Below the pieces are notes generated by a model. That model was given only the letters and a program-made list of their open reading frames with translations, was not told the DNA's origin and made no database searches. Positions 1 to 64,000 of a DNA stretch of 64,000 bases are shown one piece after another; the first letter of the stretch is position 1; every line of letters starts with the position of its first letter. Source of the DNA: a bacterium (GTDB lineage Bacteria; Oederibacteriota; Muellerivitia; Muellerivitales; Muellerivitaceae); assembly GCA_035549195.1 (NCBI GenBank), contig DASZRK010000017.1:384177-448176 (forward strand), written 5' to 3'. A program made the translations under genes and the position numbers.

Positions 1-3000
1 CAGAGTTTTGCCGTGACGGTCCAGCAAACGGGGGTTTCGTTCAATGTGAACCTGGCCTGGGACGCGACTGTGAACAGCTCGAATGCGAACGTGACGAATT
101 ACAATCTAAGTCGTGGAGTCACTTCGACGAGCTTAAGTTTTTTTGCATCTGTTACATTTAGTTTTGCCCCCCCATATACCGATCCGCAGCCCCTTTCTTC
201 AGCGGGAACGACCCTGTTTTATGGAATTCGGGGTTTGGATCCGGGAGGACTAGGAACTCGGCCGGTTACCGGAATACAACTCCCTCCCAACCCGCCGACG
301 GGTGTCAGTGCGGCCCCAACCACCAGCAACGTCACCGTGAACTGGACGGCCCGTCCGGCCTCGGAGAAGGTCTCCCAATACACCATCTATCGGATAAATC
401 TGGCGGGACCCACGACGACCGTGGCGGGCTCCGCCGTTTCCACGGTGAACTCCTTCACCGATTCGACCGGCCTGTCCCGGGGAGCGACTTACGTTTATTA
501 CGTGACGGCCACCAACCCGGGCGGCGGACCGGGCATTCCCGGCGGGGAAAGCCTGGCGTCGTCCTCCGTGACCACCGGGCTGACGCCCTTGATCCCCGCC
601 GGTTTGATCGTCTCCGGGATCAATACCTCCAACGACATCACCGTTTCCTGGTCGTCGGTGACCGTGACTTCCCAAGATCCCAACGCGACCGGCGTCAATC
701 TTTTGGTCAACACGACCAATAGTTCGTCCACGGCGGTCACGACCTCCTTGGCGGCTTCGGCGGTCTCCCAGGTTTTGGCCGGCCAATCGGCGGGCACGAC
801 CTTCTTCTATTGGCTCCAGACCGTGAACCCCTTCGGGTCCGGTGCCTTGACCAGTCCGGTCAGCCAACTGACCTACCCGGGCGCTCCCGTCCTTGGTCCG
901 GTGGCCTTGGCGAATGATGGCGTTTCCCGGATCTTCAATTGGACGGCCCCGGTCCCTTCGGGTAGTGTGACCCAATACCTGATCTACCGGGAGATCCAAG
1001 GGTCGGGGAACTGGATCAACACCGCCTCCTTCCCGGCCAGCGTGGCGGGTAGTCCGGTGACCACGACCACGGCCATTAACCCGGGCCAGGTCTATGATTA
1101 CAAGATCGTGGCAGTGAACCCCACGGGCCTCGGACCCGAGTCGAATATCCGCTCCTTCAGTTCCTTGCCCTCGGCCCCGGTCAGCGTGACGGCGGCTTCG
1201 GGCATCGGTCCCTCGGCCTTGCAGGTGGACCTCGCCTGGGCCGATCCCAATGAGAGTGCCCAAGGGGTGACGGCTTATACGGTCTATCGGTCCTCCAGCA
1301 ACGCCTCCACCCTCTCCTATACGGCTTTGGTCACCGTAGGGTCCGGGACCTTCAATTATTCCGACACGACGGTGTCCGATGTGACGCCTTACTATTACTT
1401 GATCACGGCGACCAATAACGTGCCCCAGGAATCCTTCAAGTCCACGGTCAATGCCGTGGCGGTGACGGCCTATTACCAACCCAACACGCCGACTTCGCCG
1501 GCGGCGGTCCCCGCCACAGGTTCCGTGACCCTGACCTGGACGTCGGCCGTTGCCACCAGCTACCCCGTGTCCTTCTATGCCGTTTCCCGGACCGCCAACG
1601 GAGTCACCCTGGCGCCGGTGACGGTGATCAGTCCGGCCACGGTCCTCAATGACAGTGGCCTGACCAATGGGGTGACTTACGCTTATACGATCAGGACGGG
1701 GGACAACCAAGGCCACTTGAGCACGGCCACTGCGCCGGTGACAGCCGTTCCCCTGGCTCCGCCCGGAGCCCCCTTGAGTCCCAACGTGTCCGTTGGTGAC
1801 ACCCAGTTGCTCTTGACCTGGAATCCGGCTGTTCCTGGGACGCTTCCCATCGGTGCTTACAATGTTTATTCCGTTACCGCAGGGCCTACCACCACTTATG
1901 TGGGGTCCGCCCCCGCAACCCTTAATAGTTATTTGGTTACGGGACTTTCCAACTCAGGGGTTACCTATACCTACGTCGTGAACGCGGTGGACAATTCGGG
2001 TGTCACGACAGGGGTCCATGCCGGTAATTTCACGGCATTCTCGGGAAGTCCCGTCTCGGCCAAGGTCAATCCCGCCAGCGATTTGACCCTCCAGGCGGGG
2101 AACGCGCAGGTGATCTTGAATTGGACCGATTCGGTGACCATTTCAGGTGCCGCCACGGTCGTTTCTTATAGGATCGTTCAGTCCGTTGGCGGGGCCGCCT
2201 TCACGACCATCGGCACACAACTGCCGTCCGGTGCGACCGAGTCGGTCACTGAAACATCCCTGTCCAACGGGGTCAGCTACGCTTATTTCATCGTCGCGGC
2301 CTCGGCGACCACGGTGTCGGCCAACAGCGCCACGGTCTTCGGCGTCCCCTCGGCGCCGCCGACGGCCCCGGCCACCTTCCTGGCCGTCGATGGAGTGGAC
2401 CAGGTTTCCTTGTCCTGGAGTCCCTCGCCCCCCCAAGGGTCCATCACGATCTCGAACTATGTCCTGACCCAGGCGGTCTTGCCGGGGGCTCCTTCGGCCT
2501 TGGCGACCTTGGGAGGCGCTGTCACGACCTATGTGGACAATAACGCATCCAATGATGGCCAGACTGTGGTTTACGCAGTTGCGGCGGTCAATTCGAACGG
2601 CACCTTGGGGGCTTTCTCCGCTCCAGTGACCGGGTTTCCCTATCAAGCTTTTGCGCCGACCGTCACCAGCCACTTGTCCTCCTCCACGGGGGTGACCTTG
2701 AACTTTACCCCGGCCGGGTCGCCTTCTTGGCCTGTGACCGAATTCGATATCCTGAGGACCGTTGTTTCCACGGGGGTTTCCGTCCTGATCCCCGGCGGGC
2801 CGAGCTCACCGGTGACCGATACGACGGGCGTCTTGGGGACCCTTTATAGCTACAGTGTGGTCGCTCTGGACAATAAGGGGCACATGAGCGCCGCCTCCAA
2901 CGCCGTTACCGACGGTATTTCCAACCCGCCTACCGCTCCCGCGACCATCCTGCTCACGGCCGGGAGCCAGGAAGTTCTCATCGACTGGCCCGCTTCCGCT

Positions 3001-3858
3001 GCTGTGTCGGGCTCTCTGCCTGTTTCCTTCTATATTTTGGACGTCAACGGGACCCCCGTGACCCTTCCTGCCAGCCAGACCTGGTACCTGGACAGTGGGC
3101 TTACGGACCCTGCGACGGTTACGGTTTCCCTGACCGTCATAGATGCCAGCGGTCAGCAGTCGGCGGACCACAGCGTGACCCTAGCCGGGGCCGCCCCGGC
3201 CATCACAGACCCGAACAACATCAATCCGCCTACGGGGCTTACCGCCACGGCTCTGAGCACTTCCAGCGTTCAATTGGTCTGGACGGTCCCCAACGACCTG
3301 GGTTATCCGGTGACCGCCTTCAATGTCTACCGGTCAAGTTCCTTCCAGACCACCTTTGGATCGCCCCTGACCCAGGTGGCCAGTCCGCCCAGCGCCTTGG
3401 GTCCCGTGACGACTTTCACCGACGCAGGGTTGGCTCCCAGTACCACTTATTACTATGTGGTCCAGGCCGTTTATGGATTGGTCCCGTCGGGAGCGGCCTC
3501 AAATACGAGCCCCAATTCGAACCATGCTTCCGTCACGACCAATACGCCCGCGTCGGGACCACCGCCGGTCACGACCGGTGTGATGGCTTTCGACGCCAAC
3601 GTGGTCCTGCCCAACACCGGGCAGACCTTGGGGATCTACTTCATCGCGCCCCAAAGCGGGCCCGTCGAATTGGATATCTATAATATTTCGGGCAATCCCA
3701 TCCGGGCCCTTTACGCCACCGCCGTGGCCGGGACCCAGGTGAACCTAAGCTGGGATGCGAAGGACCGTAATGGCCGAACGGTCGCTTCCGGCCTTTACCT
3801 CATCGAGATCAAGGGCCCGGGCATCCACCTGGTACGGAAAGTGATCGTGGTGAAGTGA
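1..3858 (+). CDS. giant secreted surface protein of tandem fibronectin type III-like repeats with C-terminal T9SS/FlgD-Ig-type sorting domain; 5' end lies outside the window
   Basis: The 1281-aa ORF stays open to position 1 in frame. It shows repeated about 90-aa units with W/Y-x-A/T...Y-x-Y-x-V-x-A-x-N Fn3 signatures and is Thr/Ser/Val-rich. The C-terminal 60 aa (IYNISGNPIRALY...WDAKDRNGRTVASGLYLIEIKG...KVIVVK) match the type-A CTD / FlgD-Ig pattern. Confidence 0.7.
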   Translation, partial: QSFAVTVQQTGVSFNVNLAWDATVNSSNANVTNYNLSRGVTSTSLSFFASVTFSFAPPYTDPQPLSSAGTTLFYGIRGLDPGGLGTRPVTGIQLPPNPPTGVSAAPTTSNVTVNWTARPASEKVSQYTIYRINLAGPTTTVAGSAVSTVNSFTDSTGLSRGATYVYYVTATNPGGGPGIPGGESLASSSVTTGLTPLIPAGLIVSGINTSNDITVSWSSVTVTSQDPNATGVNLLVNTTNSSSTAVTTSLAASAVSQVLAGQSAGTTFFYWLQTVNPFGSGALTSPVSQLTYPGAPVLGPVALANDGVSRIFNWTAPVPSGSVTQYLIYREIQGSGNWINTASFPASVAGSPVTTTTAINPGQVYDYKIVAVNPTGLGPESNIRSFSSLPSAPVSVTAASGIGPSALQVDLAWADPNESAQGVTAYTVYRSSSNASTLSYTALVTVGSGTFNYSDTTVSDVTPYYYLITATNNVPQESFKSTVNAVAVTAYYQPNTPTSPAAVPATGSVTLTWTSAVATSYPVSFYAVSRTANGVTLAPVTVISPATVLNDSGLTNGVTYAYTIRTGDNQGHLSTATAPVTAVPLAPPGAPLSPNVSVGDTQLLLTWNPAVPGTLPIGAYNVYSVTAGPTTTYVGSAPATLNSYLVTGLSNSGVTYTYVVNAVDNSGVTTGVHAGNFTAFSGSPVSAKVNPASDLTLQAGNAQVILNWTDSVTISGAATVVSYRIVQSVGGAAFTTIGTQLPSGATESVTETSLSNGVSYAYFIVAASATTVSANSATVFGVPSAPPTAPATFLAVDGVDQVSLSWSPSPPQGSITISNYVLTQAVLPGAPSALATLGGAVTTYVDNNASNDGQTVVYAVAAVNSNGTLGAFSAPVTGFPYQAFAPTVTSHLSSSTGVTLNFTPAGSPSWPVTEFDILRTVVSTGVSVLIPGGPSSPVTDTTGVLGTLYSYSVVALDNKGHMSAASNAVTDGISNPPTAPATILLTAGSQEVLIDWPASAAVSGSLPVSFYILDVNGTPVTLPASQTWYLDSGLTDPATVTVSLTVIDASGQQSADHSVTLAGAAPAITDPNNINPPTGLTATALSTSSVQLVWTVPNDLGYPVTAFNVYRSSSFQTTFGSPLTQVASPPSALGPVTTFTDAGLAPSTTYYYVVQAVYGLVPSGAASNTSPNSNHASVTTNTPASGPPPVTTGVMAFDANVVLPNTGQTLGIYFIAPQSGPVELDIYNISGNPIRALYATAVAGTQVNLSWDAKDRNGRTVASGLYLIEIKGPGIHLVRKVIVVK

Positions 3859-3995
3859 TGATGAACCACCAAACCGCCAAGCCGCCCAGAAAGGCGATAT
3901 CCCGGGGGATGGATACGATCTCGGATCTAGTCGCGAACCAAGGAACGGTTGTTTTGTCCGTAAAACGGAAAGATCCTTTCTTCCGGTCCTTTTTC

Positions 3996-5807
3996 ATGAA
4001 AGTCGTTCTTGGCGCCTTGGCGTCTTGGCGGTTGATGGTCGTTGATGCCTCCGCCCAGAACCTCACCAGCGGTGCCGATTTCCTCAAGATCGATTCGGGC
4101 GCCCGCAGCCAGGGCATGGGCGGCGCCTTCACGGCGGTCGCCGACGACGTGAACGCGCTCACGTGGAACCCGGCCGGCCTCGCCCTCCTTAAACAGCCCG
4201 AAGTGGGCTATCTGCGCATGATCTACCTGAGCGATATCGGTTATAACTTCGGCGGGGTGGCTTTCCCCATCCAGGCAGGGGAGGACACACTCGGGTTGGG
4301 CGCGGCGGTGGTGAACCTGGGTTCCCCCAGCTTCGACAGTACCCTGGGCCTGGCGCCGGCGGTCTCGGCGGGGGACAACGCCTTCTCCCTTTCCGCGGCC
4401 TACCGGGTGAAGGACATCGTGGCCTTCGGGTTGACGGGCAAGTTCATCCTACGCAACCTGGCGGGTTACAACGCCAGCGCTTTCGGGGGCGACCTGGGCG
4501 TCCTGATCTCCCCCATTCCGCAGTTCCATATCGGCCTCGGGCTCTTCAACCTAGGGACCCAGGTTGAGTTCATTTCCGAGGGGGACCCTTTGCCCCTGAC
4601 CGGCCGTTTGGGGCTCGCCTACAAGGTGTTGGACGAGCCGCACGACAGCTTGACCCTGGCATTGGACAATGCCTATGACCTGAACGCCTCGATGTATTCG
4701 GGTTCGGTGGGAGCCGAGTTCTGGCTGGAGAACGTCTTCGCCCTTCGGGCGGGCTACACCGGCGATGCCTACCAACAGCATTGGACGGCGGGGACCGGCT
4801 TCAGCCTGGACGCCTTCGAGGTGGATTACGCCTACGCGCCCTTGGGCACGGTGGGGGACAGCCATCGCATTTCCCTCATCGTGCGGTTCGGGGCCGAGGG
4901 GGAAAATCTGGCGGCGCCCTTGGGGGCCACGGCCAATCCCGGGGACGGGTTCGTTTCCCTCAACTGGAAACCCGCCCCGTCCGGATCGATCTCGGGTTAC
5001 AACATCTATGTGCGCAAGCCCAACGCCACGAGCCTGGTGCGCGTGACCAAGCATCCCTTGAGCGCCTCGGAGACCAGTGTCAAATTGAGCCATTTGACCA
5101 ATGGCGAGACCTATACCTTCGGGCTGGCTTCGGTGAGCCCGGCGGGCCGCGAAAGCGGCCTGATCACCCTTTCGGCCATGCCCCAGGCCTCCATCGCCTC
5201 GGCGGTCTCCACCCCGCCCCCGGCCGCCCAGCTTTCGGCCCCAACGGGCCTGAAGGCGGTCCTGAACCAGGTCGGGTTCGATATTGTCTGGGATCGGGCC
5301 CTCTCCAGCGAAGTGGCCGGCTACAACCTTTACTTGGCCGATGCCGAGGGCAAACCCGGGAAAAAGTTGAACCCCCAATTGATGGTGGACCCCAAGGTCA
5401 CCCTCAAGAAGGTCGACCCGGACAAGACTTATCGGTTCCTGGTGACCGCCCAGGGCCAAGCGGGCAACGAGAGCCCCGCGGCTCTCCTGACCGTCCTCTA
5501 TAGCGACCTGAAGAAAGCCGCCGAAGCGGCCGCCTTGCCGCCACCGCCCGCCCATCTGATCCTGGAGCCGAAGGGCGCCAAGGTGCGCTTGAGCTGGGAT
5601 AGTGCCGGGGAAGGGATCCAATACAAGGTCTATGTCTCGAAGGACGGGAAGGAATTCCGCCTCCTGACCTCCAAACCCGTGGAAGGCACCTCCGCCACCT
5701 TGGGGCCCTTGAAAGCGGGGCAGTCCTATACCTTTGGGGTGACCTCCGTGAAGGCCGACGGCAAGGAAAGCGAAAAGGTCGTCCAGACCAATTCCGCCAA
5801 TCCCTGA
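3996..5807 (+). CDS. outer-membrane beta-barrel protein, PorV/PorQ/FadL-like N-terminal domain fused to two C-terminal fibronectin-III-like domains
   Basis: The ORF track gives 3855..5807. The likely start is the internal ATG at 3996, giving signal peptide MKVVLGALASWRLMVVDASA|Q with an AxA cleavage site. The N-terminal motif GARSQGMGGAFTAVADDVNALTWNPAGLA and alternating beta-strand pattern fit PorV/FadL-type barrels. The C-terminus carries Fn3-like units (GYNIYVRKPN...GETYTFGLASVSPAG; YKVYVSKDGKEF...SYTFGVTSV). Confidence 0.55.
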   Translation: MKVVLGALASWRLMVVDASAQNLTSGADFLKIDSGARSQGMGGAFTAVADDVNALTWNPAGLALLKQPEVGYLRMIYLSDIGYNFGGVAFPIQAGEDTLGLGAAVVNLGSPSFDSTLGLAPAVSAGDNAFSLSAAYRVKDIVAFGLTGKFILRNLAGYNASAFGGDLGVLISPIPQFHIGLGLFNLGTQVEFISEGDPLPLTGRLGLAYKVLDEPHDSLTLALDNAYDLNASMYSGSVGAEFWLENVFALRAGYTGDAYQQHWTAGTGFSLDAFEVDYAYAPLGTVGDSHRISLIVRFGAEGENLAAPLGATANPGDGFVSLNWKPAPSGSISGYNIYVRKPNATSLVRVTKHPLSASETSVKLSHLTNGETYTFGLASVSPAGRESGLITLSAMPQASIASAVSTPPPAAQLSAPTGLKAVLNQVGFDIVWDRALSSEVAGYNLYLADAEGKPGKKLNPQLMVDPKVTLKKVDPDKTYRFLVTAQGQAGNESPAALLTVLYSDLKKAAEAAALPPPPAHLILEPKGAKVRLSWDSAGEGIQYKVYVSKDGKEFRLLTSKPVEGTSATLGPLKAGQSYTFGVTSVKADGKESEKVVQTNSANP

Positions 5808-5840
5808 CCGGGGTTCTCTCCCCGCAGAACGAGGTGCCCC

Positions 5841-6191
5841 TTGAGCCCTGAACCTTCCCAAGACCTATCCCAGAAGAAATGTGTCCCTTGCGAGGGCGGC
5901 ATGAAGCCCCTGAACCGGGTGATGGTGGAGGGTTACCTGGCCCAATCGCCGGGCTGGGAAAAGGCGGGGGATAAGGAAGAGATCGCCAAGACCTTCAAGT
6001 TCAACAATTTCCACGAGACCATGGCCTTCGTGAACGCGGTGGCCTTCATCGCCCATCGGGAGGACCACCACCCAGACCTGGAGGTCTCCTATAAGCAGTG
6101 CCGGGTGCGCTACAGCACCCACGCCATCCAGGGTCTTTCCGAGAACGACTTCATCTGCGCGGCCAAGATCGAAAAGCTCCTCGAAAAATAA
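5841..6191 (+). CDS. phhB: pterin-4-alpha-carbinolamine dehydratase (4a-hydroxytetrahydrobiopterin dehydratase)
   Basis: TTG start. The N-terminal QKKCVPCEGG, the FKFNNFHETMAFVNAVA block, the EDHHPDL catalytic motif, and GLSENDFICAAKIE are all typical of the PCD/DCoH family. Confidence 0.85.
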   Translation: MSPEPSQDLSQKKCVPCEGGMKPLNRVMVEGYLAQSPGWEKAGDKEEIAKTFKFNNFHETMAFVNAVAFIAHREDHHPDLEVSYKQCRVRYSTHAIQGLSENDFICAAKIEKLLEK

Positions 6192-6205
6192 GCCGCGATT
6201 TTCCC

Positions 6206-6877
6206 TTATTTCTTCCGCTTCTTGGCCCCGGCTTGGGACCTGCTTGTGCCGCCTCGGGTGCCCATGAAGGCCTTGGCCACCTGCAGGAAGGTGGGGATGA
6301 GCGACACGAAGATGATCACCAAGATCACCAGCTCGAAATGCTTCTGGAAGAATTCCAGGTTCCCCAAGAGATAACCCGCGCCCAGGCAGATGGTGGTCCA
6401 AAGCAGGACCCCGATGAGGTTGTAGCGGAAGAACTTGGCGTAGGTCATGTGCCCGATACCCGCTACGAAAGGCGCGAAGGTGCGGAAGATGGGGGCGAAC
6501 TGGAAGAGAACAAGGGTCTGCACCCCATGCTTCTCATAGATCTCGTGGGTCTTGTCCAAATACTTTTTGTTCACGAACTTCCCAAAGACATTGGGCCCGA
6601 AAAAACGGCCGATCCAATAGTTGCTGTGGTCGCCCATCAGGGACGCGGCGGTCAATAGCGCCCAGGAAAAACCGATGTTCAATTGGGCGCTCCCGCAGAG
6701 GGCACCGACGGTGAAGAGGAGCGAGTCCCCGGGGAGGAATGGCGTCACCACGAACCCGGTCTCGCAGAAGATGACGGCGAAGAGGATGGCGTAAATGAGG
6801 GTGCCGTAGGTTTGGACCAATTCGGGGAGGTATTGGTTCAGGTGCAGGATATGGTCGAGATAGGCGTGCAGGTCCAT
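6206..6877 (-). CDS. DedA/SNARE-associated family inner-membrane protein
   Basis: The ETGFVVTPFLPGDSLLF motif and multiple TM segments fit the DedA family. There is a basic C-terminal tail. Confidence 0.8.
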   Translation of the reverse strand: MDLHAYLDHILHLNQYLPELVQTYGTLIYAILFAVIFCETGFVVTPFLPGDSLLFTVGALCGSAQLNIGFSWALLTAASLMGDHSNYWIGRFFGPNVFGKFVNKKYLDKTHEIYEKHGVQTLVLFQFAPIFRTFAPFVAGIGHMTYAKFFRYNLIGVLLWTTICLGAGYLLGNLEFFQKHFELVILVIIFVSLIPTFLQVAKAFMGTRGGTSRSQAGAKKRKK

Positions 6878-6980
6878 GGGGTTCCTTTAACGGGGATGAA
6901 AGCCGCGACAATCTAGCACGAAAGGAATTCGAACCCCAGGGGGCACCGAGCGCGCGGAGTAAGGCTTTTTTGATGAAAAC

Positions 6981-8450
6981 TTATTTTTTCTCGGCGCCCG
7001 GTTCTTGGCCTTCCGTCTTCTCCGGCTCGGCCGGAGCCGGGGAGGCAGGGGATCCGGGAGCGGCGGCCTCCGCGGGAGTGTCCGGGGCGGATTCGGCCGG
7101 GGTGTCGGTAGTGGCGGACCTGGGCTTGGGTTTATAGGCCCGCTTGCGGGGGTAGAAGACCTTCTGGGTCTCCTCGTCGTAAGCGAAAAGGTTCCCGAAC
7201 CGGGACCAATGGACGAAGTTCTCGAAGGTCCTCTCGTAGTTCTCGGACGGCAGGTTGAGGATGATGACCTCCTTCACCAGCTCCTCGTCCAGCCTGGCGC
7301 GGGGATGCTTGGACAGCATGTCGTTGACCTGCTTGAAGAGGCCCAGCTTCAGCAGTTGTTCCTTCCAGATGGTCTGGCGCTCCTGCGAGGTGGCCTTGAC
7401 GAAGCGCTTCCCATCGGCGGTCAACACCACCTGACGCTTGGGCGTATCGACGAAGTCGAGCAGCTCGAGGGCTTTCACGATCTTGATGACCTCCCCGAAC
7501 TCCTTGTCGGTCTCGGCGGCGATGCGGAAGACGTCCTCCTTCCCTTCGCGGGCATCCAGGTATTCGAGCAAGCCCACCATGATGCTGGGCAGGGTGTCGG
7601 GGATGGGCTCGGGCGGCGGGACCTCGTTGGGGGCCAGCACGGGTTCGGGGGCGTCGGGGATCTCGTGGCCCGTGATGACCTCGTGCAGTTGGTCCACCAT
7701 CTTCATGAACTCGGGGGACCGGTAATCGCGGGGACGGGGCAGTTTGTTCTCCACGATCTTGAGCACCCGGCCCGGATGGGCGCCCAGCACCACGATGCGG
7801 TCGGCCATATAGACGACCTCGGGGATGTCGTGGCTGACCAGGAGGATGGAGGAGGGGTTCTTGTCGTGGGAGGCCCAGATGTCGATGACCTCGGCCCGGA
7901 GGGACTCGGCGGTGAGGGCGTCCACGTGGCTGAAGGGCTCGTCCATGAAAAGGATCTCGGGGTCCACCGAAAGGGCGCGGGCCATGCCGACCCGCTGCTT
8001 CATACCGCCGGAAAGTTCCCGGGGATAGGTCTCCTCGAAGCCCGCCAGGCCCACCATCTGGATGGCTTTCTGGGCCCGCTCCTCGATGTCGGCGGCGGGG
8101 AAGCCGCGGGATTCGAGGGCGGTCTGGATGTTCTCCGCCACCGTCATCCAGGGGAAGAGGGCGAAGCTCTGGAACACGATGGAAACACCCGTATTGAGCT
8201 CGTGGAGCGGCTGATCGTGGTAGAAGACCTCGCCCTTGGTGGGGGCGATGAGGCCGGCCAGGATGCGCAGGATGGTCGATTTGCCGCAACCGGAGGGGCC
8301 CAGGAGCGCCACCACCTCGCGCTTTTCGATGCAAAGGCTGATGTTCTGAAGGACGTTCAGTTCCTTGCCGCTGGGGAGCTTGAACTCCTGGCAGACGCCC
8401 TTGAGCTCGATCAGTTTTTGGCCGTTCGCCGTCGCCGTTTCCGCCGCCAT
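6981..8450 (-). CDS. ABC transporter ATP-binding protein (NitT/TauT-like) with extended C-terminal accessory domain
   Basis: Walker A is GPSGCGKST. The [15 protein letters not shown] signature, Walker [13 protein letters not shown] and the H-loop are present, followed by a C-terminal extension of about 230 aa. Confidence 0.85.
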
Positions 8451-8463
8451 CCCGTTCCCTCCG

Positions 8464-10242
8464 TCACTTGCTCAAAGAATACTTCCCCTCGGCCAGCCGA
8501 TACAACCTCTTCCAGACCAGGCGGTTGAAGACCACCACCATGAGGGACATCATCACGACGCTGGCCGCCAGCATGGGGAAGTCGGCCCGGGAGGCCGCCT
8601 CGCTGATCTGGGACCCGAGCCCGAAGGCGGTGAGGGTCTTGCCCTTGTCGGTCACGTATTCGGCGACGATGGAAGCGTTCCAGGTCCCGCCGGCGGAGGT
8701 GACCATGCCGGTCACCAGGTAGGGGAAGATGCCGGGCAGGAGCACCTTGGTGAAGCGCTGCCAGCCCGAGATACGGTACATGCGGGAGGCTTCCAGGAGG
8801 TCCGAGGGGATGGCCATGGCCCCGGCGATGACGTTGAAGAGGATGTACCATTGGGCGCCCAGGATCATGAGGGCGACGCTGCCCCAGTTGAGCGGGATGC
8901 CCAGGAAGGCCATGGCCACCAATAGATAAGAGAAGAGCATGGGCGCGGGGAAAGAGGCGGCCACCTGCACGAAGGGCTGGCTAACGCGCGAGAGCCGGGG
9001 GGAAAGTCCGATCCAAAGGCCCACGGGGACCGTCCAAAGGGCCGAAAGGCCTACCGCCGCCATGACCCGGGCGAGCGTGGCGAGGGCCTCCTCGATGATA
9101 AGGATCCATTGGTCCAGGCGCACCCGTGAGAAGAGCTCCACGACCTTGAAGGCGCCGAAGAGCATGGCCCCGAGCAATAGAAGGAAGCAAAGGGTCGAGA
9201 CGATACGGGTGAAGGGGTTGGGGGATCCGGCGGGCCGCGCGGCCGGTCGGGCGGCCGGGACGGGGGACTCGGTTTCCGTTCCCTCGGGCCTGGGCCTGAA
9301 AAAACGCCCCAGACGCCGCAGCACTTGGGACTGGTTGAGCAGGTCCAGGAACCAGGACCGCATGGTTTCCTCGGCCCCGCCCTCCTCCACCCGGAACTTT
9401 TGCCCCCAGACCACCAGGGGCCGCCACAGCAATTGGTCCAGGGCCGTGATCATGACGACCATGGCCACCACGCCCCAGAGGCGGGCCACGTTGTCCCCTT
9501 TGTCGGCGGCCACGCTCATGTAGGAACCCAGCCCGGGAAGCCGGAAGTCCTTGTCCCCCAGCTGGAAGGCCTCGGAGACCGTCAGGAAGAACCAGCCCCC
9601 GGCCATGCTCATCATGCTGTTCCAGATGAGCCCCATGGCCGAGAAGGGGATCTCCAGCTTCAGGGCCCGGGTGACCGCGTCGAAGCGGTAGACGGCGGCC
9701 GCTTCCAGCAGGTACTGGGGGATGGAACGAAGCGACTGGTAGAAGCTGAAGGTCATGTTCCAGACTTGGCCGGTGAAGATCATGAGGACCGCAGCCAGCT
9801 CCAGGCCGATATTGCTGTTCGGGAAAAGGGCGGCCAGGGCGAGGACCAGGCCGGGCATGAAGCCCAGCACCGGGATGCTCTGCAGGATGTCCAACAGCGG
9901 GATGAGCACCTTCTCGGCCATGCGGTCCTTGGCGGCCCAGTAGCCGTAGGCCAGGGTGAAGACGAAAGAGAGGGAATAGGCCAGCAGGCCCCGGCAAAGG
10001 GAGAAGAAGGTGTATTTGGGCAGCGCCCAGGGGGAGAGGTCGATCTCGATGGCGGCCCGGTGGATGCCGGTCCACTCGGAAGCCACGGTCATGATGCCCA
10101 GGAGGAGGCCGATGAGCCCGAAAAGCAGGACCAGGTCCACCCACCAGATCTTCTGGTAGAAGGAGAGGAAGGAAGTGGCCTCGCCCCAGACCTTGCGGAG
10201 CTGTTTCGGGGCCTGGTCGCCCAGGAAGTTTTTGATAGCCAT
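8464..10242 (-). CDS. ABC transporter permease, duplicated (two fused permease domains; COG4986-like anion-transport type)
   Basis: The 592-aa polytopic membrane protein contains two ABC-permease-like halves. It lies immediately downstream of the ATPase with a 13-nt gap, and no binding-protein gene is adjacent. Confidence 0.7.
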
Positions 10243-10407
10243 CGAGCGTCGCTTTCAGGGGCTGGTGGGAAGGAGGACGTGGGGGCCTGGGCCCTTACGC
10301 GATGGGGGATCCACGCCGCTTGGGCCAATGATAGGCCCCGGCGAAAAGGCCACAAAGTAAAAAGTTTTCGGGAAAGGCCCGACGGAAGCGGGGTATAGAA
10401 TGCCCCC

Positions 10408-11244
10408 ATGACCCCTCAAGTTCTCCTCTTGCTGACCCTCTTGTTCGCCCTTCGGCCGTCCGTTTTCGCCGCGTCCCCCTGGGCCGGGTTGGAAAGCACC
10501 TTGGGGCGTCCCGGCATGACCGTGGGGAACGGGACCTGGTTCGAGTTCCCACGGACGGACCTGAATATCCTGGTCCAAGGGGTCCCCCTGGACGCCAGGG
10601 GAATGCTGATCTCCAGGGTCTCCTTCAGCCAGGAGGACAAAGGCCTCCGGATGGAGGCCTGCCTTTTCATCCTCGAATCGGAGACGGGCCGGGTCCTGGC
10701 CCAGGCCGCGCGCAACGGCCTGAAGGTGATCGGCCTCTATTCCCCTTTTCCCCAGGCCTCCCCGGAGGTCCGGTGCCTGCGCCTGGGGGGCTTGGGTCCC
10801 CCCAAGGAACTGGCTTGGCGCCTGAAGCTGGTCTTGGATTCGACCGGCACACCCATGACCCTCGGCACTCCGTCCCCGCGTCCCACCGCCCAGAAGGACC
10901 CTTGGGCCGATGCAAGGGCGGCCTTGGGGGCAGGCCAGGAAGAGGGAGAGGACCTTCTTTATCAATGGGGAGACTTCCCCTTGGAACTGCGGGTCACTCT
11001 CCAGAAGGAAGGGAACGACCTGGTCCTGTGGGGCGAATTCCAAGCCTTGCCGCAAAAGGCCGACGAATGGGTGAAGGCCCTTTCCCAAAAGGGCTTCCAG
11101 GTCACGACCGTGACGCGCCGCAACGATGAAAGGCCCGGGGTTTGGATCGATTTTTGGTGTTTGAACGATGAAAAGAAGGCGATAAAGAGCCTGGCGAGTC
11201 TTTTGAAAGATCCCGGCTTTGCATCCGGCGTGTCGGCCCCCTAA
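10408..11244 (+). CDS. hypothetical secreted protein
   Basis: Signal peptide MTPQVLLLLTLLFALRPSVFA. No confident family assignment could be made. Confidence 0.5.
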   Translation: MTPQVLLLLTLLFALRPSVFAASPWAGLESTLGRPGMTVGNGTWFEFPRTDLNILVQGVPLDARGMLISRVSFSQEDKGLRMEACLFILESETGRVLAQAARNGLKVIGLYSPFPQASPEVRCLRLGGLGPPKELAWRLKLVLDSTGTPMTLGTPSPRPTAQKDPWADARAALGAGQEEGEDLLYQWGDFPLELRVTLQKEGNDLVLWGEFQALPQKADEWVKALSQKGFQVTTVTRRNDERPGVWIDFWCLNDEKKAIKSLASLLKDPGFASGVSAP

Positions 11245-11332
11245 AGTTCCGTTGCGACCTGACGTCCCTTCCTAACTAAACGCAGGGTCCATGTTAGAAT
11301 GCGCTCCGAAAAATCCGAACGAGGAGGCTTCC

Positions 11333-12766
11333 ATGGCGGACCAATTGACGCAGGCCGATTTCGGCGTGCTGGGCATCGCGGTGATGGGCGAGAACCTGGC
11401 CATGAACATCGAGGACCACGGCTTCTCGGTGGCCGTCTGCAACCTGCGCAGCGACCGGGTGACCCCCTTCATGAAGCGCAACGCCGGCAAGAAGTTCATC
11501 GGGGCCCATAGCCTCGAGGATTTCGTGAAGGCCCTCAAATCCCCCCGCCGGGTGATGCTCATGGTGAAGGCGGGCGATCCGGTGGACGACGCCATCAAGC
11601 TCCTCAAGCCCCTGCTCTCCAAGGGCGACATCATCATCGACGGCGGGAATTCCTGGTTCAAGGACACCCAGCGCCGCGAGGCCGAGCTGACCAAGGAAGG
11701 CTTTTATTTCTTCGGCGCGGGCGTGTCGGGCGGCGAGGAAGGCGCGCGGTTCGGGCCTTCCATCATGCCGGGCGGCTCCCCCAAGGCCTATGAGTTCGTG
11801 AAGCCCATCTTCGAGGCCATCTCGGCCAAGACCAACTCGGGCCCTTGCGTGACCCATTGCGGTCCCGACGGGGCGGGCCATTTCGTGAAGATGGTCCACA
11901 ACGGCATCGAGTACGGCGACATGCAGTTGATCGCCGAGAGCTACGACATCCTGCGCAAGGTCCTGGGACTCAAGGCCTCCGAATTGGCCGACATCTTCGC
12001 CGAATGGAACAAGGGCATCCTCGATTCCTTCCTCATCGAATTGACCGCCAAGGTCTTCACCGTGAAGGACGACGAGACGGGCAAACCGCTGGTCGACATG
12101 ATCCTGGATAAGGCGGGGCAAAAGGGAACGGGCAAATGGACGGCCCAGATCGCCCTCGATCTGGGGGTCCAGATCCCCACCATCGTGGCGTCCTTGGACG
12201 GCCGTGGCATGTCGAGCATCAAGGAAGAGCGCGTGGCGGTGTCCAAGCAGATCAAGGGCCCTGCTGTTTCCTACTCGGGCGATAAGAAAGAGCTCATCAA
12301 TGCGGTGCGGGACGCCCTCTATGACTCCAAGGTCTGTTCCTATACCCAGGGCATGCGCCTCATCAAGGCCGCTTCGGACGAATACAAGTGGAACGTGAAC
12401 CTGGGCGAGATGGCCCGCATTTGGAAGGGCGGGTGCATCATCCGCGCCAAGTTGCTGGACGAGATCATGAAGGCCTATGAGCGCAACCCGAACCTGGGGT
12501 CGCTCCTGCTGGACGAGTCCTTCAAGAAGCAGGTCGAATCCACTCAGGCCAATTGGCGCAAGGTGGTCCAGGTGGCGGTGGCGAACGGCATCCCGACGCC
12601 CGCCATGAGCGCGAGCCTGGCCTATTTCGACGCCTACCGCACCGCGGACCTGCCACAGAACTTGACCCAGGCCCAGCGGGATTTCTTCGGGTCCCACACC
12701 TACGAGCGGGTGGACCATCCGGAACGAGGGTTCCTGCATACCGACTGGCTTTCCAAGACGAAATAA
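11333..12766 (+). CDS. gnd: 6-phosphogluconate dehydrogenase, decarboxylating
   Basis: Start is ATG at 11333, preceded by GGAGG. The N-terminal NAD(P)-binding GIAVMGENLAMN motif and full-length conservation (KMVHNGIEYGDMQLIAE) fit Gnd. Confidence 0.9.
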   Translation: MADQLTQADFGVLGIAVMGENLAMNIEDHGFSVAVCNLRSDRVTPFMKRNAGKKFIGAHSLEDFVKALKSPRRVMLMVKAGDPVDDAIKLLKPLLSKGDIIIDGGNSWFKDTQRREAELTKEGFYFFGAGVSGGEEGARFGPSIMPGGSPKAYEFVKPIFEAISAKTNSGPCVTHCGPDGAGHFVKMVHNGIEYGDMQLIAESYDILRKVLGLKASELADIFAEWNKGILDSFLIELTAKVFTVKDDETGKPLVDMILDKAGQKGTGKWTAQIALDLGVQIPTIVASLDGRGMSSIKEERVAVSKQIKGPAVSYSGDKKELINAVRDALYDSKVCSYTQGMRLIKAASDEYKWNVNLGEMARIWKGGCIIRAKLLDEIMKAYERNPNLGSLLLDESFKKQVESTQANWRKVVQVAVANGIPTPAMSASLAYFDAYRTADLPQNLTQAQRDFFGSHTYERVDHPERGFLHTDWLSKTK

Positions 12767-12893
12767 CAGGCCTTTTTGGCCGTTCCGGCTTGAAAAAGAG
12801 GCGGAACCCGGTCGAGGATGGGTGCGTCTTAAGGAAGGATCCCTTCGGGCCATCGGCCCCGAGGTCCCAAACTGTCGAGAAGAGGGAGGCATC

Positions 12894-13463
12894 ATGAAGA
12901 TCAAGACCCTGGTTTTGGCTTTAGGCTTGGCGACCCTGGCGGGGGCCGCGTCGGCGCAGAATTTCAATATCGGTTTGGAAGCGGGAGCCAATTTCGCGAA
13001 CCTGGTCGGAAGCGACCTGAGCATGGTCAGCAGTGCCAACGATTCCAAATTGGGGTTCGTGGGCGGCGGGTTCCTTTGCCTGAACTTCGGCCAATCCTTC
13101 GCCGTTCGTCCCGAGATCCTCTATGAACAAAAGGGGAATGCCATTTCAGGCACCAGCACCACCACCCAATTGGACTACATCGAGGTTCCGATCCTCGCCA
13201 AGCTCTCCCTGGGGACGCCGGTCCTGAACCCGGCTCTTCTTCTGGGCCCGGCGTTCAGCTGGAACATGTTGGCCAAGGACAACGGGGGCAACGACATCCC
13301 GAACCTCAACAGCTCGGACATCGGTCTTGTGGGCGGGGTCGAGTTGGACATCGATAAGTTCCTCGTGAGCGCCCGTTATGAACTGGGCCTCCAGAACGTG
13401 TCCCAGAACGTCAATGTGCAGAACGGGACCCTGACCTTCTTGGCGGGTTATTCCTTCATGTAA
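12894..13463 (+). CDS. outer-membrane beta-barrel protein (OmpA-like/OmpW-like porin family)
   Basis: Start is ATG at 12894 after GAGGGAGG. Signal peptide MKIKTLVLALGLATLAGAASA|Q, followed by alternating hydrophobic beta-strands and an aromatic C-terminus (LAGYSFM). Confidence 0.7.
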   Translation: MKIKTLVLALGLATLAGAASAQNFNIGLEAGANFANLVGSDLSMVSSANDSKLGFVGGGFLCLNFGQSFAVRPEILYEQKGNAISGTSTTTQLDYIEVPILAKLSLGTPVLNPALLLGPAFSWNMLAKDNGGNDIPNLNSSDIGLVGGVELDIDKFLVSARYELGLQNVSQNVNVQNGTLTFLAGYSFM

Positions 13464-13479
13464 GAAGGCGATCCAGAAA

Positions 13480-13508
13480 GGCCCGGGGATATCCCCCGGG
13501 CCTTTTTT
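13480..13508 (+). terminator. intrinsic terminator
   Basis: The stem GGCCCGGGG-atatc-CCCCGGGCC is followed by TTTTTTATTT. Confidence 0.8.
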
Positions 13509-13550
13509 ATTTCCAGATGTTGTGGGGGTGGCTGGGGACCTTCTAGGGCT

Positions 13551-13566
13551 TGTGAAAGATTTCACA
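13551..13566. promoter_or_regulatory. CRP/FNR-family-type palindromic operator, distal site
   Basis: TGTGAAAGATTTCACA is a perfect TGTGA-N6-TCACA palindrome. Confidence 0.55.
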
Positions 13567-13633
13567 TCTAAATTTGCCAAAAGGCCTTTTGGGGGTTTAG
13601 GAACCCCTTGAATGCCGGTGTAAAACCTGAGTT

Positions 13634-13649
13634 TGTGAAATATTTCACA
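13634..13649. promoter_or_regulatory. CRP/FNR-family-type palindromic operator, proximal site overlapping the -35 region of the nuo promoter
   Basis: TGTGAAATATTTCACA is a perfect TGTGA-N6-TCACA palindrome. It is centred about 35 bp upstream of a TATAAT hexamer. Confidence 0.55.
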
Positions 13650-13679
13650 TTGCGTTAAAGTCCCAAAAATACCTATAAT
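13650..13679 (+). promoter_or_regulatory. candidate sigma70-type promoter of the nuo operon
   Basis: TTGCGT at 13650-13655, an 18-nt spacer, then TATAAT at 13674-13679. This lies about 65 bp upstream of the nuoA start. Confidence 0.45.
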
Positions 13680-13742
13680 TCGGCCTATTCCGGCCTTTCG
13701 CCCCCGTCCTTCCCGCCGGTATTTCCCCTTCAAGAGGTCGGC

Positions 13743-14120
13743 ATGAGCTTCGACCAGATCGAGATCCTACTCCCCATCGCTTTGGGGCTGCTCCTGGCCT
13801 TGGCCGTGCCCGCCGCCATGTACCTCCTTTCGGCCCTCTTGGGCCCCCGCAAGGACAACGCCACCAAGCTTTCCTCGTATGAGTGTGGCATCCAAACGCC
13901 CGCCCTGTCGGGCGACGCGAGGCACCCTTTCCACGTGAAGTTCTACCTGGTGGCCATGTGCTTCCTGGTCTTTGACGTGGAGGTGGTGTTCCTTTTTCCC
14001 TGGGCGGTCCTGTTCCAGAAACTGGCCTGGGGCGGCTTCCTCACCATGCTGGCCTTCCTTTTCGTGCTGGCCTTTGGTTGGTTCTACCTGCTCAAGAGAG
14101 GAGCCTTGGAATGGGAGTAG
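13743..14120 (+). CDS. nuoA: NADH-quinone oxidoreductase subunit A
   Basis: The 125-aa, 3-TM protein carries YECG and FDVEVVFLFPWA motifs. Confidence 0.9.
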   Translation: MSFDQIEILLPIALGLLLALAVPAAMYLLSALLGPRKDNATKLSSYECGIQTPALSGDARHPFHVKFYLVAMCFLVFDVEVVFLFPWAVLFQKLAWGGFLTMLAFLFVLAFGWFYLLKRGALEWE

Positions 14121-14614
14121 AAACATTTCCCGCTTTCACCACCCGCCGTGACGCCGTGGTCGCCTGGGGGCAGAAGAACTCCCTTTGGCCCATGCCCTTC
14201 GGCACCGCCTGTTGCGCCATCGAGTTCATGGGCGTGGTGTCCTCGGTCTTCGACCTGGCCCGCTTCGGGGCCGAACTGGTCCGCTTCTCACCGCGCCAAT
14301 CGGACCTGCTCCTAGTGGCCGGGACCGTCACCTTCAAGCAGGCGCCTATCCTTAAGCAGATCTATGAGCAGATGTGCGAGCCCAAGTGGGTCATCTCCAT
14401 GGGGGTCTGCGCTTCGGCCGGCGGTTTCTATAACAACTACTGCACGGTCCAGGGCATCGATCAGATCATTCCCGTGGACGTCTATATCTCCGGTTGCCCC
14501 CCGCGCCCCGAGGCCATCCTGGACGCGGTGATGAAGCTCCAGCACAAGATCGAGAACCCCAAGACCACGCCGCCCGCACAGTTCCAAGCGAAAGAACCGC
14601 ATTTCAATTATTAA
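14111..14614 (+). CDS. nuoB: NADH-quinone oxidoreductase subunit B
   Basis: CCAIEFM and GCPPRPEA N2-cluster motifs are present. The start is most likely the ATG at 14111, overlapping the nuoA stop; the ORF track gives 14078. Confidence 0.9.
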   Translation: MGVETFPAFTTRRDAVVAWGQKNSLWPMPFGTACCAIEFMGVVSSVFDLARFGAELVRFSPRQSDLLLVAGTVTFKQAPILKQIYEQMCEPKWVISMGVCASAGGFYNNYCTVQGIDQIIPVDVYISGCPPRPEAILDAVMKLQHKIENPKTTPPAQFQAKEPHFNY

Positions 14615-14619
14615 AGGCA

Positions 14620-14655
14620 TTCGAACCACAGAGGGCACAGAGATCACAGAGCAAG
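14620..14655 (+). repeat. intergenic anchor plus triple tandem 9-mer repeat (copy 1, nuoB-nuoC spacer)
   Basis: TTCGAACCAC is followed by CCACAGAGG, GCACAGAGA and TCACAGAGC. Confidence 0.7.
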
Positions 14656-14662
14656 GCAAAAC

Positions 14663-15202
14663 GTGGAACAAACCGAGATCTTGAAAAAAATCGAAGAGAA
14701 GCATTCGGGGGCCGTCAAGGCTTCAACGGATCGCTACGGGGTTTTAGAGGTATTGATCGATCGAAAGGCCATCGCGGACGTGGTGAAGACCCTGCGCGAT
14801 AAAAAGGACCTGGCCTTCGACATGCTTATCGACCTAGTCTCCATCGATTACTCTCTAATGCCTGAGCGTACCGGGGACCGCTTTGGGGTGGCTTACATCC
14901 TGAAATCCCTGACCCACGGGCACCGTTTCCAATTGAAGGTGACCGCTCCCGAGGATGACGCGGTCGTTCCCTCGATCAGCGGCCTCTATAAGAACGCCGA
15001 TTGGCTGGAACGGGAAGCCTTCGACCAGATGGGCATCCGTTTTTCCGGCCACCCGAACCTCAAGCGGCTCTTGAACCACCATGAGTTCGTGGGGCATCCG
15101 CTTCGCAAGGACTATCCCATCACGCGGCGGCAATGGCTGTCGGCCAACGAATCCCTGATGGACGAGATGGACGTGCGGTTAAAAGAAAAGGGCTACGAAT
15201 AA
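14663..15202 (+). CDS. nuoC: NADH-quinone oxidoreductase subunit C (30-kDa subunit)
   Basis: GTG start. Sequence fits the Complex I 30-kDa subunit. It is not fused to nuoD. Confidence 0.88.
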   Translation: MEQTEILKKIEEKHSGAVKASTDRYGVLEVLIDRKAIADVVKTLRDKKDLAFDMLIDLVSIDYSLMPERTGDRFGVAYILKSLTHGHRFQLKVTAPEDDAVVPSISGLYKNADWLEREAFDQMGIRFSGHPNLKRLLNHHEFVGHPLRKDYPITRRQWLSANESLMDEMDVRLKEKGYE

Positions 15203-15208
15203 GCGGGA

Positions 15209-15241
15209 ATCGAACCACGAAGACACGAAGGGCATAAAGAA
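15209..15241 (+). repeat. intergenic anchor plus tandem 9-mer repeat (copy 2, degenerate, nuoC-nuoD spacer)
   Basis: ATCGAACCAC is followed by CCACGAAGA, CACGAAGGG and CATAAAGAA. Confidence 0.6.
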
Positions 15242-15245
15242 TAGC

Positions 15246-16493
15246 ATGAGCGACTTGGACACAAAAACCTTGCTTCCCAAAACACCGGAAAGCTCCGCCG
15301 GTTTGGAGTCGTCCGAAGGGAAGCGCAAGAAGGACCTGGTCTATGTGAACCTGGGCCCCAGCCACCCGGCCACCCACGGCACTTTGCGGGCCCTCTGCGC
15401 GTTGGACGGCGAAACCATCGTGGCGGCGGTCACCGAAATGGGCTACCTGCACCGGGGTTTCGAGAAGGACTGCGAGGTCCATACCTACCAGCAGGTCATT
15501 CCCTATACCGACCGGCTCAATTACGTGTCGGCCATCATGAACAACGTGGGCTATTGCAAGGCCATGGAGAAGATGCTGGACATCACTATCCCCGAGCGGG
15601 CCATGGCGGTGCGTCTCATCACCTGCGAGCTCAACCGCATCATCGACCACCTGGTCTGCGCGGGGGCGAACCTGGTGGACATCGGGGCCCTGACCAATTT
15701 CTGGTATTCCTTCAACGCCCGCGAGAAGGTCTATGACATCCTCGAGAAGCTCTGCGGGGCGCGGCTTACCTCCAGCTATCTTCGTATCGGCGGCCTGGCC
15801 CGTGACCTTTACCCCTCTTTCGCCGACGACGTGAAGGCCGTCCTCAAGGACATCCGCCACAACACAGGGGAGATCCAGAAGCTCATCGGGAAGAACCGCA
15901 TCTTCCTCGACCGCACGCAGGGCCTCTGCATTGTCCCGAAAGAAATGGCCATCGCTTATGGCTGGACGGGGCCGACGCTCCGGGCGAGCGGGGTCGAGTA
16001 CGACCTGCGCAAGGCCGAACCCTATTACCATTATGAGGACTACAAATTCGACGTGCCGGTGGGCACCACGGGCGATATCTACGACCGCATCTTCGTGCGA
16101 CTCTTGGAGATCGAGGAATCGGCCTCCATCATCGAACAGGCCTTGAAGAAGATCCCCAAGGGCCCCGTCATGACCGACGACAAGCGGGTGGCCCTGCCCC
16201 CGAAACAGCAGACCTACGGCAACATCGAAGGCTTGATGAACCACTTCAAGATCATCATGCACGGCATCCTGCCGCCCGCCGGCGAGGTCTATGACTTCAC
16301 CGAAGCGGCCAACGGGGAACTGGGCTTCTATATCGTTTCCGACGGCGGCAAGAATCCCTACCGGGTGAAGTGCCGACCGCCCTGCTTCATGAATTTCGCC
16401 GCCTTCCACGAGATGATCGAGGGACGGATGGTGGCCGACGCCGTGGCGAACCTGGGATCGATCAACATCATCGCCGGGGAATTGGATAGATAA
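15246..16493 (+). CDS. nuoD: NADH-quinone oxidoreductase subunit D (49-kDa subunit)
   Basis: NLGPSHPATHG and the C-terminal RxxxxxM motif are present in a 415-aa protein. Confidence 0.92.
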   Translation: MSDLDTKTLLPKTPESSAGLESSEGKRKKDLVYVNLGPSHPATHGTLRALCALDGETIVAAVTEMGYLHRGFEKDCEVHTYQQVIPYTDRLNYVSAIMNNVGYCKAMEKMLDITIPERAMAVRLITCELNRIIDHLVCAGANLVDIGALTNFWYSFNAREKVYDILEKLCGARLTSSYLRIGGLARDLYPSFADDVKAVLKDIRHNTGEIQKLIGKNRIFLDRTQGLCIVPKEMAIAYGWTGPTLRASGVEYDLRKAEPYYHYEDYKFDVPVGTTGDIYDRIFVRLLEIEESASIIEQALKKIPKGPVMTDDKRVALPPKQQTYGNIEGLMNHFKIIMHGILPPAGEVYDFTEAANGELGFYIVSDGGKNPYRVKCRPPCFMNFAAFHEMIEGRMVADAVANLGSINIIAGELDR

Positions 16494-16500
16494 AGGCTTT

Positions 16501-16595
16501 ATCGCGAAGATGCGAAGAGGGCGAAATAAGACGTAAGCCAAAGTAGGAATGGAAAATTAAATGATTTTCTTCGCGGACTTCGCTTCTTCGCGGTG
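16501..16595 (+). repeat. inverted pair of tandem GCGAAGA-type 9-mers (nuoD-nuoE spacer), potential about 95-nt hairpin
   Basis: The left arm is CGCGAAGAT GCGAAGAGG GCGAAATAA. The right arm, reverse-complemented, is CCGCGAAGA AGCGAAGTC CGCGAAGAA. Confidence 0.6.
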
Positions 16596-16610
16596 AAAAA
16601 AGAGGATCCG

Positions 16611-17090
16611 ATGCCGGTTCAATTCAAACCTGAGGTCAAACAAGAGTTCGAGGCGATCGCCGCGCGCTATCCCGTGCGCCGGGCCGCGCTTTTGCCCGCC
16701 CTTTGGCTCGCCCAGCGGGAATTCGGCTTCATCTCCACCGACGCCATGCGTGCGGTGGCGGACCTGGTGGGTTGCTCGCCCGCCCAAGTATTGGAAACGG
16801 CCAATTTCTACACCATGTACCAGAAACAGAAACCGGGCAAATACCACCTCCAGGTCTGCCAGACCATCTCCTGCCTCCTGGCTGGGTCCGAGGAGATCAA
16901 GAAGACCATCGAGACGAAGCTTTCCCTGAAGGACGGGGAGACCACCCAGGACGGGCAGTTCAGCTATCAGAGGGTCGAATGCCTGGCCTCCTGCCACACC
17001 GGGCCCTGCATGCGGGTGAACGACGAATACCACGAGAACCTGACGCCGGAAAAGACCGAAAAGCTCATCGATGAACTGAGGAAGAAATAA
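16611..17090 (+). CDS. nuoE: NADH-quinone oxidoreductase subunit E (24-kDa, 2Fe-2S)
   Basis: Start is ATG at 16611 after AGAGGA; the ORF track gives 16593. Cys residues at CQTISC ... CLASC match the thioredoxin-like [2Fe-2S] fold. Confidence 0.88.
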   Translation: MPVQFKPEVKQEFEAIAARYPVRRAALLPALWLAQREFGFISTDAMRAVADLVGCSPAQVLETANFYTMYQKQKPGKYHLQVCQTISCLLAGSEEIKKTIETKLSLKDGETTQDGQFSYQRVECLASCHTGPCMRVNDEYHENLTPEKTEKLIDELRKK

Positions 17091-17092
17091 CC

Positions 17093-18370
17093 ATGGCCGA
17101 TTTCCAGCCCCAATTGACCAAGCGTTTCAATGTGAAGGACGGCCATACCCTCAAGGGCTACCTGGCCACGGGCGGCTACGCGTCCCTGAAGAACCTTTTC
17201 GCCAAAAAGCCCGCCGAGATCATCGAAGAAGTGAAGGCGTCAGGCCTTAAAGGTAGGGGCGGGGCCGGGTTCCCGGCTGGGATGAAGTGGTCCTTCGTGC
17301 CCCAGAACACGGGAAAGCCCATCTATCTGGCGGTCAACGCCGACGAAGGGGAGCCCGGGACCTTTTCCGACCGTTACATGATGTATTACGACCCGCATCT
17401 CCTCCTGGAGGGGATTCTCTGTGCCTGTTACGCCATCAACAGCCACACGGCTTACATATATGTAAGGGGTGAGTTCTACGAACAGATCCAACGCCTGAAC
17501 GCGGCCATCGACGAGGCCAAGCAAGCGGGTTACCTGGGCAAGAACATCCAAGGTTCCGGGTTCGACCTGGAGATCTACGTTCATCGCGGCGCGGGGGCCT
17601 ACATCTGCGGCGAGGAAACGGGGCTCTTGGAATCCCTCGAGGGAAAGCCCGGCAAACCCCGCATCAAACCGCCCTTCCCGGCGGTGGTGGGGCTCTTCGG
17701 TTGCCCGACCATCATCAACAACGTGAAGACCCTCTCGTCGGTCCCCTGGATCGTCGAGAACGGCGCGGCGGCCTATGCGGCCATCGGCACCAAGGAATCC
17801 ACCGGCACCCACGTCTTCGGTCTCTCGGGCCATGTGAACCAAACCGGCTACTGGGAAATGCCCTTCGGGTTGCCCATGATGGATTTCATCAACAACTACG
17901 GTAAGGGCGTGAAGGGAAAGCTCAAGGCCGTCATCCCCGGCGGGTCCTCCTGCCCGGTCCTCACCGCCGAGGAATGCCAGGACCTGACCCTGACCTATGA
18001 GAGCATGCGGGACCACAAGACGATGTTCGGCACCGGGTGCGCCATCATCATGAACGATACGGTCGATATGACGAAAGTGCTGAAGAACCTGACCCACTTC
18101 TACTCCCACGAGTCCTGCGGGCAATGCACGCCCTGCCGGGAAGGGACCGCTTGGGAGGACCGCCTGATGCGGAAGATCCTGGACGGGGAAGCCACCACCA
18201 AGGAACTGGAACTGATGCTGGAGATCGCGGACAACATGGAAGGGAAGACCATCTGCGTCCTCTCGGCGGCCCTCGCCATGCCGGTGCGTAGCTTCCTCAA
18301 GAAATTCCGCGGCGATTTCGAGAAGTACTGCAAACCCGCTTCCGTGTCCGTGCCCGAGGCGGTGTCCTGA
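17093..18370 (+). CDS. nuoF: NADH-quinone oxidoreductase subunit F (51-kDa, FMN/NADH-binding)
   Basis: GLKGRGGAGFPAGMKW (FMN site), GEETGLLESLEGK, and the ESCGQCTPCREG 4Fe-4S motif are present. Confidence 0.93.
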   Translation: MADFQPQLTKRFNVKDGHTLKGYLATGGYASLKNLFAKKPAEIIEEVKASGLKGRGGAGFPAGMKWSFVPQNTGKPIYLAVNADEGEPGTFSDRYMMYYDPHLLLEGILCACYAINSHTAYIYVRGEFYEQIQRLNAAIDEAKQAGYLGKNIQGSGFDLEIYVHRGAGAYICGEETGLLESLEGKPGKPRIKPPFPAVVGLFGCPTIINNVKTLSSVPWIVENGAAAYAAIGTKESTGTHVFGLSGHVNQTGYWEMPFGLPMMDFINNYGKGVKGKLKAVIPGGSSCPVLTAEECQDLTLTYESMRDHKTMFGTGCAIIMNDTVDMTKVLKNLTHFYSHESCGQCTPCREGTAWEDRLMRKILDGEATTKELELMLEIADNMEGKTICVLSAALAMPVRSFLKKFRGDFEKYCKPASVSVPEAVS

Positions 18371-19998
18371 TGCCCAAGATCACCATCGACGGCAAACAAC
18401 TCGAGGTCAAGGACGGCACCAACGTCCTGCAGGCGGTGCTCGATAATGACATGAAGCTGGAGCATTTCTGTTATCACCCTTACCTGCCGGTGGCGGGCAA
18501 CTGCCGTACCTGCATGGTGGAGATCGAGGGGCCCAAGGGCCCCATGCTGACGGTGGGCTGCAACACCAAGGTGGCCGAGGGCATGGTTGTCCATACGCTT
18601 TCCCCCAAGGCCAAGCAGGCCCAGAAGAGCGCCATCGAGATGCTCCTGCTGGACCATCCCCTGGATTGCCCGGTCTGCGACAAGGCGGGGGAGTGCAAGC
18701 TCCAGAACCAATACATGGAATACGGCCTCTACGACTTCCGCCGGGGCGTACCCCGCTATTTCAAGGGCGGCAAGGCCGAGGACATCGGCGAACACATCAT
18801 CCTGGACCAGGAACGCTGCGTGCTTTGCACCCGCTGTATCCGTTTCGTGGACGAGGTCCCCAAGACCTCCGAGCTCGGCATCGTGAACCGCGGCCATGAA
18901 TCCAAGCTCGACATCTTCCCGGGCGTGAGATTGGACAACGCCTATTCCGGCAACGTGACCGACGTTTGCCCCGTGGGGGCCCTGACCTTGAAGGAGTTCC
19001 GCTTCAAGCAACGGGTCTGGTTCCTGAAGAAAACCGAATCCGTCTGCCATTCCTGCGCGCGGGGCTGCAACATCACGGTCGAGCACAACAAGGGCCGCAT
19101 CTACCGTTTCATGCCGCGCGAGAACGCCGAACTCAACAAGACCTGGATCTGCGACGAGGGCCGTTTCTCCTTCGACTATTACCAGAAGAACCGGCAGGAA
19201 GAGGTACGCCTGGGCCATTCCACCGCGAACTTGAACGAGGGCATCGCCCAGTTGGCCCATATCCTGGAAGGCCTGAACAAGGACGAGGTGGCGGGGATCG
19301 CCTCCCCCTTCGCGGCCTTGGAAGACCTCTATATGATGAAGAAACTCTTTGAGAAGCGCTTCAACCCCAAGAACCTCGCCGCCCCCTTCTGGGGCAAGAA
19401 GGGCGAGGGCGATAACATCCTGAAATTGGCCGATAAAACCCCCAATTCCCAGGGTTTGGCCTTGCTTGGCATAGACCCTGAGGGAGCCGACCTGCTTTCC
19501 CGCATCGAGAAGGGCGAGATCAAGGTCGTGATCATGATGCACAACAATCCCTTCGGACAGGACGAGGCCCGGGCGAACCAGGTCTATGGAAAGGTGAAGG
19601 CCCTGATCGTGTTGACGGTCCACAAAACCAAGGTGGCCGAGAAGGGGTCCATGGTGTTCCCCATGCGCACCTTCATCGAGAAGAACGGGACCTTCGTGAA
19701 CGCCACCAGCCGCTTGCAACGGGTCCGGCAGGCCATCGAACCGGAGAACGCGGACATCATCGAGGCTTCCCTCTGGATGGCCAAGCTGGCGAAGGCCCTG
19801 AAGGTGGAAGGGTTCGATTATCCGGACACCGCCTCGATCTTCAATGCCATGGCCAAGGAAGTGGAGTTGCTCAAGGGGCTGACCTTCAACGGCATCCCCG
19901 CAACGGGCAAAGTACTGGACCTAAAACCCATGGCGGCCGAGCCCTTCCAGGGCGTCAAGGCCCAGCCGAACGTGTGCGGGAAGGTGGTCCTTGGATAA
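18370..19998 (+). CDS. nuoG: NADH-quinone oxidoreductase subunit G (75-kDa), short 542-aa form
   Basis: An N-terminal 2Fe-2S ferredoxin fold (CYHPYLPVAGNCRTCMVEIEG), an HPLDCPVCDKAGECKLQ 4Fe-4S motif, and CVLCTRCIRF are present. Confidence 0.9.
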   Translation: MPKITIDGKQLEVKDGTNVLQAVLDNDMKLEHFCYHPYLPVAGNCRTCMVEIEGPKGPMLTVGCNTKVAEGMVVHTLSPKAKQAQKSAIEMLLLDHPLDCPVCDKAGECKLQNQYMEYGLYDFRRGVPRYFKGGKAEDIGEHIILDQERCVLCTRCIRFVDEVPKTSELGIVNRGHESKLDIFPGVRLDNAYSGNVTDVCPVGALTLKEFRFKQRVWFLKKTESVCHSCARGCNITVEHNKGRIYRFMPRENAELNKTWICDEGRFSFDYYQKNRQEEVRLGHSTANLNEGIAQLAHILEGLNKDEVAGIASPFAALEDLYMMKKLFEKRFNPKNLAAPFWGKKGEGDNILKLADKTPNSQGLALLGIDPEGADLLSRIEKGEIKVVIMMHNNPFGQDEARANQVYGKVKALIVLTVHKTKVAEKGSMVFPMRTFIEKNGTFVNATSRLQRVRQAIEPENADIIEASLWMAKLAKALKVEGFDYPDTASIFNAMAKEVELLKGLTFNGIPATGKVLDLKPMAAEPFQGVKAQPNVCGKVVLG

Positions 19999-21295
19999 CC
20001 AGACCTTCACCCTCATCAATATCGCGGTGATGACCGTGGTCGCTTGGCTCATCCCCCTTCAATTCATCCCGGTCTTCATCTGGCTGGAACGAAAGGGAAG
20101 CGCCATCATTCAGGACCGCATCGGGCCCAACCGCGCGAACATCCTGGGGATCCGCCTTTTCGGCATGATCCACAACTTCGCCGACGTGGTGAAGCTCTTG
20201 ATGAAAGAGAACATCGTGCCCGCCGGCGTGAACAGGCTCTACTTCTTCATGGCGCCTTTCTGGTCCATGACCATGAGCCTGCTGCCGCTGCTGGTGGTGC
20301 CCCTGGCGGCCCCCATGACCTTCAACGGCCGGCCGGTGCAGTTCGAGGCGGCGGACCTGAACGTAGGCGTTCTTTTCGTGCTTTCCATCACCAGCATGGG
20401 GGTCTTCGGCATCATCCTGGCGGGTTGGTCCTCCAATAATAAATTCTCGCTGATGGGCGGGCTTCGTTCCTCGGCCCAGATGATCTCCTATGAACTTTCG
20501 ATGGGGCTCGCCATGGTCGGACTCTTGATGGTCTATCAGGACGTGCGCTTGGGTTCGATCGTGGAGACCCAGGGGCATTCCCTCGCCGCCTGGGGCGCGA
20601 CCTTGCCCATCCCCAACTGGGGGATCTTCCTACAACCGGTCGGTTTTCTCCTCTTCTTGGTAGCCTCCTTCGCCGAAACGAACCGCAATCCTTTTGACCT
20701 GGCGGAAGGGGAATCGGAGCTGGTGGCGGGTTACCATGTGGAATATTCCAGCGTGAAATTCGCCCTCTTCTTCATGGCCGAATACTGCAACATGGTGGTG
20801 GCGGCCTTCGTGATCGCCACGCTCTTTCTGGGCGGCTACCAAGTGCCCTTCGCCTCCACCGAGACCCTGCGCCAGGACCCGCACTTGACCTTGGGGCTTC
20901 TTTGCGGGACCGTGGCCCTGCTCAAAGGGACCGCCGGGTATCTCCTCTATAAGAGGGCGGAGCAACAAAAGCATCTCTACCAGGGCGTCCAAAGGGCCGA
21001 ACCCTTCATTCTGGCGGCGCTGGGTTTCCTGGCGGCGGTGGCGGCTTTGGGTTTCTGGATCTGGGGCGCGGGCCAGGACCTTTCACCCGACTTTACGGGC
21101 ATCCTGGTGGCCCTTTTGCAGCTCTTAAGCCTCACCCTGAAGGTCCTCTTCTTTTGCTGGCTTTTCGTGTGGGTGCGCTGGACCTTGCCCCGGTTCCGTT
21201 ATGACCAATTGATGAACTTGGGTTGGAAGGTGATGTTGCCCCTGGCTTTGCTGAACCTGTTGGTGACGGGCGTGATCGTACTGACGCAAAAGTAA
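19991..21295 (+). CDS. nuoH: NADH-quinone oxidoreductase subunit H
   Basis: TTG start overlaps the nuoG stop. The WLERKGSAIIQDRIGPNRA motif is present in a polytopic membrane protein. Confidence 0.9.
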   Translation: MDNQTFTLINIAVMTVVAWLIPLQFIPVFIWLERKGSAIIQDRIGPNRANILGIRLFGMIHNFADVVKLLMKENIVPAGVNRLYFFMAPFWSMTMSLLPLLVVPLAAPMTFNGRPVQFEAADLNVGVLFVLSITSMGVFGIILAGWSSNNKFSLMGGLRSSAQMISYELSMGLAMVGLLMVYQDVRLGSIVETQGHSLAAWGATLPIPNWGIFLQPVGFLLFLVASFAETNRNPFDLAEGESELVAGYHVEYSSVKFALFFMAEYCNMVVAAFVIATLFLGGYQVPFASTETLRQDPHLTLGLLCGTVALLKGTAGYLLYKRAEQQKHLYQGVQRAEPFILAALGFLAAVAALGFWIWGAGQDLSPDFTGILVALLQLLSLTLKVLFFCWLFVWVRWTLPRFRYDQLMNLGWKVMLPLALLNLLVTGVIVLTQK

Positions 21296-21390
21296 AAGGC
21301 CTGAAGCTTTATTAAAACTGAGGTTGCTTCGTCATTGACGACCGCCTATTCGGCGGTCATTCCTCGCAATGACGGCAAAAAGGTGAGCCG

Positions 21391-21936
21391 ATGAAGGTTG
21401 TTCCTAGGCCCGGGATGAAGGGCGCCGAAAAGATCTATGTGGTGGAAGTGGTCAAGGGCCTTTGGCTCACGCTGGGCCATGTCCTGCACAATCTCCTCCA
21501 ACCAAAGGACATGCCGGTGGTGTCCTTCCCGGAGGAAAAGAAGGACCTGCCCCCGACCACCCGGGGCCGGCACCGGCTCATGAAGCGCGAGGACGGCGAA
21601 CCCCGTTGCACCGCCTGCATGCTTTGCGCCACCGCCTGTCCGGCCGAGTGCATCCATATCCTGGCGGAAGAGTCGCCGGACCCGAACATCGAGAAGTTCC
21701 CGGCGAAGTTCGACATCGACATGCTGCGCTGTGTCTATTGCGGCTATTGTGTGGAGGCCTGCCCCCTGGACGCCATCCGCATGGACATCCCCGAGGTGAC
21801 CGTGGCGGGCTACACCCGCGACAGCCTGGTGTACCACAAGGAATTCCTGATGGATCACGATAATAAGGACGTGGTGGCGGACTATAATCCGCCCCGTCCC
21901 GTCCAGTGGACCCACGGGCCGCACGCGAGGCCCTGA
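21391..21936 (+). CDS. nuoI: NADH-quinone oxidoreductase subunit I (2x[4Fe-4S])
   Basis: CTACMLCATACP and CVYCGYCVEACP ferredoxin motifs are present. Confidence 0.9.
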   Translation: MKVVPRPGMKGAEKIYVVEVVKGLWLTLGHVLHNLLQPKDMPVVSFPEEKKDLPPTTRGRHRLMKREDGEPRCTACMLCATACPAECIHILAEESPDPNIEKFPAKFDIDMLRCVYCGYCVEACPLDAIRMDIPEVTVAGYTRDSLVYHKEFLMDHDNKDVVADYNPPRPVQWTHGPHARP

Positions 21937-22076
21937 GAAACAAAGTCCTGGCCGCAAATCAGCGCGAATGAGCGCTGATGAAGGCAAGGAATGGATTAAA
22001 GGCTTAAAGACTTAGGATTTATTTGCGAAGATCTGCGCTCATTTGCGGCAAAAGACTTTGCTTTAAGGTGGATCGG

Positions 22077-22580
22077 GTGATCGAAAGCGTTCTTTTTTAT
22101 TTCCTGGCCGCGGTGTTGGTCGGGACGGCCCTATTGGTCGTCACCCGGACCAACCCGATCGCTTCCGCCATCGCCATGGTGGCGGCCTTCGCGGCCTTGT
22201 CGGGGCTCTACGCCATGCTGTCGGCGTCCCTGGCCGCCATCCTGCAGGTGCTGGTCTATGCGGGCGGCATCATGGTGCTGGTCATTTTCGTCATCATGCT
22301 CTTGAACCTGCGCAAGGAGGAATTGGAGCCCATGAAGGCGCGGGCCGGGAGTTTCCTGGCGGCCTTGGCCGCCCTTTTGGTCCTGGTGGTGGGGCCCATT
22401 TGGATGGGCTTGGCACCCTCTTGGAAACCCATGATGGCGTCCCTGGAACCCGGTTTTGGGAGCATCTCGGCCGTGGGGGCCAAGCTTTTCAGCGAATATC
22501 TTTTCCCCTTTGAGATGCTTTCCTTCGTGCTTTTGACCGCCATCGTCGGTGCCCTAGTGCTCTCGAAAAGGAAGTTGTGA
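22077..22580 (+). CDS. nuoJ: NADH-quinone oxidoreductase subunit J
   Basis: The start is likely GTG at 22077 (VIESVLFYFLAAV...), preceded by AAGGTGG; the ORF track starts at 22023. The protein has a hydrophobic NuoJ-like profile. Confidence 0.8.
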   Translation: MIESVLFYFLAAVLVGTALLVVTRTNPIASAIAMVAAFAALSGLYAMLSASLAAILQVLVYAGGIMVLVIFVIMLLNLRKEELEPMKARAGSFLAALAALLVLVVGPIWMGLAPSWKPMMASLEPGFGSISAVGAKLFSEYLFPFEMLSFVLLTAIVGALVLSKRKL

Positions 22581-22897
22581 CCATGGACCTATCACCCATC
22601 ACTCCGGCCCACTACCTGGCGCTCTCGGCGGTCCTTTTCGCCATCGGGGCCGCCGGGGTGCTGGCCCGCAAGAACCTCTTCATCGTCCTCATGAGCCTGG
22701 AGCTCATGCTGAACGCCGCGAACCTGGCACTGGTGACCTTTTCCCGTGTCCACGGGGACATGACGGGGCATCTTTTCGTGCTGTTCGTGGTGGCGATCGC
22801 CGCCGCCGAGGCCTGCGTGGGCTTGGCCATCGTCATCGCCCTCTACCGCCTGAAAGAATCGGTCGATCTGGACATCTTCAAGAGCTTGAAGGGATAG
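22577..22897 (+). CDS. nuoK: NADH-quinone oxidoreductase subunit K
   Basis: The 106-aa, 3-TM protein carries LFAIGAAGVLARKNLFIVLMSLELMLNAANL. It overlaps the nuoJ stop. Confidence 0.9.
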   Translation: MTMDLSPITPAHYLALSAVLFAIGAAGVLARKNLFIVLMSLELMLNAANLALVTFSRVHGDMTGHLFVLFVVAIAAAEACVGLAIVIALYRLKESVDLDIFKSLKG

Positions 22898-22900
22898 GCC

Positions 22901-24880
22901 ATGGGCATCGAGACCATCCAAGCCGTGAACCTGATCCAATACGATTGGATCTGGCTCATCTTCGCCGCGCCTCTTTTCGGAGGGGTGCTGAACGGCCTGT
23001 TGGTGCTCGTCGCCGCGCGCCGGGGCCGCCCCTTTCCGGAAGCCCTTTACGCCACCCTGTCCTGCGGTTCGGCCATCCTTTCCTTTTGCTTCGCCTGGAC
23101 CGCCTACCTCCACTTCAAGGACGGCGGACCGGGCACCATCCTGGCCCAGAACCTGGGGACCTGGATCGAATCGACCGACTTCCAAGTCTTCTTGAAGTTC
23201 CACCTGGACGCCCTCTCCATCACCATGACGGTCTTCATCACCCTGGTCTCCAGCCTCATCCACCTCTATTCCATCGGATACATGAAAGGGGACGCGGGTT
23301 TCGGCCGGTTCTTCACCTACATGAACCTGTTCCTTTTCTCCATGCTGGTGTTGGTCACGGCCCAGAACCTGATCCTGATGTTCCTGGGCTGGGAAGGGGT
23401 CGGGTTCTGTTCCTATCTATTGATCGGCTTCTGGTTCGAGGACATGGCCAAGGCCGACGCGGGCAAGAAGGCGATCATCTACAACCGCATCGGGGACGCC
23501 GGGTTCCTGCTGGGCATCCTGCTGCTCTTCACCCTGACCGGGACCGTGAATTTCGCCGACCTTCAGATGGGCAAGCACAGCATCAACGAGCTTTCGGCCA
23601 CCCTCATCTGCCTCTGCTTCTTCTTCGGGGCGACCGGCAAGTCGGCCCAGATCCCCCTTTATGTTTGGCTGCCCGATGCCATGGCGGGCCCCACGCCGGT
23701 CTCCGCCCTCATCCACGCGGCCACCATGGTGACCGCCGGGATCTACCTGGTGGCCCGCCTGAGCTTCCTCTTCGTGCTGGCGCCCTGGGCCTCCACGGTG
23801 GTGGCCGTCATCGGCGTCCTGACCGCCCTTTTGGCGGCCACCCTGGCGGTGGTCCAGCAGGACATCAAGAAGGTCCTGGCCTATTCCACCATCTCCCAGT
23901 TGGGCTATATGTTCCTGGGCGCGGGGGTCAGCGCCTACGGTGCCGGGGTCTTCCACCTCATCACCCATGGGTTCTTCAAGGCCTGCCTCTTCCTGGGGGC
24001 CGGGTCCGTCATCCACGCCCTCGGCGGGGAACAGGACATCCGCAAGATGGGGGGGCTCTTGAAACACGTGCCCCTGACCAGCGTGGGATTCCTCCTGGGC
24101 TGGATGGCCATCTCGGGGATCGTGCCTTTCTGCGGTGGGTTCAACAGCAAGGACGCCATCCTGTGGAACGCCCTGGCCGTTCCTAACTCCGTGTTGCCCT
24201 TCCTACCCCAGGTGCTCTACGGCATCGGGCTCCTGACGGCTTTCCTGACCTCCTTCTATATGACCCGCCTGGTGGTGCTGGTCTTCTTCGGGAACTATCG
24301 GGGGGACAAGAAGATCTTCGACCATGTCCATGAATCGCCCCGGATCATGACGGTGCCTCTCCTCATCCTGGGGGCCGGGTCGCTGGTGTCGGGCTGGATC
24401 GGCATGCCGCAGGCCATCGGAGGCGGTGACAGCCTGGGACAGTTCCTTGAGCCCATCTTCCATCTTTCCACGGTGGAACCGACCAGCCTCCCCAAGAGCA
24501 TGGAGCCCCTCTTCATGATCGTTTCCTGGGCGGTGGCCGTCGGCGGCGTCCTTTTCGCCTGGTTCGTCTATGGCTTGAAGCACAAGATCAGCCCGATCCT
24601 CTTGAAGCTGATCCCCGGCGGGGCCCAGACCCTGGAGAAGAAATACTACGTGGACGAGATCTACGAGGCTTCGGCGGTCAAAGGCGTGAAAGCCCTGGCG
24701 AGCTGGGTCTCGGACCGTTTGGTGGAGACCATCCTGGTCAACGGCCTGGTGCAGGCCCTGACCGGTGCCGCCGCCGGTCTCGCACGCTGGGTCCAGAGAT
24801 CCCAGACCGGGTTGGTCCGCGCTTACCTGGCCTATGTGGCCCTGGGCGCCGCCTTGCTGATCTATTGGATGACGCATTAA
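22901..24880 (+). CDS. nuoL: NADH-quinone oxidoreductase subunit L
   Basis: The 659-aa antiporter-like subunit carries LLIGFWFEDMAKADAGKKA and TPVSALIHAATMVTAGIYL motifs. Confidence 0.92.
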   Translation: MGIETIQAVNLIQYDWIWLIFAAPLFGGVLNGLLVLVAARRGRPFPEALYATLSCGSAILSFCFAWTAYLHFKDGGPGTILAQNLGTWIESTDFQVFLKFHLDALSITMTVFITLVSSLIHLYSIGYMKGDAGFGRFFTYMNLFLFSMLVLVTAQNLILMFLGWEGVGFCSYLLIGFWFEDMAKADAGKKAIIYNRIGDAGFLLGILLLFTLTGTVNFADLQMGKHSINELSATLICLCFFFGATGKSAQIPLYVWLPDAMAGPTPVSALIHAATMVTAGIYLVARLSFLFVLAPWASTVVAVIGVLTALLAATLAVVQQDIKKVLAYSTISQLGYMFLGAGVSAYGAGVFHLITHGFFKACLFLGAGSVIHALGGEQDIRKMGGLLKHVPLTSVGFLLGWMAISGIVPFCGGFNSKDAILWNALAVPNSVLPFLPQVLYGIGLLTAFLTSFYMTRLVVLVFFGNYRGDKKIFDHVHESPRIMTVPLLILGAGSLVSGWIGMPQAIGGGDSLGQFLEPIFHLSTVEPTSLPKSMEPLFMIVSWAVAVGGVLFAWFVYGLKHKISPILLKLIPGGAQTLEKKYYVDEIYEASAVKGVKALASWVSDRLVETILVNGLVQALTGAAAGLARWVQRSQTGLVRAYLAYVALGAALLIYWMTH

Positions 24881-24920
24881 CGAAGGCCCGGGAGATTCCC
24901 GGCTTTAGAAAGGCTTTGCT

Positions 24921-26447
24921 TTGATCCTCTCCATCCTCATCGCGCTACCCCTGGTGGGCGCCGGTCTTGCCGCCCTTTTCCCCCAGGAAAGGGCCTCGAA
25001 GGCCTTGGCCTTCCTGGCCTCCTTCACGACCTTCGTGTTCTCCCTTTCCCTGGTCCAGGGCTTCAACCCGGCGGATGGCGGGTTCCAATTCGAGGAGCAG
25101 AAGGACCTGCTCCCTTCCCTGGGGATCCATTACAGCCTGGGGATGGACGGCCTGTCCCTCTGGCTCATCCTCCTGACCACCTTCCTGACCCCCTGGGTGC
25201 TTTTGGCCAGCTGGGGTTGGATCCGCATCAACCTGCGGGGTTACCTGGCCTCGGTCCTGGTGCTGGAGTCGGCCATGATCGGGACCCTGGCTTCCACCGA
25301 CCTTTTCCTCTTCTATCTCTTCTGGGAGCTCATGCTGGTGCCGGTCTTCTTCCTCATGGGGATCTGGGGCGGGCCGAACCGGGGCCGGGCGACCCTGAAG
25401 TTCGTCCTTTTCACCATGCTGGGATCCCTCCTGATGCTGGTGGCCCTGATCTACGCCACCCACGAAGCCCATAGCTTCGATTACACCAAGCTTTTCGAAC
25501 ACACCTTCCCCGAGGACGTCCAGTTCTGGTGCTTCCTGGCCTTCTCGATGGCTTTCCTGATCAAGGTCCCGCTTTTCCCGTTCCACGCCTGGCTACCCGA
25601 CGCCTATACCGAGGCCCCGGCGGGCGCCACCGCCCTTCTCTCGGGGGTCATGGTCAAGCTGGGGGTCTATGGTTTGCTCCGCTTCTGCATCCCGCTCTTC
25701 CCGGTCGCGGCCAGGGATTTCGCGCCCTGGATCATGGTGCTGGCCCTGGCCGGGGTGCTCCATGGGGCTCTCATGGCGGTCCTGCAGACCGACTTCAAGC
25801 GCATGGCCGCTTACTCCTCCCTTTCCCACATGGGTCTGGTCCTGCTCGGGGTTTTCACCTATTCGCTGATGGGCCTACAGGGCGGGCTCATCGAGATGAT
25901 CGGCCATGGAGTGGCCATGACCGCCTTCTTCCTTTTGATCGGGGCCCTCTGGACCCGCCGCGAAAGCCATGAGGCCGAGGAGTTCGGGGGCCTGGCCAAG
26001 GTGGCGCCCTTCCTGGCCTTCACCTTCCTTTGGACCCTCCTGTCGGTGGCGGGCCTACCGGCCTTCGCCGGGTTCCCCGGGGAAGTGCTGATCCTCCTTT
26101 CGACCTATAAAGCCTGGCCCCTCTTGGCCGTGCTGGCCATCGGCGGGTTCGTGCTGACCGCCTGGTTCCTCTTCCATTTCTATGGACGGGTCTTCCTGGG
26201 CCCCCTGTCCAAGAAGCCGAACCAGAAGGTCTCCGACCTTTCCTGGAGCGAGATCCTGGCCCTCCTGCCCCTTTGCCTGGCCGCCCTTTGGGTGGGGCTG
26301 AATCCCAATCTCTTCATCGCCCCGGCAGAGAAGACCCTGCAGATGAAGGTCATCGAAAAGCTCAAGCCTCCCCCGCGGATGACCGATTTCGCCGCCGAAC
26401 AGCGCCACCGGCAGGAAACATTGGAAAAAGAGAAGAACAAAAAGTGA
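24921..26447 (+). CDS. nuoM: NADH-quinone oxidoreductase subunit M
   Basis: The 508-aa antiporter-like subunit carries the WLPDAYTEAPAGATALLSGVMVKLGVYG motif. Confidence 0.92.
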   Translation: MILSILIALPLVGAGLAALFPQERASKALAFLASFTTFVFSLSLVQGFNPADGGFQFEEQKDLLPSLGIHYSLGMDGLSLWLILLTTFLTPWVLLASWGWIRINLRGYLASVLVLESAMIGTLASTDLFLFYLFWELMLVPVFFLMGIWGGPNRGRATLKFVLFTMLGSLLMLVALIYATHEAHSFDYTKLFEHTFPEDVQFWCFLAFSMAFLIKVPLFPFHAWLPDAYTEAPAGATALLSGVMVKLGVYGLLRFCIPLFPVAARDFAPWIMVLALAGVLHGALMAVLQTDFKRMAAYSSLSHMGLVLLGVFTYSLMGLQGGLIEMIGHGVAMTAFFLLIGALWTRRESHEAEEFGGLAKVAPFLAFTFLWTLLSVAGLPAFAGFPGEVLILLSTYKAWPLLAVLAIGGFVLTAWFLFHFYGRVFLGPLSKKPNQKVSDLSWSEILALLPLCLAALWVGLNPNLFIAPAEKTLQMKVIEKLKPPPRMTDFAAEQRHRQETLEKEKNKK

Positions 26448-26458
26448 CCGAGGCCTGA

Positions 26459-27883
26459 ATGCAAGCCCTACCCATCGAATGGACCGCCCTTCTTCCCCTT
26501 TGGATCGTGAGCGGGGGAGCCTTGGGGCTCTTGCTCCTGGAAGTATTGGGGGGCGAGGAGGGGCGTAAGGCCATGCCCCTCGCCTGCGGGACCCTTTTGG
26601 TGCTTTCCCTCTGGGATATCCTGGCCCAATTGACGCGCCCCATGGCGGGGGCCTTGTTCCAGGGGACGGTGGTGGTCGACCTCTATTCACTGACCTTGAT
26701 GGGGATCTGCACCCTCTCGACCCTGCTGGCCTGTGTTTTTTCCGCCTCTTACCTGGTCCGCGAGAAGGCCGTGACAGGCGAGTTCTATGCGCTCCTGCTC
26801 CTGGCGTTGGCGGGGATGTTCACCCTCATCCTGGCCGCCGACTTCCTCACCTTCTTCGTCGGGATCGAGTTCATGTCGTTGGCGGGCTACATCCTGGCCG
26901 GTTATTTGCGGGTCAAGGAAGGATCCACCGAGGCTGCCTTGAAGTATTTCCTGCTCGGCGTCTTCGCGTCGGGGTTCCTTCTCTACGGCATCGCAGTCCT
27001 TTATGGAGCGTCCGGGATGACCCATTTCCCGGACCTTCGCCACTTCATGGACCAGGGGGGAGCCTCCTCCCCTTGGACCTACCTGGGGGTGGCGTTCCTC
27101 CTGGTGGGCCTGGGGTTCAAAACGGGTTTGGTGCCGTTCCATGGCTGGGCGCCCGATGTTTATGATGGATCCCCCGCACCCGTTTCCGCCTTCCTTTCCA
27201 CGGGCATCAAGGCCGCGGCTTTCGGGGCCATGGCCCGCCTTTTCACCGAGGCCTTCGGCCTGCCGGGCCCCTGGATCGGCGCTTTCGCGGTGCTGGCGGT
27301 CCTCACCATGACCTGGGGGAACTTGGGCGCCTTGGCCCAATCCAGCGTCAAGCGCATGCTCGGATTCTCCAGCGTCGCCCATGCGGGTTACCTGATGGTG
27401 GGCTTGTCGGTCGCGGCCGTCGCCCCCGCCAACGAGATCGAGCGCGGTGTGGCCTTCTACCTTCTCGCTTATACGCTCATGACGGGCGGGGCCTTCGGTT
27501 GGCTGGCTTGGGCCTCGGGAAAAGGGGAAAAGGAGGTCGCCTTCAACGACCTCCGGGGGCTCGGCTTCCGCGATCCCATCCTGGGATTGGTGATGGCGTT
27601 CTTTATGTTCTCGCTCGCCGGAATGACGCCCACCGCCGGGTTCTTCGGGAAGTATTTCCTCTTCAAGACCGCGGTCGACCATGGGATGACCGGACTGGTC
27701 ATCCTGGGCGTCTTGAACAGCTTCCTTTCGGCCTACTATTATTTGAAGGTGGTCGGCGTCCTTTACACCCGGACCGGGGAAGGGAAGGAAGGGGCCCTGC
27801 CGGTGACCTGGGGACTGCGACTTTCGCTGGTCCTCTGTGGGCTCGGGGTCCTGGTGGCGGGTTTGTTGAGGATGCCTTTTTGA
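26459..27883 (+). CDS. nuoN: NADH-quinone oxidoreductase subunit N
   Basis: The 474-aa antiporter-like subunit carries the HGWAPDVYDGSPAPVSAFLSTGIKAAAF motif. Confidence 0.92.
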   Translation: MQALPIEWTALLPLWIVSGGALGLLLLEVLGGEEGRKAMPLACGTLLVLSLWDILAQLTRPMAGALFQGTVVVDLYSLTLMGICTLSTLLACVFSASYLVREKAVTGEFYALLLLALAGMFTLILAADFLTFFVGIEFMSLAGYILAGYLRVKEGSTEAALKYFLLGVFASGFLLYGIAVLYGASGMTHFPDLRHFMDQGGASSPWTYLGVAFLLVGLGFKTGLVPFHGWAPDVYDGSPAPVSAFLSTGIKAAAFGAMARLFTEAFGLPGPWIGAFAVLAVLTMTWGNLGALAQSSVKRMLGFSSVAHAGYLMVGLSVAAVAPANEIERGVAFYLLAYTLMTGGAFGWLAWASGKGEKEVAFNDLRGLGFRDPILGLVMAFFMFSLAGMTPTAGFFGKYFLFKTAVDHGMTGLVILGVLNSFLSAYYYLKVVGVLYTRTGEGKEGALPVTWGLRLSLVLCGLGVLVAGLLRMPF

Positions 27884-27923
27884 TCCATGGGTCTAGGTAT
27901 GGACGGTGTTTTTAAAGGGTCCT

Positions 27924-28736
27924 ATGAAAAGACAGATTGTATCCCTGGTTTTCTTATCCTGCGTCTCAATGTCGCTTTGGCTATCTTCCTGTTCGGACAC
28001 TCAAACCCCTGTCACGCCCGACAACGCCTTGACGTTCACTTCCACCCCAACCGGCACGCCTACCGGGACTATGACTCCGGCCCCAAGTTCAACGGTTTCC
28101 GCCACTCCCACGCAAACACCCACGGCAACCTCGACTCCGGCCGTCTTTTGGTATGACGGACTTGTGGGGCGTATCGATTATGGTTACACCGTTGGACTTA
28201 CGCGGGACGTCTATTTGGACCTATTGGTCAACAATTCACCGGTCACGGACGCCGTCGTTATCCTGACGGGTTCCAATCTGAGTTCGCCGGTTACGGTGCC
28301 TTATGATAAGCCGGTGTCTTATGGAGGGGTTGGTTATGCGCAATACCACAGCCAAGACACCTTTACTTATGAGCTCGGGGAAACTTACACCCTGACCTGT
28401 ATCGCGATGGGTGTGACCACTTCCGCAACCCAGACCGCTCCGGGCGATATTTCGGTTCTCGCGGATGGGAGTGGGGCCGTTACTTACGCCAGTTGGGCCA
28501 CGGAAGGCAATTCGGACCATGTCTATATTCGCCATGCTCCTTTTATCACGACCTATTCTTTGCCACCCGATCAAGACTCGCCGGTTTCGATCGATCCGGT
28601 GACACCCTACCCCGATACCGGTTACACCTATAACGAGTTCATTGATATCCAAAATCAGACGCCGACGGTTTCCAACGGCAGTACCAGTCTGGGTTTTGTC
28701 GTGGGGGATTTCCTACAATGGGACGTGAACAAATAA
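27924..28736 (+). CDS. hypothetical lipoprotein with Pro/Thr-rich linker
   Basis: Start is ATG at 27924 after AAAGGG. A lipobox-like LSSC follows the signal sequence. A TSTPTGTPTGTMTPAPSSTVSATPTQTPTATSTPA linker precedes a globular domain. Confidence 0.55.
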   Translation: MKRQIVSLVFLSCVSMSLWLSSCSDTQTPVTPDNALTFTSTPTGTPTGTMTPAPSSTVSATPTQTPTATSTPAVFWYDGLVGRIDYGYTVGLTRDVYLDLLVNNSPVTDAVVILTGSNLSSPVTVPYDKPVSYGGVGYAQYHSQDTFTYELGETYTLTCIAMGVTTSATQTAPGDISVLADGSGAVTYASWATEGNSDHVYIRHAPFITTYSLPPDQDSPVSIDPVTPYPDTGYTYNEFIDIQNQTPTVSNGSTSLGFVVGDFLQWDVNK

Positions 28737-28765
28737 CCGGAAGGAAAAAGAAAGAGGAGGCTTCA

Positions 28766-29071
28766 ATGAAAGTCATCGCCGATCTTTGCGTCGTTCCCCT
28801 GGGCGTCGGGGTCTCGGTCTCCGAATACGTGGCCGCCTGCGAGAAGGTCCTCAAGAAAGCCGGGCTCAAGATCCAGCTCCATGCTTACGGCACCAATATC
28901 GAGGGCGAATGGGACAAGGTCTTCGCCGCGGTGAAAAGGTGCCACCAGGAGATCCACCGGATGGGCGCCCCCCGCATCACCACCACCCTCAAGTTCGGCA
29001 CCCGGACCGATAGGTCCCAGACCATGGCCGATAAGGTGAAGAGCGTCCGGGCGAAACTGAAAAAGGGCTGA
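28766..29071 (+). CDS. MTH1187/YkoF-family (UPF0045) small protein
   Basis: Start is ATG at 28766 after AGAGGAGG. The roughly 101-aa protein carries MKVIADLCVVPLG...YVAACEKVL, typical of the ferredoxin-like YkoF/MTH1187 fold family. Confidence 0.6.
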   Translation: MKVIADLCVVPLGVGVSVSEYVAACEKVLKKAGLKIQLHAYGTNIEGEWDKVFAAVKRCHQEIHRMGAPRITTTLKFGTRTDRSQTMADKVKSVRAKLKKG

Positions 29072-29176
29072 AAGCCGGGTCTTTTCCGAAAGCCACCTTC
29101 CCGGGTCTTCTTGCGATAAAATAGCCGCGGGTCAAGCCTCCTTGTCGGGGGGCTTTAGAAGGTCACGAGGTGAGCT

Positions 29177-29638
29177 ATGGGTCAAGGGCGCGGGAAGACC
29201 GCCGGATTCACGCTGGTCGAATTGATGATCGTCGTGGCCGTCATCGGCATCCTGGCCGCCATCGCGATCCCCCGGTTCGGGGAAATGGTCGAAAAGTCCC
29301 GGGAAGGCCAGACCAAGGGGAACCTCAACAGCATCCATTCGGCCATGATGATCTATTACGGGGATCAAAAAGGCATCTGGCCGACCACCTTGAACACCTA
29401 TGTGTCCTTCGCCTTCAGCCAATACCTCGATAACGTGAACCCGGTGAAGGTCACGGGGCATTTCGTCGCCAATGCTATCAACCCGGCGGGAGCGAATGTG
29501 GCCATGACGGCCAACAGCGGTACGCCTATTGGGAGCAGCACAGGATGGCTTTATGACAGCACCAATGGGGGGGTCTACGTGAACAGCACGGTGAAGGATT
29601 CCCGGTATCTCCCTTATTCCTTCTACGGGTTCGAGTAA
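29177..29638 (+). CDS. type IV pilin / pseudopilin (prepilin-type N-terminal methylation domain)
   Basis: The GFTLVELMIVVAVIGILAAIAIP class-III signal is preceded by a short basic leader. Confidence 0.85.
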   Translation: MGQGRGKTAGFTLVELMIVVAVIGILAAIAIPRFGEMVEKSREGQTKGNLNSIHSAMMIYYGDQKGIWPTTLNTYVSFAFSQYLDNVNPVKVTGHFVANAINPAGANVAMTANSGTPIGSSTGWLYDSTNGGVYVNSTVKDSRYLPYSFYGFE

Positions 29639-29646
29639 GGTCCCTC

Positions 29647-31182
29647 CTAGTTGAACAGGACCGAAAGGGTGCCCTGCACCCCGGCTTGGGTGGTGAAATC
29701 ATTGGGGTTCGGGCTGTCGTAGGTCGAGGGCTGACCCATCCAGAAGGCCAAGTCCCACCGGAAGGCTCCCTGCTTGAAGCTCGCTCCCATGGTCAGGGTG
29801 GTGGCCACGATCCGGGTGCCGGGTGGCACCTTGTAATGCACCTTGACGACGTCCTCTCCGCCCCCGTTGTAGTCATCCTCGAAGTTCAATCCTCCCCGCA
29901 GAGCCCAGTGCTCATTCAGCCATTTTTCCCCGCCAAGGCCGAAGGTATAGGCCAGATAGTCCAGGGAATAGCCCGTCCCAGAAACGGGTGCGTAGGAGCC
30001 GGACCGGGTGTCCAAGGCCGCCTGGAACCCCAAGGTGAATTCATCGGCGTTCTCCAGGCCGGCTCCCAGTCCGAATTGGACGTCGGATTCGTCGGTCGTT
30101 TGGACCTCCGCCCCGGCCGGGTCGGTCTGTTTGGCCCGGGCGCTCCCCACTAGGCTGTAAGCTCCCATGTTCAGGGTCAGCTTTTGACGGAGGGACCCGG
30201 GCAGTGGGAACTTTCCTTTGATGCCGCCGAAGACCGCCAGGCTATCGTCCGTCTCCAGGTGATATTCGGCGATGGAAGGGATCAAAAGGCCGCTGCCGGA
30301 ATCCAATTGGTAATCCAACTCGGTGTGGGTCACGCGGGTCAGCAAACAGGCCTGGAAGGAACCCGGGACCATCAGATAAAGATCGGGCCCGAAGTTCAAG
30401 TAAGTGGGGACGCTGATGGTTACGGTGAGGTCCACGGGGGTCCCGCCCGAATTCCCCGTGATCGTTTCCTTCTGTTGGGATGGGGCGATCTGGGTCCCGA
30501 AGAGGCCGCCGATCCGGAGCCGGGAGGGCTCCTTGGACCGGTCCAGAGGGAGGTCCAGCAGCAATCCCGAAGTGGAAACAAGTAGGCTGCTGTCGGCTTG
30601 GCCGTCGGGACCAGGGCCGTAAAGGTTCGTCAGCGATTTTTGGACCTGGGCGGCATCGATCCCGGTGCCCAAGACCAAGGGATCCAGGTCCGCGGCCATG
30701 CGGCCGGTTCCGCGGACCCGGTCCGCAGAGGTGTCATAAGCGCCCGAATCGGTTTGATGGGTGGTGTGGAGCAGGTCGCCGCTCAATTGGACCGCCCGGT
30801 CCTTGGCCGGGAAAAGAAGGAGGCCCTGGTAGGTGAAGGGAGAGGCGCTGTTGGAAAGGAGATTGGAAGCGGGGAAGTTGGAGCCGATATGGGAGAAGGT
30901 ACCGTAAGTCTCGACCTGGGCCGCGGCGTCGGATGCGGGAGTGTCCAAGGAAAGGGCCCCCGAGGCGTCGAACCGGCTTTGAGAAGGAAGCAGGGCCAGG
31001 CCGGCGGGATTCCCCAAATTGAAGGGAGAAAGGTCCGCTGTCTCGTCGTCCAGCACCAGGTTCAAACCGCCCACCGCATTGACCCGGGTCTCCGAGGCAA
31101 AGGTGCGGGGCGGGGAGGCCCCGGCCAGTAGGAAAGTGAGCGCAAAGGAAAGATAGGAAAATTTCCGCATAGGCAGGACCAT
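29647..31182 (-). CDS. outer-membrane beta-barrel protein, unknown family
   Basis: The start is likely ATG at 31182 (MVLPMRKFSYLSFALTFLLAGASPPRTFA signal peptide), preceded by GGAGG with 8-nt spacing. The protein shows an alternating amphipathic strand pattern. The C-terminal ...GTLSVLFN has the usual OMP terminal aromatic. Confidence 0.6.
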   Translation of the reverse strand: MVLPMRKFSYLSFALTFLLAGASPPRTFASETRVNAVGGLNLVLDDETADLSPFNLGNPAGLALLPSQSRFDASGALSLDTPASDAAAQVETYGTFSHIGSNFPASNLLSNSASPFTYQGLLLFPAKDRAVQLSGDLLHTTHQTDSGAYDTSADRVRGTGRMAADLDPLVLGTGIDAAQVQKSLTNLYGPGPDGQADSSLLVSTSGLLLDLPLDRSKEPSRLRIGGLFGTQIAPSQQKETITGNSGGTPVDLTVTISVPTYLNFGPDLYLMVPGSFQACLLTRVTHTELDYQLDSGSGLLIPSIAEYHLETDDSLAVFGGIKGKFPLPGSLRQKLTLNMGAYSLVGSARAKQTDPAGAEVQTTDESDVQFGLGAGLENADEFTLGFQAALDTRSGSYAPVSGTGYSLDYLAYTFGLGGEKWLNEHWALRGGLNFEDDYNGGGEDVVKVHYKVPPGTRIVATTLTMGASFKQGAFRWDLAFWMGQPSTYDSPNPNDFTTQAGVQGTLSVLFN

Positions 31183-31578
31183 TATAGGAGCCTCCCAAGC
31201 CGACCCTATTCCAAAAGGATGCCGGGACGGTCGATCGGCCGCTTCTAGAAAAGCATCCGGTCCTCCCCGGGATTTTGACCGGCCGGACACCCAAAATCGT
31301 TCACCCGACTTTTTCGTAGTGGCATTTCACGTTTTAACCCCCCACCGATAGTGGGGTCGGTCCTGGAAAATTCCGGCGTTGTCATCCTCCGTTTTTTGCG
31401 CCGAGCAATATGATTTTTAGCATTGAACCGGTGCAAAGGGGTTGCGATGGTGCGGACGGAAACGGTATCATGCTCGGCCTGAACCGCTCCTTTTGTTGTC
31501 TTCCTAAATAGTCCCCGGCTTTTCGGCCCAATGGCGGTTCGTTTCGATTCATAAATCTTAGAAGGAGGATGTTTTTCA

Positions 31579-33402
31579 ATGGAAAATGAAATCATGGTAG
31601 GGATCGGCGGCGCGGCCGGTGATGGCGGCGCTTCCACTGCGGACAACTTGGCCCTGACCAGCGCCCGCCAAGGTCTCCATGTCTACGTCTACACCAGCTA
31701 TCAATCCCTGATCCGCGGCGGGCATTCCTGGATCCGCCTGCGCATCTCGACCAAGAAAATCAACAATCTGAACGACCAGGTCAGCGCCATGATCGCCCTG
31801 AACCAGGATTCCATGGACCGCCACCTGCAGGAACTGGCTCCCGGCGGCATCTGCATCTACAACGGCGATAAGGTGAAGCCCGGCAAAGCCCCCGAGGGCG
31901 TGCAACTCTGCCCCCTCCCGGTCTTCGATCTGGCGGGCAAGGACGCCCTCCCCATCATGCAGAACACCGTCGCCCTCGGCGCTCTGACCGGTCTCCTGGG
32001 CCTCGAATTCGAATCCCTTGCCTCCGTCTTCGAACACACCTTCAAGAAGAAGCCCCAAGTGGTCAAGGCCAATGTGGACGCGGCCAAGGCCGGCTACGAT
32101 TTCGCGGTGAAGACCTATAAGAAGATCGCCAAGCCGCTGGGCAAGACCGACGCCAAGCTGGCCATGGTCCACGGCAACAACATGATCGCGCTGGGCGCGG
32201 CCAACGCGGGCCTTAAGGTCTATTGCGCCTATCCTATGAGCCCGGCCTCGGGCGTGCTGCACTGGATGGGGGCCCACGGGCCTTCGCTCGGCATCTGCGT
32301 GCGCCAGGTCGAGGATGAGATCGGCGTGGCCAACATGACCATCGGCGCGGCCCAGATGGGCGTTCGCGCGATGTGCGCCACCTCCGGCGGCGGGTTCGCC
32401 CTGATGACCGAAGCCATCGGCATGGCCTCCATCATGGAGATCCCCTTGGTGATGATCAACGTCATGCGCGGCGGGCCCTCGACGGGCTTGCCGACCAAGC
32501 AGGAGCAAGGCGACCTGAACCAGGCCATCGGCGCTTCCCAAGGCGATTTCCAGCGCATCATCATGGCCCCCACCTCCATTGGGGACTGCTACACCAGCAT
32601 GGAAGAGGCCTTCAACCTGGCCGAGAAATTCCAGATGCCGGTGCTCTACCTCTCCGACCTCCTGATGAGCGAAGGCCACATGACTCTGGAGACGTCCTTC
32701 CTGGACCGCGAGTTCAAGATCGACCGCGGTGAGATGATCTTCGAGGACGACGGCAAGGGAAAAGATTACTTCCGTTATAAGGACACCCCTTCGGGCGTGT
32801 CCCCCCGGGCGATCCCCGGCATTCCCAACCACCTTTACGTCTCCGCCACCGATGAGCATGACGACGACGGTGTGACCATCTCCGATGTCTACACCGATCC
32901 GGTCACCCGCAAGCGCGTGGTCGACAAGCGCGAACGCAAGATGGCGGGTGTTCTGGCCGCCTTGCCCAAGCCCAAACTGGAAGGCCCCGCCGATGCGGAC
33001 ACCACCATTGTGACCTACGGCTCCACCTGGGGCGTGGTGAACGAGGCGGTCGAGCGCCTGAACAAGGAAGGGATCAAGTGCAACCACCTTTCCATCAAGT
33101 TCCTGGTGCCCTTCCAAGAGAAGGAAGTCACCGAGCTCTTGAAGGGCAAGAAGAACATCATCGTTGTCGAGATGAACAAGGGCGGGCAATTCGCCCGGCA
33201 CCTGCGGGCCGAGACGGGTATCACCGCCACCGGCAAGGTCCTGAAGTACGACGGCGAACCCTACGAGCCGAAGCACGTGGTCGCCGGCATCAAGGAATGC
33301 CTGAAGGGCAAGAAGGTCGTCGAGGCCGAGTCCTTGGAGCCTGGATGGCGCACGCCGCACCCGCCGGGTCCCGGCGTTCTTTCCACTTCGTCCGCTCACT
33401 GA
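31579..33402 (+). CDS. korA: 2-oxoglutarate/2-oxoacid:ferredoxin oxidoreductase subunit alpha
   Basis: The 607-aa protein has the N-terminal KorA/PorA-type domain arrangement (GIGGAAGDGGAS..., YPMSPASGVL..., MTEAIGMA...). Confidence 0.85.
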   Translation: MENEIMVGIGGAAGDGGASTADNLALTSARQGLHVYVYTSYQSLIRGGHSWIRLRISTKKINNLNDQVSAMIALNQDSMDRHLQELAPGGICIYNGDKVKPGKAPEGVQLCPLPVFDLAGKDALPIMQNTVALGALTGLLGLEFESLASVFEHTFKKKPQVVKANVDAAKAGYDFAVKTYKKIAKPLGKTDAKLAMVHGNNMIALGAANAGLKVYCAYPMSPASGVLHWMGAHGPSLGICVRQVEDEIGVANMTIGAAQMGVRAMCATSGGGFALMTEAIGMASIMEIPLVMINVMRGGPSTGLPTKQEQGDLNQAIGASQGDFQRIIMAPTSIGDCYTSMEEAFNLAEKFQMPVLYLSDLLMSEGHMTLETSFLDREFKIDRGEMIFEDDGKGKDYFRYKDTPSGVSPRAIPGIPNHLYVSATDEHDDDGVTISDVYTDPVTRKRVVDKRERKMAGVLAALPKPKLEGPADADTTIVTYGSTWGVVNEAVERLNKEGIKCNHLSIKFLVPFQEKEVTELLKGKKNIIVVEMNKGGQFARHLRAETGITATGKVLKYDGEPYEPKHVVAGIKECLKGKKVVEAESLEPGWRTPHPPGPGVLSTSSAH

Positions 33403-33445
33403 TCGATCAACCCAAGCCCCTAGGGGCCAACCTGAGGAGGAAAAT

Positions 33446-34339
33446 ATGTCGACAGCGGTAGCCACCCCCCGAGATGCGAAACTCTATAAGCCGGAAGTCC
33501 CGCCCGATTGGTGTCCGGGTTGCGGGGACTACGGAGTCCTAACGGTGTTGCAGCGCGCTTGCGGCGAGTTGGGCATCCCCAACGAACGCTTGATGGTGGT
33601 CTCCGGCATCGGGTGTTCCTCCAACCTGCCCGGGTTCTTCAAGTCCTACGGTATGCACTCCCTGCATGGGCGTTCGCTGCCGGTGGCCACGGGAACCAAG
33701 ATGGCCAACCACGAGATGACCGTCATCGCCTGCGGCGGCGACGGCGACGGCTATGGGATCGGCCAAGGGCACTTCATCCACGCCATGCGCCGTAACGTGA
33801 ACCTGACCTATATCGTGATGGACAACGAGATCTACGGGTTGACCACCGGACAGACCTCGCCGACCTCCGAGACCGGCATGAAGACCAAGTCGACCCCCCA
33901 CGGCAATCCCGAGGGGCAGTTGAACCCGATCGCCCTGGCGCTGGCCGCCGGCTGCGGGTTCGTGGCGCGCGGGTTCTCCGGCGACATCAACCACTTGAAG
34001 AGCCTCTACACCCAGGCCATCCAGTATCCGGGCTTCGCCTTGATCGACGTGTTCTCGCCTTGCGTTACCTTCAACAAGCAGAACACCTTCGGCTGGTTCA
34101 AGGAACGCGTGTACAAGCTGGAGGACAAAGGCCATAACGCCACCGATTGGAACTCCGCCATGGAGCGCTCCAAGGAGTGGGGCGCCCAGATCCCCATCGG
34201 GCTCTTCTACAAGAACCCGAATCCCAAGCCTTCCATTGACGCGGCGGACCCGGCCCTTCAGGGCAAGGGTTTGGCCACGATCCAGAAGCTGGGTTTGAGC
34301 GCCGACGTGCGCAAGAAGTTGATCGAAGAGTACGTTTAA
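33446..34339 (+). CDS. korB: 2-oxoglutarate/2-oxoacid:ferredoxin oxidoreductase subunit beta (TPP-binding)
   Basis: WCPGCGDYG, the GIGCSSNLPGF motif, and the TPP-binding GDGDGYGIGQGHFIHAMRRNVNLTYIVMDNEIYGLTTGQ block are present. Confidence 0.88.
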   Translation: MSTAVATPRDAKLYKPEVPPDWCPGCGDYGVLTVLQRACGELGIPNERLMVVSGIGCSSNLPGFFKSYGMHSLHGRSLPVATGTKMANHEMTVIACGGDGDGYGIGQGHFIHAMRRNVNLTYIVMDNEIYGLTTGQTSPTSETGMKTKSTPHGNPEGQLNPIALALAAGCGFVARGFSGDINHLKSLYTQAIQYPGFALIDVFSPCVTFNKQNTFGWFKERVYKLEDKGHNATDWNSAMERSKEWGAQIPIGLFYKNPNPKPSIDAADPALQGKGLATIQKLGLSADVRKKLIEEYV

Positions 34340-34362
34340 GAAAAAAGTTTAAACGCGACAAC

Positions 34363-34402
34363 AAAGCCCTTCTTCCGGCCGGAAGAAGGGCTTTTCTTTT
34401 TT
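34363..34402 (+). terminator. intrinsic terminator after korAB
   Basis: A perfect 16-bp palindrome AAAGCCCTTCTTCCGG|CCGGAAGAAGGGCTTT is followed by TCTTTTTTGG. Confidence 0.85.
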
Positions 34403-34457
34403 GGTGATGCGTGGGTAAAATGCCTCCCGTTCCAGTTCGGGCTTCCTGAGGGAAACT

Positions 34458-34901
34458 TTGCCACACACCATTTTGCAAAATTGCATCGGATGCACCCTCT
34501 GCGAGGTCAAGTGCCCCACGGAAGCCATTGCGGGCGTTAAGAAGTCCATGTTCCACATTGATCCGGACCTTTGCATCGATTGCGGGGTCTGCGGCATCCA
34601 TTGTCCCGTCGAGGCCATCGTGGACGCCGTCGGGGTCGTGGTCCCGAAGATCAAGCCCCTCGCCATCCCCAAGGCGAAGGTGGAGGCCGACCTTTGCACG
34701 GCCTGCGAGTTTTGTGTCGATATCTGTCCCTTCGATTGCATCTCCATGCAACCCCGCACCGATCATCCCGAATTCTTCAAGATCGCGGTGGTGGACGAGA
34801 AAAAATGCGTCAGCTGCAAGCTCTGCGAGACGGTCTGCATCAAGGGAAGCATCACGGTGGAGAGACCCGCGGAGTTGATGAGCTACCAGCCGAACCGCTG
34901 A
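34458..34901 (+). CDS. ferredoxin with four [4Fe-4S] CxxCxxCxxxCP motifs
   Basis: TTG start. CIGCTLCEVKCP, CIDCGVCGIHCP, CTACEFCVDICP and CVSCKLCETVC motifs are present. Confidence 0.8.
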   Translation: MPHTILQNCIGCTLCEVKCPTEAIAGVKKSMFHIDPDLCIDCGVCGIHCPVEAIVDAVGVVVPKIKPLAIPKAKVEADLCTACEFCVDICPFDCISMQPRTDHPEFFKIAVVDEKKCVSCKLCETVCIKGSITVERPAELMSYQPNR

Positions 34902-34930
34902 ACCAGGCCGATCCAAGCCTTACCCCCAGG

Positions 34931-34960
34931 AAACGGACCGTCGGTCCGTTTTCTTTTTTT
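34931..34960 (+). terminator. intrinsic terminator after the ferredoxin gene
   Basis: AAACGGACC-gtc-GGTCCGTTT is followed by TCTTTTTTT. Confidence 0.8.
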
Positions 34961-35063
34961 GTTCCCAAGGGTTTTATGCGGGAAGTCATAGAGGTCACGG
35001 TCCGTCCCGTCTAAAGTCTCCACCCGCGAGGGCCCAATCGTTTCGACCCACTAGGAGGTCGCC

Positions 35064-36053
35064 ATGTCGGAAGAGATATTCGATGTCATCATCATCGGAG
35101 GGGGGCCCGCCGGCATGTTCGGCGGTTTCTATGCCGGCTTGCGCGGCATGAAGTTCAAGATCGTGGATTCCCTCGAGCAGCTGGGCGGACAGGTCTCCGC
35201 CATGTATCCCGAGAAGGACATCTTCGACGTGGCGGGATTCCCCCGGGTGTCCGGCAAGAAACTGGTGCAGGACCTGGAAGAACAATTGATGCGTTTCCGC
35301 CCCCCCTTGGGCCTGGGCGAGAAGATCACCGGGCTCAAGAAGCGTGAGGACAAGATCTTCGAGCTCACGACCGACAAGGGCACCCAACACCACGCCAAGG
35401 CGGTGGTCCTCACCCTGGGCATGGGGTCCTTCACCCCCAAGAAGCATCCGAACCCGGAGTTGGTTCCCTATGAGGGCAAAGGCGTCCAATACGGCGTCCT
35501 TTCCCTGGAACCTTTCAAGGGCAAGCGGGCCGTGGTGGTGGGCGGCGGCGATTCGGCACTGGACTGGGCCTTGATGCTGGAGCCCATCTGCTCCAAGGTC
35601 ACCCTGATCCACCGTCGCGACGAGTTCCGCGCCCACGAGGAATCGGTGCGGAAGCTCAAGGCCTCCAAGGTCGATATCAAGCTCTGGTACGAGCTTCGCA
35701 CGGTTAAGGGCAACGGCAAGGTCGAAGAGGCCGTGATCTACGAGAACCACACGAACCAGGACGAATCCTTGCCGGTCGATTTCGTCATCCTCAATTTCGG
35801 TTTCCAGGCCTCCCTGGGGTTCCTCAAGGACTGGGGCATCCAGATGGAGAAGAACAAGATCCCCGTGAACCAGAAGATGGAGACCAACATCCCGGGCATT
35901 TACGCGGCGGGGGACATCGTGACCCATCCGGGCAAGTTGGACCTCATCGCCACCGGCTTCGCCGAGGGAGCAACCGCGGTCAATTTCGCCAAGACCTACA
36001 TCAATCCCAACGAAAAGGCCGAGCCGGGTCACAGCTCCAACCTGAAGTGGTAG
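35064..36053 (+). CDS. ferredoxin-NADP+ reductase, thioredoxin-reductase-like type (FNR type 2)
   Basis: FDVIIIGGGPAGMFGGFYAG is the FAD site and GGGDSALDWAL is the NAD(P) site. The 329-aa protein resembles YumC-type FNRs. Confidence 0.8.
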   Translation: MSEEIFDVIIIGGGPAGMFGGFYAGLRGMKFKIVDSLEQLGGQVSAMYPEKDIFDVAGFPRVSGKKLVQDLEEQLMRFRPPLGLGEKITGLKKREDKIFELTTDKGTQHHAKAVVLTLGMGSFTPKKHPNPELVPYEGKGVQYGVLSLEPFKGKRAVVVGGGDSALDWALMLEPICSKVTLIHRRDEFRAHEESVRKLKASKVDIKLWYELRTVKGNGKVEEAVIYENHTNQDESLPVDFVILNFGFQASLGFLKDWGIQMEKNKIPVNQKMETNIPGIYAAGDIVTHPGKLDLIATGFAEGATAVNFAKTYINPNEKAEPGHSSNLKW

Positions 36054-36148
36054 GAGCGGTTCGGCGTCAATAAATTGGGATATTTTTGACCTCCCGAAAA
36101 AATCTGTCCTTTTATAGGCTGTTGTGAAATCGGTCCAAGGAGTCGTCC

Positions 36149-36970
36149 ATGTCCGTCGATGTCCGCACTAAACGTGGGTTCCTCTACACCCTCAGGAAGG
36201 ATCCCTGGTGGCTGGAACCCCTCTTCTATCAGTGTCTCTTCGGCGGGTTCACGATCTACGCCACCTGGGCCGCCTTGAACCCTTATGGGGCCGATGGAAA
36301 ACATCTCTACGAATGGGGGCCCTACCTTTCCCCCATGTTCTCGCCCTTCTTCAACCCTGCCTGGCTCCACCGGCTGCCGGCCTGGCTGGCCACTCCGGCC
36401 CTCCTGGTCCTTTGGGCCCCCGCGGGCTTCCGGGGCACCTGTTACTACTACCGTAAGGCCTATTACCGCTCCATCTTCATGGACCCGCCGGGCTGCGCCG
36501 TCGGGGAACCCTGCGTGAAATACGGGGGCGAGACTCGCTTCTTCCTTTTCCAGAACCTCCACCGTTATTTTTTCTATGTCGCCTTGATCTTCATCTTCAT
36601 CCTGACCGGGGACGCCATCCTGGCCATGATCTGGCCCACCCTGGGGGTGAACCCGATCACGAACGAATCCCTGCCCGGGCCCCACCAATTCGGTTTCGGG
36701 GTGGGAACGATCGTCATGTGCCTGAACGCCTACCTGCTGGGGGGCTATACCCTCGGCTGTCACGCCTTCCGGCATCTGGTGGGCGGCGGGCTCGATTTCC
36801 TCGGCGTGAAGAAGAACCACCCGGTGCGGTTCCTCCTCTGGCGCGTGGTGACCAAGTTGAACGAGCGCCATATGCAGTGGGCCCTGGTCTCCATGATCTG
36901 GGTGGGTTTCACCGACCTTTACATCCGCCTGTGCGCGATGGGCGTCTGGCACGACTACAGGATCTTCTAA
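36149..36970 (+). CDS. frdC: succinate dehydrogenase/fumarate reductase membrane anchor (cytochrome b-type, frdCAB gene order)
   Basis: The 273-aa polytopic membrane protein lies immediately upstream of the flavoprotein and Fe-S subunits, as in C-A-B type B enzymes. Confidence 0.55.
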   Translation: MSVDVRTKRGFLYTLRKDPWWLEPLFYQCLFGGFTIYATWAALNPYGADGKHLYEWGPYLSPMFSPFFNPAWLHRLPAWLATPALLVLWAPAGFRGTCYYYRKAYYRSIFMDPPGCAVGEPCVKYGGETRFFLFQNLHRYFFYVALIFIFILTGDAILAMIWPTLGVNPITNESLPGPHQFGFGVGTIVMCLNAYLLGGYTLGCHAFRHLVGGGLDFLGVKKNHPVRFLLWRVVTKLNERHMQWALVSMIWVGFTDLYIRLCAMGVWHDYRIF

Positions 36971-36992
36971 AAGAACGGAGCGGAGCGGGACC

Positions 36993-38870
36993 ATGAGCGA
37001 CAACTATCAATCCTTTGATTACGACGTGCTGGTCATTGGGGCCGGCGGCGCGGGCCTCCGGGCCGCCATCGAGGCGTCGGCGGCGGGCTGCAAGACCGGG
37101 TTGGTCTGCAAGTCCCTCCTGGGCAAGGCCCATACGGTCATGGCCGAAGGCGGCATCGCGGCGGCTTTGGCCACGGTGGACCCTCGCGATTCCTGGCAAC
37201 AGCACTTCACGGACACCATGATCGGCGGGAACCTGGGCAACCATTGGCGTATGGCCCAGATCCACGCCCAACAGGCCCCGGACCGCGTCCGGGAACTGGA
37301 GAAGTGGGGCGCGGTGTTCGACCGTACCACCGACGGCAAGGGCAACATGAACGTCCGTCATTTCGGCGGGCACACCTATAAGCGCCTGGCCCACGTGGGC
37401 GACCGCACGGGACTTGAGCTCATCCGCACCCTGCAGGACAAGGGTGTGCACTCGGGCATCGACGTGCACATGGAATGCACCATTTATTCCCTCGTCAAGG
37501 ACGGCGAGAGGATCGCCGGGGCCTTCGGCTATTTCCGCGAGACGGGCCGCCCGGTCCTCTTCCGCGCCAAATCGGTCATCCTGGCCACCGGCGGCATCGG
37601 GAAGATCTATTTCGTCAATTCCAACTCCTGGGAATGCACCGCCGACGGGTTCGCGCTCGGCTACCTGGCGGGGGCGGAATTGGCCGACATGGAGTATATC
37701 CAGTTCCACCCGACGGGCATGTGCTGGCCCCCTTCGGTACGGGGCATCCTCATCACCGAGGGCGTGCGGGGCGAGGGCGGCGTGCTCAAGAACAACAAGG
37801 GCGAGCGCTTCATGTTCAAGTACATCCCCCCCAAGTACCAGGGCAAGTACGCCGACACGGAGGCGGAGGCCGACGCCTGGTTCCAAAAGGTCGTGGTGGA
37901 GGGACAGAAAGAGGAAGGGGTCAAGGAACGCAAGCCCCCCGAGCTCATGAGCCGCGATGTGGTGGCCCGAGCCCTTTGGACCGAGATCAAGGAAGGCCGG
38001 GGCGGGGAACACGGCGGGGTTTTCCTGGACATCGCCTCCCGCCGCACGCCCGAGGACATCAAGAAGAAGCTTCCCTCCATGTACCATCAGTTCAAACAGC
38101 TGGCCGATGTGGATATCACCAAGGTCCCCATGGAGATCGCCCCGACCTGCCATTACATGATGGGGGGGCTCAAGGTGGACCCGGACACCCAGGCCACCAA
38201 TGTGCCGGGGCTCTTCGCCAGCGGCGAATGCGCCGCCGGCATGCACGGCTCCAACCGGCTGGGCGGTAACTCCCTCTCCGACCTAGTGGTCTTCGGCAAA
38301 CTGGCCGGGGAGCACGCGGCGGCCTATGCCAAGAAACTGAAGGACCTGCCCAAGGTGGACGAGTCCCAGCTTTCGGCCTTGAACAAAGAAATGAACAAAC
38401 CTTTTGATAATCCCCAGGGCGGTGAGGTGTCCTACAAGATCCTGGCCGACCTCCAGCACACGATGGAAAAGGGGGCCGGGATGTACCGGGAGGAAGGCCT
38501 GCTCGAGCAGTGCCTGAAGGACCTGGAAGGCCTCAAGGCCCGCTTAGACAAGGTCTCCGCCGAGGGGAACCGGATGTTCAACCCCGGTTGGCACGTGGCG
38601 TTGGACCTTCGCAACATGCTGGCAGTGGCCGAGGCCATCACCCGGGCAGCGAAGGAACGCAAGGAGTCCCGCGGGGGCCATACCCGCACGGATTACACCG
38701 GTTATTCCAAGGATTTCGCCAAGAAACGGGTCCTGGTCCGGCAGAAGGGCGGCAAGATGGAGGTGGTCCAGGAGGACCTGCCCCAGATGCCCGCCGAACT
38801 GGAAAAGGAACTGGTGGATGGGCATTTCTTCAAACCCGAGATCCTCAAGCAACTCCGCGGGGAGGGCTGA
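36993..38870 (+). CDS. frdA: succinate dehydrogenase/fumarate reductase flavoprotein subunit
   Basis: DVLVIGAGGAGLRAAIEA is the FAD motif. The active-site region HPTGM, RGEGG and the capping domain are present in a 625-aa protein. Confidence 0.9.
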   Translation: MSDNYQSFDYDVLVIGAGGAGLRAAIEASAAGCKTGLVCKSLLGKAHTVMAEGGIAAALATVDPRDSWQQHFTDTMIGGNLGNHWRMAQIHAQQAPDRVRELEKWGAVFDRTTDGKGNMNVRHFGGHTYKRLAHVGDRTGLELIRTLQDKGVHSGIDVHMECTIYSLVKDGERIAGAFGYFRETGRPVLFRAKSVILATGGIGKIYFVNSNSWECTADGFALGYLAGAELADMEYIQFHPTGMCWPPSVRGILITEGVRGEGGVLKNNKGERFMFKYIPPKYQGKYADTEAEADAWFQKVVVEGQKEEGVKERKPPELMSRDVVARALWTEIKEGRGGEHGGVFLDIASRRTPEDIKKKLPSMYHQFKQLADVDITKVPMEIAPTCHYMMGGLKVDPDTQATNVPGLFASGECAAGMHGSNRLGGNSLSDLVVFGKLAGEHAAAYAKKLKDLPKVDESQLSALNKEMNKPFDNPQGGEVSYKILADLQHTMEKGAGMYREEGLLEQCLKDLEGLKARLDKVSAEGNRMFNPGWHVALDLRNMLAVAEAITRAAKERKESRGGHTRTDYTGYSKDFAKKRVLVRQKGGKMEVVQEDLPQMPAELEKELVDGHFFKPEILKQLRGEG

Positions 38871-38871
38871 C

Positions 38872-39603
38872 ATGGGCCAAGTGAACATCAAGGTCTACCG
38901 GGGCGATTCGAACGGCGGCCAATTGAAGGACTACAACGTCGAGGTCGAAGAGGGGATGGTGGTCCTCGACGTGGTCCATAAGATCCAGGCCACCCAATCC
39001 TCCGACCTGGCCTGCCGCTGGAACTGCAAGGCTGGCAAGTGCGGGTCCTGTTCCGCCGAGGTCAACGGAAAGCCCCGCCTCATGTGCATGACCCGCATGA
39101 ACGAGTTCAAAGAGGGGGAGACCGTCACCATCACCCCCATGAAGACCTTCCCGATCCTGAAGGACCTGGCCACGGACGTCTCCTACAACTACCAGGTCAA
39201 CAAGACCATCCCGCCTTTCACTCCCAAGGAAGGGGCCGATTGGCATTGGGAGCAGGAGGATGTGGACCGGGTGCAGGAATTCCGCAAGTGCATCGAGTGC
39301 TTCCTTTGTCAGGATACCTGCCATGTGCTGCGCGACCACGACAAGATGGGCAAGTTCGCCGGGCCCCGCTTTTTCGTGCGGGTGGCTTCCCTCGAGATGC
39401 ATCCCATCGACGGGGCCGACCGGGTGCCGCTCCTCAAGGGCGAACACGGTCTGGGCTACTGCAACATCACCAAATGCTGCACCGAGGTCTGCCCCGAGTC
39501 CATCCACATCACGGACAACGCCATCATCCCGCTGAAGGAAAGGGTCGTGGACCGCTATTACGACCCCTTGAGGATCCTGCTCTCCAAGGTCTTCGGGAAA
39601 TAA
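38872..39603 (+). CDS. frdB: succinate dehydrogenase/fumarate reductase iron-sulfur subunit
   Basis: ATG at 38872. CRWNCKAGKCGSC is the 2Fe-2S motif; CIECFLCQDTC and CTEVCP are cluster motifs. Confidence 0.88.
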   Translation: MGQVNIKVYRGDSNGGQLKDYNVEVEEGMVVLDVVHKIQATQSSDLACRWNCKAGKCGSCSAEVNGKPRLMCMTRMNEFKEGETVTITPMKTFPILKDLATDVSYNYQVNKTIPPFTPKEGADWHWEQEDVDRVQEFRKCIECFLCQDTCHVLRDHDKMGKFAGPRFFVRVASLEMHPIDGADRVPLLKGEHGLGYCNITKCCTEVCPESIHITDNAIIPLKERVVDRYYDPLRILLSKVFGK

Positions 39604-39626
39604 GGGGGGGCCCGCCCGGGCCCTTC

Positions 39627-40970
39627 TTAGCGCGGGGGATTGGTCTTGGCGATGGGGAGCGTCTTGATGGGCTTCCTGTCCTTGAAGTAGACCACGTAGT
39701 ACTGTCCCACCGGCATGTCGTATCGCATCTTGTTCTTCCCATCCCACTCCACCCAGGCGTTCTGTTCGTTCGTCACCTTATGGTCATAAATGACCTCGAC
39801 CGCCTTCAGTTTGGCGTCCACCACTTCCAACTGGTAATGACCTGGCCCGGTGTCGAAGGTCACCAGGAAAGCGGCCGGGAAGGTGCTGAAGACCAGGGTC
39901 TCGGTCCTTTCCGCCGGCGGGAGGCCGCGCGGCATGCCTTGCGGACGGGCTTGGGGCGCTTGAACGGGGACCTGGGTCGGGACGGCCTGGACCCGGGGCA
40001 TGGGGGTCGGAACCGCGGCCCGCGGCAGGGAGACGGGTGGGGCATAGACCGGGACGGCCGGCAGGGGGATCGGCGTATCGGTCGGACGCGGAGCGGGCAT
40101 GACCATGGGGGGCAAGGTGGGCCAGGCTTGGGCGCGGGTCGGAAGGGCCCAAGGGGTGGCCGTCGGCACGAGCCGGGGCCAGGGGGTGAAGGTGGGCCAA
40201 CGGGTCCAGGTGCGGGTCGGGGTCCAAGGAATGAAAGGCGTGGGGGAGCGGGTGGCGGTGGGGGTCGGGGTCGTGGATCGGGTAGGCGTGGGCGTCAGAT
40301 AAGGGGTCGGGGAATAGGTCGGCAGGAAATGGGGAGGTGCGGCCACTTGGCGCCAATAGAGGACCCCGCAACCTTGGGAGGGGCCCGAGCCGTTCGCTGA
40401 GGTGTCGTAAGAGAGATAGGGGAGCAGGTCGCCGGTCTGGGCGCTTCGGATCTGGGCGGCGGTATAGGTATTGGCGGAGATCGGCACCCCGGTGCGGGAA
40501 AAGGGATTCGAGGCCGGGTCGTATTGGAACAGCATCCAACTGTGCCCGCTCTCGTCGGATAGGGGTGCAGCCCCGGCTCCGCAGGAACCGCCTCCGTTCG
40601 GGTCCCAGTAGAGCCGGATCTGGGATTTGACCGGATCGGAGCTGTTCATGACGAAAGGCGGCCGCCCCTCGCAGTCGACCTCCAGTTCCCACGAGGTATA
40701 GACCCGGGTGGGGTTGTTGTTCTCGGTGCGGAGGGTCAGGCAGATGAGGGGCCCCTGGATCAGGTCCAGGTCCATGGGGAGGCAGAGCTTGCCGGGGCCG
40801 CAACCCGACCGCCCGTCGCAGAATTCGCGTTGGCCCAGGTAGGCCCCATTGACCCAGACCTGGGTGATGTCGTCCCCGGCCACGCAGACCCGTGCGCCCG
40901 TGGGACGGCACTGGCCCCAGGCCAGGGAAGCCGGAAGGAAAAGGAACAGGAGGATCAGGGACCTTTTCAT
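39627..40970 (-). CDS. secreted protein with Cys-rich N-terminal domain, long Pro/Thr/Trp-rich linker and C-terminal T9SS/FlgD-Ig-type sorting domain
   Basis: Signal peptide MKRSLILLFLFLPASLAWG|Q, followed by a domain with 10 Cys. The low-complexity TPTPTRSTTPTPTATRSPTP...PQARPQG region follows. The C-terminal EVVDAKLKAVEVIYDHKV...WDGKNKMRYDMPVGQYYVVYFKD resembles the C-terminal domain of ORF1. Confidence 0.6.
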   Translation of the reverse strand: MKRSLILLFLFLPASLAWGQCRPTGARVCVAGDDITQVWVNGAYLGQREFCDGRSGCGPGKLCLPMDLDLIQGPLICLTLRTENNNPTRVYTSWELEVDCEGRPPFVMNSSDPVKSQIRLYWDPNGGGSCGAGAAPLSDESGHSWMLFQYDPASNPFSRTGVPISANTYTAAQIRSAQTGDLLPYLSYDTSANGSGPSQGCGVLYWRQVAAPPHFLPTYSPTPYLTPTPTRSTTPTPTATRSPTPFIPWTPTRTWTRWPTFTPWPRLVPTATPWALPTRAQAWPTLPPMVMPAPRPTDTPIPLPAVPVYAPPVSLPRAAVPTPMPRVQAVPTQVPVQAPQARPQGMPRGLPPAERTETLVFSTFPAAFLVTFDTGPGHYQLEVVDAKLKAVEVIYDHKVTNEQNAWVEWDGKNKMRYDMPVGQYYVVYFKDRKPIKTLPIAKTNPPR

Positions 40971-41080
40971 GCGTCGTTTCCTCGTGGGTGGCGCTCCATG
41001 GCCGCATTGTAACCGCTTTGGGGTGGGGGTGATATAATCCGGCCGTCCGACCGGATAGGATCCCCGAACGGCCCCTTCTT

Positions 41081-41812
41081 TTGGACGGTCGGACGGGCTT
41101 TCCGGTCCCCAGGAGCCCTCATTTGGAAAGAACCGGCGCTTCTCCCTGGCTTCCCCACTGGCATCCCGGTGCCTTACGGGACCCTTCCACTCTTTTCCTC
41201 CTGGCTGCCAACCTGATCCCGCTCCTAGGGGTCCTCTTCTGGAGCTGGGATCTTTTCCTTCTCATGATGCTCTACTGGTCGGAGACGGCCATCATCGGTT
41301 TCTGGCACATCCTGCGCATGGCCCTGGAAGCGAAGATCTTCGCCCTCTTCCTGGTCCCGTTCTTTTGCGTCCATTTCGGTGGGTTCATGGCGGGACACTT
41401 CATCTTCTTGATGGCATTGTTCGGTAAGGGCCGTGGGATCGAGGTCCACAGCGTCAAGGATTACGTGGACCATATCCTGATCGGGGCCAACCTTTGGATT
41501 CCTTTCCTCGCCCTCTTCCTGAGCCACGGCATCTCGTTCTTCCTGAACTATCTCAAGCCCAAAATGGACCAGGACTTCGGACTGGCGCCGTCGTCCCAGC
41601 GAATGGACCAGGACCCGGTGGGGATGATGTCCGCGCCCTACCGCCGGGTGATCGTGATGCACATGACCCTATTGTTCGGCGGGTTCCTGTCCATGGCCCT
41701 GCACATGGATAAACCCGCTTTTTTCCTGATGGTGGCCCTGAAGACTTTCGTGGACCTGGGCGCCCACACCCGTAAAAATTTCGCGGGACACCCGGCGGCG
41801 GACCCGGCCTAA
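41081..41812 (+). CDS. hypothetical polytopic membrane protein
   Basis: Multiple hydrophobic helices are present (LFWSWDLFLLMMLYWSETAIIGFW...). An extended -10 TGATATAAT lies at 41026-41034, about 45 bp upstream. The N-terminal 45 aa are atypical, so the start is uncertain. Confidence 0.45.
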   Translation: MDGRTGFPVPRSPHLERTGASPWLPHWHPGALRDPSTLFLLAANLIPLLGVLFWSWDLFLLMMLYWSETAIIGFWHILRMALEAKIFALFLVPFFCVHFGGFMAGHFIFLMALFGKGRGIEVHSVKDYVDHILIGANLWIPFLALFLSHGISFFLNYLKPKMDQDFGLAPSSQRMDQDPVGMMSAPYRRVIVMHMTLLFGGFLSMALHMDKPAFFLMVALKTFVDLGAHTRKNFAGHPAADPA

Positions 41813-42115
41813 AAAAGAAAAAGCCCGGGACCTTTCGGCCCGGGCTTTCATCGTGAAGTGGTCGCACGCTCCGGTAATCCGGAGATCAGGGGCTCACCCG
41901 ATCAAGTTGTGAGAGTGGCCCGTACTCTGATAGGCGGTGCGACCTATCCATATCTTTCTCCCGGAAGGATCTTCCGGCAAGAAGAAAGCCCGATCGTCGG
42001 AATTTTTACAACGCATAAAGCGGGCCACGCTCCGGCACGTGTTCCGAGAACGATCTTGAGAATGGGAAAAGGTTTTTGTGGATAACTTCGACCGGCCGTC
42101 GGCCAGAAAAAGTTT

Positions 42116-43081
42116 TTAGCCGGCAGCCGGTCGTGCCCCTTCCGCCGGATGCTGCACTTCCTGCAGGAGGAAAAGGGTTCCCCAGACCTTTCCCGAAGGG
42201 GTCGAGCCCGAAGAACTGTCCAAACGAAAACGTTTTGCGTGTCCGTTCCATTCGGCATCCAGGTATTCCCGCTTCAACTCCCTCCGGGTTTTCAGGGAAT
42301 CGGCCATTTTTTCCCCGATCGGGCCCAAGGGCTGCCCCTTGGCGGTCACCAGGGCGTTCACCAGGCCCTTGGGGTTCAGGTCCAGGATCTTGCCCACGCG
42401 GGCGTTCACGAAAAGGACATTTCCCTCCACGGAGACTGCGATGGCCCCGATGGGGAGGCTATCGAGGACGTTCTTGAGGGTCGCGGCGTATTCCAGGGCG
42501 GCTTGGTCCCCTTCCCGTACTTTTTCGCTCAAAAGGGCCGCTTTCCGGGCCAATTGGATGATCTCCCGCTCCTCCTGGACCGACCGGTAGGCCAGATAGC
42601 CGGAATGGATGGAAACAACGAAAAGAAGAGCGCAGGAAAGCAGAAGAAGGGGGTCGAGGTAATTGAAATCATCGCTCTTGTAATAGATCAAATAAACGTA
42701 AAGGCCGACCACCGCCATGGCCACCACCAGGCTGCGCCCCACCGACTGGCTCAAGGCGGACATGAAAAAGGTGAGGAAAATGAGGATCATCAGGTTGGTT
42801 TCCCAATGGTCGAACAGGTAAAGGCCGGCCAAAAGGAACACCAGATCCATGGAAAAAACGATGTATTGGAAGCGGACCTTCTCAAAACGGTCTTCCTGGA
42901 TCAGGTGGAGGGGTACGAAACTGAGCCCCAGGACGATGCCATAGGCCAAGACCAGGCTTTTATGGTCCAAATGGTCCATCAGGTAGAAATAGCCAAGGCA
43001 CAGGAGGATGGAAGCCAATAGAAGACGGATCAGGAATACGTTCTTTTTGACCTGGGGTGTAGCTTGTTGTAGTTCGTTCAT
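42116..43081 (-). CDS. membrane protein with C-terminal PAS-like sensory domain (no output domain)
   Basis: The likely start is ATG at 43081 (MNELQQ...). About 6 TM helices are followed by a cytoplasmic PAS-like region (LKNVLDSLPIGAIAVSVEGNVLFVNARVGKILDL...). Confidence 0.5.
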   Translation of the reverse strand: MNELQQATPQVKKNVFLIRLLLASILLCLGYFYLMDHLDHKSLVLAYGIVLGLSFVPLHLIQEDRFEKVRFQYIVFSMDLVFLLAGLYLFDHWETNLMILIFLTFFMSALSQSVGRSLVVAMAVVGLYVYLIYYKSDDFNYLDPLLLLSCALLFVVSIHSGYLAYRSVQEEREIIQLARKAALLSEKVREGDQAALEYAATLKNVLDSLPIGAIAVSVEGNVLFVNARVGKILDLNPKGLVNALVTAKGQPLGPIGEKMADSLKTRRELKREYLDAEWNGHAKRFRLDSSSGSTPSGKVWGTLFLLQEVQHPAEGARPAAG

Positions 43082-43138
43082 GGTAGGTTTTGCCCCTTCT
43101 TGAGCCCTTAAAACGGTCGAACGGATGGTTTTCATCTT

Positions 43139-44065
43139 ATGCCAGCCCGCCGAACCCCTCCAACATCAAAGAAAAGCCTGTCCTGGGATGTCTGGCTGGC
43201 CTTGGGGCTGGTTTATGTGGTCTGGGGCTCCACCTACCTGGCCATCCGTTTCGCCATCCGCACACTGCCCCCTTTCGGAATGGCAGGGGCGCGGTTCCTG
43301 GTCTCAGGCGGCCTTCTTTTCCTTTTCATGAGCCTGCGCGGCGTTCCAACGCCCCCTCTTCGCCAATGGCGCTCCGCGGGGATCGTGGGGTTCCTCCTCA
43401 TCACGGTGGCCAACGGCGGGGTTTGCTGGTTGGAACGCTGGGTGCCCTCCGGCATGACCGCCCTCCTGGTGGGGACGGTCCCCCTTTGGATCGCCTTTCT
43501 ATTGGTCCTGGGCCCGAAGGGCACCCAACCATCCGTGGCGACTTGGTCGGGCCTGTTCCTGGGGTTCCTGGGCATCGTCTTATTGGTCTCGGGAAGGCAC
43601 CATGGGTCCTTCGAGGTCGATCCTTGGGGGGCCTTGGGACTGGTCGGGACCTCGCTGGCTTGGGCCATCGGCTCCCTTTACGCCCGCAAGGCGGACCTAC
43701 CGGCCTCACCCCTCATGGGGACCTCATTGGAAATGATCCTGGGCGGAGCGGGACAGATCGTTGTTTCGCTCCTCTTGGGGGAGTTCGGAGGGTTCCATCT
43801 TTCCGGGATCAGTCAAGTTTCCTGGGAAGCCTGGATCTACCTGACCTTCATCGGATCCTTGGTCGGGTTCACGTCCTATATCTGGGTCCTCCAAAAGGCC
43901 ACTCCGGAACTGGCTTCCACCTACGCCTTCGTGAATCCCGTGATCGCGGTCTTCCTGGGTTGGTCCCTCGGAGGAGAAACGCTGACCGGAGGCCTCTTTT
44001 TGGCGGCGGGTTGCATCGTCGCGGCGGTCACCCTCGTCGTCTGGGGATCCCGCAAAGGCCCGTGA
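43139..44065 (+). CDS. EamA/DMT-superfamily transporter
   Basis: Ten TM segments and two EamA repeats are present (VYVVWGSTYLAIRFA; FIGSLVGFTSYIWVL). Confidence 0.8.
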   Translation: MPARRTPPTSKKSLSWDVWLALGLVYVVWGSTYLAIRFAIRTLPPFGMAGARFLVSGGLLFLFMSLRGVPTPPLRQWRSAGIVGFLLITVANGGVCWLERWVPSGMTALLVGTVPLWIAFLLVLGPKGTQPSVATWSGLFLGFLGIVLLVSGRHHGSFEVDPWGALGLVGTSLAWAIGSLYARKADLPASPLMGTSLEMILGGAGQIVVSLLLGEFGGFHLSGISQVSWEAWIYLTFIGSLVGFTSYIWVLQKATPELASTYAFVNPVIAVFLGWSLGGETLTGGLFLAAGCIVAAVTLVVWGSRKGP

Positions 44066-44217
44066 CCATTTGGTCCGTCGCGCGCGCCGATGGGCTAGAA
44101 TCAGGTCAACCATCCCGGCCCATCGGCGGATCGGCCCTTGTACTATAGTTCAGAAGCTAAGGGCTTTTGGGTTGATGGGGAAGGGTCGAAAGACCAAAAA
44201 CCACGAACTGTCCCTCG

Positions 44218-45537
44218 ATGGAGACCATGGGCGACAACAGCTTGAACATCGCGGTGGTGGGTGCCGGGCCCGCGGGGCTCACGGCCGCCTATCTCCTCCA
44301 GCGCCGGCACCAGGTCACGGTCTTCGAAAAAGCGCCGCAGGCCGGCGGCCACTGCTTCACCTGGACCATCCCCGGTGGACCGGACAAGGGCCTGTTGCTC
44401 GACCTGGGTTTCCTCGGTTTCCGGTTGCGGGAGAACCCCAACTTCGTCCGGCTCCTCCAGCTTTTGGAGGTTCCCACCGCTTCTTCGGAATGGTCCTTCG
44501 CCTTCTTCGATGAAAAGACCCGCTATCAATACGCCCTCACCGGCTGGCCGGGCTATTTCACCCGGCTCCACCAATGGGCCAGCCCCGCTTTCCTCGAATT
44601 CCTCCGGGAAAGGGCCTGGTTCCATTCCAGGATCCACCGGGACCTGGAAAGAGGAAGGTTGGAAGGGGCGGTCCTGGGCGCCTACCTTCGGGAGAACCGT
44701 TACTCGCCGGGGTTCCTCCGGGACTATGTCCTGCCGCTGGGTGCCTCCATCTGGGGTCTTTCGGTCAAGGCCATGGAGGACATGCCCGCGGGACTTTTCG
44801 CCGACCGCTTGCCGGCCCACCTTCCCCACCAAAGGCACCAATGGCGCCGCATCGAAAAGGGAAGCTCCCGGTTCATCACGGCGCTTTTGAACAAGCTTAA
44901 ATTCCGGGTCAAGGTCGCCGAGCCCGTGGAGGGGATCAAGCGGAAGTTCCCCATCCATTTCCCGGGGGAGACCGCCGACCATGAGGCCGACCCCAAGGGG
45001 CAGGTGATCCTGCGGGGCCGGGACGGGAAGGAAAGTGTTTTCGACAAGGTGGTCCTGGCCTGTCATGCCGATGAAGCCCTGGGGTTGTTGCACGAGCCCA
45101 CCGAGGACGAGCAGAGGCTCTTGTCCCCCTGGCGCTACCAGAAGAACCACGTCCTGTTGCACACCGACGACGAGATCCTCCCCCCTTCCCGCCGGTCCTG
45201 GGCGGCCTGGAACTACATCCGGGAGATCGAGACCACCAAATCCGAACCGGTGGCCGTGACGGGGCACTTGAACCGGCTGATGGGCCTCACCTGCCGGGAG
45301 CAGTATTTCATCACCCTCAACCGCGTGCGCCCTATCCCGGAAAAACATGCCCTGAAAGAGGCCTATTTCACCCATCCGGTCCCGACCCTGGAGGCCCTGC
45401 GCACCCGATCGGAGTTGGAAGGCCTCAACGGCCGCAACCACACGTATTTTTGCGGGAGCTATTTCGGCCAAGGCGCCCTGGAGGATGCGGTCCGCTCGGC
45501 CTTGCAGGTGGGCCGCCTCTTCGGGATCGAATTGTGA
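44218..45537 (+). CDS. NAD(P)/FAD-dependent oxidoreductase, amine-oxidase-like (COG2907-type, often lipid-modification associated)
   Basis: NIAVVGAGPAGLTAAYLL...FEKAPQAGGH is the Rossmann/FAD motif in a 439-aa protein. Confidence 0.7.
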   Translation: METMGDNSLNIAVVGAGPAGLTAAYLLQRRHQVTVFEKAPQAGGHCFTWTIPGGPDKGLLLDLGFLGFRLRENPNFVRLLQLLEVPTASSEWSFAFFDEKTRYQYALTGWPGYFTRLHQWASPAFLEFLRERAWFHSRIHRDLERGRLEGAVLGAYLRENRYSPGFLRDYVLPLGASIWGLSVKAMEDMPAGLFADRLPAHLPHQRHQWRRIEKGSSRFITALLNKLKFRVKVAEPVEGIKRKFPIHFPGETADHEADPKGQVILRGRDGKESVFDKVVLACHADEALGLLHEPTEDEQRLLSPWRYQKNHVLLHTDDEILPPSRRSWAAWNYIREIETTKSEPVAVTGHLNRLMGLTCREQYFITLNRVRPIPEKHALKEAYFTHPVPTLEALRTRSELEGLNGRNHTYFCGSYFGQGALEDAVRSALQVGRLFGIEL

Positions 45538-45885
45538 CACCAGTCATGGTGGGGAATGGCTTTTTTCCACAGGATGCGGGGGCTGGAAAAGACCGCTCTT
45601 TGTCCCGATCATTCCCAAGGCAGGTAAGTGCCCGCGCTTTTTTGGGGTGACCTCCGCAAAAAAGCAAAGGTATAATTACGGCAGGGAAACAGAAGATCAT
45701 CCCTCCTAGGCGGGCGGTCCGCATTCCTCCCGCACCCGGTCCCCGACGTATGAACGTCGGAAGTTCCTGAAAGAACGGGGACGGGTCCCCCAGAACTGTT
45801 CTTGAAGACAGTCGTTCGGTCCATGGCCTTGGATGGTCTCGGGCCGTCCCAATGCGATCCTAAAAAAGAAGAGGTATCCGTCTCA

Positions 45886-46848
45886 ATGCAACCAACTGAA
45901 GTCCATCCGAACATCGAAGGCATCCCCAATCTCACCCCCGTTCAAACCGCCCCCATCACCGATTACCACCGCAATTTCCTGCGCACCTTCACCAAGGAAG
46001 AGAAGATCGACTGGGGGGGAAGCATCCCCTTTTTCGGGGTCCACGTAGTGGGCCTTCTGGCCTGGTTGACCGGCATCAGCTGGGCGGCCGTCGCCATGTG
46101 TTTCTTCATGTACTACTTCCGCATGTTCGCCATCACGGGCATCTACCACCGTTATTTCTCGCACCGGTCCTATAAGACCAGCCGCTGGTTCCAGTTCGTC
46201 ATGGCCCTTTGGGGCACTTCCTGCGGCCAGCAAGGCCCGCTTTGGTGGGCCGCCCATCACCGACACCACCACAAGTATTCGGACACCCCCGAGGACATCC
46301 ATTCCCCCGGTTTACGGGGTTTCTGGTGGTCCCATTGGGGCTGGATCCTCTGCAAGCGCTACGCACCCACCAATGAGGAGGCGGTCAAGGACCTGGTCAA
46401 GTATCCCGAACTGAAATTCATCAACAAACACCACGGCATCGCGCCTTTCGTCCTGGCCACCTTGATCTTCTTCTTCGGGGCCTTCCTGGAACACGCCGCG
46501 CCCGGTCTCCACACCAACGGCATGCAGATGCTGGCCTGGGGCTTCTTCACCTCCACCACCCTGCTCTACCACGGCACCTTCACCATCAATTCGCTGTCCC
46601 ATGTTTTCGGCAAGAAGCGCTTCGAGACGGGGGACGACAGCAAGAACAACTTTTGGCTGTCCTTGATCACCATGGGCGAAGGGTGGCACAACAACCACCA
46701 CAAGTTCCCCTATGCCGAGAGCCAGGGCATCTATTGGTGGGAGATCGACATGTCCCATTACATCCTGAAGATGTTCTCGTGGGTGGGGCTGGTCTGGGAC
46801 ATCCAGAAGCACCCCAAGGAGCTTTTCCAGAAGACCGCCAAAGCCTGA
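45886..46848 (+). CDS. acyl-CoA/acyl-lipid delta-9-type fatty-acid desaturase
   Basis: Three histidine boxes HRYFSHRSY, HHRHHHKYSD and HNNHHKFP are present. The start is likely ATG at 45886; the ORF track gives a TTG at 45802. Confidence 0.8.
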   Translation: MQPTEVHPNIEGIPNLTPVQTAPITDYHRNFLRTFTKEEKIDWGGSIPFFGVHVVGLLAWLTGISWAAVAMCFFMYYFRMFAITGIYHRYFSHRSYKTSRWFQFVMALWGTSCGQQGPLWWAAHHRHHHKYSDTPEDIHSPGLRGFWWSHWGWILCKRYAPTNEEAVKDLVKYPELKFINKHHGIAPFVLATLIFFFGAFLEHAAPGLHTNGMQMLAWGFFTSTTLLYHGTFTINSLSHVFGKKRFETGDDSKNNFWLSLITMGEGWHNNHHKFPYAESQGIYWWEIDMSHYILKMFSWVGLVWDIQKHPKELFQKTAKA

Positions 46849-46871
46849 GAGGGCAGGGTAAAAAAACAAAA

Positions 46872-46903
46872 GCCTTGGAGGGTTTTCCCTCCAAGGCTTT
46901 TTT
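46872..46903. terminator. bidirectional intrinsic terminator
   Basis: GCCTTGGAGGG-tttt-CCCTCCAAGGC is flanked by an A-run upstream and TTTTTTATTT downstream. It sits between convergent genes. Confidence 0.85.
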
Positions 46904-46921
46904 ATTTGTGCTAAGGCCGGT

Positions 46922-47122
46922 TCAGAGACCGAGCAATCCCAGGACCTTATAGACCACCAGGGCGGGCCAGACCAAAGCCTTCAGGACGCCTAGGCAGCCC
47001 ATCCAAAAACCGTCGCTGTGCTGGATGAAATAGACCGCCGAACCGATGATGCCCAACCCGTAGAAAGCTCCGCTTTTCATTTCGTGCCGCCTTTCCCAGT
47101 GGAACCATTCCTTTTTTTCCAT
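46922..47122 (-). CDS. small hypothetical membrane protein
   Basis: The likely start is MEKKEWFHW... after AAGGGG. There is one or two TM helices. The ORF track allows a longer form to 47257. Confidence 0.35.
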   Translation of the reverse strand: MEKKEWFHWERRHEMKSGAFYGLGIIGSAVYFIQHSDGFWMGCLGVLKALVWPALVVYKVLGLLGL

Positions 47123-47271
47123 CCCGTCCACCCCTTGAAGACTTGGTGAGACCGAAGCACCTCTAAGGTAAGACGGTGGGAGCGGGATTCCAATGACCTG
47201 GCTCATGGAAAAAGGGCGTTCTTTCCCGATGTTGGGGGGATAATGCAGGAAGCCCACCCCAGGAGGCGCCC

Positions 47272-47763
47272 ATGGCGGACCAACCGGAATTGAACGAGAT
47301 CCTTGAGAGACTGGAAGCCGTCGAGCATAAATTAGGCGTTTACTATGTGCCCAACGCCGAGCCCATCCTGGAAGAACTCTGCGAGAAGCTCGAGCCTATG
47401 ACCCTCCAGGCCATCCTGCGGGAGGTGGACGCCAAGGTCCTGGCCCAGGCCATGATGGGTTACAAGACCCCCGCCCTCAAGAACCTCCAAAAGGCCATGT
47501 CCAAGAAGAGCTGGGAGATGATCCAGGACGACGTGCATTACTTCCTGAAATTGGGCGTCAGCGAGGCCGCCATCCGCACGGCCCGGCTTGAGATGATGAG
47601 CATCATCAAGAAGCTGGAAGCCCATGGGGCCGTCGTCCTTCATGTGAAGGAGAGCAGCGCGGAATTGGAGGATTGGAAGAAGCAGAGCCAGGAAACAGGG
47701 ACCTTGTTCAAGAAGGTCGAGGGGTTGGAGGTTTGGAAGAAGGATATTTTGGACAGGATCTAA
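47272..47763 (+). CDS. stand-alone FliG-domain protein (FliG middle/C-terminal-like fold)
   Basis: LQAILREVDAKVLAQAMMGYKTPALKNLQKAMSKKSWEMIQDDVHY aligns with the FliG consensus QxVLREVDxxxLAxALKGASxExxEKIxxNMSKRAAEMLxEDLE. Confidence 0.6.
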   Translation: MADQPELNEILERLEAVEHKLGVYYVPNAEPILEELCEKLEPMTLQAILREVDAKVLAQAMMGYKTPALKNLQKAMSKKSWEMIQDDVHYFLKLGVSEAAIRTARLEMMSIIKKLEAHGAVVLHVKESSAELEDWKKQSQETGTLFKKVEGLEVWKKDILDRI

Positions 47764-47769
47764 GGGATA

Positions 47770-48756
47770 TCAGTCCTTATTCACCATCTTCGCCATGGAT
47801 TCATTGTAGCGGTTCCCGGAAACCCGGAATTTTTCCAAGATCCCATCAATGGCCCTGAAGTCCTCGGAAGTGAAGGGGATGTCACAGGCCGCCACATTCT
47901 CCTCCAAATGCTTCACCTGGGTCGTGCCGGGGATGGGAACAATGTCCTCCCCCTGGTTCATGAGCCAAGCTAAGGCGGCCTGGGTGGCGGTGGCCCCCCT
48001 GGTCTTGGCCAGCTTCGTCACTTCCTCCACCAGCTTGATGTTCTCCTTGAAGTTCTCGCCCTGGAACCGCGGCAGGTTACGCCGCATATCATTGGGCCCC
48101 AGATCCTCATAACTCTTGATGGCCCCGGTCAAGAATCCCCGGCCCACCGGGCTGAAGGGTACCAGGCCCATGCCCAATTCCCGCAGGACCGGCAGGATCC
48201 CATCCTCAATGGCCGTCTCCCAAAGGGAATACTCGCTCTGCAGACAGGTGATGGGATGGACCGCGTGGGCTTTTCGGATCGTATTGGGTCCCACCTCGCT
48301 CAACCCCAGGTAGCGGACCTTGCCTTGCTTCACCAATTGGGCCATGGCGCCGACCGATTCCTCGATGGGGACCTTGGGGTCGGCCCGGTGGAGATAAAGA
48401 AGGTCGATGACAGGGGTCTGGAGCCTGGAAAGGCATCCCTCGACCGCCTTTTGGAGGGCGGCGGGGGAACCATCCAGGTTCTCAGGCCCGGCCTTCCCCT
48501 CTTTCCAGGCCACCTTGGTGGCCAGGACCAGCCTGTCGCGGCGGCCCTTGAAGGCTTTCGCCAGGAGTTCCTCGTTCTTGAAAGGCCCATAGGCTTCGGC
48601 GGTGTCGAAGAAATTGATGCCCAGTTCCAAAGCCCGGTCCAGGACCTTGAGGGAATCCGCCTCCTCGACCGGATGGTAAGCATAGCTCATGCCCATGCAT
48701 CCCAACCCGAGTTCGGAAACCTGGAGACCCTGGGAGCCTAGTTTGCGTTTTTTCAT
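47770..48756 (-). CDS. aldo/keto reductase (Tas/YghZ-like)
   Basis: LGLGCMGMS, GINFFDTAEAYG and the catalytic tetrad context are present in a 328-aa protein. Confidence 0.85.
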   Translation of the reverse strand: MKKRKLGSQGLQVSELGLGCMGMSYAYHPVEEADSLKVLDRALELGINFFDTAEAYGPFKNEELLAKAFKGRRDRLVLATKVAWKEGKAGPENLDGSPAALQKAVEGCLSRLQTPVIDLLYLHRADPKVPIEESVGAMAQLVKQGKVRYLGLSEVGPNTIRKAHAVHPITCLQSEYSLWETAIEDGILPVLRELGMGLVPFSPVGRGFLTGAIKSYEDLGPNDMRRNLPRFQGENFKENIKLVEEVTKLAKTRGATATQAALAWLMNQGEDIVPIPGTTQVKHLEENVAACDIPFTSEDFRAIDGILEKFRVSGNRYNESMAKMVNKD

Positions 48757-48775
48757 TTTCCGCCTTCAATTCCAG

Positions 48776-49516
48776 TCACTTGGGTTTGGCCGCGACCGCG
48801 ATGATCCCGGCGGAGTCCTCGTGGAGGGGCTTGCCCGAAAGGCCTCCGAAGAATCTTATTTTTCGGAAGCCGACGCTTTTTAGCAAGCGGGCCAGATCCT
48901 TTTTATCGTATTGATGCATGACCGAGACATAGCGATCGGTCTTGGTCTTCGATTGGAAAGTCCAATAAGTCCGGATGCTCCGGTCCTTGGCTTCCCAACG
49001 GTTCCTTTGGGTCATCCGGATGCCCGCGATGGTGGCTTCCATGACCGGCTTGAAGTTCCGCTTGATCCAGTCCTTATTGGGGCACTGCAGGACAAATCGA
49101 CCGCCGGGCTTCAGGGCCCGGAAGAAATTCGCCAGGACCTTCTTGTTCTGCCGGGCGTTAAAATAACCGAAACTGCCGAACCAATTGAAGGCGGCGTCGA
49201 ATTCGCCCTGAAAAGACGTTTCCCGCATATCGCCCACCTGAAACTCCGCCTTGAGGTGGGCCCGGTGTCCCAAAGTTTTGGCCCGGCGAATGTAATGAGG
49301 TTGGCGATCCACGCCGATGGCCCGGATGCCCATCCGGGCCAGGGCCAAGGTCACCCGTCCTTGTCCGCAGGGCAGGTCCAAGACCTTTTGGCCCTTCCGC
49401 AGGCCCAGGAGGTGTTTGATGCCGCGGGCCTGCTCCCGGGTGGCGTGTTTCGTGAAGGTATGCGCCAGGATCCGGGTGTAGGTTCCGGCAAAGAATTTGT
49501 CATGCCATTCCCGCAT
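48776..49516 (-). CDS. class I SAM-dependent methyltransferase
   Basis: VLDLPCGQGRVTLALARMG is motif I and ALKPGGRFVL is the post-II motif. Confidence 0.8.
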   Translation of the reverse strand: MREWHDKFFAGTYTRILAHTFTKHATREQARGIKHLLGLRKGQKVLDLPCGQGRVTLALARMGIRAIGVDRQPHYIRRAKTLGHRAHLKAEFQVGDMRETSFQGEFDAAFNWFGSFGYFNARQNKKVLANFFRALKPGGRFVLQCPNKDWIKRNFKPVMEATIAGIRMTQRNRWEAKDRSIRTYWTFQSKTKTDRYVSVMHQYDKKDLARLLKSVGFRKIRFFGGLSGKPLHEDSAGIIAVAAKPK

Positions 49517-49566
49517 TTGGGACTCCCGGATGACGGATCAGCGGAAAAGGCCCTCGTGACCCGGCG

Positions 49567-50124
49567 TCATTGGGCCTTGGGGAAATTGAAGCTCTTTCCG
49601 ATCTGCACGAAGGTGGGGAACCAAGCCGCGAAACTCTCCTGGGTCGAGGTGCAGGTCATGGAGTAAGCCTTTCCATGCGACAGGTAGAAGAACACGACGG
49701 CCTTGAGGGTCCCGTTGTATTGTTCCGCCACCTGGGTATAGGTCATGTAGCGGCAGGGGGTATAGGCCCCTTGCAACTCGCCGGAATTGATGAGCTGGAA
49801 CTGGTTGAGGGCCTTTTTCATGCCGGTGACGTTGGTATTGACGTATTCCGTCAAGTCGAAGGAAGGGTCCACGTTCTCGGTCACCACGTTGACGTTCTCC
49901 CGGAAAACATCGTTGGGCTTCAAGGGCCTGACCGAGACGAGGGAAATGGCGTAAAGGCCCATCTTCATGTTCTCGTTGACCTCCCAACCTTGGGGGAGGG
50001 CCACCAGGTAATAGTCGGTGGTGTGGCGGTGCCATGCCAGCGAGGTGGCGGCATCCGATCGGGCGGGGAGACAAAGGAAAAGGCCCAGAAGAAGGGCGGC
50101 GGACAGCCTCAGGCATGTTTTCAT
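49567..50124 (-). CDS. hypothetical secreted/periplasmic protein
   Basis: Start is ATG at 50124 after AAGGAGG. Signal peptide MKTCLRLSAALLLGLFLCLPARSDA. Confidence 0.55.
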   Translation of the reverse strand: MKTCLRLSAALLLGLFLCLPARSDAATSLAWHRHTTDYYLVALPQGWEVNENMKMGLYAISLVSVRPLKPNDVFRENVNVVTENVDPSFDLTEYVNTNVTGMKKALNQFQLINSGELQGAYTPCRYMTYTQVAEQYNGTLKAVVFFYLSHGKAYSMTCTSTQESFAAWFPTFVQIGKSFNFPKAQ

Positions 50125-50144
50125 CGAATCCTCCTTAAGATATC

Positions 50145-51989
50145 TCAACAACATCCATAATCCGGCAATTCATGGCCCTTGTGGGCCTTGTCGTGGACGG
50201 CCTTGGGGTGTTTTTTCAAGGCCAGGATCTGGTACCAGCGATGGCCCGATTCCCACAGCACCACCACCGCGCAGACCATGATGATGACCGTCGCGGCCAC
50301 GTTGGCGTAGGCCTGGAAGGCCTTGTCCGGATGGGCGGCCGCCAAGGGCAGGAAGTTATCGGTGATGTTCAGCCAGCAGGCCGAGAGGGTGGTGACCGCC
50401 ACGAAAAGCATGGGCACCAAGGTCGCCCAGATGTAATGGGTGCGGCCCGAATTGATGAGGGCACTGGTGGAGGCGGCCAGGGCGATGGAGGCCAAGAGCT
50501 GGTTGGCGGTGCCGAACATGGGCCAGATGGTGGCGACCGATCCGCCCCAGATGAGCCAGGCCCAAAGGAAGACGACCAAAGCGGTGGAAAGGACGGTCCC
50601 GGGCATCCAGTTGGTGTCCTCCAGGGGCTTGTAGAAGCGCCCGAAGAATTCCTGCACCAGGAAACGCGCCACGCGGGTACCCGCGTCGATGGTGGTGAGG
50701 ATGAAGAGGGCCTCGAACATGATCATGAAATGGTAGAAGTAGCCCATGAGCCGCTCCAAGCCGGGGAAGCCGCTGAAGATCTGGGCGAAACCGAGGGCCA
50801 GGGACACGGCCCCGCCGGGCCGGCCCGCCACGTTCTCGCCGACCGCCTGGGACAGGGCCTGCAGGTTCACGGGGGTCAGTCCCAGGGCGGCGAACTTGTC
50901 GGCGGGCAGGTTGATGGCGTAGTAGTCGCCGGGGAAAAGGGCGCTGGTGGACAGGAGCGCCACGATGCCGACCAGGCCCTCCATGAGCATGGAGCCATAG
51001 CCGATCACCCGCGCGTCCGATTCCTTATCGAGCATCTTGGGGGTGGTGCCCGAGGAGACCAGGGCGTGGAAACCCGAGATGGCCCCGCAGGCGATGGTGA
51101 TGAAAACGAAGGGGAAGAGCTTGCCCGGGATGATGGGCCCTCCGCCGTCCACATAGCCGAAGGCGGGCATATGCAGGTCCGGGGCCACGACGATGATCCC
51201 CAGCACCAGCAAGGCGATGGTCCCCACCTTCATATAAGAGCTCAGGTAGTCCCGGGGAGTGAGGAGCATCCAGACGGGGAGCACGGAAGCCAGGAAACCG
51301 TAGATCGCCAGGGCCCCGATGACGCCTTCCCGGGAGAAGGTGAAGTAGGGGGCGAGGGGGGAACCGGGGATATGGTCCCCGAAGACCACGGCGAAGAAGA
51401 CCAGGGCTACCCCCACGATGCTGGCCGGGACGATGGCCGAGGGGCCTTTGCGCATCCAAAAGCCCACCAGGAAGGCGATGGGAATGGTGGCCGCGATGGA
51501 GAAGACGCCCCAGGGACTGGCCTTCAGGGCGTTCACGACGGCCATCCCCAGGCCCGCCAGGGCCAGGATGACGATGATGAAGATGGCGATGGCGCCCATC
51601 ACGGACGAGAGGGGGCTGATCTCGTGGCGGAGGATATCCACGAGCGAGCGGCCTTTCCTGCGGATGGAAGCGGCCAGGATCATGAAATCATGCACGGCGC
51701 CGGCCAGGCAGACGCCCGCCAGCAGCCAGATGAAGCTGGGCACGAAGCCGAACTGGGCGGCCAGGACCGGGCCAATGAGGGGGCCCGCCCCCGCGATAGC
51801 GGCGAAGTGGTGGCCCATCAGGACCCATTTGTTGGTGGGGTGGTAGTTGTGCCCGTCGTTCAGCAGATGGGCGGGGGTGGCGCGCCGGTCGTCGAGCACC
51901 ACCACCTTGGTGGCCAGGAAGTAGCTGTAGTAGCGGTAGGCGATGATCATGACCAGAAGGGCGGTCAGGATGAGGGGCAGGACGTTCAT
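50145..51989 (-). CDS. cstA: carbon starvation protein A (peptide/pyruvate transporter family)
   Basis: The 614-aa protein is conserved across CstA (HFAAIAGAGPLIGPVLAAQFG...). Confidence 0.88.
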   Translation of the reverse strand: MNVLPLILTALLVMIIAYRYYSYFLATKVVVLDDRRATPAHLLNDGHNYHPTNKWVLMGHHFAAIAGAGPLIGPVLAAQFGFVPSFIWLLAGVCLAGAVHDFMILAASIRRKGRSLVDILRHEISPLSSVMGAIAIFIIVILALAGLGMAVVNALKASPWGVFSIAATIPIAFLVGFWMRKGPSAIVPASIVGVALVFFAVVFGDHIPGSPLAPYFTFSREGVIGALAIYGFLASVLPVWMLLTPRDYLSSYMKVGTIALLVLGIIVVAPDLHMPAFGYVDGGGPIIPGKLFPFVFITIACGAISGFHALVSSGTTPKMLDKESDARVIGYGSMLMEGLVGIVALLSTSALFPGDYYAINLPADKFAALGLTPVNLQALSQAVGENVAGRPGGAVSLALGFAQIFSGFPGLERLMGYFYHFMIMFEALFILTTIDAGTRVARFLVQEFFGRFYKPLEDTNWMPGTVLSTALVVFLWAWLIWGGSVATIWPMFGTANQLLASIALAASTSALINSGRTHYIWATLVPMLFVAVTTLSACWLNITDNFLPLAAAHPDKAFQAYANVAATVIIMVCAVVVLWESGHRWYQILALKKHPKAVHDKAHKGHELPDYGCC

Positions 51990-52020
51990 GAAAACTCCTC
52001 TCGGGTATGGAGTAAAAGCA

Positions 52021-52056
52021 TTTTCACCACCAAGGGCACCAAGTTCACCAAGAAAA
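52021..52056 (+). repeat. intergenic anchor plus triple tandem 9-mer repeat (copy 3, cstA-MFS spacer)
   Basis: TTTTCACCAC is followed by CCACCAAGG, GCACCAAGT and TCACCAAGA. Confidence 0.65.
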
Positions 52057-52134
52057 TAGAAGAAGGGAAAAAGGCCGACTCGGGGTCCTTATCGCCGGAT
52101 CCCAAGACTTCAGGGTAAAGGAGTAGGGTGGGCC

Positions 52135-53358
52135 TCAATCCATGTAATCCAGGTCGATGCCGTAGGTCTCCTTCAAGTTGCTCAGGCCGAAGAAGGCGGC
52201 CGCCAGGACAAGGGCCGCGAGGGCCGACGCACTGCCCAGGACGCCCCAGACCGGGATGAGGGCCTTGAAGGCCAAGGTCACGGGGATCGTCAATCCCCGC
52301 ACGAAGTTGGGGCCGGAGGTGGCCACGGTGGCCCGCAGGTTGGTCCCGAACTGCTCGGCGGCCGAGGTGACGGCCACCGCCCAGAAACCCGCCGAGAAGC
52401 CCATGCAGCCGCAAAGGGCATAGAAGACGGTGAGGGAGGTGCCGCCCCAGAGCAGGGTGGAGGTGACGGAGAGGGCGTTGAGGACCAGGAAGGAGGCGAT
52501 GACCTTCTTGCGGTTCTGGAACAACTGGCTCAAGGTCCCGCTCGCGAGATCCCCCAGGGGGAGTCCCAGGTAGGCGAAGAAAATGGCCCGCCCGGGCGAG
52601 GGAAGTTCCGTCATCCCCATGCCCTTCCCGATCTCGGGACAGAAGGTCAGAAGCACTCCCGCGATGAACCAGACCGGGAAGGTGGCGAGGATGAGGCTTA
52701 GGAAGATCAAGCCCTTACGGGGATATCGGAAGAACTGGAAGAAATCCCCTTTCGAGGCGCCCGTCTTCTTCTCCAGGGCCAGGAAAAGCCCCGACTCCCG
52801 CACTCCCAGCCGGAGCACCAACAGGACCAGTCCCATGCCCCCGCCCACAAAATAGGCGGTGCGCCAATCGAAACGCTGGCCCACCAAGGCGGCCACCAGC
52901 ACGCCCGTGACCCCCACGGTGGTGATGAGGGTGGTACCCCAGCCCCGTTTTTCCCGGGGCATCAGCTCGCTGACCAGGGTGACGCCCGCGCCCAGTTCCC
53001 CCGAGAGGCCGACCCCGGCGAGGAAGCGCCAGAAGGAATAACTTTCAACGCCGTGGACGAAGCCGTTGGCGATGTTGGCGACGGAATAAAGGATGATGGA
53101 ACCGAAAAGGACGGAAAGCCGGCCCTTCTTATCGCCCAGGATGCCCCAGAAGAGACCGCCCAGGAGGAAACCCGCCAACTGCCAGTTCAAGAGCCGCACG
53201 CCCACTTCCAGGGCCTGGTCCGCGGGGATGCCGAGCCCGTCGAGGCTTTGGTTGCGGACGATGGAGAAAAGCATGATGTCGTAGGCGTCGACGAAGTAAC
53301 CCAGGGCCGCCACGAAGACGGCCAACCATATACCGCCGGAGGGGTATGGATCTTTCAT
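52135..53358 (-). CDS. MFS transporter
   Basis: Twelve TM segments are present, with an MFS-type motif after TM2 (GDKKGRLSVLF). Confidence 0.8.
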   Translation of the reverse strand: MKDPYPSGGIWLAVFVAALGYFVDAYDIMLFSIVRNQSLDGLGIPADQALEVGVRLLNWQLAGFLLGGLFWGILGDKKGRLSVLFGSIILYSVANIANGFVHGVESYSFWRFLAGVGLSGELGAGVTLVSELMPREKRGWGTTLITTVGVTGVLVAALVGQRFDWRTAYFVGGGMGLVLLVLRLGVRESGLFLALEKKTGASKGDFFQFFRYPRKGLIFLSLILATFPVWFIAGVLLTFCPEIGKGMGMTELPSPGRAIFFAYLGLPLGDLASGTLSQLFQNRKKVIASFLVLNALSVTSTLLWGGTSLTVFYALCGCMGFSAGFWAVAVTSAAEQFGTNLRATVATSGPNFVRGLTIPVTLAFKALIPVWGVLGSASALAALVLAAAFFGLSNLKETYGIDLDYMD

Positions 53359-53449
53359 CCGGGGATTTTACCAGGAACCGATCGATCGCCGGAGGCTTCC
53401 AGCCCTTCGTTCCTTTTTTTATACCAGGGGTTCATTTAGACTGAACGTT

Positions 53450-55603
53450 ATGGCCTTTCAAAGGAAGAAAATCCGACCTTTCCCCGCGCCCCTGGACGGG
53501 CTCCCGGCGGCTCTCTTCATCCTCGCTTTCTTCCTTTTGGGCCATCGGACCCTTTCCGGGCCGTGGCCCTGGGCCCTGGTCCTGGGCGGCATCGTCCTTC
53601 CCTTTCTTTTCCTCTTGGGGAGGGCTTCCCGGTCCGTTCCGGATGGAAAGACCCTGGTCCGGGAGGAGTTCTTTTTTCCATCGTGGGTCCCGGCCCTGCT
53701 GTTGGCCGTGGCGGTCCTCCTCCGTTTTTGGCGGTTGGATACATTGGCCGCCTGGCCCAGTTCGGATGAGGAAACGGGAGGCTACCTGGCCGAGCATTTC
53801 GGGCAAATGGGCGTCTGGAAGGGTTTTTTCGGAGGGCAGATCCCGGCACCCTGGATCTGGGCCTGCGCGGCTGTTTGGCGCATCAGCCATGATTCCTTCC
53901 TGACGACCTGGTTCCCAGCGGCCATGTCCTCACTTCTCATCCCGATCGCGGCCGTTCCGGCTTTGCGTATCTGGACCACACGTGGACAAGGGTGGTTGTT
54001 GGGATCCCTCCTGGCCGTGAGCTATTGGCCGCTTTATCTGGGCCGTACCGGCATCTGGGGGGTCTGGCTTCCGGCCTGGGAATGCATGGCCGTTTATTTC
54101 CTGGGAAAATATTCGAAGACCGTGGGACCGGACCGACGGGTTTGGGCGGTGATCCTGGGTTTTTGGACGGCGTCGGGCTATTGGACTTTCCCGTCCTTTG
54201 CCCCCGTCTCCTTGGCCCTGGTGATCGGGTTCCTCCTCGTCTCGGGCCGGTCGAAAAGAGCGGCCGAGGAAAGATCCATTTTCCTGGCGGCCGGGGCTTT
54301 GGCGGTCGTGCCCTTGGCCTGGGAATGGACGCAGGGCAGGGTCGGTGGCCATATCCTGAGCGTCGGTTTTTGGAAAGGTCCGGATGGTTCCTGGCAGGTC
54401 CTGGATTCACTCGGCGGATACCTGCGGATCCTTTTTGGGGGCGATGGGGAAGGGGGCTATTTCAATCCCCTCCTGGGGGCCCTTTTCCTGACGGGTTTGG
54501 CCGTCCTTTACCGGGCGCGCCGCGCCTGGTTGTACCTCTTCCTGGCGGTCTTTTTCCTCTTCTTGGCCCCCGGATACTTGAGCATGAACATGGAACCCTA
54601 CCGGGTGGTCTCCATCCTTCCATGGGTGCTTTGGGCGGCAGCCCTGGGTCTTCGATCCTTTTTGGTGACCTTTCCCACGGGATGGCGGGTCCCCTTGTTA
54701 TTGTCCTTCCTCGCCGTCTCGGGGGGGATGGATTGGAGGCAGCTGAACCTTCCCTACCGGAACATCGATGACCGGCCCGATCTTTTTCGTGGGACGGGAA
54801 AATCCATCGAACGATACCGGGCTTACCGGATCCTGCGGGAGCAAGTGAAGGAACAGGGTCCGGGGGTGCTGTTCCCCGATTTTTGTCCCGACGATTCCTT
54901 CGACCTTTCCTTCATCCGGGCCGCTTCCTCCCTGGGCAACGCGGGAACGTCGACGTCCGTCGGGAAGGCCCGTTGGGCCGCGGCCTTGACGAACCTCCAC
55001 TACCGGCCTTTCCTGGACGCGGGCTTTCCCGACGCCCGATGGTATGTCCTGGGGAAGGAGCGTTCCGGGGGAGGGCCGAGCGCCTTGATGCTCCTGCCCT
55101 TGGGGGAGAAGGACCGCCCCCGGATCGAAGGATGGTTGGCCGCCTCCGTCTGCTTCGACGATATCGAGAGGGCCCGTTTCCTCGCCACGGAGAACGAACC
55201 GGCTGGAAAAGTCCTTGAGGAGGCCTTCCGGCATTATCCCCTGGTGCTCCGGGATCCCTATCTGGTCTCCTGCTTTTGGGAAAGGATGGCGAGCCTGTTC
55301 TATTATTTCTTGGGCCACCCGCCCCGGGAGTTGGAGACCGCCCTCCGCCGGTCCGTCCAGGGTTATCCCGCGGCCCATCTTTATTACAGGCTCGGGGCCC
55401 TTCTTTTGAGGCTTGGGAAACTTGAGGAAGCCCGATGGGCCTTTCAGGAGGCGGAGCGGGCGCCCTTGAACCTTTGTCCTACCGCCGAGGCCCTGGCCTT
55501 GGTCGCGGAACGGGAGGCGGCGGAAGGGGAAGCCGGGGGAGAACGCCGACCGACGGGCCTTGAGGGAAAGGACCGCGGGACCTCAGGGAGCCAGGGGAAG
55601 TGA
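53450..55603 (+). CDS. GT-C-fold membrane glycosyltransferase-like protein (ArnT/PMT family 39-like) with C-terminal TPR-like region
   Basis: An N-terminal polytopic membrane domain of about 450 aa is followed by a soluble C-terminus with TPR-like helices (AHLYYRLGALLLRLGKLEEARWAFQEAER). Confidence 0.5.
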   Translation: MAFQRKKIRPFPAPLDGLPAALFILAFFLLGHRTLSGPWPWALVLGGIVLPFLFLLGRASRSVPDGKTLVREEFFFPSWVPALLLAVAVLLRFWRLDTLAAWPSSDEETGGYLAEHFGQMGVWKGFFGGQIPAPWIWACAAVWRISHDSFLTTWFPAAMSSLLIPIAAVPALRIWTTRGQGWLLGSLLAVSYWPLYLGRTGIWGVWLPAWECMAVYFLGKYSKTVGPDRRVWAVILGFWTASGYWTFPSFAPVSLALVIGFLLVSGRSKRAAEERSIFLAAGALAVVPLAWEWTQGRVGGHILSVGFWKGPDGSWQVLDSLGGYLRILFGGDGEGGYFNPLLGALFLTGLAVLYRARRAWLYLFLAVFFLFLAPGYLSMNMEPYRVVSILPWVLWAAALGLRSFLVTFPTGWRVPLLLSFLAVSGGMDWRQLNLPYRNIDDRPDLFRGTGKSIERYRAYRILREQVKEQGPGVLFPDFCPDDSFDLSFIRAASSLGNAGTSTSVGKARWAAALTNLHYRPFLDAGFPDARWYVLGKERSGGGPSALMLLPLGEKDRPRIEGWLAASVCFDDIERARFLATENEPAGKVLEEAFRHYPLVLRDPYLVSCFWERMASLFYYFLGHPPRELETALRRSVQGYPAAHLYYRLGALLLRLGKLEEARWAFQEAERAPLNLCPTAEALALVAEREAAEGEAGGERRPTGLEGKDRGTSGSQGK

Positions 55604-57304
55604 AAGGGCGAAACAGGTGCCCTTGCCCTTCTCGGTCTCCACGGCGATCGACCCGCCCTGCACATCCAGGAAGCGTTTGACGATGTAAAGGCCGATCCCG
55701 GCGCCGGCCCGGCCCGCCTCCTCGCCCAGGATGCGTTTCTGGCTGAACATCTGTTTCATGGCGGCCTCGCTGATGCCCGGGCCCGTGTCGGCGACCCTCA
55801 GTGTCCCCCAGGGGGCCTTCACTTCCACCCGCAGGGTGATGGAGCCCCTATCGGTGAATTTCACGGCGTTGCTGATGAGGTTCCGCAGGGCCTCCACCGT
55901 CTTGTCCATGTCGGCCATGACGAAGACGTCCTTCTCCAGTCCCTCCAGCCGCAGTTCCAATCCCTTGCGGGAGATGATCTCCTTGTAGTCCCGCAGGCCG
56001 AACTCCACGATGGTGGACCAACTGGCCCGCTCCAGCGAGGGGTCCAGCAGTCCCCGCTGGATCTTGGAGAGGTTCAGGAAGTCGCTGATGAGACGGAAGT
56101 TGGCCACGCCGATCTCCCGCATGTCCATGAGGTAATCCTTCTGGGAAGCCGACAACTCCCCGGCCAGGCCGTCCAACAGGTTCTCGATGTAGCCGTTGAT
56201 CTGCGCCACCGGCGTCTTCAACTGATGGGACGCCACCGAGATGAGGCTTTGTTTCATCTCCTCCACCTGCTTGCGCTCCGTGATGTCGCTGAAGACCGCC
56301 AGGGCGAAGTTCACGTTGCCCTTCAGGTCGGTGACGGGCGTGCCCCAGACCTGGATGGGAATGATCCGTCCATCGGGATGATGGATCTCCATATCCTCGA
56401 CCGAACTACGCTCTCCGTTAAGGGCCCGGACCACCGGGCTCTTTTCATTGGGATAGGGATCCTCGGTCCCTGCCACGAAGGAGGAATAAATGGTGGAAAG
56501 GTCCTTGGATTCGGAGAAGGCCACGATGCCCTTGCCCAGGAGCTCCCGGGCCTTCTGGTTGGCGTAGAAGGGTTTCCCCTTGGCGTCCAGCACGAAGATG
56601 CCCAGGGGGATGGCCTCCAGGAACTGGAAAAGGCGGTGTTCGTTGAGCTGGAGCAACTCCTGGGCGGCTTCGCGTTTCTTGATCTCCTGGCCGATGGCGA
56701 AGAGGGCGAGGATGGCGAAAAGGGTGGCGGCCACACCGCCCGCCACAACGATCATCGAGGTCATGTGGGAGGAGCTCGTCTCCGAATCCCTCCGTTTTAT
56801 GAGGAGGTTCTCTTCCTCCGCGATCGTCTGGGCGGTCAAGTGGTCGATGGGGTCCATCGCCTGGACGGGATGCAGAGCCTTGAATTGCTCCACCGCCTTT
56901 TCAAAATGGCCGGAGAGGCAAAGGCTCCGGTTGGCCTCGAAGTTCTGCAGACGCTGTTGCAAAAGGGGCATGAGGGTCTCGAAACGTTGCTTTTCGCTGG
57001 GGTTATCCTCGGTCATCTTTTGGAGTTCCAAGGCGTCCTTATAGGCCAGGTTCATCTCGGACTCGGCCAATTGAAGGAGCGTGGAGTGGTCCGAGAGAAG
57101 ATAGGCCCGGTAATCCGCCTGGGCCCGTTTGAGGTTGATCTCAAAGGCCTCGATCTTGGAGATGACGTTCTCCGAATGGTCCACCCTACGGTCGTCGTCC
57201 AACATGCGGTTGAGGCTTGAATAACAAAGGGTCCCAATGGCAAAGATGAAGACCAGGAGGATGCCGAAGCCGGCGTAAAGTTTCAGCCGAAGCGTGGGTC
57301 TCAA
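55583..57304 (-). CDS. sensor histidine kinase with periplasmic CHASE3 domain and PAS domain
   Basis: TTG start after AAGGA. The N-terminal TM is followed by a CHASE3-like region, then a second TM, PAS, HisKA (ASHQLKTP) and HATPase_c (GTGLGLYIVKRFLDVQGGSIAVETEKGKGTCF). Confidence 0.85.
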   Translation of the reverse strand: MRPTLRLKLYAGFGILLVFIFAIGTLCYSSLNRMLDDDRRVDHSENVISKIEAFEINLKRAQADYRAYLLSDHSTLLQLAESEMNLAYKDALELQKMTEDNPSEKQRFETLMPLLQQRLQNFEANRSLCLSGHFEKAVEQFKALHPVQAMDPIDHLTAQTIAEEENLLIKRRDSETSSSHMTSMIVVAGGVAATLFAILALFAIGQEIKKREAAQELLQLNEHRLFQFLEAIPLGIFVLDAKGKPFYANQKARELLGKGIVAFSESKDLSTIYSSFVAGTEDPYPNEKSPVVRALNGERSSVEDMEIHHPDGRIIPIQVWGTPVTDLKGNVNFALAVFSDITERKQVEEMKQSLISVASHQLKTPVAQINGYIENLLDGLAGELSASQKDYLMDMREIGVANFRLISDFLNLSKIQRGLLDPSLERASWSTIVEFGLRDYKEIISRKGLELRLEGLEKDVFVMADMDKTVEALRNLISNAVKFTDRGSITLRVEVKAPWGTLRVADTGPGISEAAMKQMFSQKRILGEEAGRAGAGIGLYIVKRFLDVQGGSIAVETEKGKGTCFALSLPLAP

Positions 57305-57335
57305 GGCGGGTCCTTCGGGGGATAAAGAGGCGTCC

Positions 57336-58223
57336 TTATCCTACCCCGGAATGGGCATCCCCAAAAGGAACCAGGTCGCGGCCGCAATCCTTGCAGGAAC
57401 CTTCCAGGGACCGGTACGCCACCTCGCAACGGGGGCAATAGCTCCGGTCCTGGGGGCCCGTGGGGGCCATCGGCGCCCATAAGCCGACGGTTTCAAGGCC
57501 GCATTCCTGAAGCCACTGAACGATCGTCCGTTCCTCCCCTTCCCGGTCCTTTTCCAGAAGGAGGGGCACCTCCGCCACGCCCGCCAGGGCCGGTGGATAG
57601 CGAAGTTCCAGCACCCAACGCCGGGCCCAACCCTCGAAGTCCCGGTCCGCCAAAAGCAGTTTCCCCGCCACCAGTGGATGGAAATGATCGAAGAGCGGGT
57701 CGGCCAGGAGGTCCATGGCCCGGGAGGAGAGCCAGGGTGAGACGGCGCAAAGAAGGGTCTTTCGGATGCGCGCCCATTTCTTTTCCGGATAGAGCTTTCC
57801 GAACCCACGCCAGAAGACGACGACCAGGGTCAGGTGAACGAAGAGGAAGGCGAAGGCCCAGAGGCCCCAGGCCAGCCAGAAACCTTTCCGCAGGACGAAC
57901 AGCAGGAAGGCGGTGGCGCCCAGCCCGATCAGGATGCGGGACCAGGACTTAAGGGTCCGGTCGAAGGCCAGGAAATCCTGGTAGCGGTCCTTGGCCTCGG
58001 GGAGGGATAGCCGGGAGGGACCGTTGGGAACAGGCGAGGACGGTGGGAAACGATAGCAGAAGCCCGCCGGCCAAGGGTTGCGCGAGCGCAGGCCCGGTCC
58101 CCGGTGAAGGGTGAAGGCCTTGCCCCAACCCAGCAGGATCCAGCCCGCCTCCCCGGCATAGACCAGGCACTCGGCCAGATAGATGGCCGACGCGAGCACG
58201 ACGAAGATCTGGAAATGGCTCAT
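57336..58223 (-). CDS. hypothetical membrane protein with C-terminal zinc-ribbon (CPRC...CKDC)
   Basis: About 4 TM helices are followed by a cytoplasmic region ending ...CPRCEVAYRSLEGSCKDCGRDLVPF. Confidence 0.5.
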   Translation of the reverse strand: MSHFQIFVVLASAIYLAECLVYAGEAGWILLGWGKAFTLHRGPGLRSRNPWPAGFCYRFPPSSPVPNGPSRLSLPEAKDRYQDFLAFDRTLKSWSRILIGLGATAFLLFVLRKGFWLAWGLWAFAFLFVHLTLVVVFWRGFGKLYPEKKWARIRKTLLCAVSPWLSSRAMDLLADPLFDHFHPLVAGKLLLADRDFEGWARRWVLELRYPPALAGVAEVPLLLEKDREGEERTIVQWLQECGLETVGLWAPMAPTGPQDRSYCPRCEVAYRSLEGSCKDCGRDLVPFGDAHSGVG

Positions 58224-58258
58224 GGCCGGCCTGGAGGAAAAATTCTAAGGATCCGGAC

Positions 58259-59131
58259 CTAGACCTGGGGCGGCGGGGGCGGCGGGTTTTGGTCGTTATC
58301 CTTGCCCTTGCCGCCGCCGAAAATCTTCTTGAAGAAGGCCCCGACCGCGGCCAAGGCCACGATCAGCAGCTTGCCCAGCTTGGCGACCAGTAGGGCGAAG
58401 AAGCCGCCCAGCTTGCCCAGGAGCCCCGTCTTGGCGGCGACCGCCCCGGCGGCGCCCACGACCAGCGCGGCCAGCCCGAACTCGGCCACCTTGTCCCCGG
58501 TCTTCCACTCGGAGTATTTGTTGCCGCTGGTGTAATCGAAGCCATCCAGCGTATGGTTCAAGGGACCCAGCATGGCCTGCCAATCCTCCCCATGGGGCAC
58601 CACGATGACCCGCATGACGCCCTTGCGGCCCAGGATGCGGGTGTTGAAGTTGACGAATTGCTGGCCCTTTTCCTCGATCACTTCGGCCCATTCCAGGCGC
58701 TGGGTGTCCGGGTTGTAATGGGGCTCTTCGGCCCATTTGACCAGGTGCATCTCCTCCCAACCCTTTTTCTTGCGTTCCTCATTGGCGTCCTTCTCGTTCT
58801 CGACCATCTGCTTCCACATGGCGTCCGGGTCCAATTTCTCGTTGGCGGCATCCTTGATGTAGCCCGTGTCCTCGAACGTGAAGAGCGCCATGAAGCCGTT
58901 CTCATCCTTGGTGTAGAGGACACCCAGCTCGTCGCCGGAATAGAGGTTGTGGGTCTTTTCCATGAATTCCTTCATGTCGTCCTTGGGGAAGAACTCGTAG
59001 CCTTCCGGAACCTTGATATCGGCCATGTCGCCGATCCGGCCGGTGGCGGGACCTTGCAGGGGATGGAGTTCGGCGCGCAGGGGGGCGGAAAGGAGGAAGC
59101 AAAGGGATAGGGCGGCCAGGAAGGATTTCAT
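58259..59131 (-). CDS. membrane-anchored protein, DUF2167-like (signal peptide, soluble domain, C-terminal TM helices)
   Basis: Start is ATG at 59131 after AAAGG. Signal peptide MKSFLAALSLCFLLSAPLRA. The C-terminal hydrophobic helices GLAALVVGAAGAVAAK...LLIVALAAVGAFF are followed by a poly-Pro tail. The family call is tentative. Confidence 0.45.
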   Translation of the reverse strand: MKSFLAALSLCFLLSAPLRAELHPLQGPATGRIGDMADIKVPEGYEFFPKDDMKEFMEKTHNLYSGDELGVLYTKDENGFMALFTFEDTGYIKDAANEKLDPDAMWKQMVENEKDANEERKKKGWEEMHLVKWAEEPHYNPDTQRLEWAEVIEEKGQQFVNFNTRILGRKGVMRVIVVPHGEDWQAMLGPLNHTLDGFDYTSGNKYSEWKTGDKVAEFGLAALVVGAAGAVAAKTGLLGKLGGFFALLVAKLGKLLIVALAAVGAFFKKIFGGGKGKDNDQNPPPPPPQV

Positions 59132-59210
59132 GGAATACCTTTCGAATGGGATGGAGCCAGTATAGGAAGGGAGCTTTTCGGGCTCCAAGGAAATAAGCCG
59201 CCCGGGAAGG

Positions 59211-60959
59211 TTAAATCTGGATGATCTTGCGCTTGTGGTCCAGGAAATCCCGGAGCACATATTGGGTCAGCTTCTCGGGGGCGGGGAAGATGAGCCGGCC
59301 CTGGTTGATCTTATGCATGGCCTCCAGGAAATCCCCCTCGCCGAAATAGCCCATATCCACCTCGTTGCCCATCATGAAGGTGTTGATGGTGATGCCCTCG
59401 TCGGTCACGGCCCGGACTTCCCGCAAGGTCCTTTGATAGGTCCGTTCGTTGGGCGGATAGGTGAGGTAAAGATGGGAGCCCTCGTAAAAAGCGGTGGGGG
59501 CGCCGTCGGTGATCAAGAGGATGCTCTTGTTCCTCGTTTCAGCGTTGGCCAAGAGCACCCGGGCTAGTTCCAGGCCCTTCTGCAAGTTGGTGAAATGCTG
59601 GGGGATGGAATCCCGGTCCCGTTGGGTGAGTCCTTTGGAGAAATCGACCCGCATGTTGACCGCGCCGCCCATGATGGAAATGGGCTTGGGGGCGAGCTCG
59701 GGGATGGCCCCCACGGGGATCTGTTTGGCGAAGGTGGAGAAGCACACGAAGTAGAGCTTGTCCTCGGGATATTCGGTGTGGATGAGGGAATCCAGCGCCA
59801 GGGCCAGCTTCTTGGTGTTGTAGAAACGCCCATAGCGGCTCATGGAGCCCGACTGGTCGATCAGCATGACGATGGCCGAGGCCGCGGCGCCCTTGGTCTG
59901 GTGGACCTGGAAATCCCGGCTGTCGATCCTGATGCGGCCGTCCTTCATCCTCTCCGGTGTGCCCATCTGGCGGATGGCGGAATTGAGCAGGCTCCCGGAC
60001 AGGTCCAGCGAGGTCAGGGAATCGCCGAACTCATAGGGGCGGGTGGGGGTCATCTCCACGTTGCCGTCGCCGGTGTAGGTGGCGTGGTGGCGGCCCATCC
60101 CGTCGGTGAAGAGGCGGGAGAAAACCTCCCTTAGGGTCTTCTCGCCGATCTTACGGGCGGCCCCGGGCGTGATCTTATAAATGTCGTTGTCCTCGTCGTA
60201 GTCCACGTCGCCGGTGGCCTGGATGGCTTCGTTGAACTGCTTCTTGAGCTCGTCCCGTTTCGCCTGGAGCGCCTGGGCCGCTTCCTCGCCCAGGATGTCC
60301 TTGAGGGTCTCCGCTTCCATATTGAAGAGATCGCCGTGCTCCAGGGCGTCCTTCAACTGCTGTTCCAACCGGTCCAGGGTCTCCAGGCGTTCCTTCAGGC
60401 GGCGGGACTCCTCGGGGTTCGGGTCCTGTTGGCCGGTGAAGGTGTGTTTTTGGTAAAGGTCCTCCAGCTCGGCCATCTTTTGCCAGAGCAGGTTCAGTTC
60501 TTGGAGCAGGTCCCGGGCGATCTCGGCGTTCTTGTTCTTGAGGCGGGACAACTGCCAGTCCAGGTTGTAGAGCTGGGAAGGGTTTCGGCTGTCCAGGGCC
60601 TCGTCCAGGCGTTTGGCGATGTCCTTATCCTTGAGGCGCGCGACCTGTTGTTCCAGCTCGGCGGATTTGCGGCGGATCTCCTGCTCGAGCCGGTTGAGGA
60701 CGTTGTCCAACCGGTATTTCTCGAGGATCTCTTTCTTCAGGCGCTCGATCTCCTTCAGGTAGCCCTCCACCAGGTCGGTGAGGCCGCTGGTCTTGAGGAA
60801 CTGGTTGTAGGGGATGCCTTTCTCCTGCAGGTGGCGCAGGGCCTCGTCGAAGGTGACGTGGTAGCGCATCATGAGCTCTTTCACCGCGTTCACCAGGTCC
60901 TGCATGGTGAAGGGCGGTTCCTCGGGCTCGTGCCATTCGGAATAGTCGTGGGTTATCAA
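59211..60959 (-). CDS. von Willebrand factor type A (vWA) domain protein with N-terminal coiled-coil region
   Basis: TTG start after AAGGG. About 380 aa rich in heptad-like EK/LQ repeats precede a C-terminal vWA domain carrying the MIDAS motif DQSGSMS ... T ... LITDG. Confidence 0.75.
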   Translation of the reverse strand: MITHDYSEWHEPEEPPFTMQDLVNAVKELMMRYHVTFDEALRHLQEKGIPYNQFLKTSGLTDLVEGYLKEIERLKKEILEKYRLDNVLNRLEQEIRRKSAELEQQVARLKDKDIAKRLDEALDSRNPSQLYNLDWQLSRLKNKNAEIARDLLQELNLLWQKMAELEDLYQKHTFTGQQDPNPEESRRLKERLETLDRLEQQLKDALEHGDLFNMEAETLKDILGEEAAQALQAKRDELKKQFNEAIQATGDVDYDEDNDIYKITPGAARKIGEKTLREVFSRLFTDGMGRHHATYTGDGNVEMTPTRPYEFGDSLTSLDLSGSLLNSAIRQMGTPERMKDGRIRIDSRDFQVHQTKGAAASAIVMLIDQSGSMSRYGRFYNTKKLALALDSLIHTEYPEDKLYFVCFSTFAKQIPVGAIPELAPKPISIMGGAVNMRVDFSKGLTQRDRDSIPQHFTNLQKGLELARVLLANAETRNKSILLITDGAPTAFYEGSHLYLTYPPNERTYQRTLREVRAVTDEGITINTFMMGNEVDMGYFGEGDFLEAMHKINQGRLIFPAPEKLTQYVLRDFLDHKRKIIQI

Positions 60960-60963
60960 GTTA

Positions 60964-61104
60964 AGGCCCTTTCACCACAGAGGGCACAGAGATCGCAGAG
61001 GAAACCATTTTGAGTGAAAGAATTTGATCGTATCGTCCGTTTAGAAAAGGAGTTTGTGAACAAAAGAAGGCCTTTCTCTGTGCTCTCCGTGCTCTCTGTG
61101 GTTA
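60964..61104. repeat. inverted pair of anchor plus triple 9-mer repeats flanking a 70-bp spacer between the ChlI-like ATPase and vWA genes
   Basis: At 60971-61001, TTCACCAC is followed by CCACAGAGG GCACAGAGA TCGCAGAGG. The reverse complement of 61071-61102 is CCACAGAGA GCACGGAGA GCACAGAGA. The two arms match at 22 of 27 positions and the right arm abuts the ATPase stop codon. Confidence 0.7.
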
Positions 61105-62529
61105 GACAGGTTTCTTCTTCGGGGCGGCGGAAGTCTGGTAGTCCATCATCTCCCCCACCTTGTTGCGGGTGAGCTTGCCTGACAAATGCAGGCCTTCCAG
61201 CACGAATTCCACGCAGGAAGCCTGATAGGTCTCGCTCTTGCCCTCGGCCAGGTGCTGGACCGGCTCCCAGATCTGCGGCATCTGGGAGATCATCTTCTTG
61301 TAGTCGCCCGCGGGGGTCAGGTCCGAAACCCGGATGTGCTTCTCACCCGACATGTCGGGGATGGTCAGCTCCAGATGGTCCTTCTCCATGTGCTCCTTGA
61401 AGACGGTCAGGATGGCCTTATCCATGATCTTCTCGAAGACCTGCCGCTCGGTGACGGTCTCTTCCCGGAACGGGTCCAGGTCGATCTTGCCCGCGGAGGA
61501 GGTATAGAGATAGTTCAGGTCCGAGATGCGGGGGACGGCCTCGGCCTCGCCCAAGACCACCGCCCGGCGGCGGGAATTGGCCACCATGGTCTCGAAGTTG
61601 GCGATGGAAAGACGGGCCGAAACCCCCGATTTCTGGTTCACATAGGGGCTCTTACGCGCTTCCATGGTGATCTGCTCGATGATCTCTTCCATAAAGGCGG
61701 GGACCACCAGCTTCGCGTCCCCATCCTTCGGCATGCGGGCTTCCTGATGGATGACCTGAAGGCCCAGTTCCCGGGTCAAGGGGTAGTGGGTCCTGATCTC
61801 GGCCCCGATGCGGTCCTTCAACTGGGTGATGATCTTGCCCGCGCGGGTGTATTCCTCGGGGTTCGCGGTGAAAAGGAGCAACAGGTCCAGGTCGAAGCGG
61901 ATGGGATAACCCCGCACCTGGATGTCGCGTTCTTCCAGGATATTGAAGAGGGCGACCTGCACCAGGTATTCCAGGTCGGGTAGTTCGTTCACGGCGAAGA
62001 TGCCACGGTTCATGCGGGGGATGAGGCCGAAATGGATGGCTTCCTCGCTCGCCAGCGGGTTCCCGGCGGCCACCTTGGCCGGGTCCAGGTCACCGATCAA
62101 GTCGGCGATCTTGGTGCCGGGCGAAAGGCGCTCCCCGTAGCGGGCCTCACGGCCGATCCAGGCGATCTCCAGGTTCTCCCCGTGCTCGGCCAGCTTCTTA
62201 CGGCAGGAGGCGCAGATGGGGTGGTAAGGGTGGTCGTGGATCTCGCATCCCTTCACGACCGGGATCTCCTCGTCCAGGAAGTTCACCAGTGAGCGCATGA
62301 GGCGGCTCTTGGCCTGTCCCTTTTCCCCCAAAAGTACGATGTCGTGGTGGGAAAGGACGGCGTTGATGAGCTGGGGAACGACGGTCTCCTCGAAGCCGTG
62401 GATGCCGGGGAAGAGGGGTTCGCCCTTCTTCAGCTTGGCCAGGAGGTTCGCCTCGATCTCTTCCTTGACCGTGCGGTCGGGGTAGCCGGAGGCGCGGAGT
62501 TCCTTCAAATTAATGGGCTTGGAGGGCAT
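61102..62529 (-). CDS. AAA+ ATPase of the Mg-chelatase ChlI/BchI-like family
   Basis: Walker A is LLGEKGQAKS. A Cys-containing insertion VVKGCEIHDHPYHPICASCRKK mirrors the ChlI insertion. GLIPRMNRGIFAVNELPDL is Walker B and LFTANPEE...LKDRIG is sensor II, both aligning with ChlI blocks. Confidence 0.7.
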   Translation of the reverse strand: MPSKPINLKELRASGYPDRTVKEEIEANLLAKLKKGEPLFPGIHGFEETVVPQLINAVLSHHDIVLLGEKGQAKSRLMRSLVNFLDEEIPVVKGCEIHDHPYHPICASCRKKLAEHGENLEIAWIGREARYGERLSPGTKIADLIGDLDPAKVAAGNPLASEEAIHFGLIPRMNRGIFAVNELPDLEYLVQVALFNILEERDIQVRGYPIRFDLDLLLLFTANPEEYTRAGKIITQLKDRIGAEIRTHYPLTRELGLQVIHQEARMPKDGDAKLVVPAFMEEIIEQITMEARKSPYVNQKSGVSARLSIANFETMVANSRRRAVVLGEAEAVPRISDLNYLYTSSAGKIDLDPFREETVTERQVFEKIMDKAILTVFKEHMEKDHLELTIPDMSGEKHIRVSDLTPAGDYKKMISQMPQIWEPVQHLAEGKSETYQASCVEFVLEGLHLSGKLTRNKVGEMMDYQTSAAPKKKPV

Positions 62530-62597
62530 GGTCTTTCCTTGTTTTGGGAACTAAGCCCTAATCTTACGGTCCCCAAAAGAAAGGAAGCAAGGGCCGC

Positions 62598-64000
62598 TTA
62601 GGGAGCGACGCCCACGGCCCGGTAGACGCGCCAGATACCCGTCAAGGAAGGATGGGCGTTGGAGGGGCAATCGGTGAAATGGCGGAGCCGCAAGCCCCCG
62701 GGCGCCAAAAGATCCACTCCCTGGAGGGCCCGGGTTTCAAGAAGCAGGAGGTTCCCGGATGGCAACGCTTTCGCGGTCCCTTGACCCTGGAGGTAGTAAT
62801 GGTGGAAAGCCCCGCTGAAATAGGAGTAGCCGATGGGGATCCGGTCCCGGCCTTTGGAGACCAACCGCCCGAGGGCGGTCTCGATGCGATGGTAGGGGTC
62901 GTCCGGTACCCCTTCACGGGACCCCAGGCCCAGTTCGGGATGGGAGCGCTCGAGCTGGTCCCAGCCCCAGGTCTCGAAAAGAGTGAAGGAAGGGATCATC
63001 CGGACATCCGGCCGGCGTCCTTCCACGAGCTGGAGGTAGTAAAGCGGGAAATAATCCTCGTCGCCCTCGGCGAAGAAAAGGGAGGCCTTGGGAAGGGAAC
63101 GCAGGAGGTTCGTCCCGTAGTCGTAACGCAAGGTCTGCTTCGTTTCATTCATGAGCCGATAGGCCGTGGCGCCGTTGAAAAGGACCAACAAAGCGAAGAA
63201 CCAAAGGATGTGGGGTTTGGTCGGGCCTTCCTTCAAGCGATCCAGGATCCCAAGTCCCATGGCCGCCAATAAACAGACCAAGGCGTCCGCCGGTAAGAGG
63301 TAATTGTCCATCAGCCAGGCGTGAGGGACGTTCAGTGGGACCCAAAGGGCGACCGTGAAGACGGCCAGCAATGGGACCAAGGGCAAGAACACCAGCACCA
63401 GGATCTTTCGCGCACCCGCTCTCCCGGCCCCAAGGATCGCTAGGACCCCGAAGGCAAGGGCGAGCGGGCCCGGATTGTTCCAGAAATGGACAGGTATATA
63501 AGAGACCTGTTCCTTCCAGATCCTGGTCCAGACCGACCCCAAGACCGCCCACGAGCCGGTGCCGCGCGCGATATCCCAAAGAGAACCCAAGAGGCCGGGT
63601 TCGCGGCCGAAGGTGTAGCCCCGAAAAATGCATTTAAGGAACCGGTCCCAATGGTCGGGATGCCCCAGGTCGGGCAAGGGATCCAAGTGCGCGCGCAATG
63701 GGAGCAGGAGCAAAGGGGAAAGCCCTAGGAACAGGAAAGGCGGTCCGTACGGCGCCCATTCCTTGGGAAGGGCTGTCCTGTCGGCGGGGCCCAAGGGCCA
63801 AAAGAAGACCGCCAGCAGGGGCAGGAAGAGCACTTGGGTCTCCCAATGGTTCGCCAAACCCATGCCGGACAACAGGCAGGCGAGCAGGAACCCCTTGGGG
63901 CCCGGGACGGACAGGCGAACATAGAGGATCCCCAAGAGCAGGACCTCTTGGATCAAATAAATACCCCCTTTGGCGCCTAAGGCTTTTTCCCATTGGGTAT
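62598..64000 (-). CDS. polytopic membrane protein with soluble C-terminal domain (GT-C/DUF2723-like); N-terminus probably beyond window end
   Basis: The ORF has no in-frame stop between the TTG at 63956 and the window edge. Many TM helices are followed by a soluble domain of about 170 aa. Confidence 0.4.
   Translation of the reverse strand, partial: TQWEKALGAKGGIYLIQEVLLLGILYVRLSVPGPKGFLLACLLSGMGLANHWETQVLFLPLLAVFFWPLGPADRTALPKEWAPYGPPFLFLGLSPLLLLPLRAHLDPLPDLGHPDHWDRFLKCIFRGYTFGREPGLLGSLWDIARGTGSWAVLGSVWTRIWKEQVSYIPVHFWNNPGPLALAFGVLAILGAGRAGARKILVLVFLPLVPLLAVFTVALWVPLNVPHAWLMDNYLLPADALVCLLAAMGLGILDRLKEGPTKPHILWFFALLVLFNGATAYRLMNETKQTLRYDYGTNLLRSLPKASLFFAEGDEDYFPLYYLQLVEGRRPDVRMIPSFTLFETWGWDQLERSHPELGLGSREGVPDDPYHRIETALGRLVSKGRDRIPIGYSYFSGAFHHYYLQGQGTAKALPSGNLLLLETRALQGVDLLAPGGLRLRHFTDCPSNAHPSLTGIWRVYRAVGVAP

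Follow-up and report, generated by a model that had tools for sequence, protein, structure and literature searches.

Six co-directional genes around an Rv0958/Rv0959-family AAA+/vWA pair probably form a lineage-specific juxtaposition of independent modules

We analysed a 64-kb stretch of bacterial DNA (the window) whose ORF list contains six minus-strand genes in a row. These are a histidine kinase gene (55583–57304; 573 aa), a membrane zinc-ribbon gene (57336–58223; 295 aa), a DUF2167 gene (58259–59131; 290 aa), a vWA gene (59211–60959; 582 aa), an AAA+ ATPase gene (61102–62529; 475 aa), and the 3' part of a TMEM260-like GT-C gene (62598–64000; ORF seen at 62598–63956 and beyond). The longest DUF2167 ORF extends to 59260; the start at MKSF used here agrees with the called gene. 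From the kinase end to the GT-C end the intergenic gaps measure 31, 35, 79, 142 and 68 nt, and no strong terminators were found between the six genes. An initial annotation, made from the sequence alone, had described this co-directional row with its short gaps; the ORFs are confirmed at their coordinates, and the domain calls for all six proteins hold, mostly by Pfam matches and for the rest by structure and alignment.

The ATPase is, as far as its sequence tells, a ChlI-branch AAA+ protein of the Rv0958 family. It carries a Walker A motif (GEKGQAKS), a Walker B motif in which Asn replaces Asp (FAVNE), sensor-1 (TANP), an Arg-finger region (QLKDRIG) and sensor-2 (GVSAR). Its best PDB relatives are ChlI structures (E 1e-9 to 8e-12), with BchI also among the closest; the profile search returned no MoxR chains. 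The ATPase is very strongly conserved, with more than 8000 homologues (Planctomycetota members are 50–55% identical), and includes an extra conserved C-terminal region of ~190 aa. The Asn-Glu pair in Walker B, in place of Asp-Glu, is invariant in every family sequence examined, and an Ala precedes the Walker A lysine in most members; these changes could mean slow hydrolysis, or a protein that serves as a nucleotide-dependent switch instead of a motor. The earlier ChlI-like call stands; the cysteines of the 'Cys-rich insertion' noted with it are not conserved across the family. In the predicted model, residues 132–248, which lie in the core, have pLDDT <50, and a fold search with this model of low core confidence gave weak matches.

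At its N-terminus the vWA protein has a conserved helical region; it also has long coiled coils, a central region matched by Pfam PF27098 (Rv0959_3rd) and a C-terminal domain that folds as a vWA domain in the predicted model. Structural matches of this modelled domain are vWA structures, with NorD among the top ones. The MIDAS is complete, and its residues (D368-x-S370-x-S372, T457 and D485) are invariant. At E <= 1e-30 the homologues fall into 614 clusters at 50% identity.

The 142-nt spacer between the ATPase and vWA genes (60960–61101, minus strand) folds into a long imperfect hairpin (−43.4 kcal/mol, z −2.9). Its arms (~61069–61101 and 60975–61006) are formed by a (CACNNAGNN)x3 repeat in two inverted copies; the repeat occurs four times in the window (0 expected), in line with the initial description of the longest gap as filled by a repeat hairpin. 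Hairpins built from different heptads occupy the same site in L084, L003, L004, L007 and L010, and none is present there in L001, L005, L006, L008, L009 and L011. Where present, such a hairpin could make the upstream ATPase message more stable or reduce read-through, which would favour an excess of the ATPase over the vWA protein.

The four remaining genes encode membrane or sensor proteins. The full-length GT-C gene, located on the window's own contig (L081, 8238–9932), encodes 564 aa, its 5' end lying ~290 nt beyond the window end. Its product carries PF11028 and PF28495, and Pfam rescoring gave E 2.5e-17 for the TMEM260-like PF11028 (63.6 bits, cutoff 24.2); we predict a TMEM260-like (DUF2723) GT-C glycosyltransferase, which upholds the earlier call and extends it to the whole protein. 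Elsewhere, a second GT-C-like membrane protein of 717 aa recurs near the ATPase-vWA pair in six loci, and in one Nitrospinota-like locus the gene directly preceding the ATPase encodes a GT2 glycosyltransferase. The DUF2167 protein (PF09935, E 4.6e-62) has a signal peptide, two C-terminal TM helices and a poly-Pro tail. The zinc-ribbon protein is a polytopic membrane protein ending in a C4 zinc ribbon (CPRC...CKDC); only 15 homologues were found, and across this family C263, C266, C277 and C280 are invariant, as is an S162-P163...R168..D171...H182-P183 motif. The kinase has the architecture CHASE3-TM-PAS-HisKA-HATPase_c, in which the CHASE3, PAS, HisKA and HATPase_c domains each exceed their Pfam thresholds. 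It had been described as lacking a nearby response regulator, and we agree: CheY and PhoB queries detected no receiver domain in any ORF of the window, and no response regulator gene is called within 10 kb.

The six proteins were searched by tblastn against 80 species-representative genome loci, which were retrieved by ATPase motif patterns and come mostly from Planctomycetota, so that the frequencies are no unbiased sample. The ATPase and vWA genes are widespread among these loci, and the DUF2167 and zinc-ribbon genes occur in none of the 80. Among 11 same-lineage representative loci, the kinase has homologues near the vWA gene in L001 and L003 only; others lie nearby in L085, L087 and L088. 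Only L084 and L085, the two nearest relatives, share the full order (TMEM260-ATPase-vWA-DUF2167-ZnR-(YbjQ)-HK), with a YbjQ gene added, and L087 and L088 keep DUF2167-ZnR-HK. Genes downstream of the vWA gene vary between loci, and relatives of similar divergence lack either the DUF2167 and zinc-ribbon genes or the kinase: in L001 (vWA protein 84% identical) the vWA gene is followed directly by the kinase and the cassette is missing; in L085 (81% identical) the cassette is present, together with YbjQ.

Wherever the gene upstream of a zinc-ribbon homologue is known it is DUF2167, directly adjoining, as in L084, L085, L087, L088 and distant contigs of P0252, P0253 and P0255. In these three distant contigs the two genes stand among unrelated neighbours, with no ATPase, vWA or kinase gene, and the kinase is absent beside distant DUF2167 cassettes. 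The DUF2167 and zinc-ribbon genes are a separate, independent two-gene envelope cassette, with DUF2167 first, and the kinase is a neighbour and no conserved partner of the ATPase-vWA pair.

The pair is the only unit of the row conserved across phyla. It occurs alone in candidate division FCPU426, Planctomycetota, Thermomicrobium and Actinomycetota. Of the 44 loci flanked by 6 kb or more on each side, 31 have the vWA gene, found by HMM, downstream of the ATPase and in the same orientation, with the two genes directly adjacent in 24 of the 31; the vWA gene is not nearby in the other 13, and in one Nitrospinota genome it is on another contig. Operon linkage is therefore not universal. All-against-all clustering of the neighbours gave no third gene family common to the loci across phyla, and the neighbours that recur are unrelated housekeeping genes. 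In Tsukamurella the order is purN-purH...ATPase-VWA; the ATPase here is 44% identical to the gene downstream of purN-purH over 95% of its length, and residues 156–580 of the vWA protein align with the VWA protein encoded next (hhalign probability 100%, E 3e-39). Thermomicrobium carries the same pair. From these relationships the pair appears to belong to the catalogued Rv0958/Rv0959 family (Mycobacterium tuberculosis; PF27098), for which the literature searched contains no characterisation. The initial annotation had recognised no named system here; the pair indeed falls outside every characterised AAA+/vWA pathway, and it has a catalogued family all the same.

We conclude that independent modules lie side by side here in a lineage-specific way and that the six genes form no conserved system, and we give this reading, together with the family assignment, a probability of roughly 75%. 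The 8.4-kb stretch would accordingly be viewed as a co-directional run of four units (the TMEM260-like GT-C gene, the AAA+/vWA pair, the DUF2167 and zinc-ribbon cassette, and the CHASE3-PAS kinase) that come together only in a shallow FCPU426-like clade.

The initial annotation had proposed a single operon-encoded system, in which the CHASE3 kinase senses an extracytoplasmic signal and controls an AAA+/vWA module for remodelling or conflict that works with the three membrane proteins. The shared strand, gaps of 31–142 nt, lack of strong terminators, missing nearby response regulator, and the order kept in the closest relatives all speak for such a system. It is nevertheless improbable, although the order kept in the nearest relatives leaves a functional link confined to this lineage some small probability, and conservation already goes most of the way to refuting it: linkage in related genomes fails for the cassette (0/80 loci) and for the kinase (missing from nine of the 11 same-lineage loci), whole modules are inserted or deleted between equally divergent relatives, and both the cassette and the pair are found alone elsewhere. 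Nor does a conflict or defence role find support in a PADLOC search, which gave no meaningful match for any of the six proteins; residues 460–558 of the kinase, its HATPase_c region, weakly matched one candidate model (PDC-M43B, E 1.7e-5, 22 bits), which we read as a generic ATPase-domain match. Somewhat less improbable, and still unlikely, is a narrower link, by which in this lineage the pair works with the adjoining GT-C enzyme, for example in assembling or remodelling it or its glycoprotein substrates. In nine of the 11 loci from this lineage, and also in L084 and L085, a co-directional GT-C homologue directly precedes the ATPase gene; the 717-aa protein and the GT2 gene described above point the same way. 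However, L006 and L009 lack the GT-C gene, and no GT-C gene adjoining the pair was found outside this lineage, so that co-occurrence across phyla is absent. The unrelated gene thyX, taken as a control for synteny depth, is also upstream in nine of the 11; synteny at such depth is therefore no evidence of shared function.

Two further readings concern the pair's activity. A true Mg or Co chelatase, with the ATPase as its I subunit and the vWA protein as its D subunit, is suggested by the ChlI and BchI relatives, by weak NCBIfam matches to cobaltochelatase, BchI-ChlI and BchD-ChlD models, and by database sources that call the protein 'magnesium chelatase'. Yet the scores are 10- to 20-fold under the curated cutoffs (BchI-ChlI, 37.5 against 467; cobaltochelatase, 47.9 and 36 against 779), and the vWA protein has coiled coils where ChlD has an AAA-like N-domain, of which none was detected. 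No ChlH or CobN gene lies within 10 kb and no ORF elsewhere in the window is large enough, the only one above 1000 aa encoding an fn3 protein. The family also occurs in non-phototrophs (for example Planctomycetota and Mycobacteriales), with neighbours that include no tetrapyrrole genes. Chelatase membership failed every test and is very improbable, as the earlier note had anticipated in finding neither ChlH nor the N-domain; homology searches did not place the pair in the CobST or NorQD pathways either. Least probable of all is an ATPase that acts as a transcription factor signalled to by the kinase. PGAP names the Thermomicrobium and Tsukamurella orthologues 'sigma 54-interacting transcriptional regulator', and one AP-MS screen (PMC7092591) found the M. 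smegmatis orthologue to co-purify with RNA polymerase. Against this, the tagged M. smegmatis protein recovered no DNA, the Sigma54_activat match is weak (17.6 bits, under the cutoff of 20.2), searches for a receiver or DNA-binding domain detected none, and the kinase and the pair are unlinked. Sigma-54 is not known from Actinobacteria.

For the pair itself, the most likely activity, by analogy with ChlID, CobST and NorQD, is that an AAA+ ring drives the MIDAS adaptor to remodel a target; we put the odds of this mechanism at about even. As in ChlI-ChlD, CobS-CobT and NorQ-NorD, the ATPase would form a hexameric ring on which the vWA protein docks as a single adaptor. The adaptor MIDAS would grip an acidic residue of the target, which would be a protein and not a tetrapyrrole, and ATP turnover in the ring would be passed through the adaptor's helical linker to remodel it, for example by cofactor insertion or by assembly or disassembly of a complex. 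Such a mechanism has been published for NorQD (PMC13036017) and CobST (bioRxiv 10.64898/2026.07.21.739949). Because no third gene is conserved beside the pair and the ATPase is so strongly conserved, we expect the target to be a housekeeping protein of wide distribution, with its gene located elsewhere.

Among known systems the pair most resembles Rv0958/Rv0959, labelled 'possible magnesium chelatase' and conserved hypothetical VWA protein, respectively. An older COG label of this entry is 'uncharacterized protein with vWA domain'. The two share the two-gene layout, in which the ATPase gene precedes the VWA gene, together with the MIDAS, the Walker B Asn-Glu, and the ATPase identity to the Mycobacteriales positional orthologue given above. 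They differ in that the vWA protein here is 582 aa long, against about 660–700, and in its N-terminal helical region; its vWA domain also has a ~27-aa insertion that the actinobacterial and Thermomicrobium forms lack, and Walker A reads GEKGQAKS against GERGQGKT in Tsukamurella. With Mg-chelatase the pair shares an insertion after the Walker A helix, present in ChlI/BchI, and a partner bearing a C-terminal MIDAS vWA domain, as in ChlD/BchD; it differs in the partner's N-terminus, the lack of ChlH, the low family scores, and, relative to ChlI, in Walker B and the extra C-terminal region. NorQ-NorD, CbbQ-CbbO, RavA-ViaA, CoxD-CoxE and CobS-CobT are likewise two-component systems of a motor and a MIDAS adaptor, and the modelled vWA domain has NorD among its top structural matches. 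Unlike these MoxR-class pairs, the ATPase here falls on the ChlI branch by sequence (AAA_5 19.3, cutoff 22), and no nor, cbb, cox or cobN target gene adjoins the pair. The PrkA-YhbH-SpoVR stress and sporulation module also combines an AAA+-like protein with a vWA-like partner; here, however, the YhbH model matches the MIDAS region weakly (17.2 bits, cutoff 468), with no PrkA kinase domain and no SpoVR gene, and Rv0958/Rv0959 is the family to which the pair compares most closely.

Six co-directional minus-strand ORFs occupy positions 55583–64000, as the initial annotation had described, with intergenic spacers of 31, 35, 79, 142 and 68 nt. They encode a histidine kinase (HK, 55583–57304), a membrane protein with a terminal zinc ribbon (ZnR, 57336–58223), a DUF2167 protein (58259–59131), a vWA protein (59211–60959), an AAA+ ATPase (61102–62529) and a GT-C-like protein (62598 to the window end). 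The domain calls made earlier for HK and the DUF2167 protein hold. HK matches Pfam CHASE3 (54.8 bits), HisKA (41.5 bits) and HATPase_c (76.3 bits), each above its cutoff, with PAS also confirmed, and the DUF2167 protein matches PF09935 (E = 4.6e-62; 209.8 bits vs. a cutoff of 25). The GT-C gene was correctly assigned to its family but is cut off by the window end: its 5' end lies ~290 nt past the edge, which leaves the catalytic N-terminus outside the window. The full-length gene on the window's own contig (L081, CAZXBC010000002.1, 591 kb; gene at 8238–9932, 564 aa) scores 63.6 bits against PF11028, the TMEM260-like GT-C O-mannosyltransferase family (cutoff 24.2), and its product is probably a TMEM260-like glycosyltransferase. 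HK has no response regulator close by, as had been claimed; searches with CheY and PhoB, covering all reading frames of the 64-kb window, found no receiver domain, and no gene called within 10 kb contains one. A scan of 55000–64000 for promoters and terminators gave counts not above those of shuffles and is therefore uninformative on transcript structure.

The initial annotation proposed that the six genes constitute one signal-gated remodelling or conflict system and suggested gene-neighbourhood conservation as a check. We used all six proteins to search 80 species-representative loci encoding a relative of the ATPase; because these loci were retrieved by ATPase motif patterns and Planctomycetota dominate the sample, all locus frequencies are indicative only. 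Eleven of the 80 are same-lineage loci (labelled candidate division FCPU426, Firestonebacteria or 'bacterium'), with ATPases 81–86% identical. The vWA gene is directly downstream of the ATPase gene in every same-lineage locus long enough to show it, and the GT-C gene is upstream in 9/11. The same frequency, 9/11, was obtained upstream for thyX, an unrelated control gene, so synteny at such depth says nothing on function. HK is present in just two of the eleven loci (L001 and L003), the DUF2167 and ZnR proteins were found in none of them, and gene content downstream of the vWA gene varies between loci. The window also encodes, on the plus strand (53450–55603), a polytopic membrane protein of 717 aa whose C-terminal region is TPR-like; its gene converges on the HK gene with a 21-nt overlap. 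Homologues of this protein (cluster 23) occur near the ATPase–vWA pair in six same-lineage loci, in one orientation or the other; the protein reaches no Pfam family threshold and may be a second GT-C-like enzyme.

The two nearest relatives of the window (L084 and L085) retain the order TMEM260–ATPase–vWA–DUF2167–ZnR, followed by a YbjQ_1 gene (PF01906; 10899–11228 in L084, 11148–11510 in L085) and then HK. In the window the 31-nt gap between ZnR and HK is without this YbjQ_1 gene, and two further loci (L087 and L088) show the order DUF2167–ZnR–HK. The DUF2167 and ZnR genes come or go together between equally divergent relatives, being absent from L001 (vWA protein 84% identical) and present in L085 (81%). 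The six genes are thus not linked as a set in related genomes, and their interpretation as a single novel system is not supported; the six-gene 'system' dissolves into ordinary neighbours.

The DUF2167 and ZnR genes (57336–59131, minus strand) form a conserved, newly noted two-gene cassette that is independent of the ATPase–vWA pair. The DUF2167 gene is followed by a gene for a membrane C4 zinc-ribbon homologue in each of its loci that were examined, and the cassette recurs in L084, L085, L087, L088, L091 and L092. The ZnR protein has 15 detectable homologues only, and alignment of this small family shows the zinc-ribbon cysteines and an SP...RA.D...HPL motif to be invariant. Three distant homologues, sharing 24–27% aligned identity with the window protein, have a DUF2167 gene directly upstream amid otherwise unrelated neighbours; neither the ATPase, the vWA protein nor HK is encoded beside these three loci, which marks the cassette as a separate unit. 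The pairing provides a small new linkage for DUF2167, a DUF with essentially no literature.

The ATPase–vWA pair is very widespread and strongly conserved, extending from Mycobacteriales to Planctomycetota and to archaeal-labelled homologues. In the window, the two genes share a strand, the ATPase gene coming first and the vWA gene next after a 142-nt spacer. An HMM search of the 44 loci flanked by 6 kb or more on each side located a vWA gene downstream of, and on the same strand as, the ATPase gene in 31, directly adjoining it in 24 of these; no vWA gene was found nearby in the other 13. One Nitrospinota genome carries the vWA gene on a different contig, where its context is unrelated. All-against-all ORF clustering of the 80 loci yielded no third gene shared across phyla, just shadow ORFs and unrelated housekeeping genes that recur, and two extra contexts from Nitrospinota or related lineages contained no coherent neighbour. 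The recurrent neighbours of the pair are SDR, DUF1559, IlvD, DUF1552, DinB, HAD, peroxiredoxin and CstA. The window itself contains a 648-aa ORF (50172–52118, plus strand) of very biased composition, rich in Gly, Asp, His and Gln, opposite a CstA gene called on the contig; it is almost certainly a shadow ORF rather than a gene.

Several lines of evidence connect the pair to Rv0958/Rv0959, an uncharacterised ATPase/vWA pair of Mycobacterium tuberculosis. Precomputed Pfam annotation assigns PF27098 (Rv0959_3rd) to the window vWA protein and to almost every homologue of it. Clustered at 50% identity, the vWA family comprises at least 614 clusters with E ≤1e-30, and 1911 with E ≤1e-10. A pattern-independent tblastn search of annotated plasmid and chromid records detected the pair in four genera, with the following identities to the window ATPase: Thermomicrobium roseum (48%), Nonomuraea (46%), Tsukamurella (44% over 95% of the length) and Nocardia (42%). 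The Thermomicrobium and Tsukamurella records call the ATPase a 'sigma 54-interacting transcriptional regulator' and the product of the next gene a 'VWA domain-containing protein'. The VWA protein of Tsukamurella can be aligned with the window family over residues 156–580 (hhalign probability 100%, E = 3e-39), and that of Thermomicrobium with E = 6e-66; together with PF27098, these matches indicate that the window pair belongs to the Rv0958/Rv0959 family. The Tsukamurella pair lies downstream of purN-purH, which we take to correspond to Rv0956 and Rv0957 in the M. tuberculosis order Rv0956-Rv0957-Rv0958-Rv0959. The Rv0958 orthologue of M. marinum is 1392 bp, a size in line with the window ATPase. 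Judged through its positional counterpart in Tsukamurella, the window ATPase is a predicted orthologue of Rv0958, and by these sequence relationships the pair adds a member to a family that is catalogued and widespread but functionally orphan. The earlier statement that no named system is present thus requires amendment with respect to the catalogue, and stands with respect to function: the literature searched contains no functional study of the family, whose only appearances there are in transposon lists, QTL lists and an AP-MS screen with RNA polymerase, in which the M. smegmatis protein, when tagged, brought down no DNA.

Homologues of the ATPase number more than 8000, at identities of 61–65% in Nitrospinota and in sequences labelled Nitrosotenuis and of 50–55% in Planctomycetota and Leptospiraceae; the ATPase itself reaches no Pfam threshold. 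Among solved structures, ChlI and BchI are nearest to it (E = 1e-9 for a single-sequence query, 7.6e-12 for a profile). Assignment to the MoxR class was rejected, as the AAA_5 score (19.3) falls below the Pfam cutoff (22) and the PDB profile search returned ChlI and LonB and no MoxR. A Foldseek search with the predicted structure gave weak matches to MoxR (2r44, E = 1.4e-3), RavA and MCM (all at E ≥1.4e-3, TM ~0.3); the conserved core of the model has pLDDT <50, so these matches confirm the AAA+ class and nothing finer. On the profile evidence, the ATPase is a ChlI-branch AAA+ protein and not a MoxR-class one.

Both Walker motifs depart from the canonical forms (GxxxxGK[ST] and hhhhDE). Walker A reads GEKGQAKS (residues 68–75) and Walker B reads FAVNE (within residues 177–182), with N181 aligned to the Walker B Asp of ChlI. 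Asn-Glu replaces Asp-Glu in every member and phylum examined, including the actinobacterial and Thermomicrobium proteins; Ala precedes the Walker A Lys in most members, and the Tsukamurella protein keeps the canonical Gly. Sensor-1 (TANP), the Arg-finger region (QLKDRIG) and sensor-2 (GVSAR) are conserved. The Walker A and B substitutions suggest slow hydrolysis or switch-like behaviour of the ATPase. The 'Cys-rich insertion' noted in the initial annotation has cysteines that are present in many members and absent from others; they are therefore not a feature of the family, and a zinc site at this position was rejected.

The N-terminal 250 residues of the vWA protein are helical coiled coil, in place of the ChlD-type AAA-like domain whose absence had been pointed out before. 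Some 200 residues of coiled coil and a family-specific central domain precede the vWA domain, in which the MIDAS is complete. The MIDAS residues (D368-x-S370-x-S372, T457 and D485) are invariant. In the AlphaFold model (mean pLDDT 74), the predicted C-terminal domain gives 55 PDB vWA matches at E ≤1e-3, NorD included; a profile search of the PDB with the vWA protein returned pilus-adhesin vWA domains alone (E ≥3e-4). The FCPU426, Planctomycetota and Nitrospinota forms share an insertion of ~27 residues in the vWA domain (residues ~424–452; PKPISIMGGAVNMRVDFSKGLTQRDRDS) that the Thermomicrobium and Tsukamurella proteins lack. By analogy, it could act as a pore-inserting 'finger' resembling that of NorD.

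The 142-nt spacer between the ATPase and vWA genes folds as a long hairpin (-43.4 kcal/mol, z = -2.9) whose arms are inverted copies of a triple repeat with a 9-nt period, (CACNNAGNN)x3. The window contains four copies (vs. none in 100 shuffles), two of which make up the spacer hairpin (60976–61000, plus strand; 61076–61100, minus strand). The other two (14627–14651 and 52028–52052, both plus strand) are apparently single arms in intergenic DNA. Comparable hairpins built from other heptads occupy the same site in relatives: CGCGAAG in L003, CGCCAAG and CGCAAAG in L007 and L010, and CACAAAG in L004. In six other relatives the spacer is short and contains no hairpin. We read the hairpin as a REP-like element that settled between two cistrons; the repeat class looks REP-like, with a species-specific sequence. 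Speculatively, the hairpin might make the ATPase message more stable or dampen read-through, giving ring in excess over adaptor; it is missing from many relatives and is thus dispensable.

The conclusion that the pair is not a tetrapyrrole chelatase is borne out. NCBIfam chelatase scores are 10- to 20-fold under the curated cutoffs: the ATPase scores 37.5 bits against the Mg-chelatase I subunit (BchI/ChlI, TIGR02030; cutoff 466.95), and the ATPase and vWA protein score 47.9 and 36 bits, respectively, against cobaltochelatase (TIGR02442; cutoff 779.45). The vWA protein, with its N-terminal coiled coil and no ChlD-type AAA domain, does not match the Mg-chelatase D subunit (BchD/ChlD, TIGR02031). 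Membership of the pair in CobST or YhbH was rejected on scores far under the cutoffs. No ChlH, BchH or CobN gene was found within 10 kb on either side. A search of the window for an ORF of ChlH/CobN size gave a single ORF of >1000 aa, the 1281-aa ORF at 13–3858 (plus strand), which encodes three fibronectin type III domains and a C-terminal FlgD-Ig-like domain. A role in defence or conflict, as in the ternary vWA–MoxR systems, fared no better. Five of the six proteins have no match among the PADLOC 2023 models, a set that takes in some but not all of the conflict systems proposed; the HATPase_c region of HK (residues 460–558) matches a candidate model, PDC-M43B (E = 1.7e-5, 22 bits), in what we read as a generic ATPase-domain match, and no third gene is conserved with the pair.

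The pair may have been recruited, in a shallow FCPU426-like clade, into a lineage-specific envelope module with the GT-C protein, the DUF2167–ZnR cassette and the orphan HK. We consider recruitment unlikely, at less than one chance in ten. If true, it would be the first physiological handle on the orphan Rv0958/Rv0959 family. A weaker but likelier reading is that the invariant Asn-Glu of Walker B marks a branch of ChlI-type AAA+ proteins that is distinct in mechanism, slow or switch-like, and has a housekeeping target.

The window gives no handle on the function of the pair beyond its sequence features. Given the unusually high conservation of the ATPase and the lack of any target gene that accompanies the pair, we consider a widespread housekeeping protein encoded elsewhere to be the most likely target. 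The family includes the M. tuberculosis pair and, as an orphan, deserves experimental attention. Databases mislabel the pair as 'magnesium chelatase' or 'sigma-54-interacting regulator', and discovery of the target would correct this common annotation error and extend the short list of AAA+/vWA remodellers that are understood. In NorQD, a single vWA adaptor is engaged by a hexameric ring, which pulls or twists it at the expense of ATP (PMC13036017), and CobST shows the same ring and single-adaptor behaviour (bioRxiv 10.64898/2026.07.21.739949). By analogy with NorQD, CobST and ChlID, the window ATPase would form a hexameric ring engaging one vWA adaptor, and ATP would drive a pull or twist of that adaptor while its MIDAS site holds the target, as the MIDAS site of the adaptor does in these three systems.
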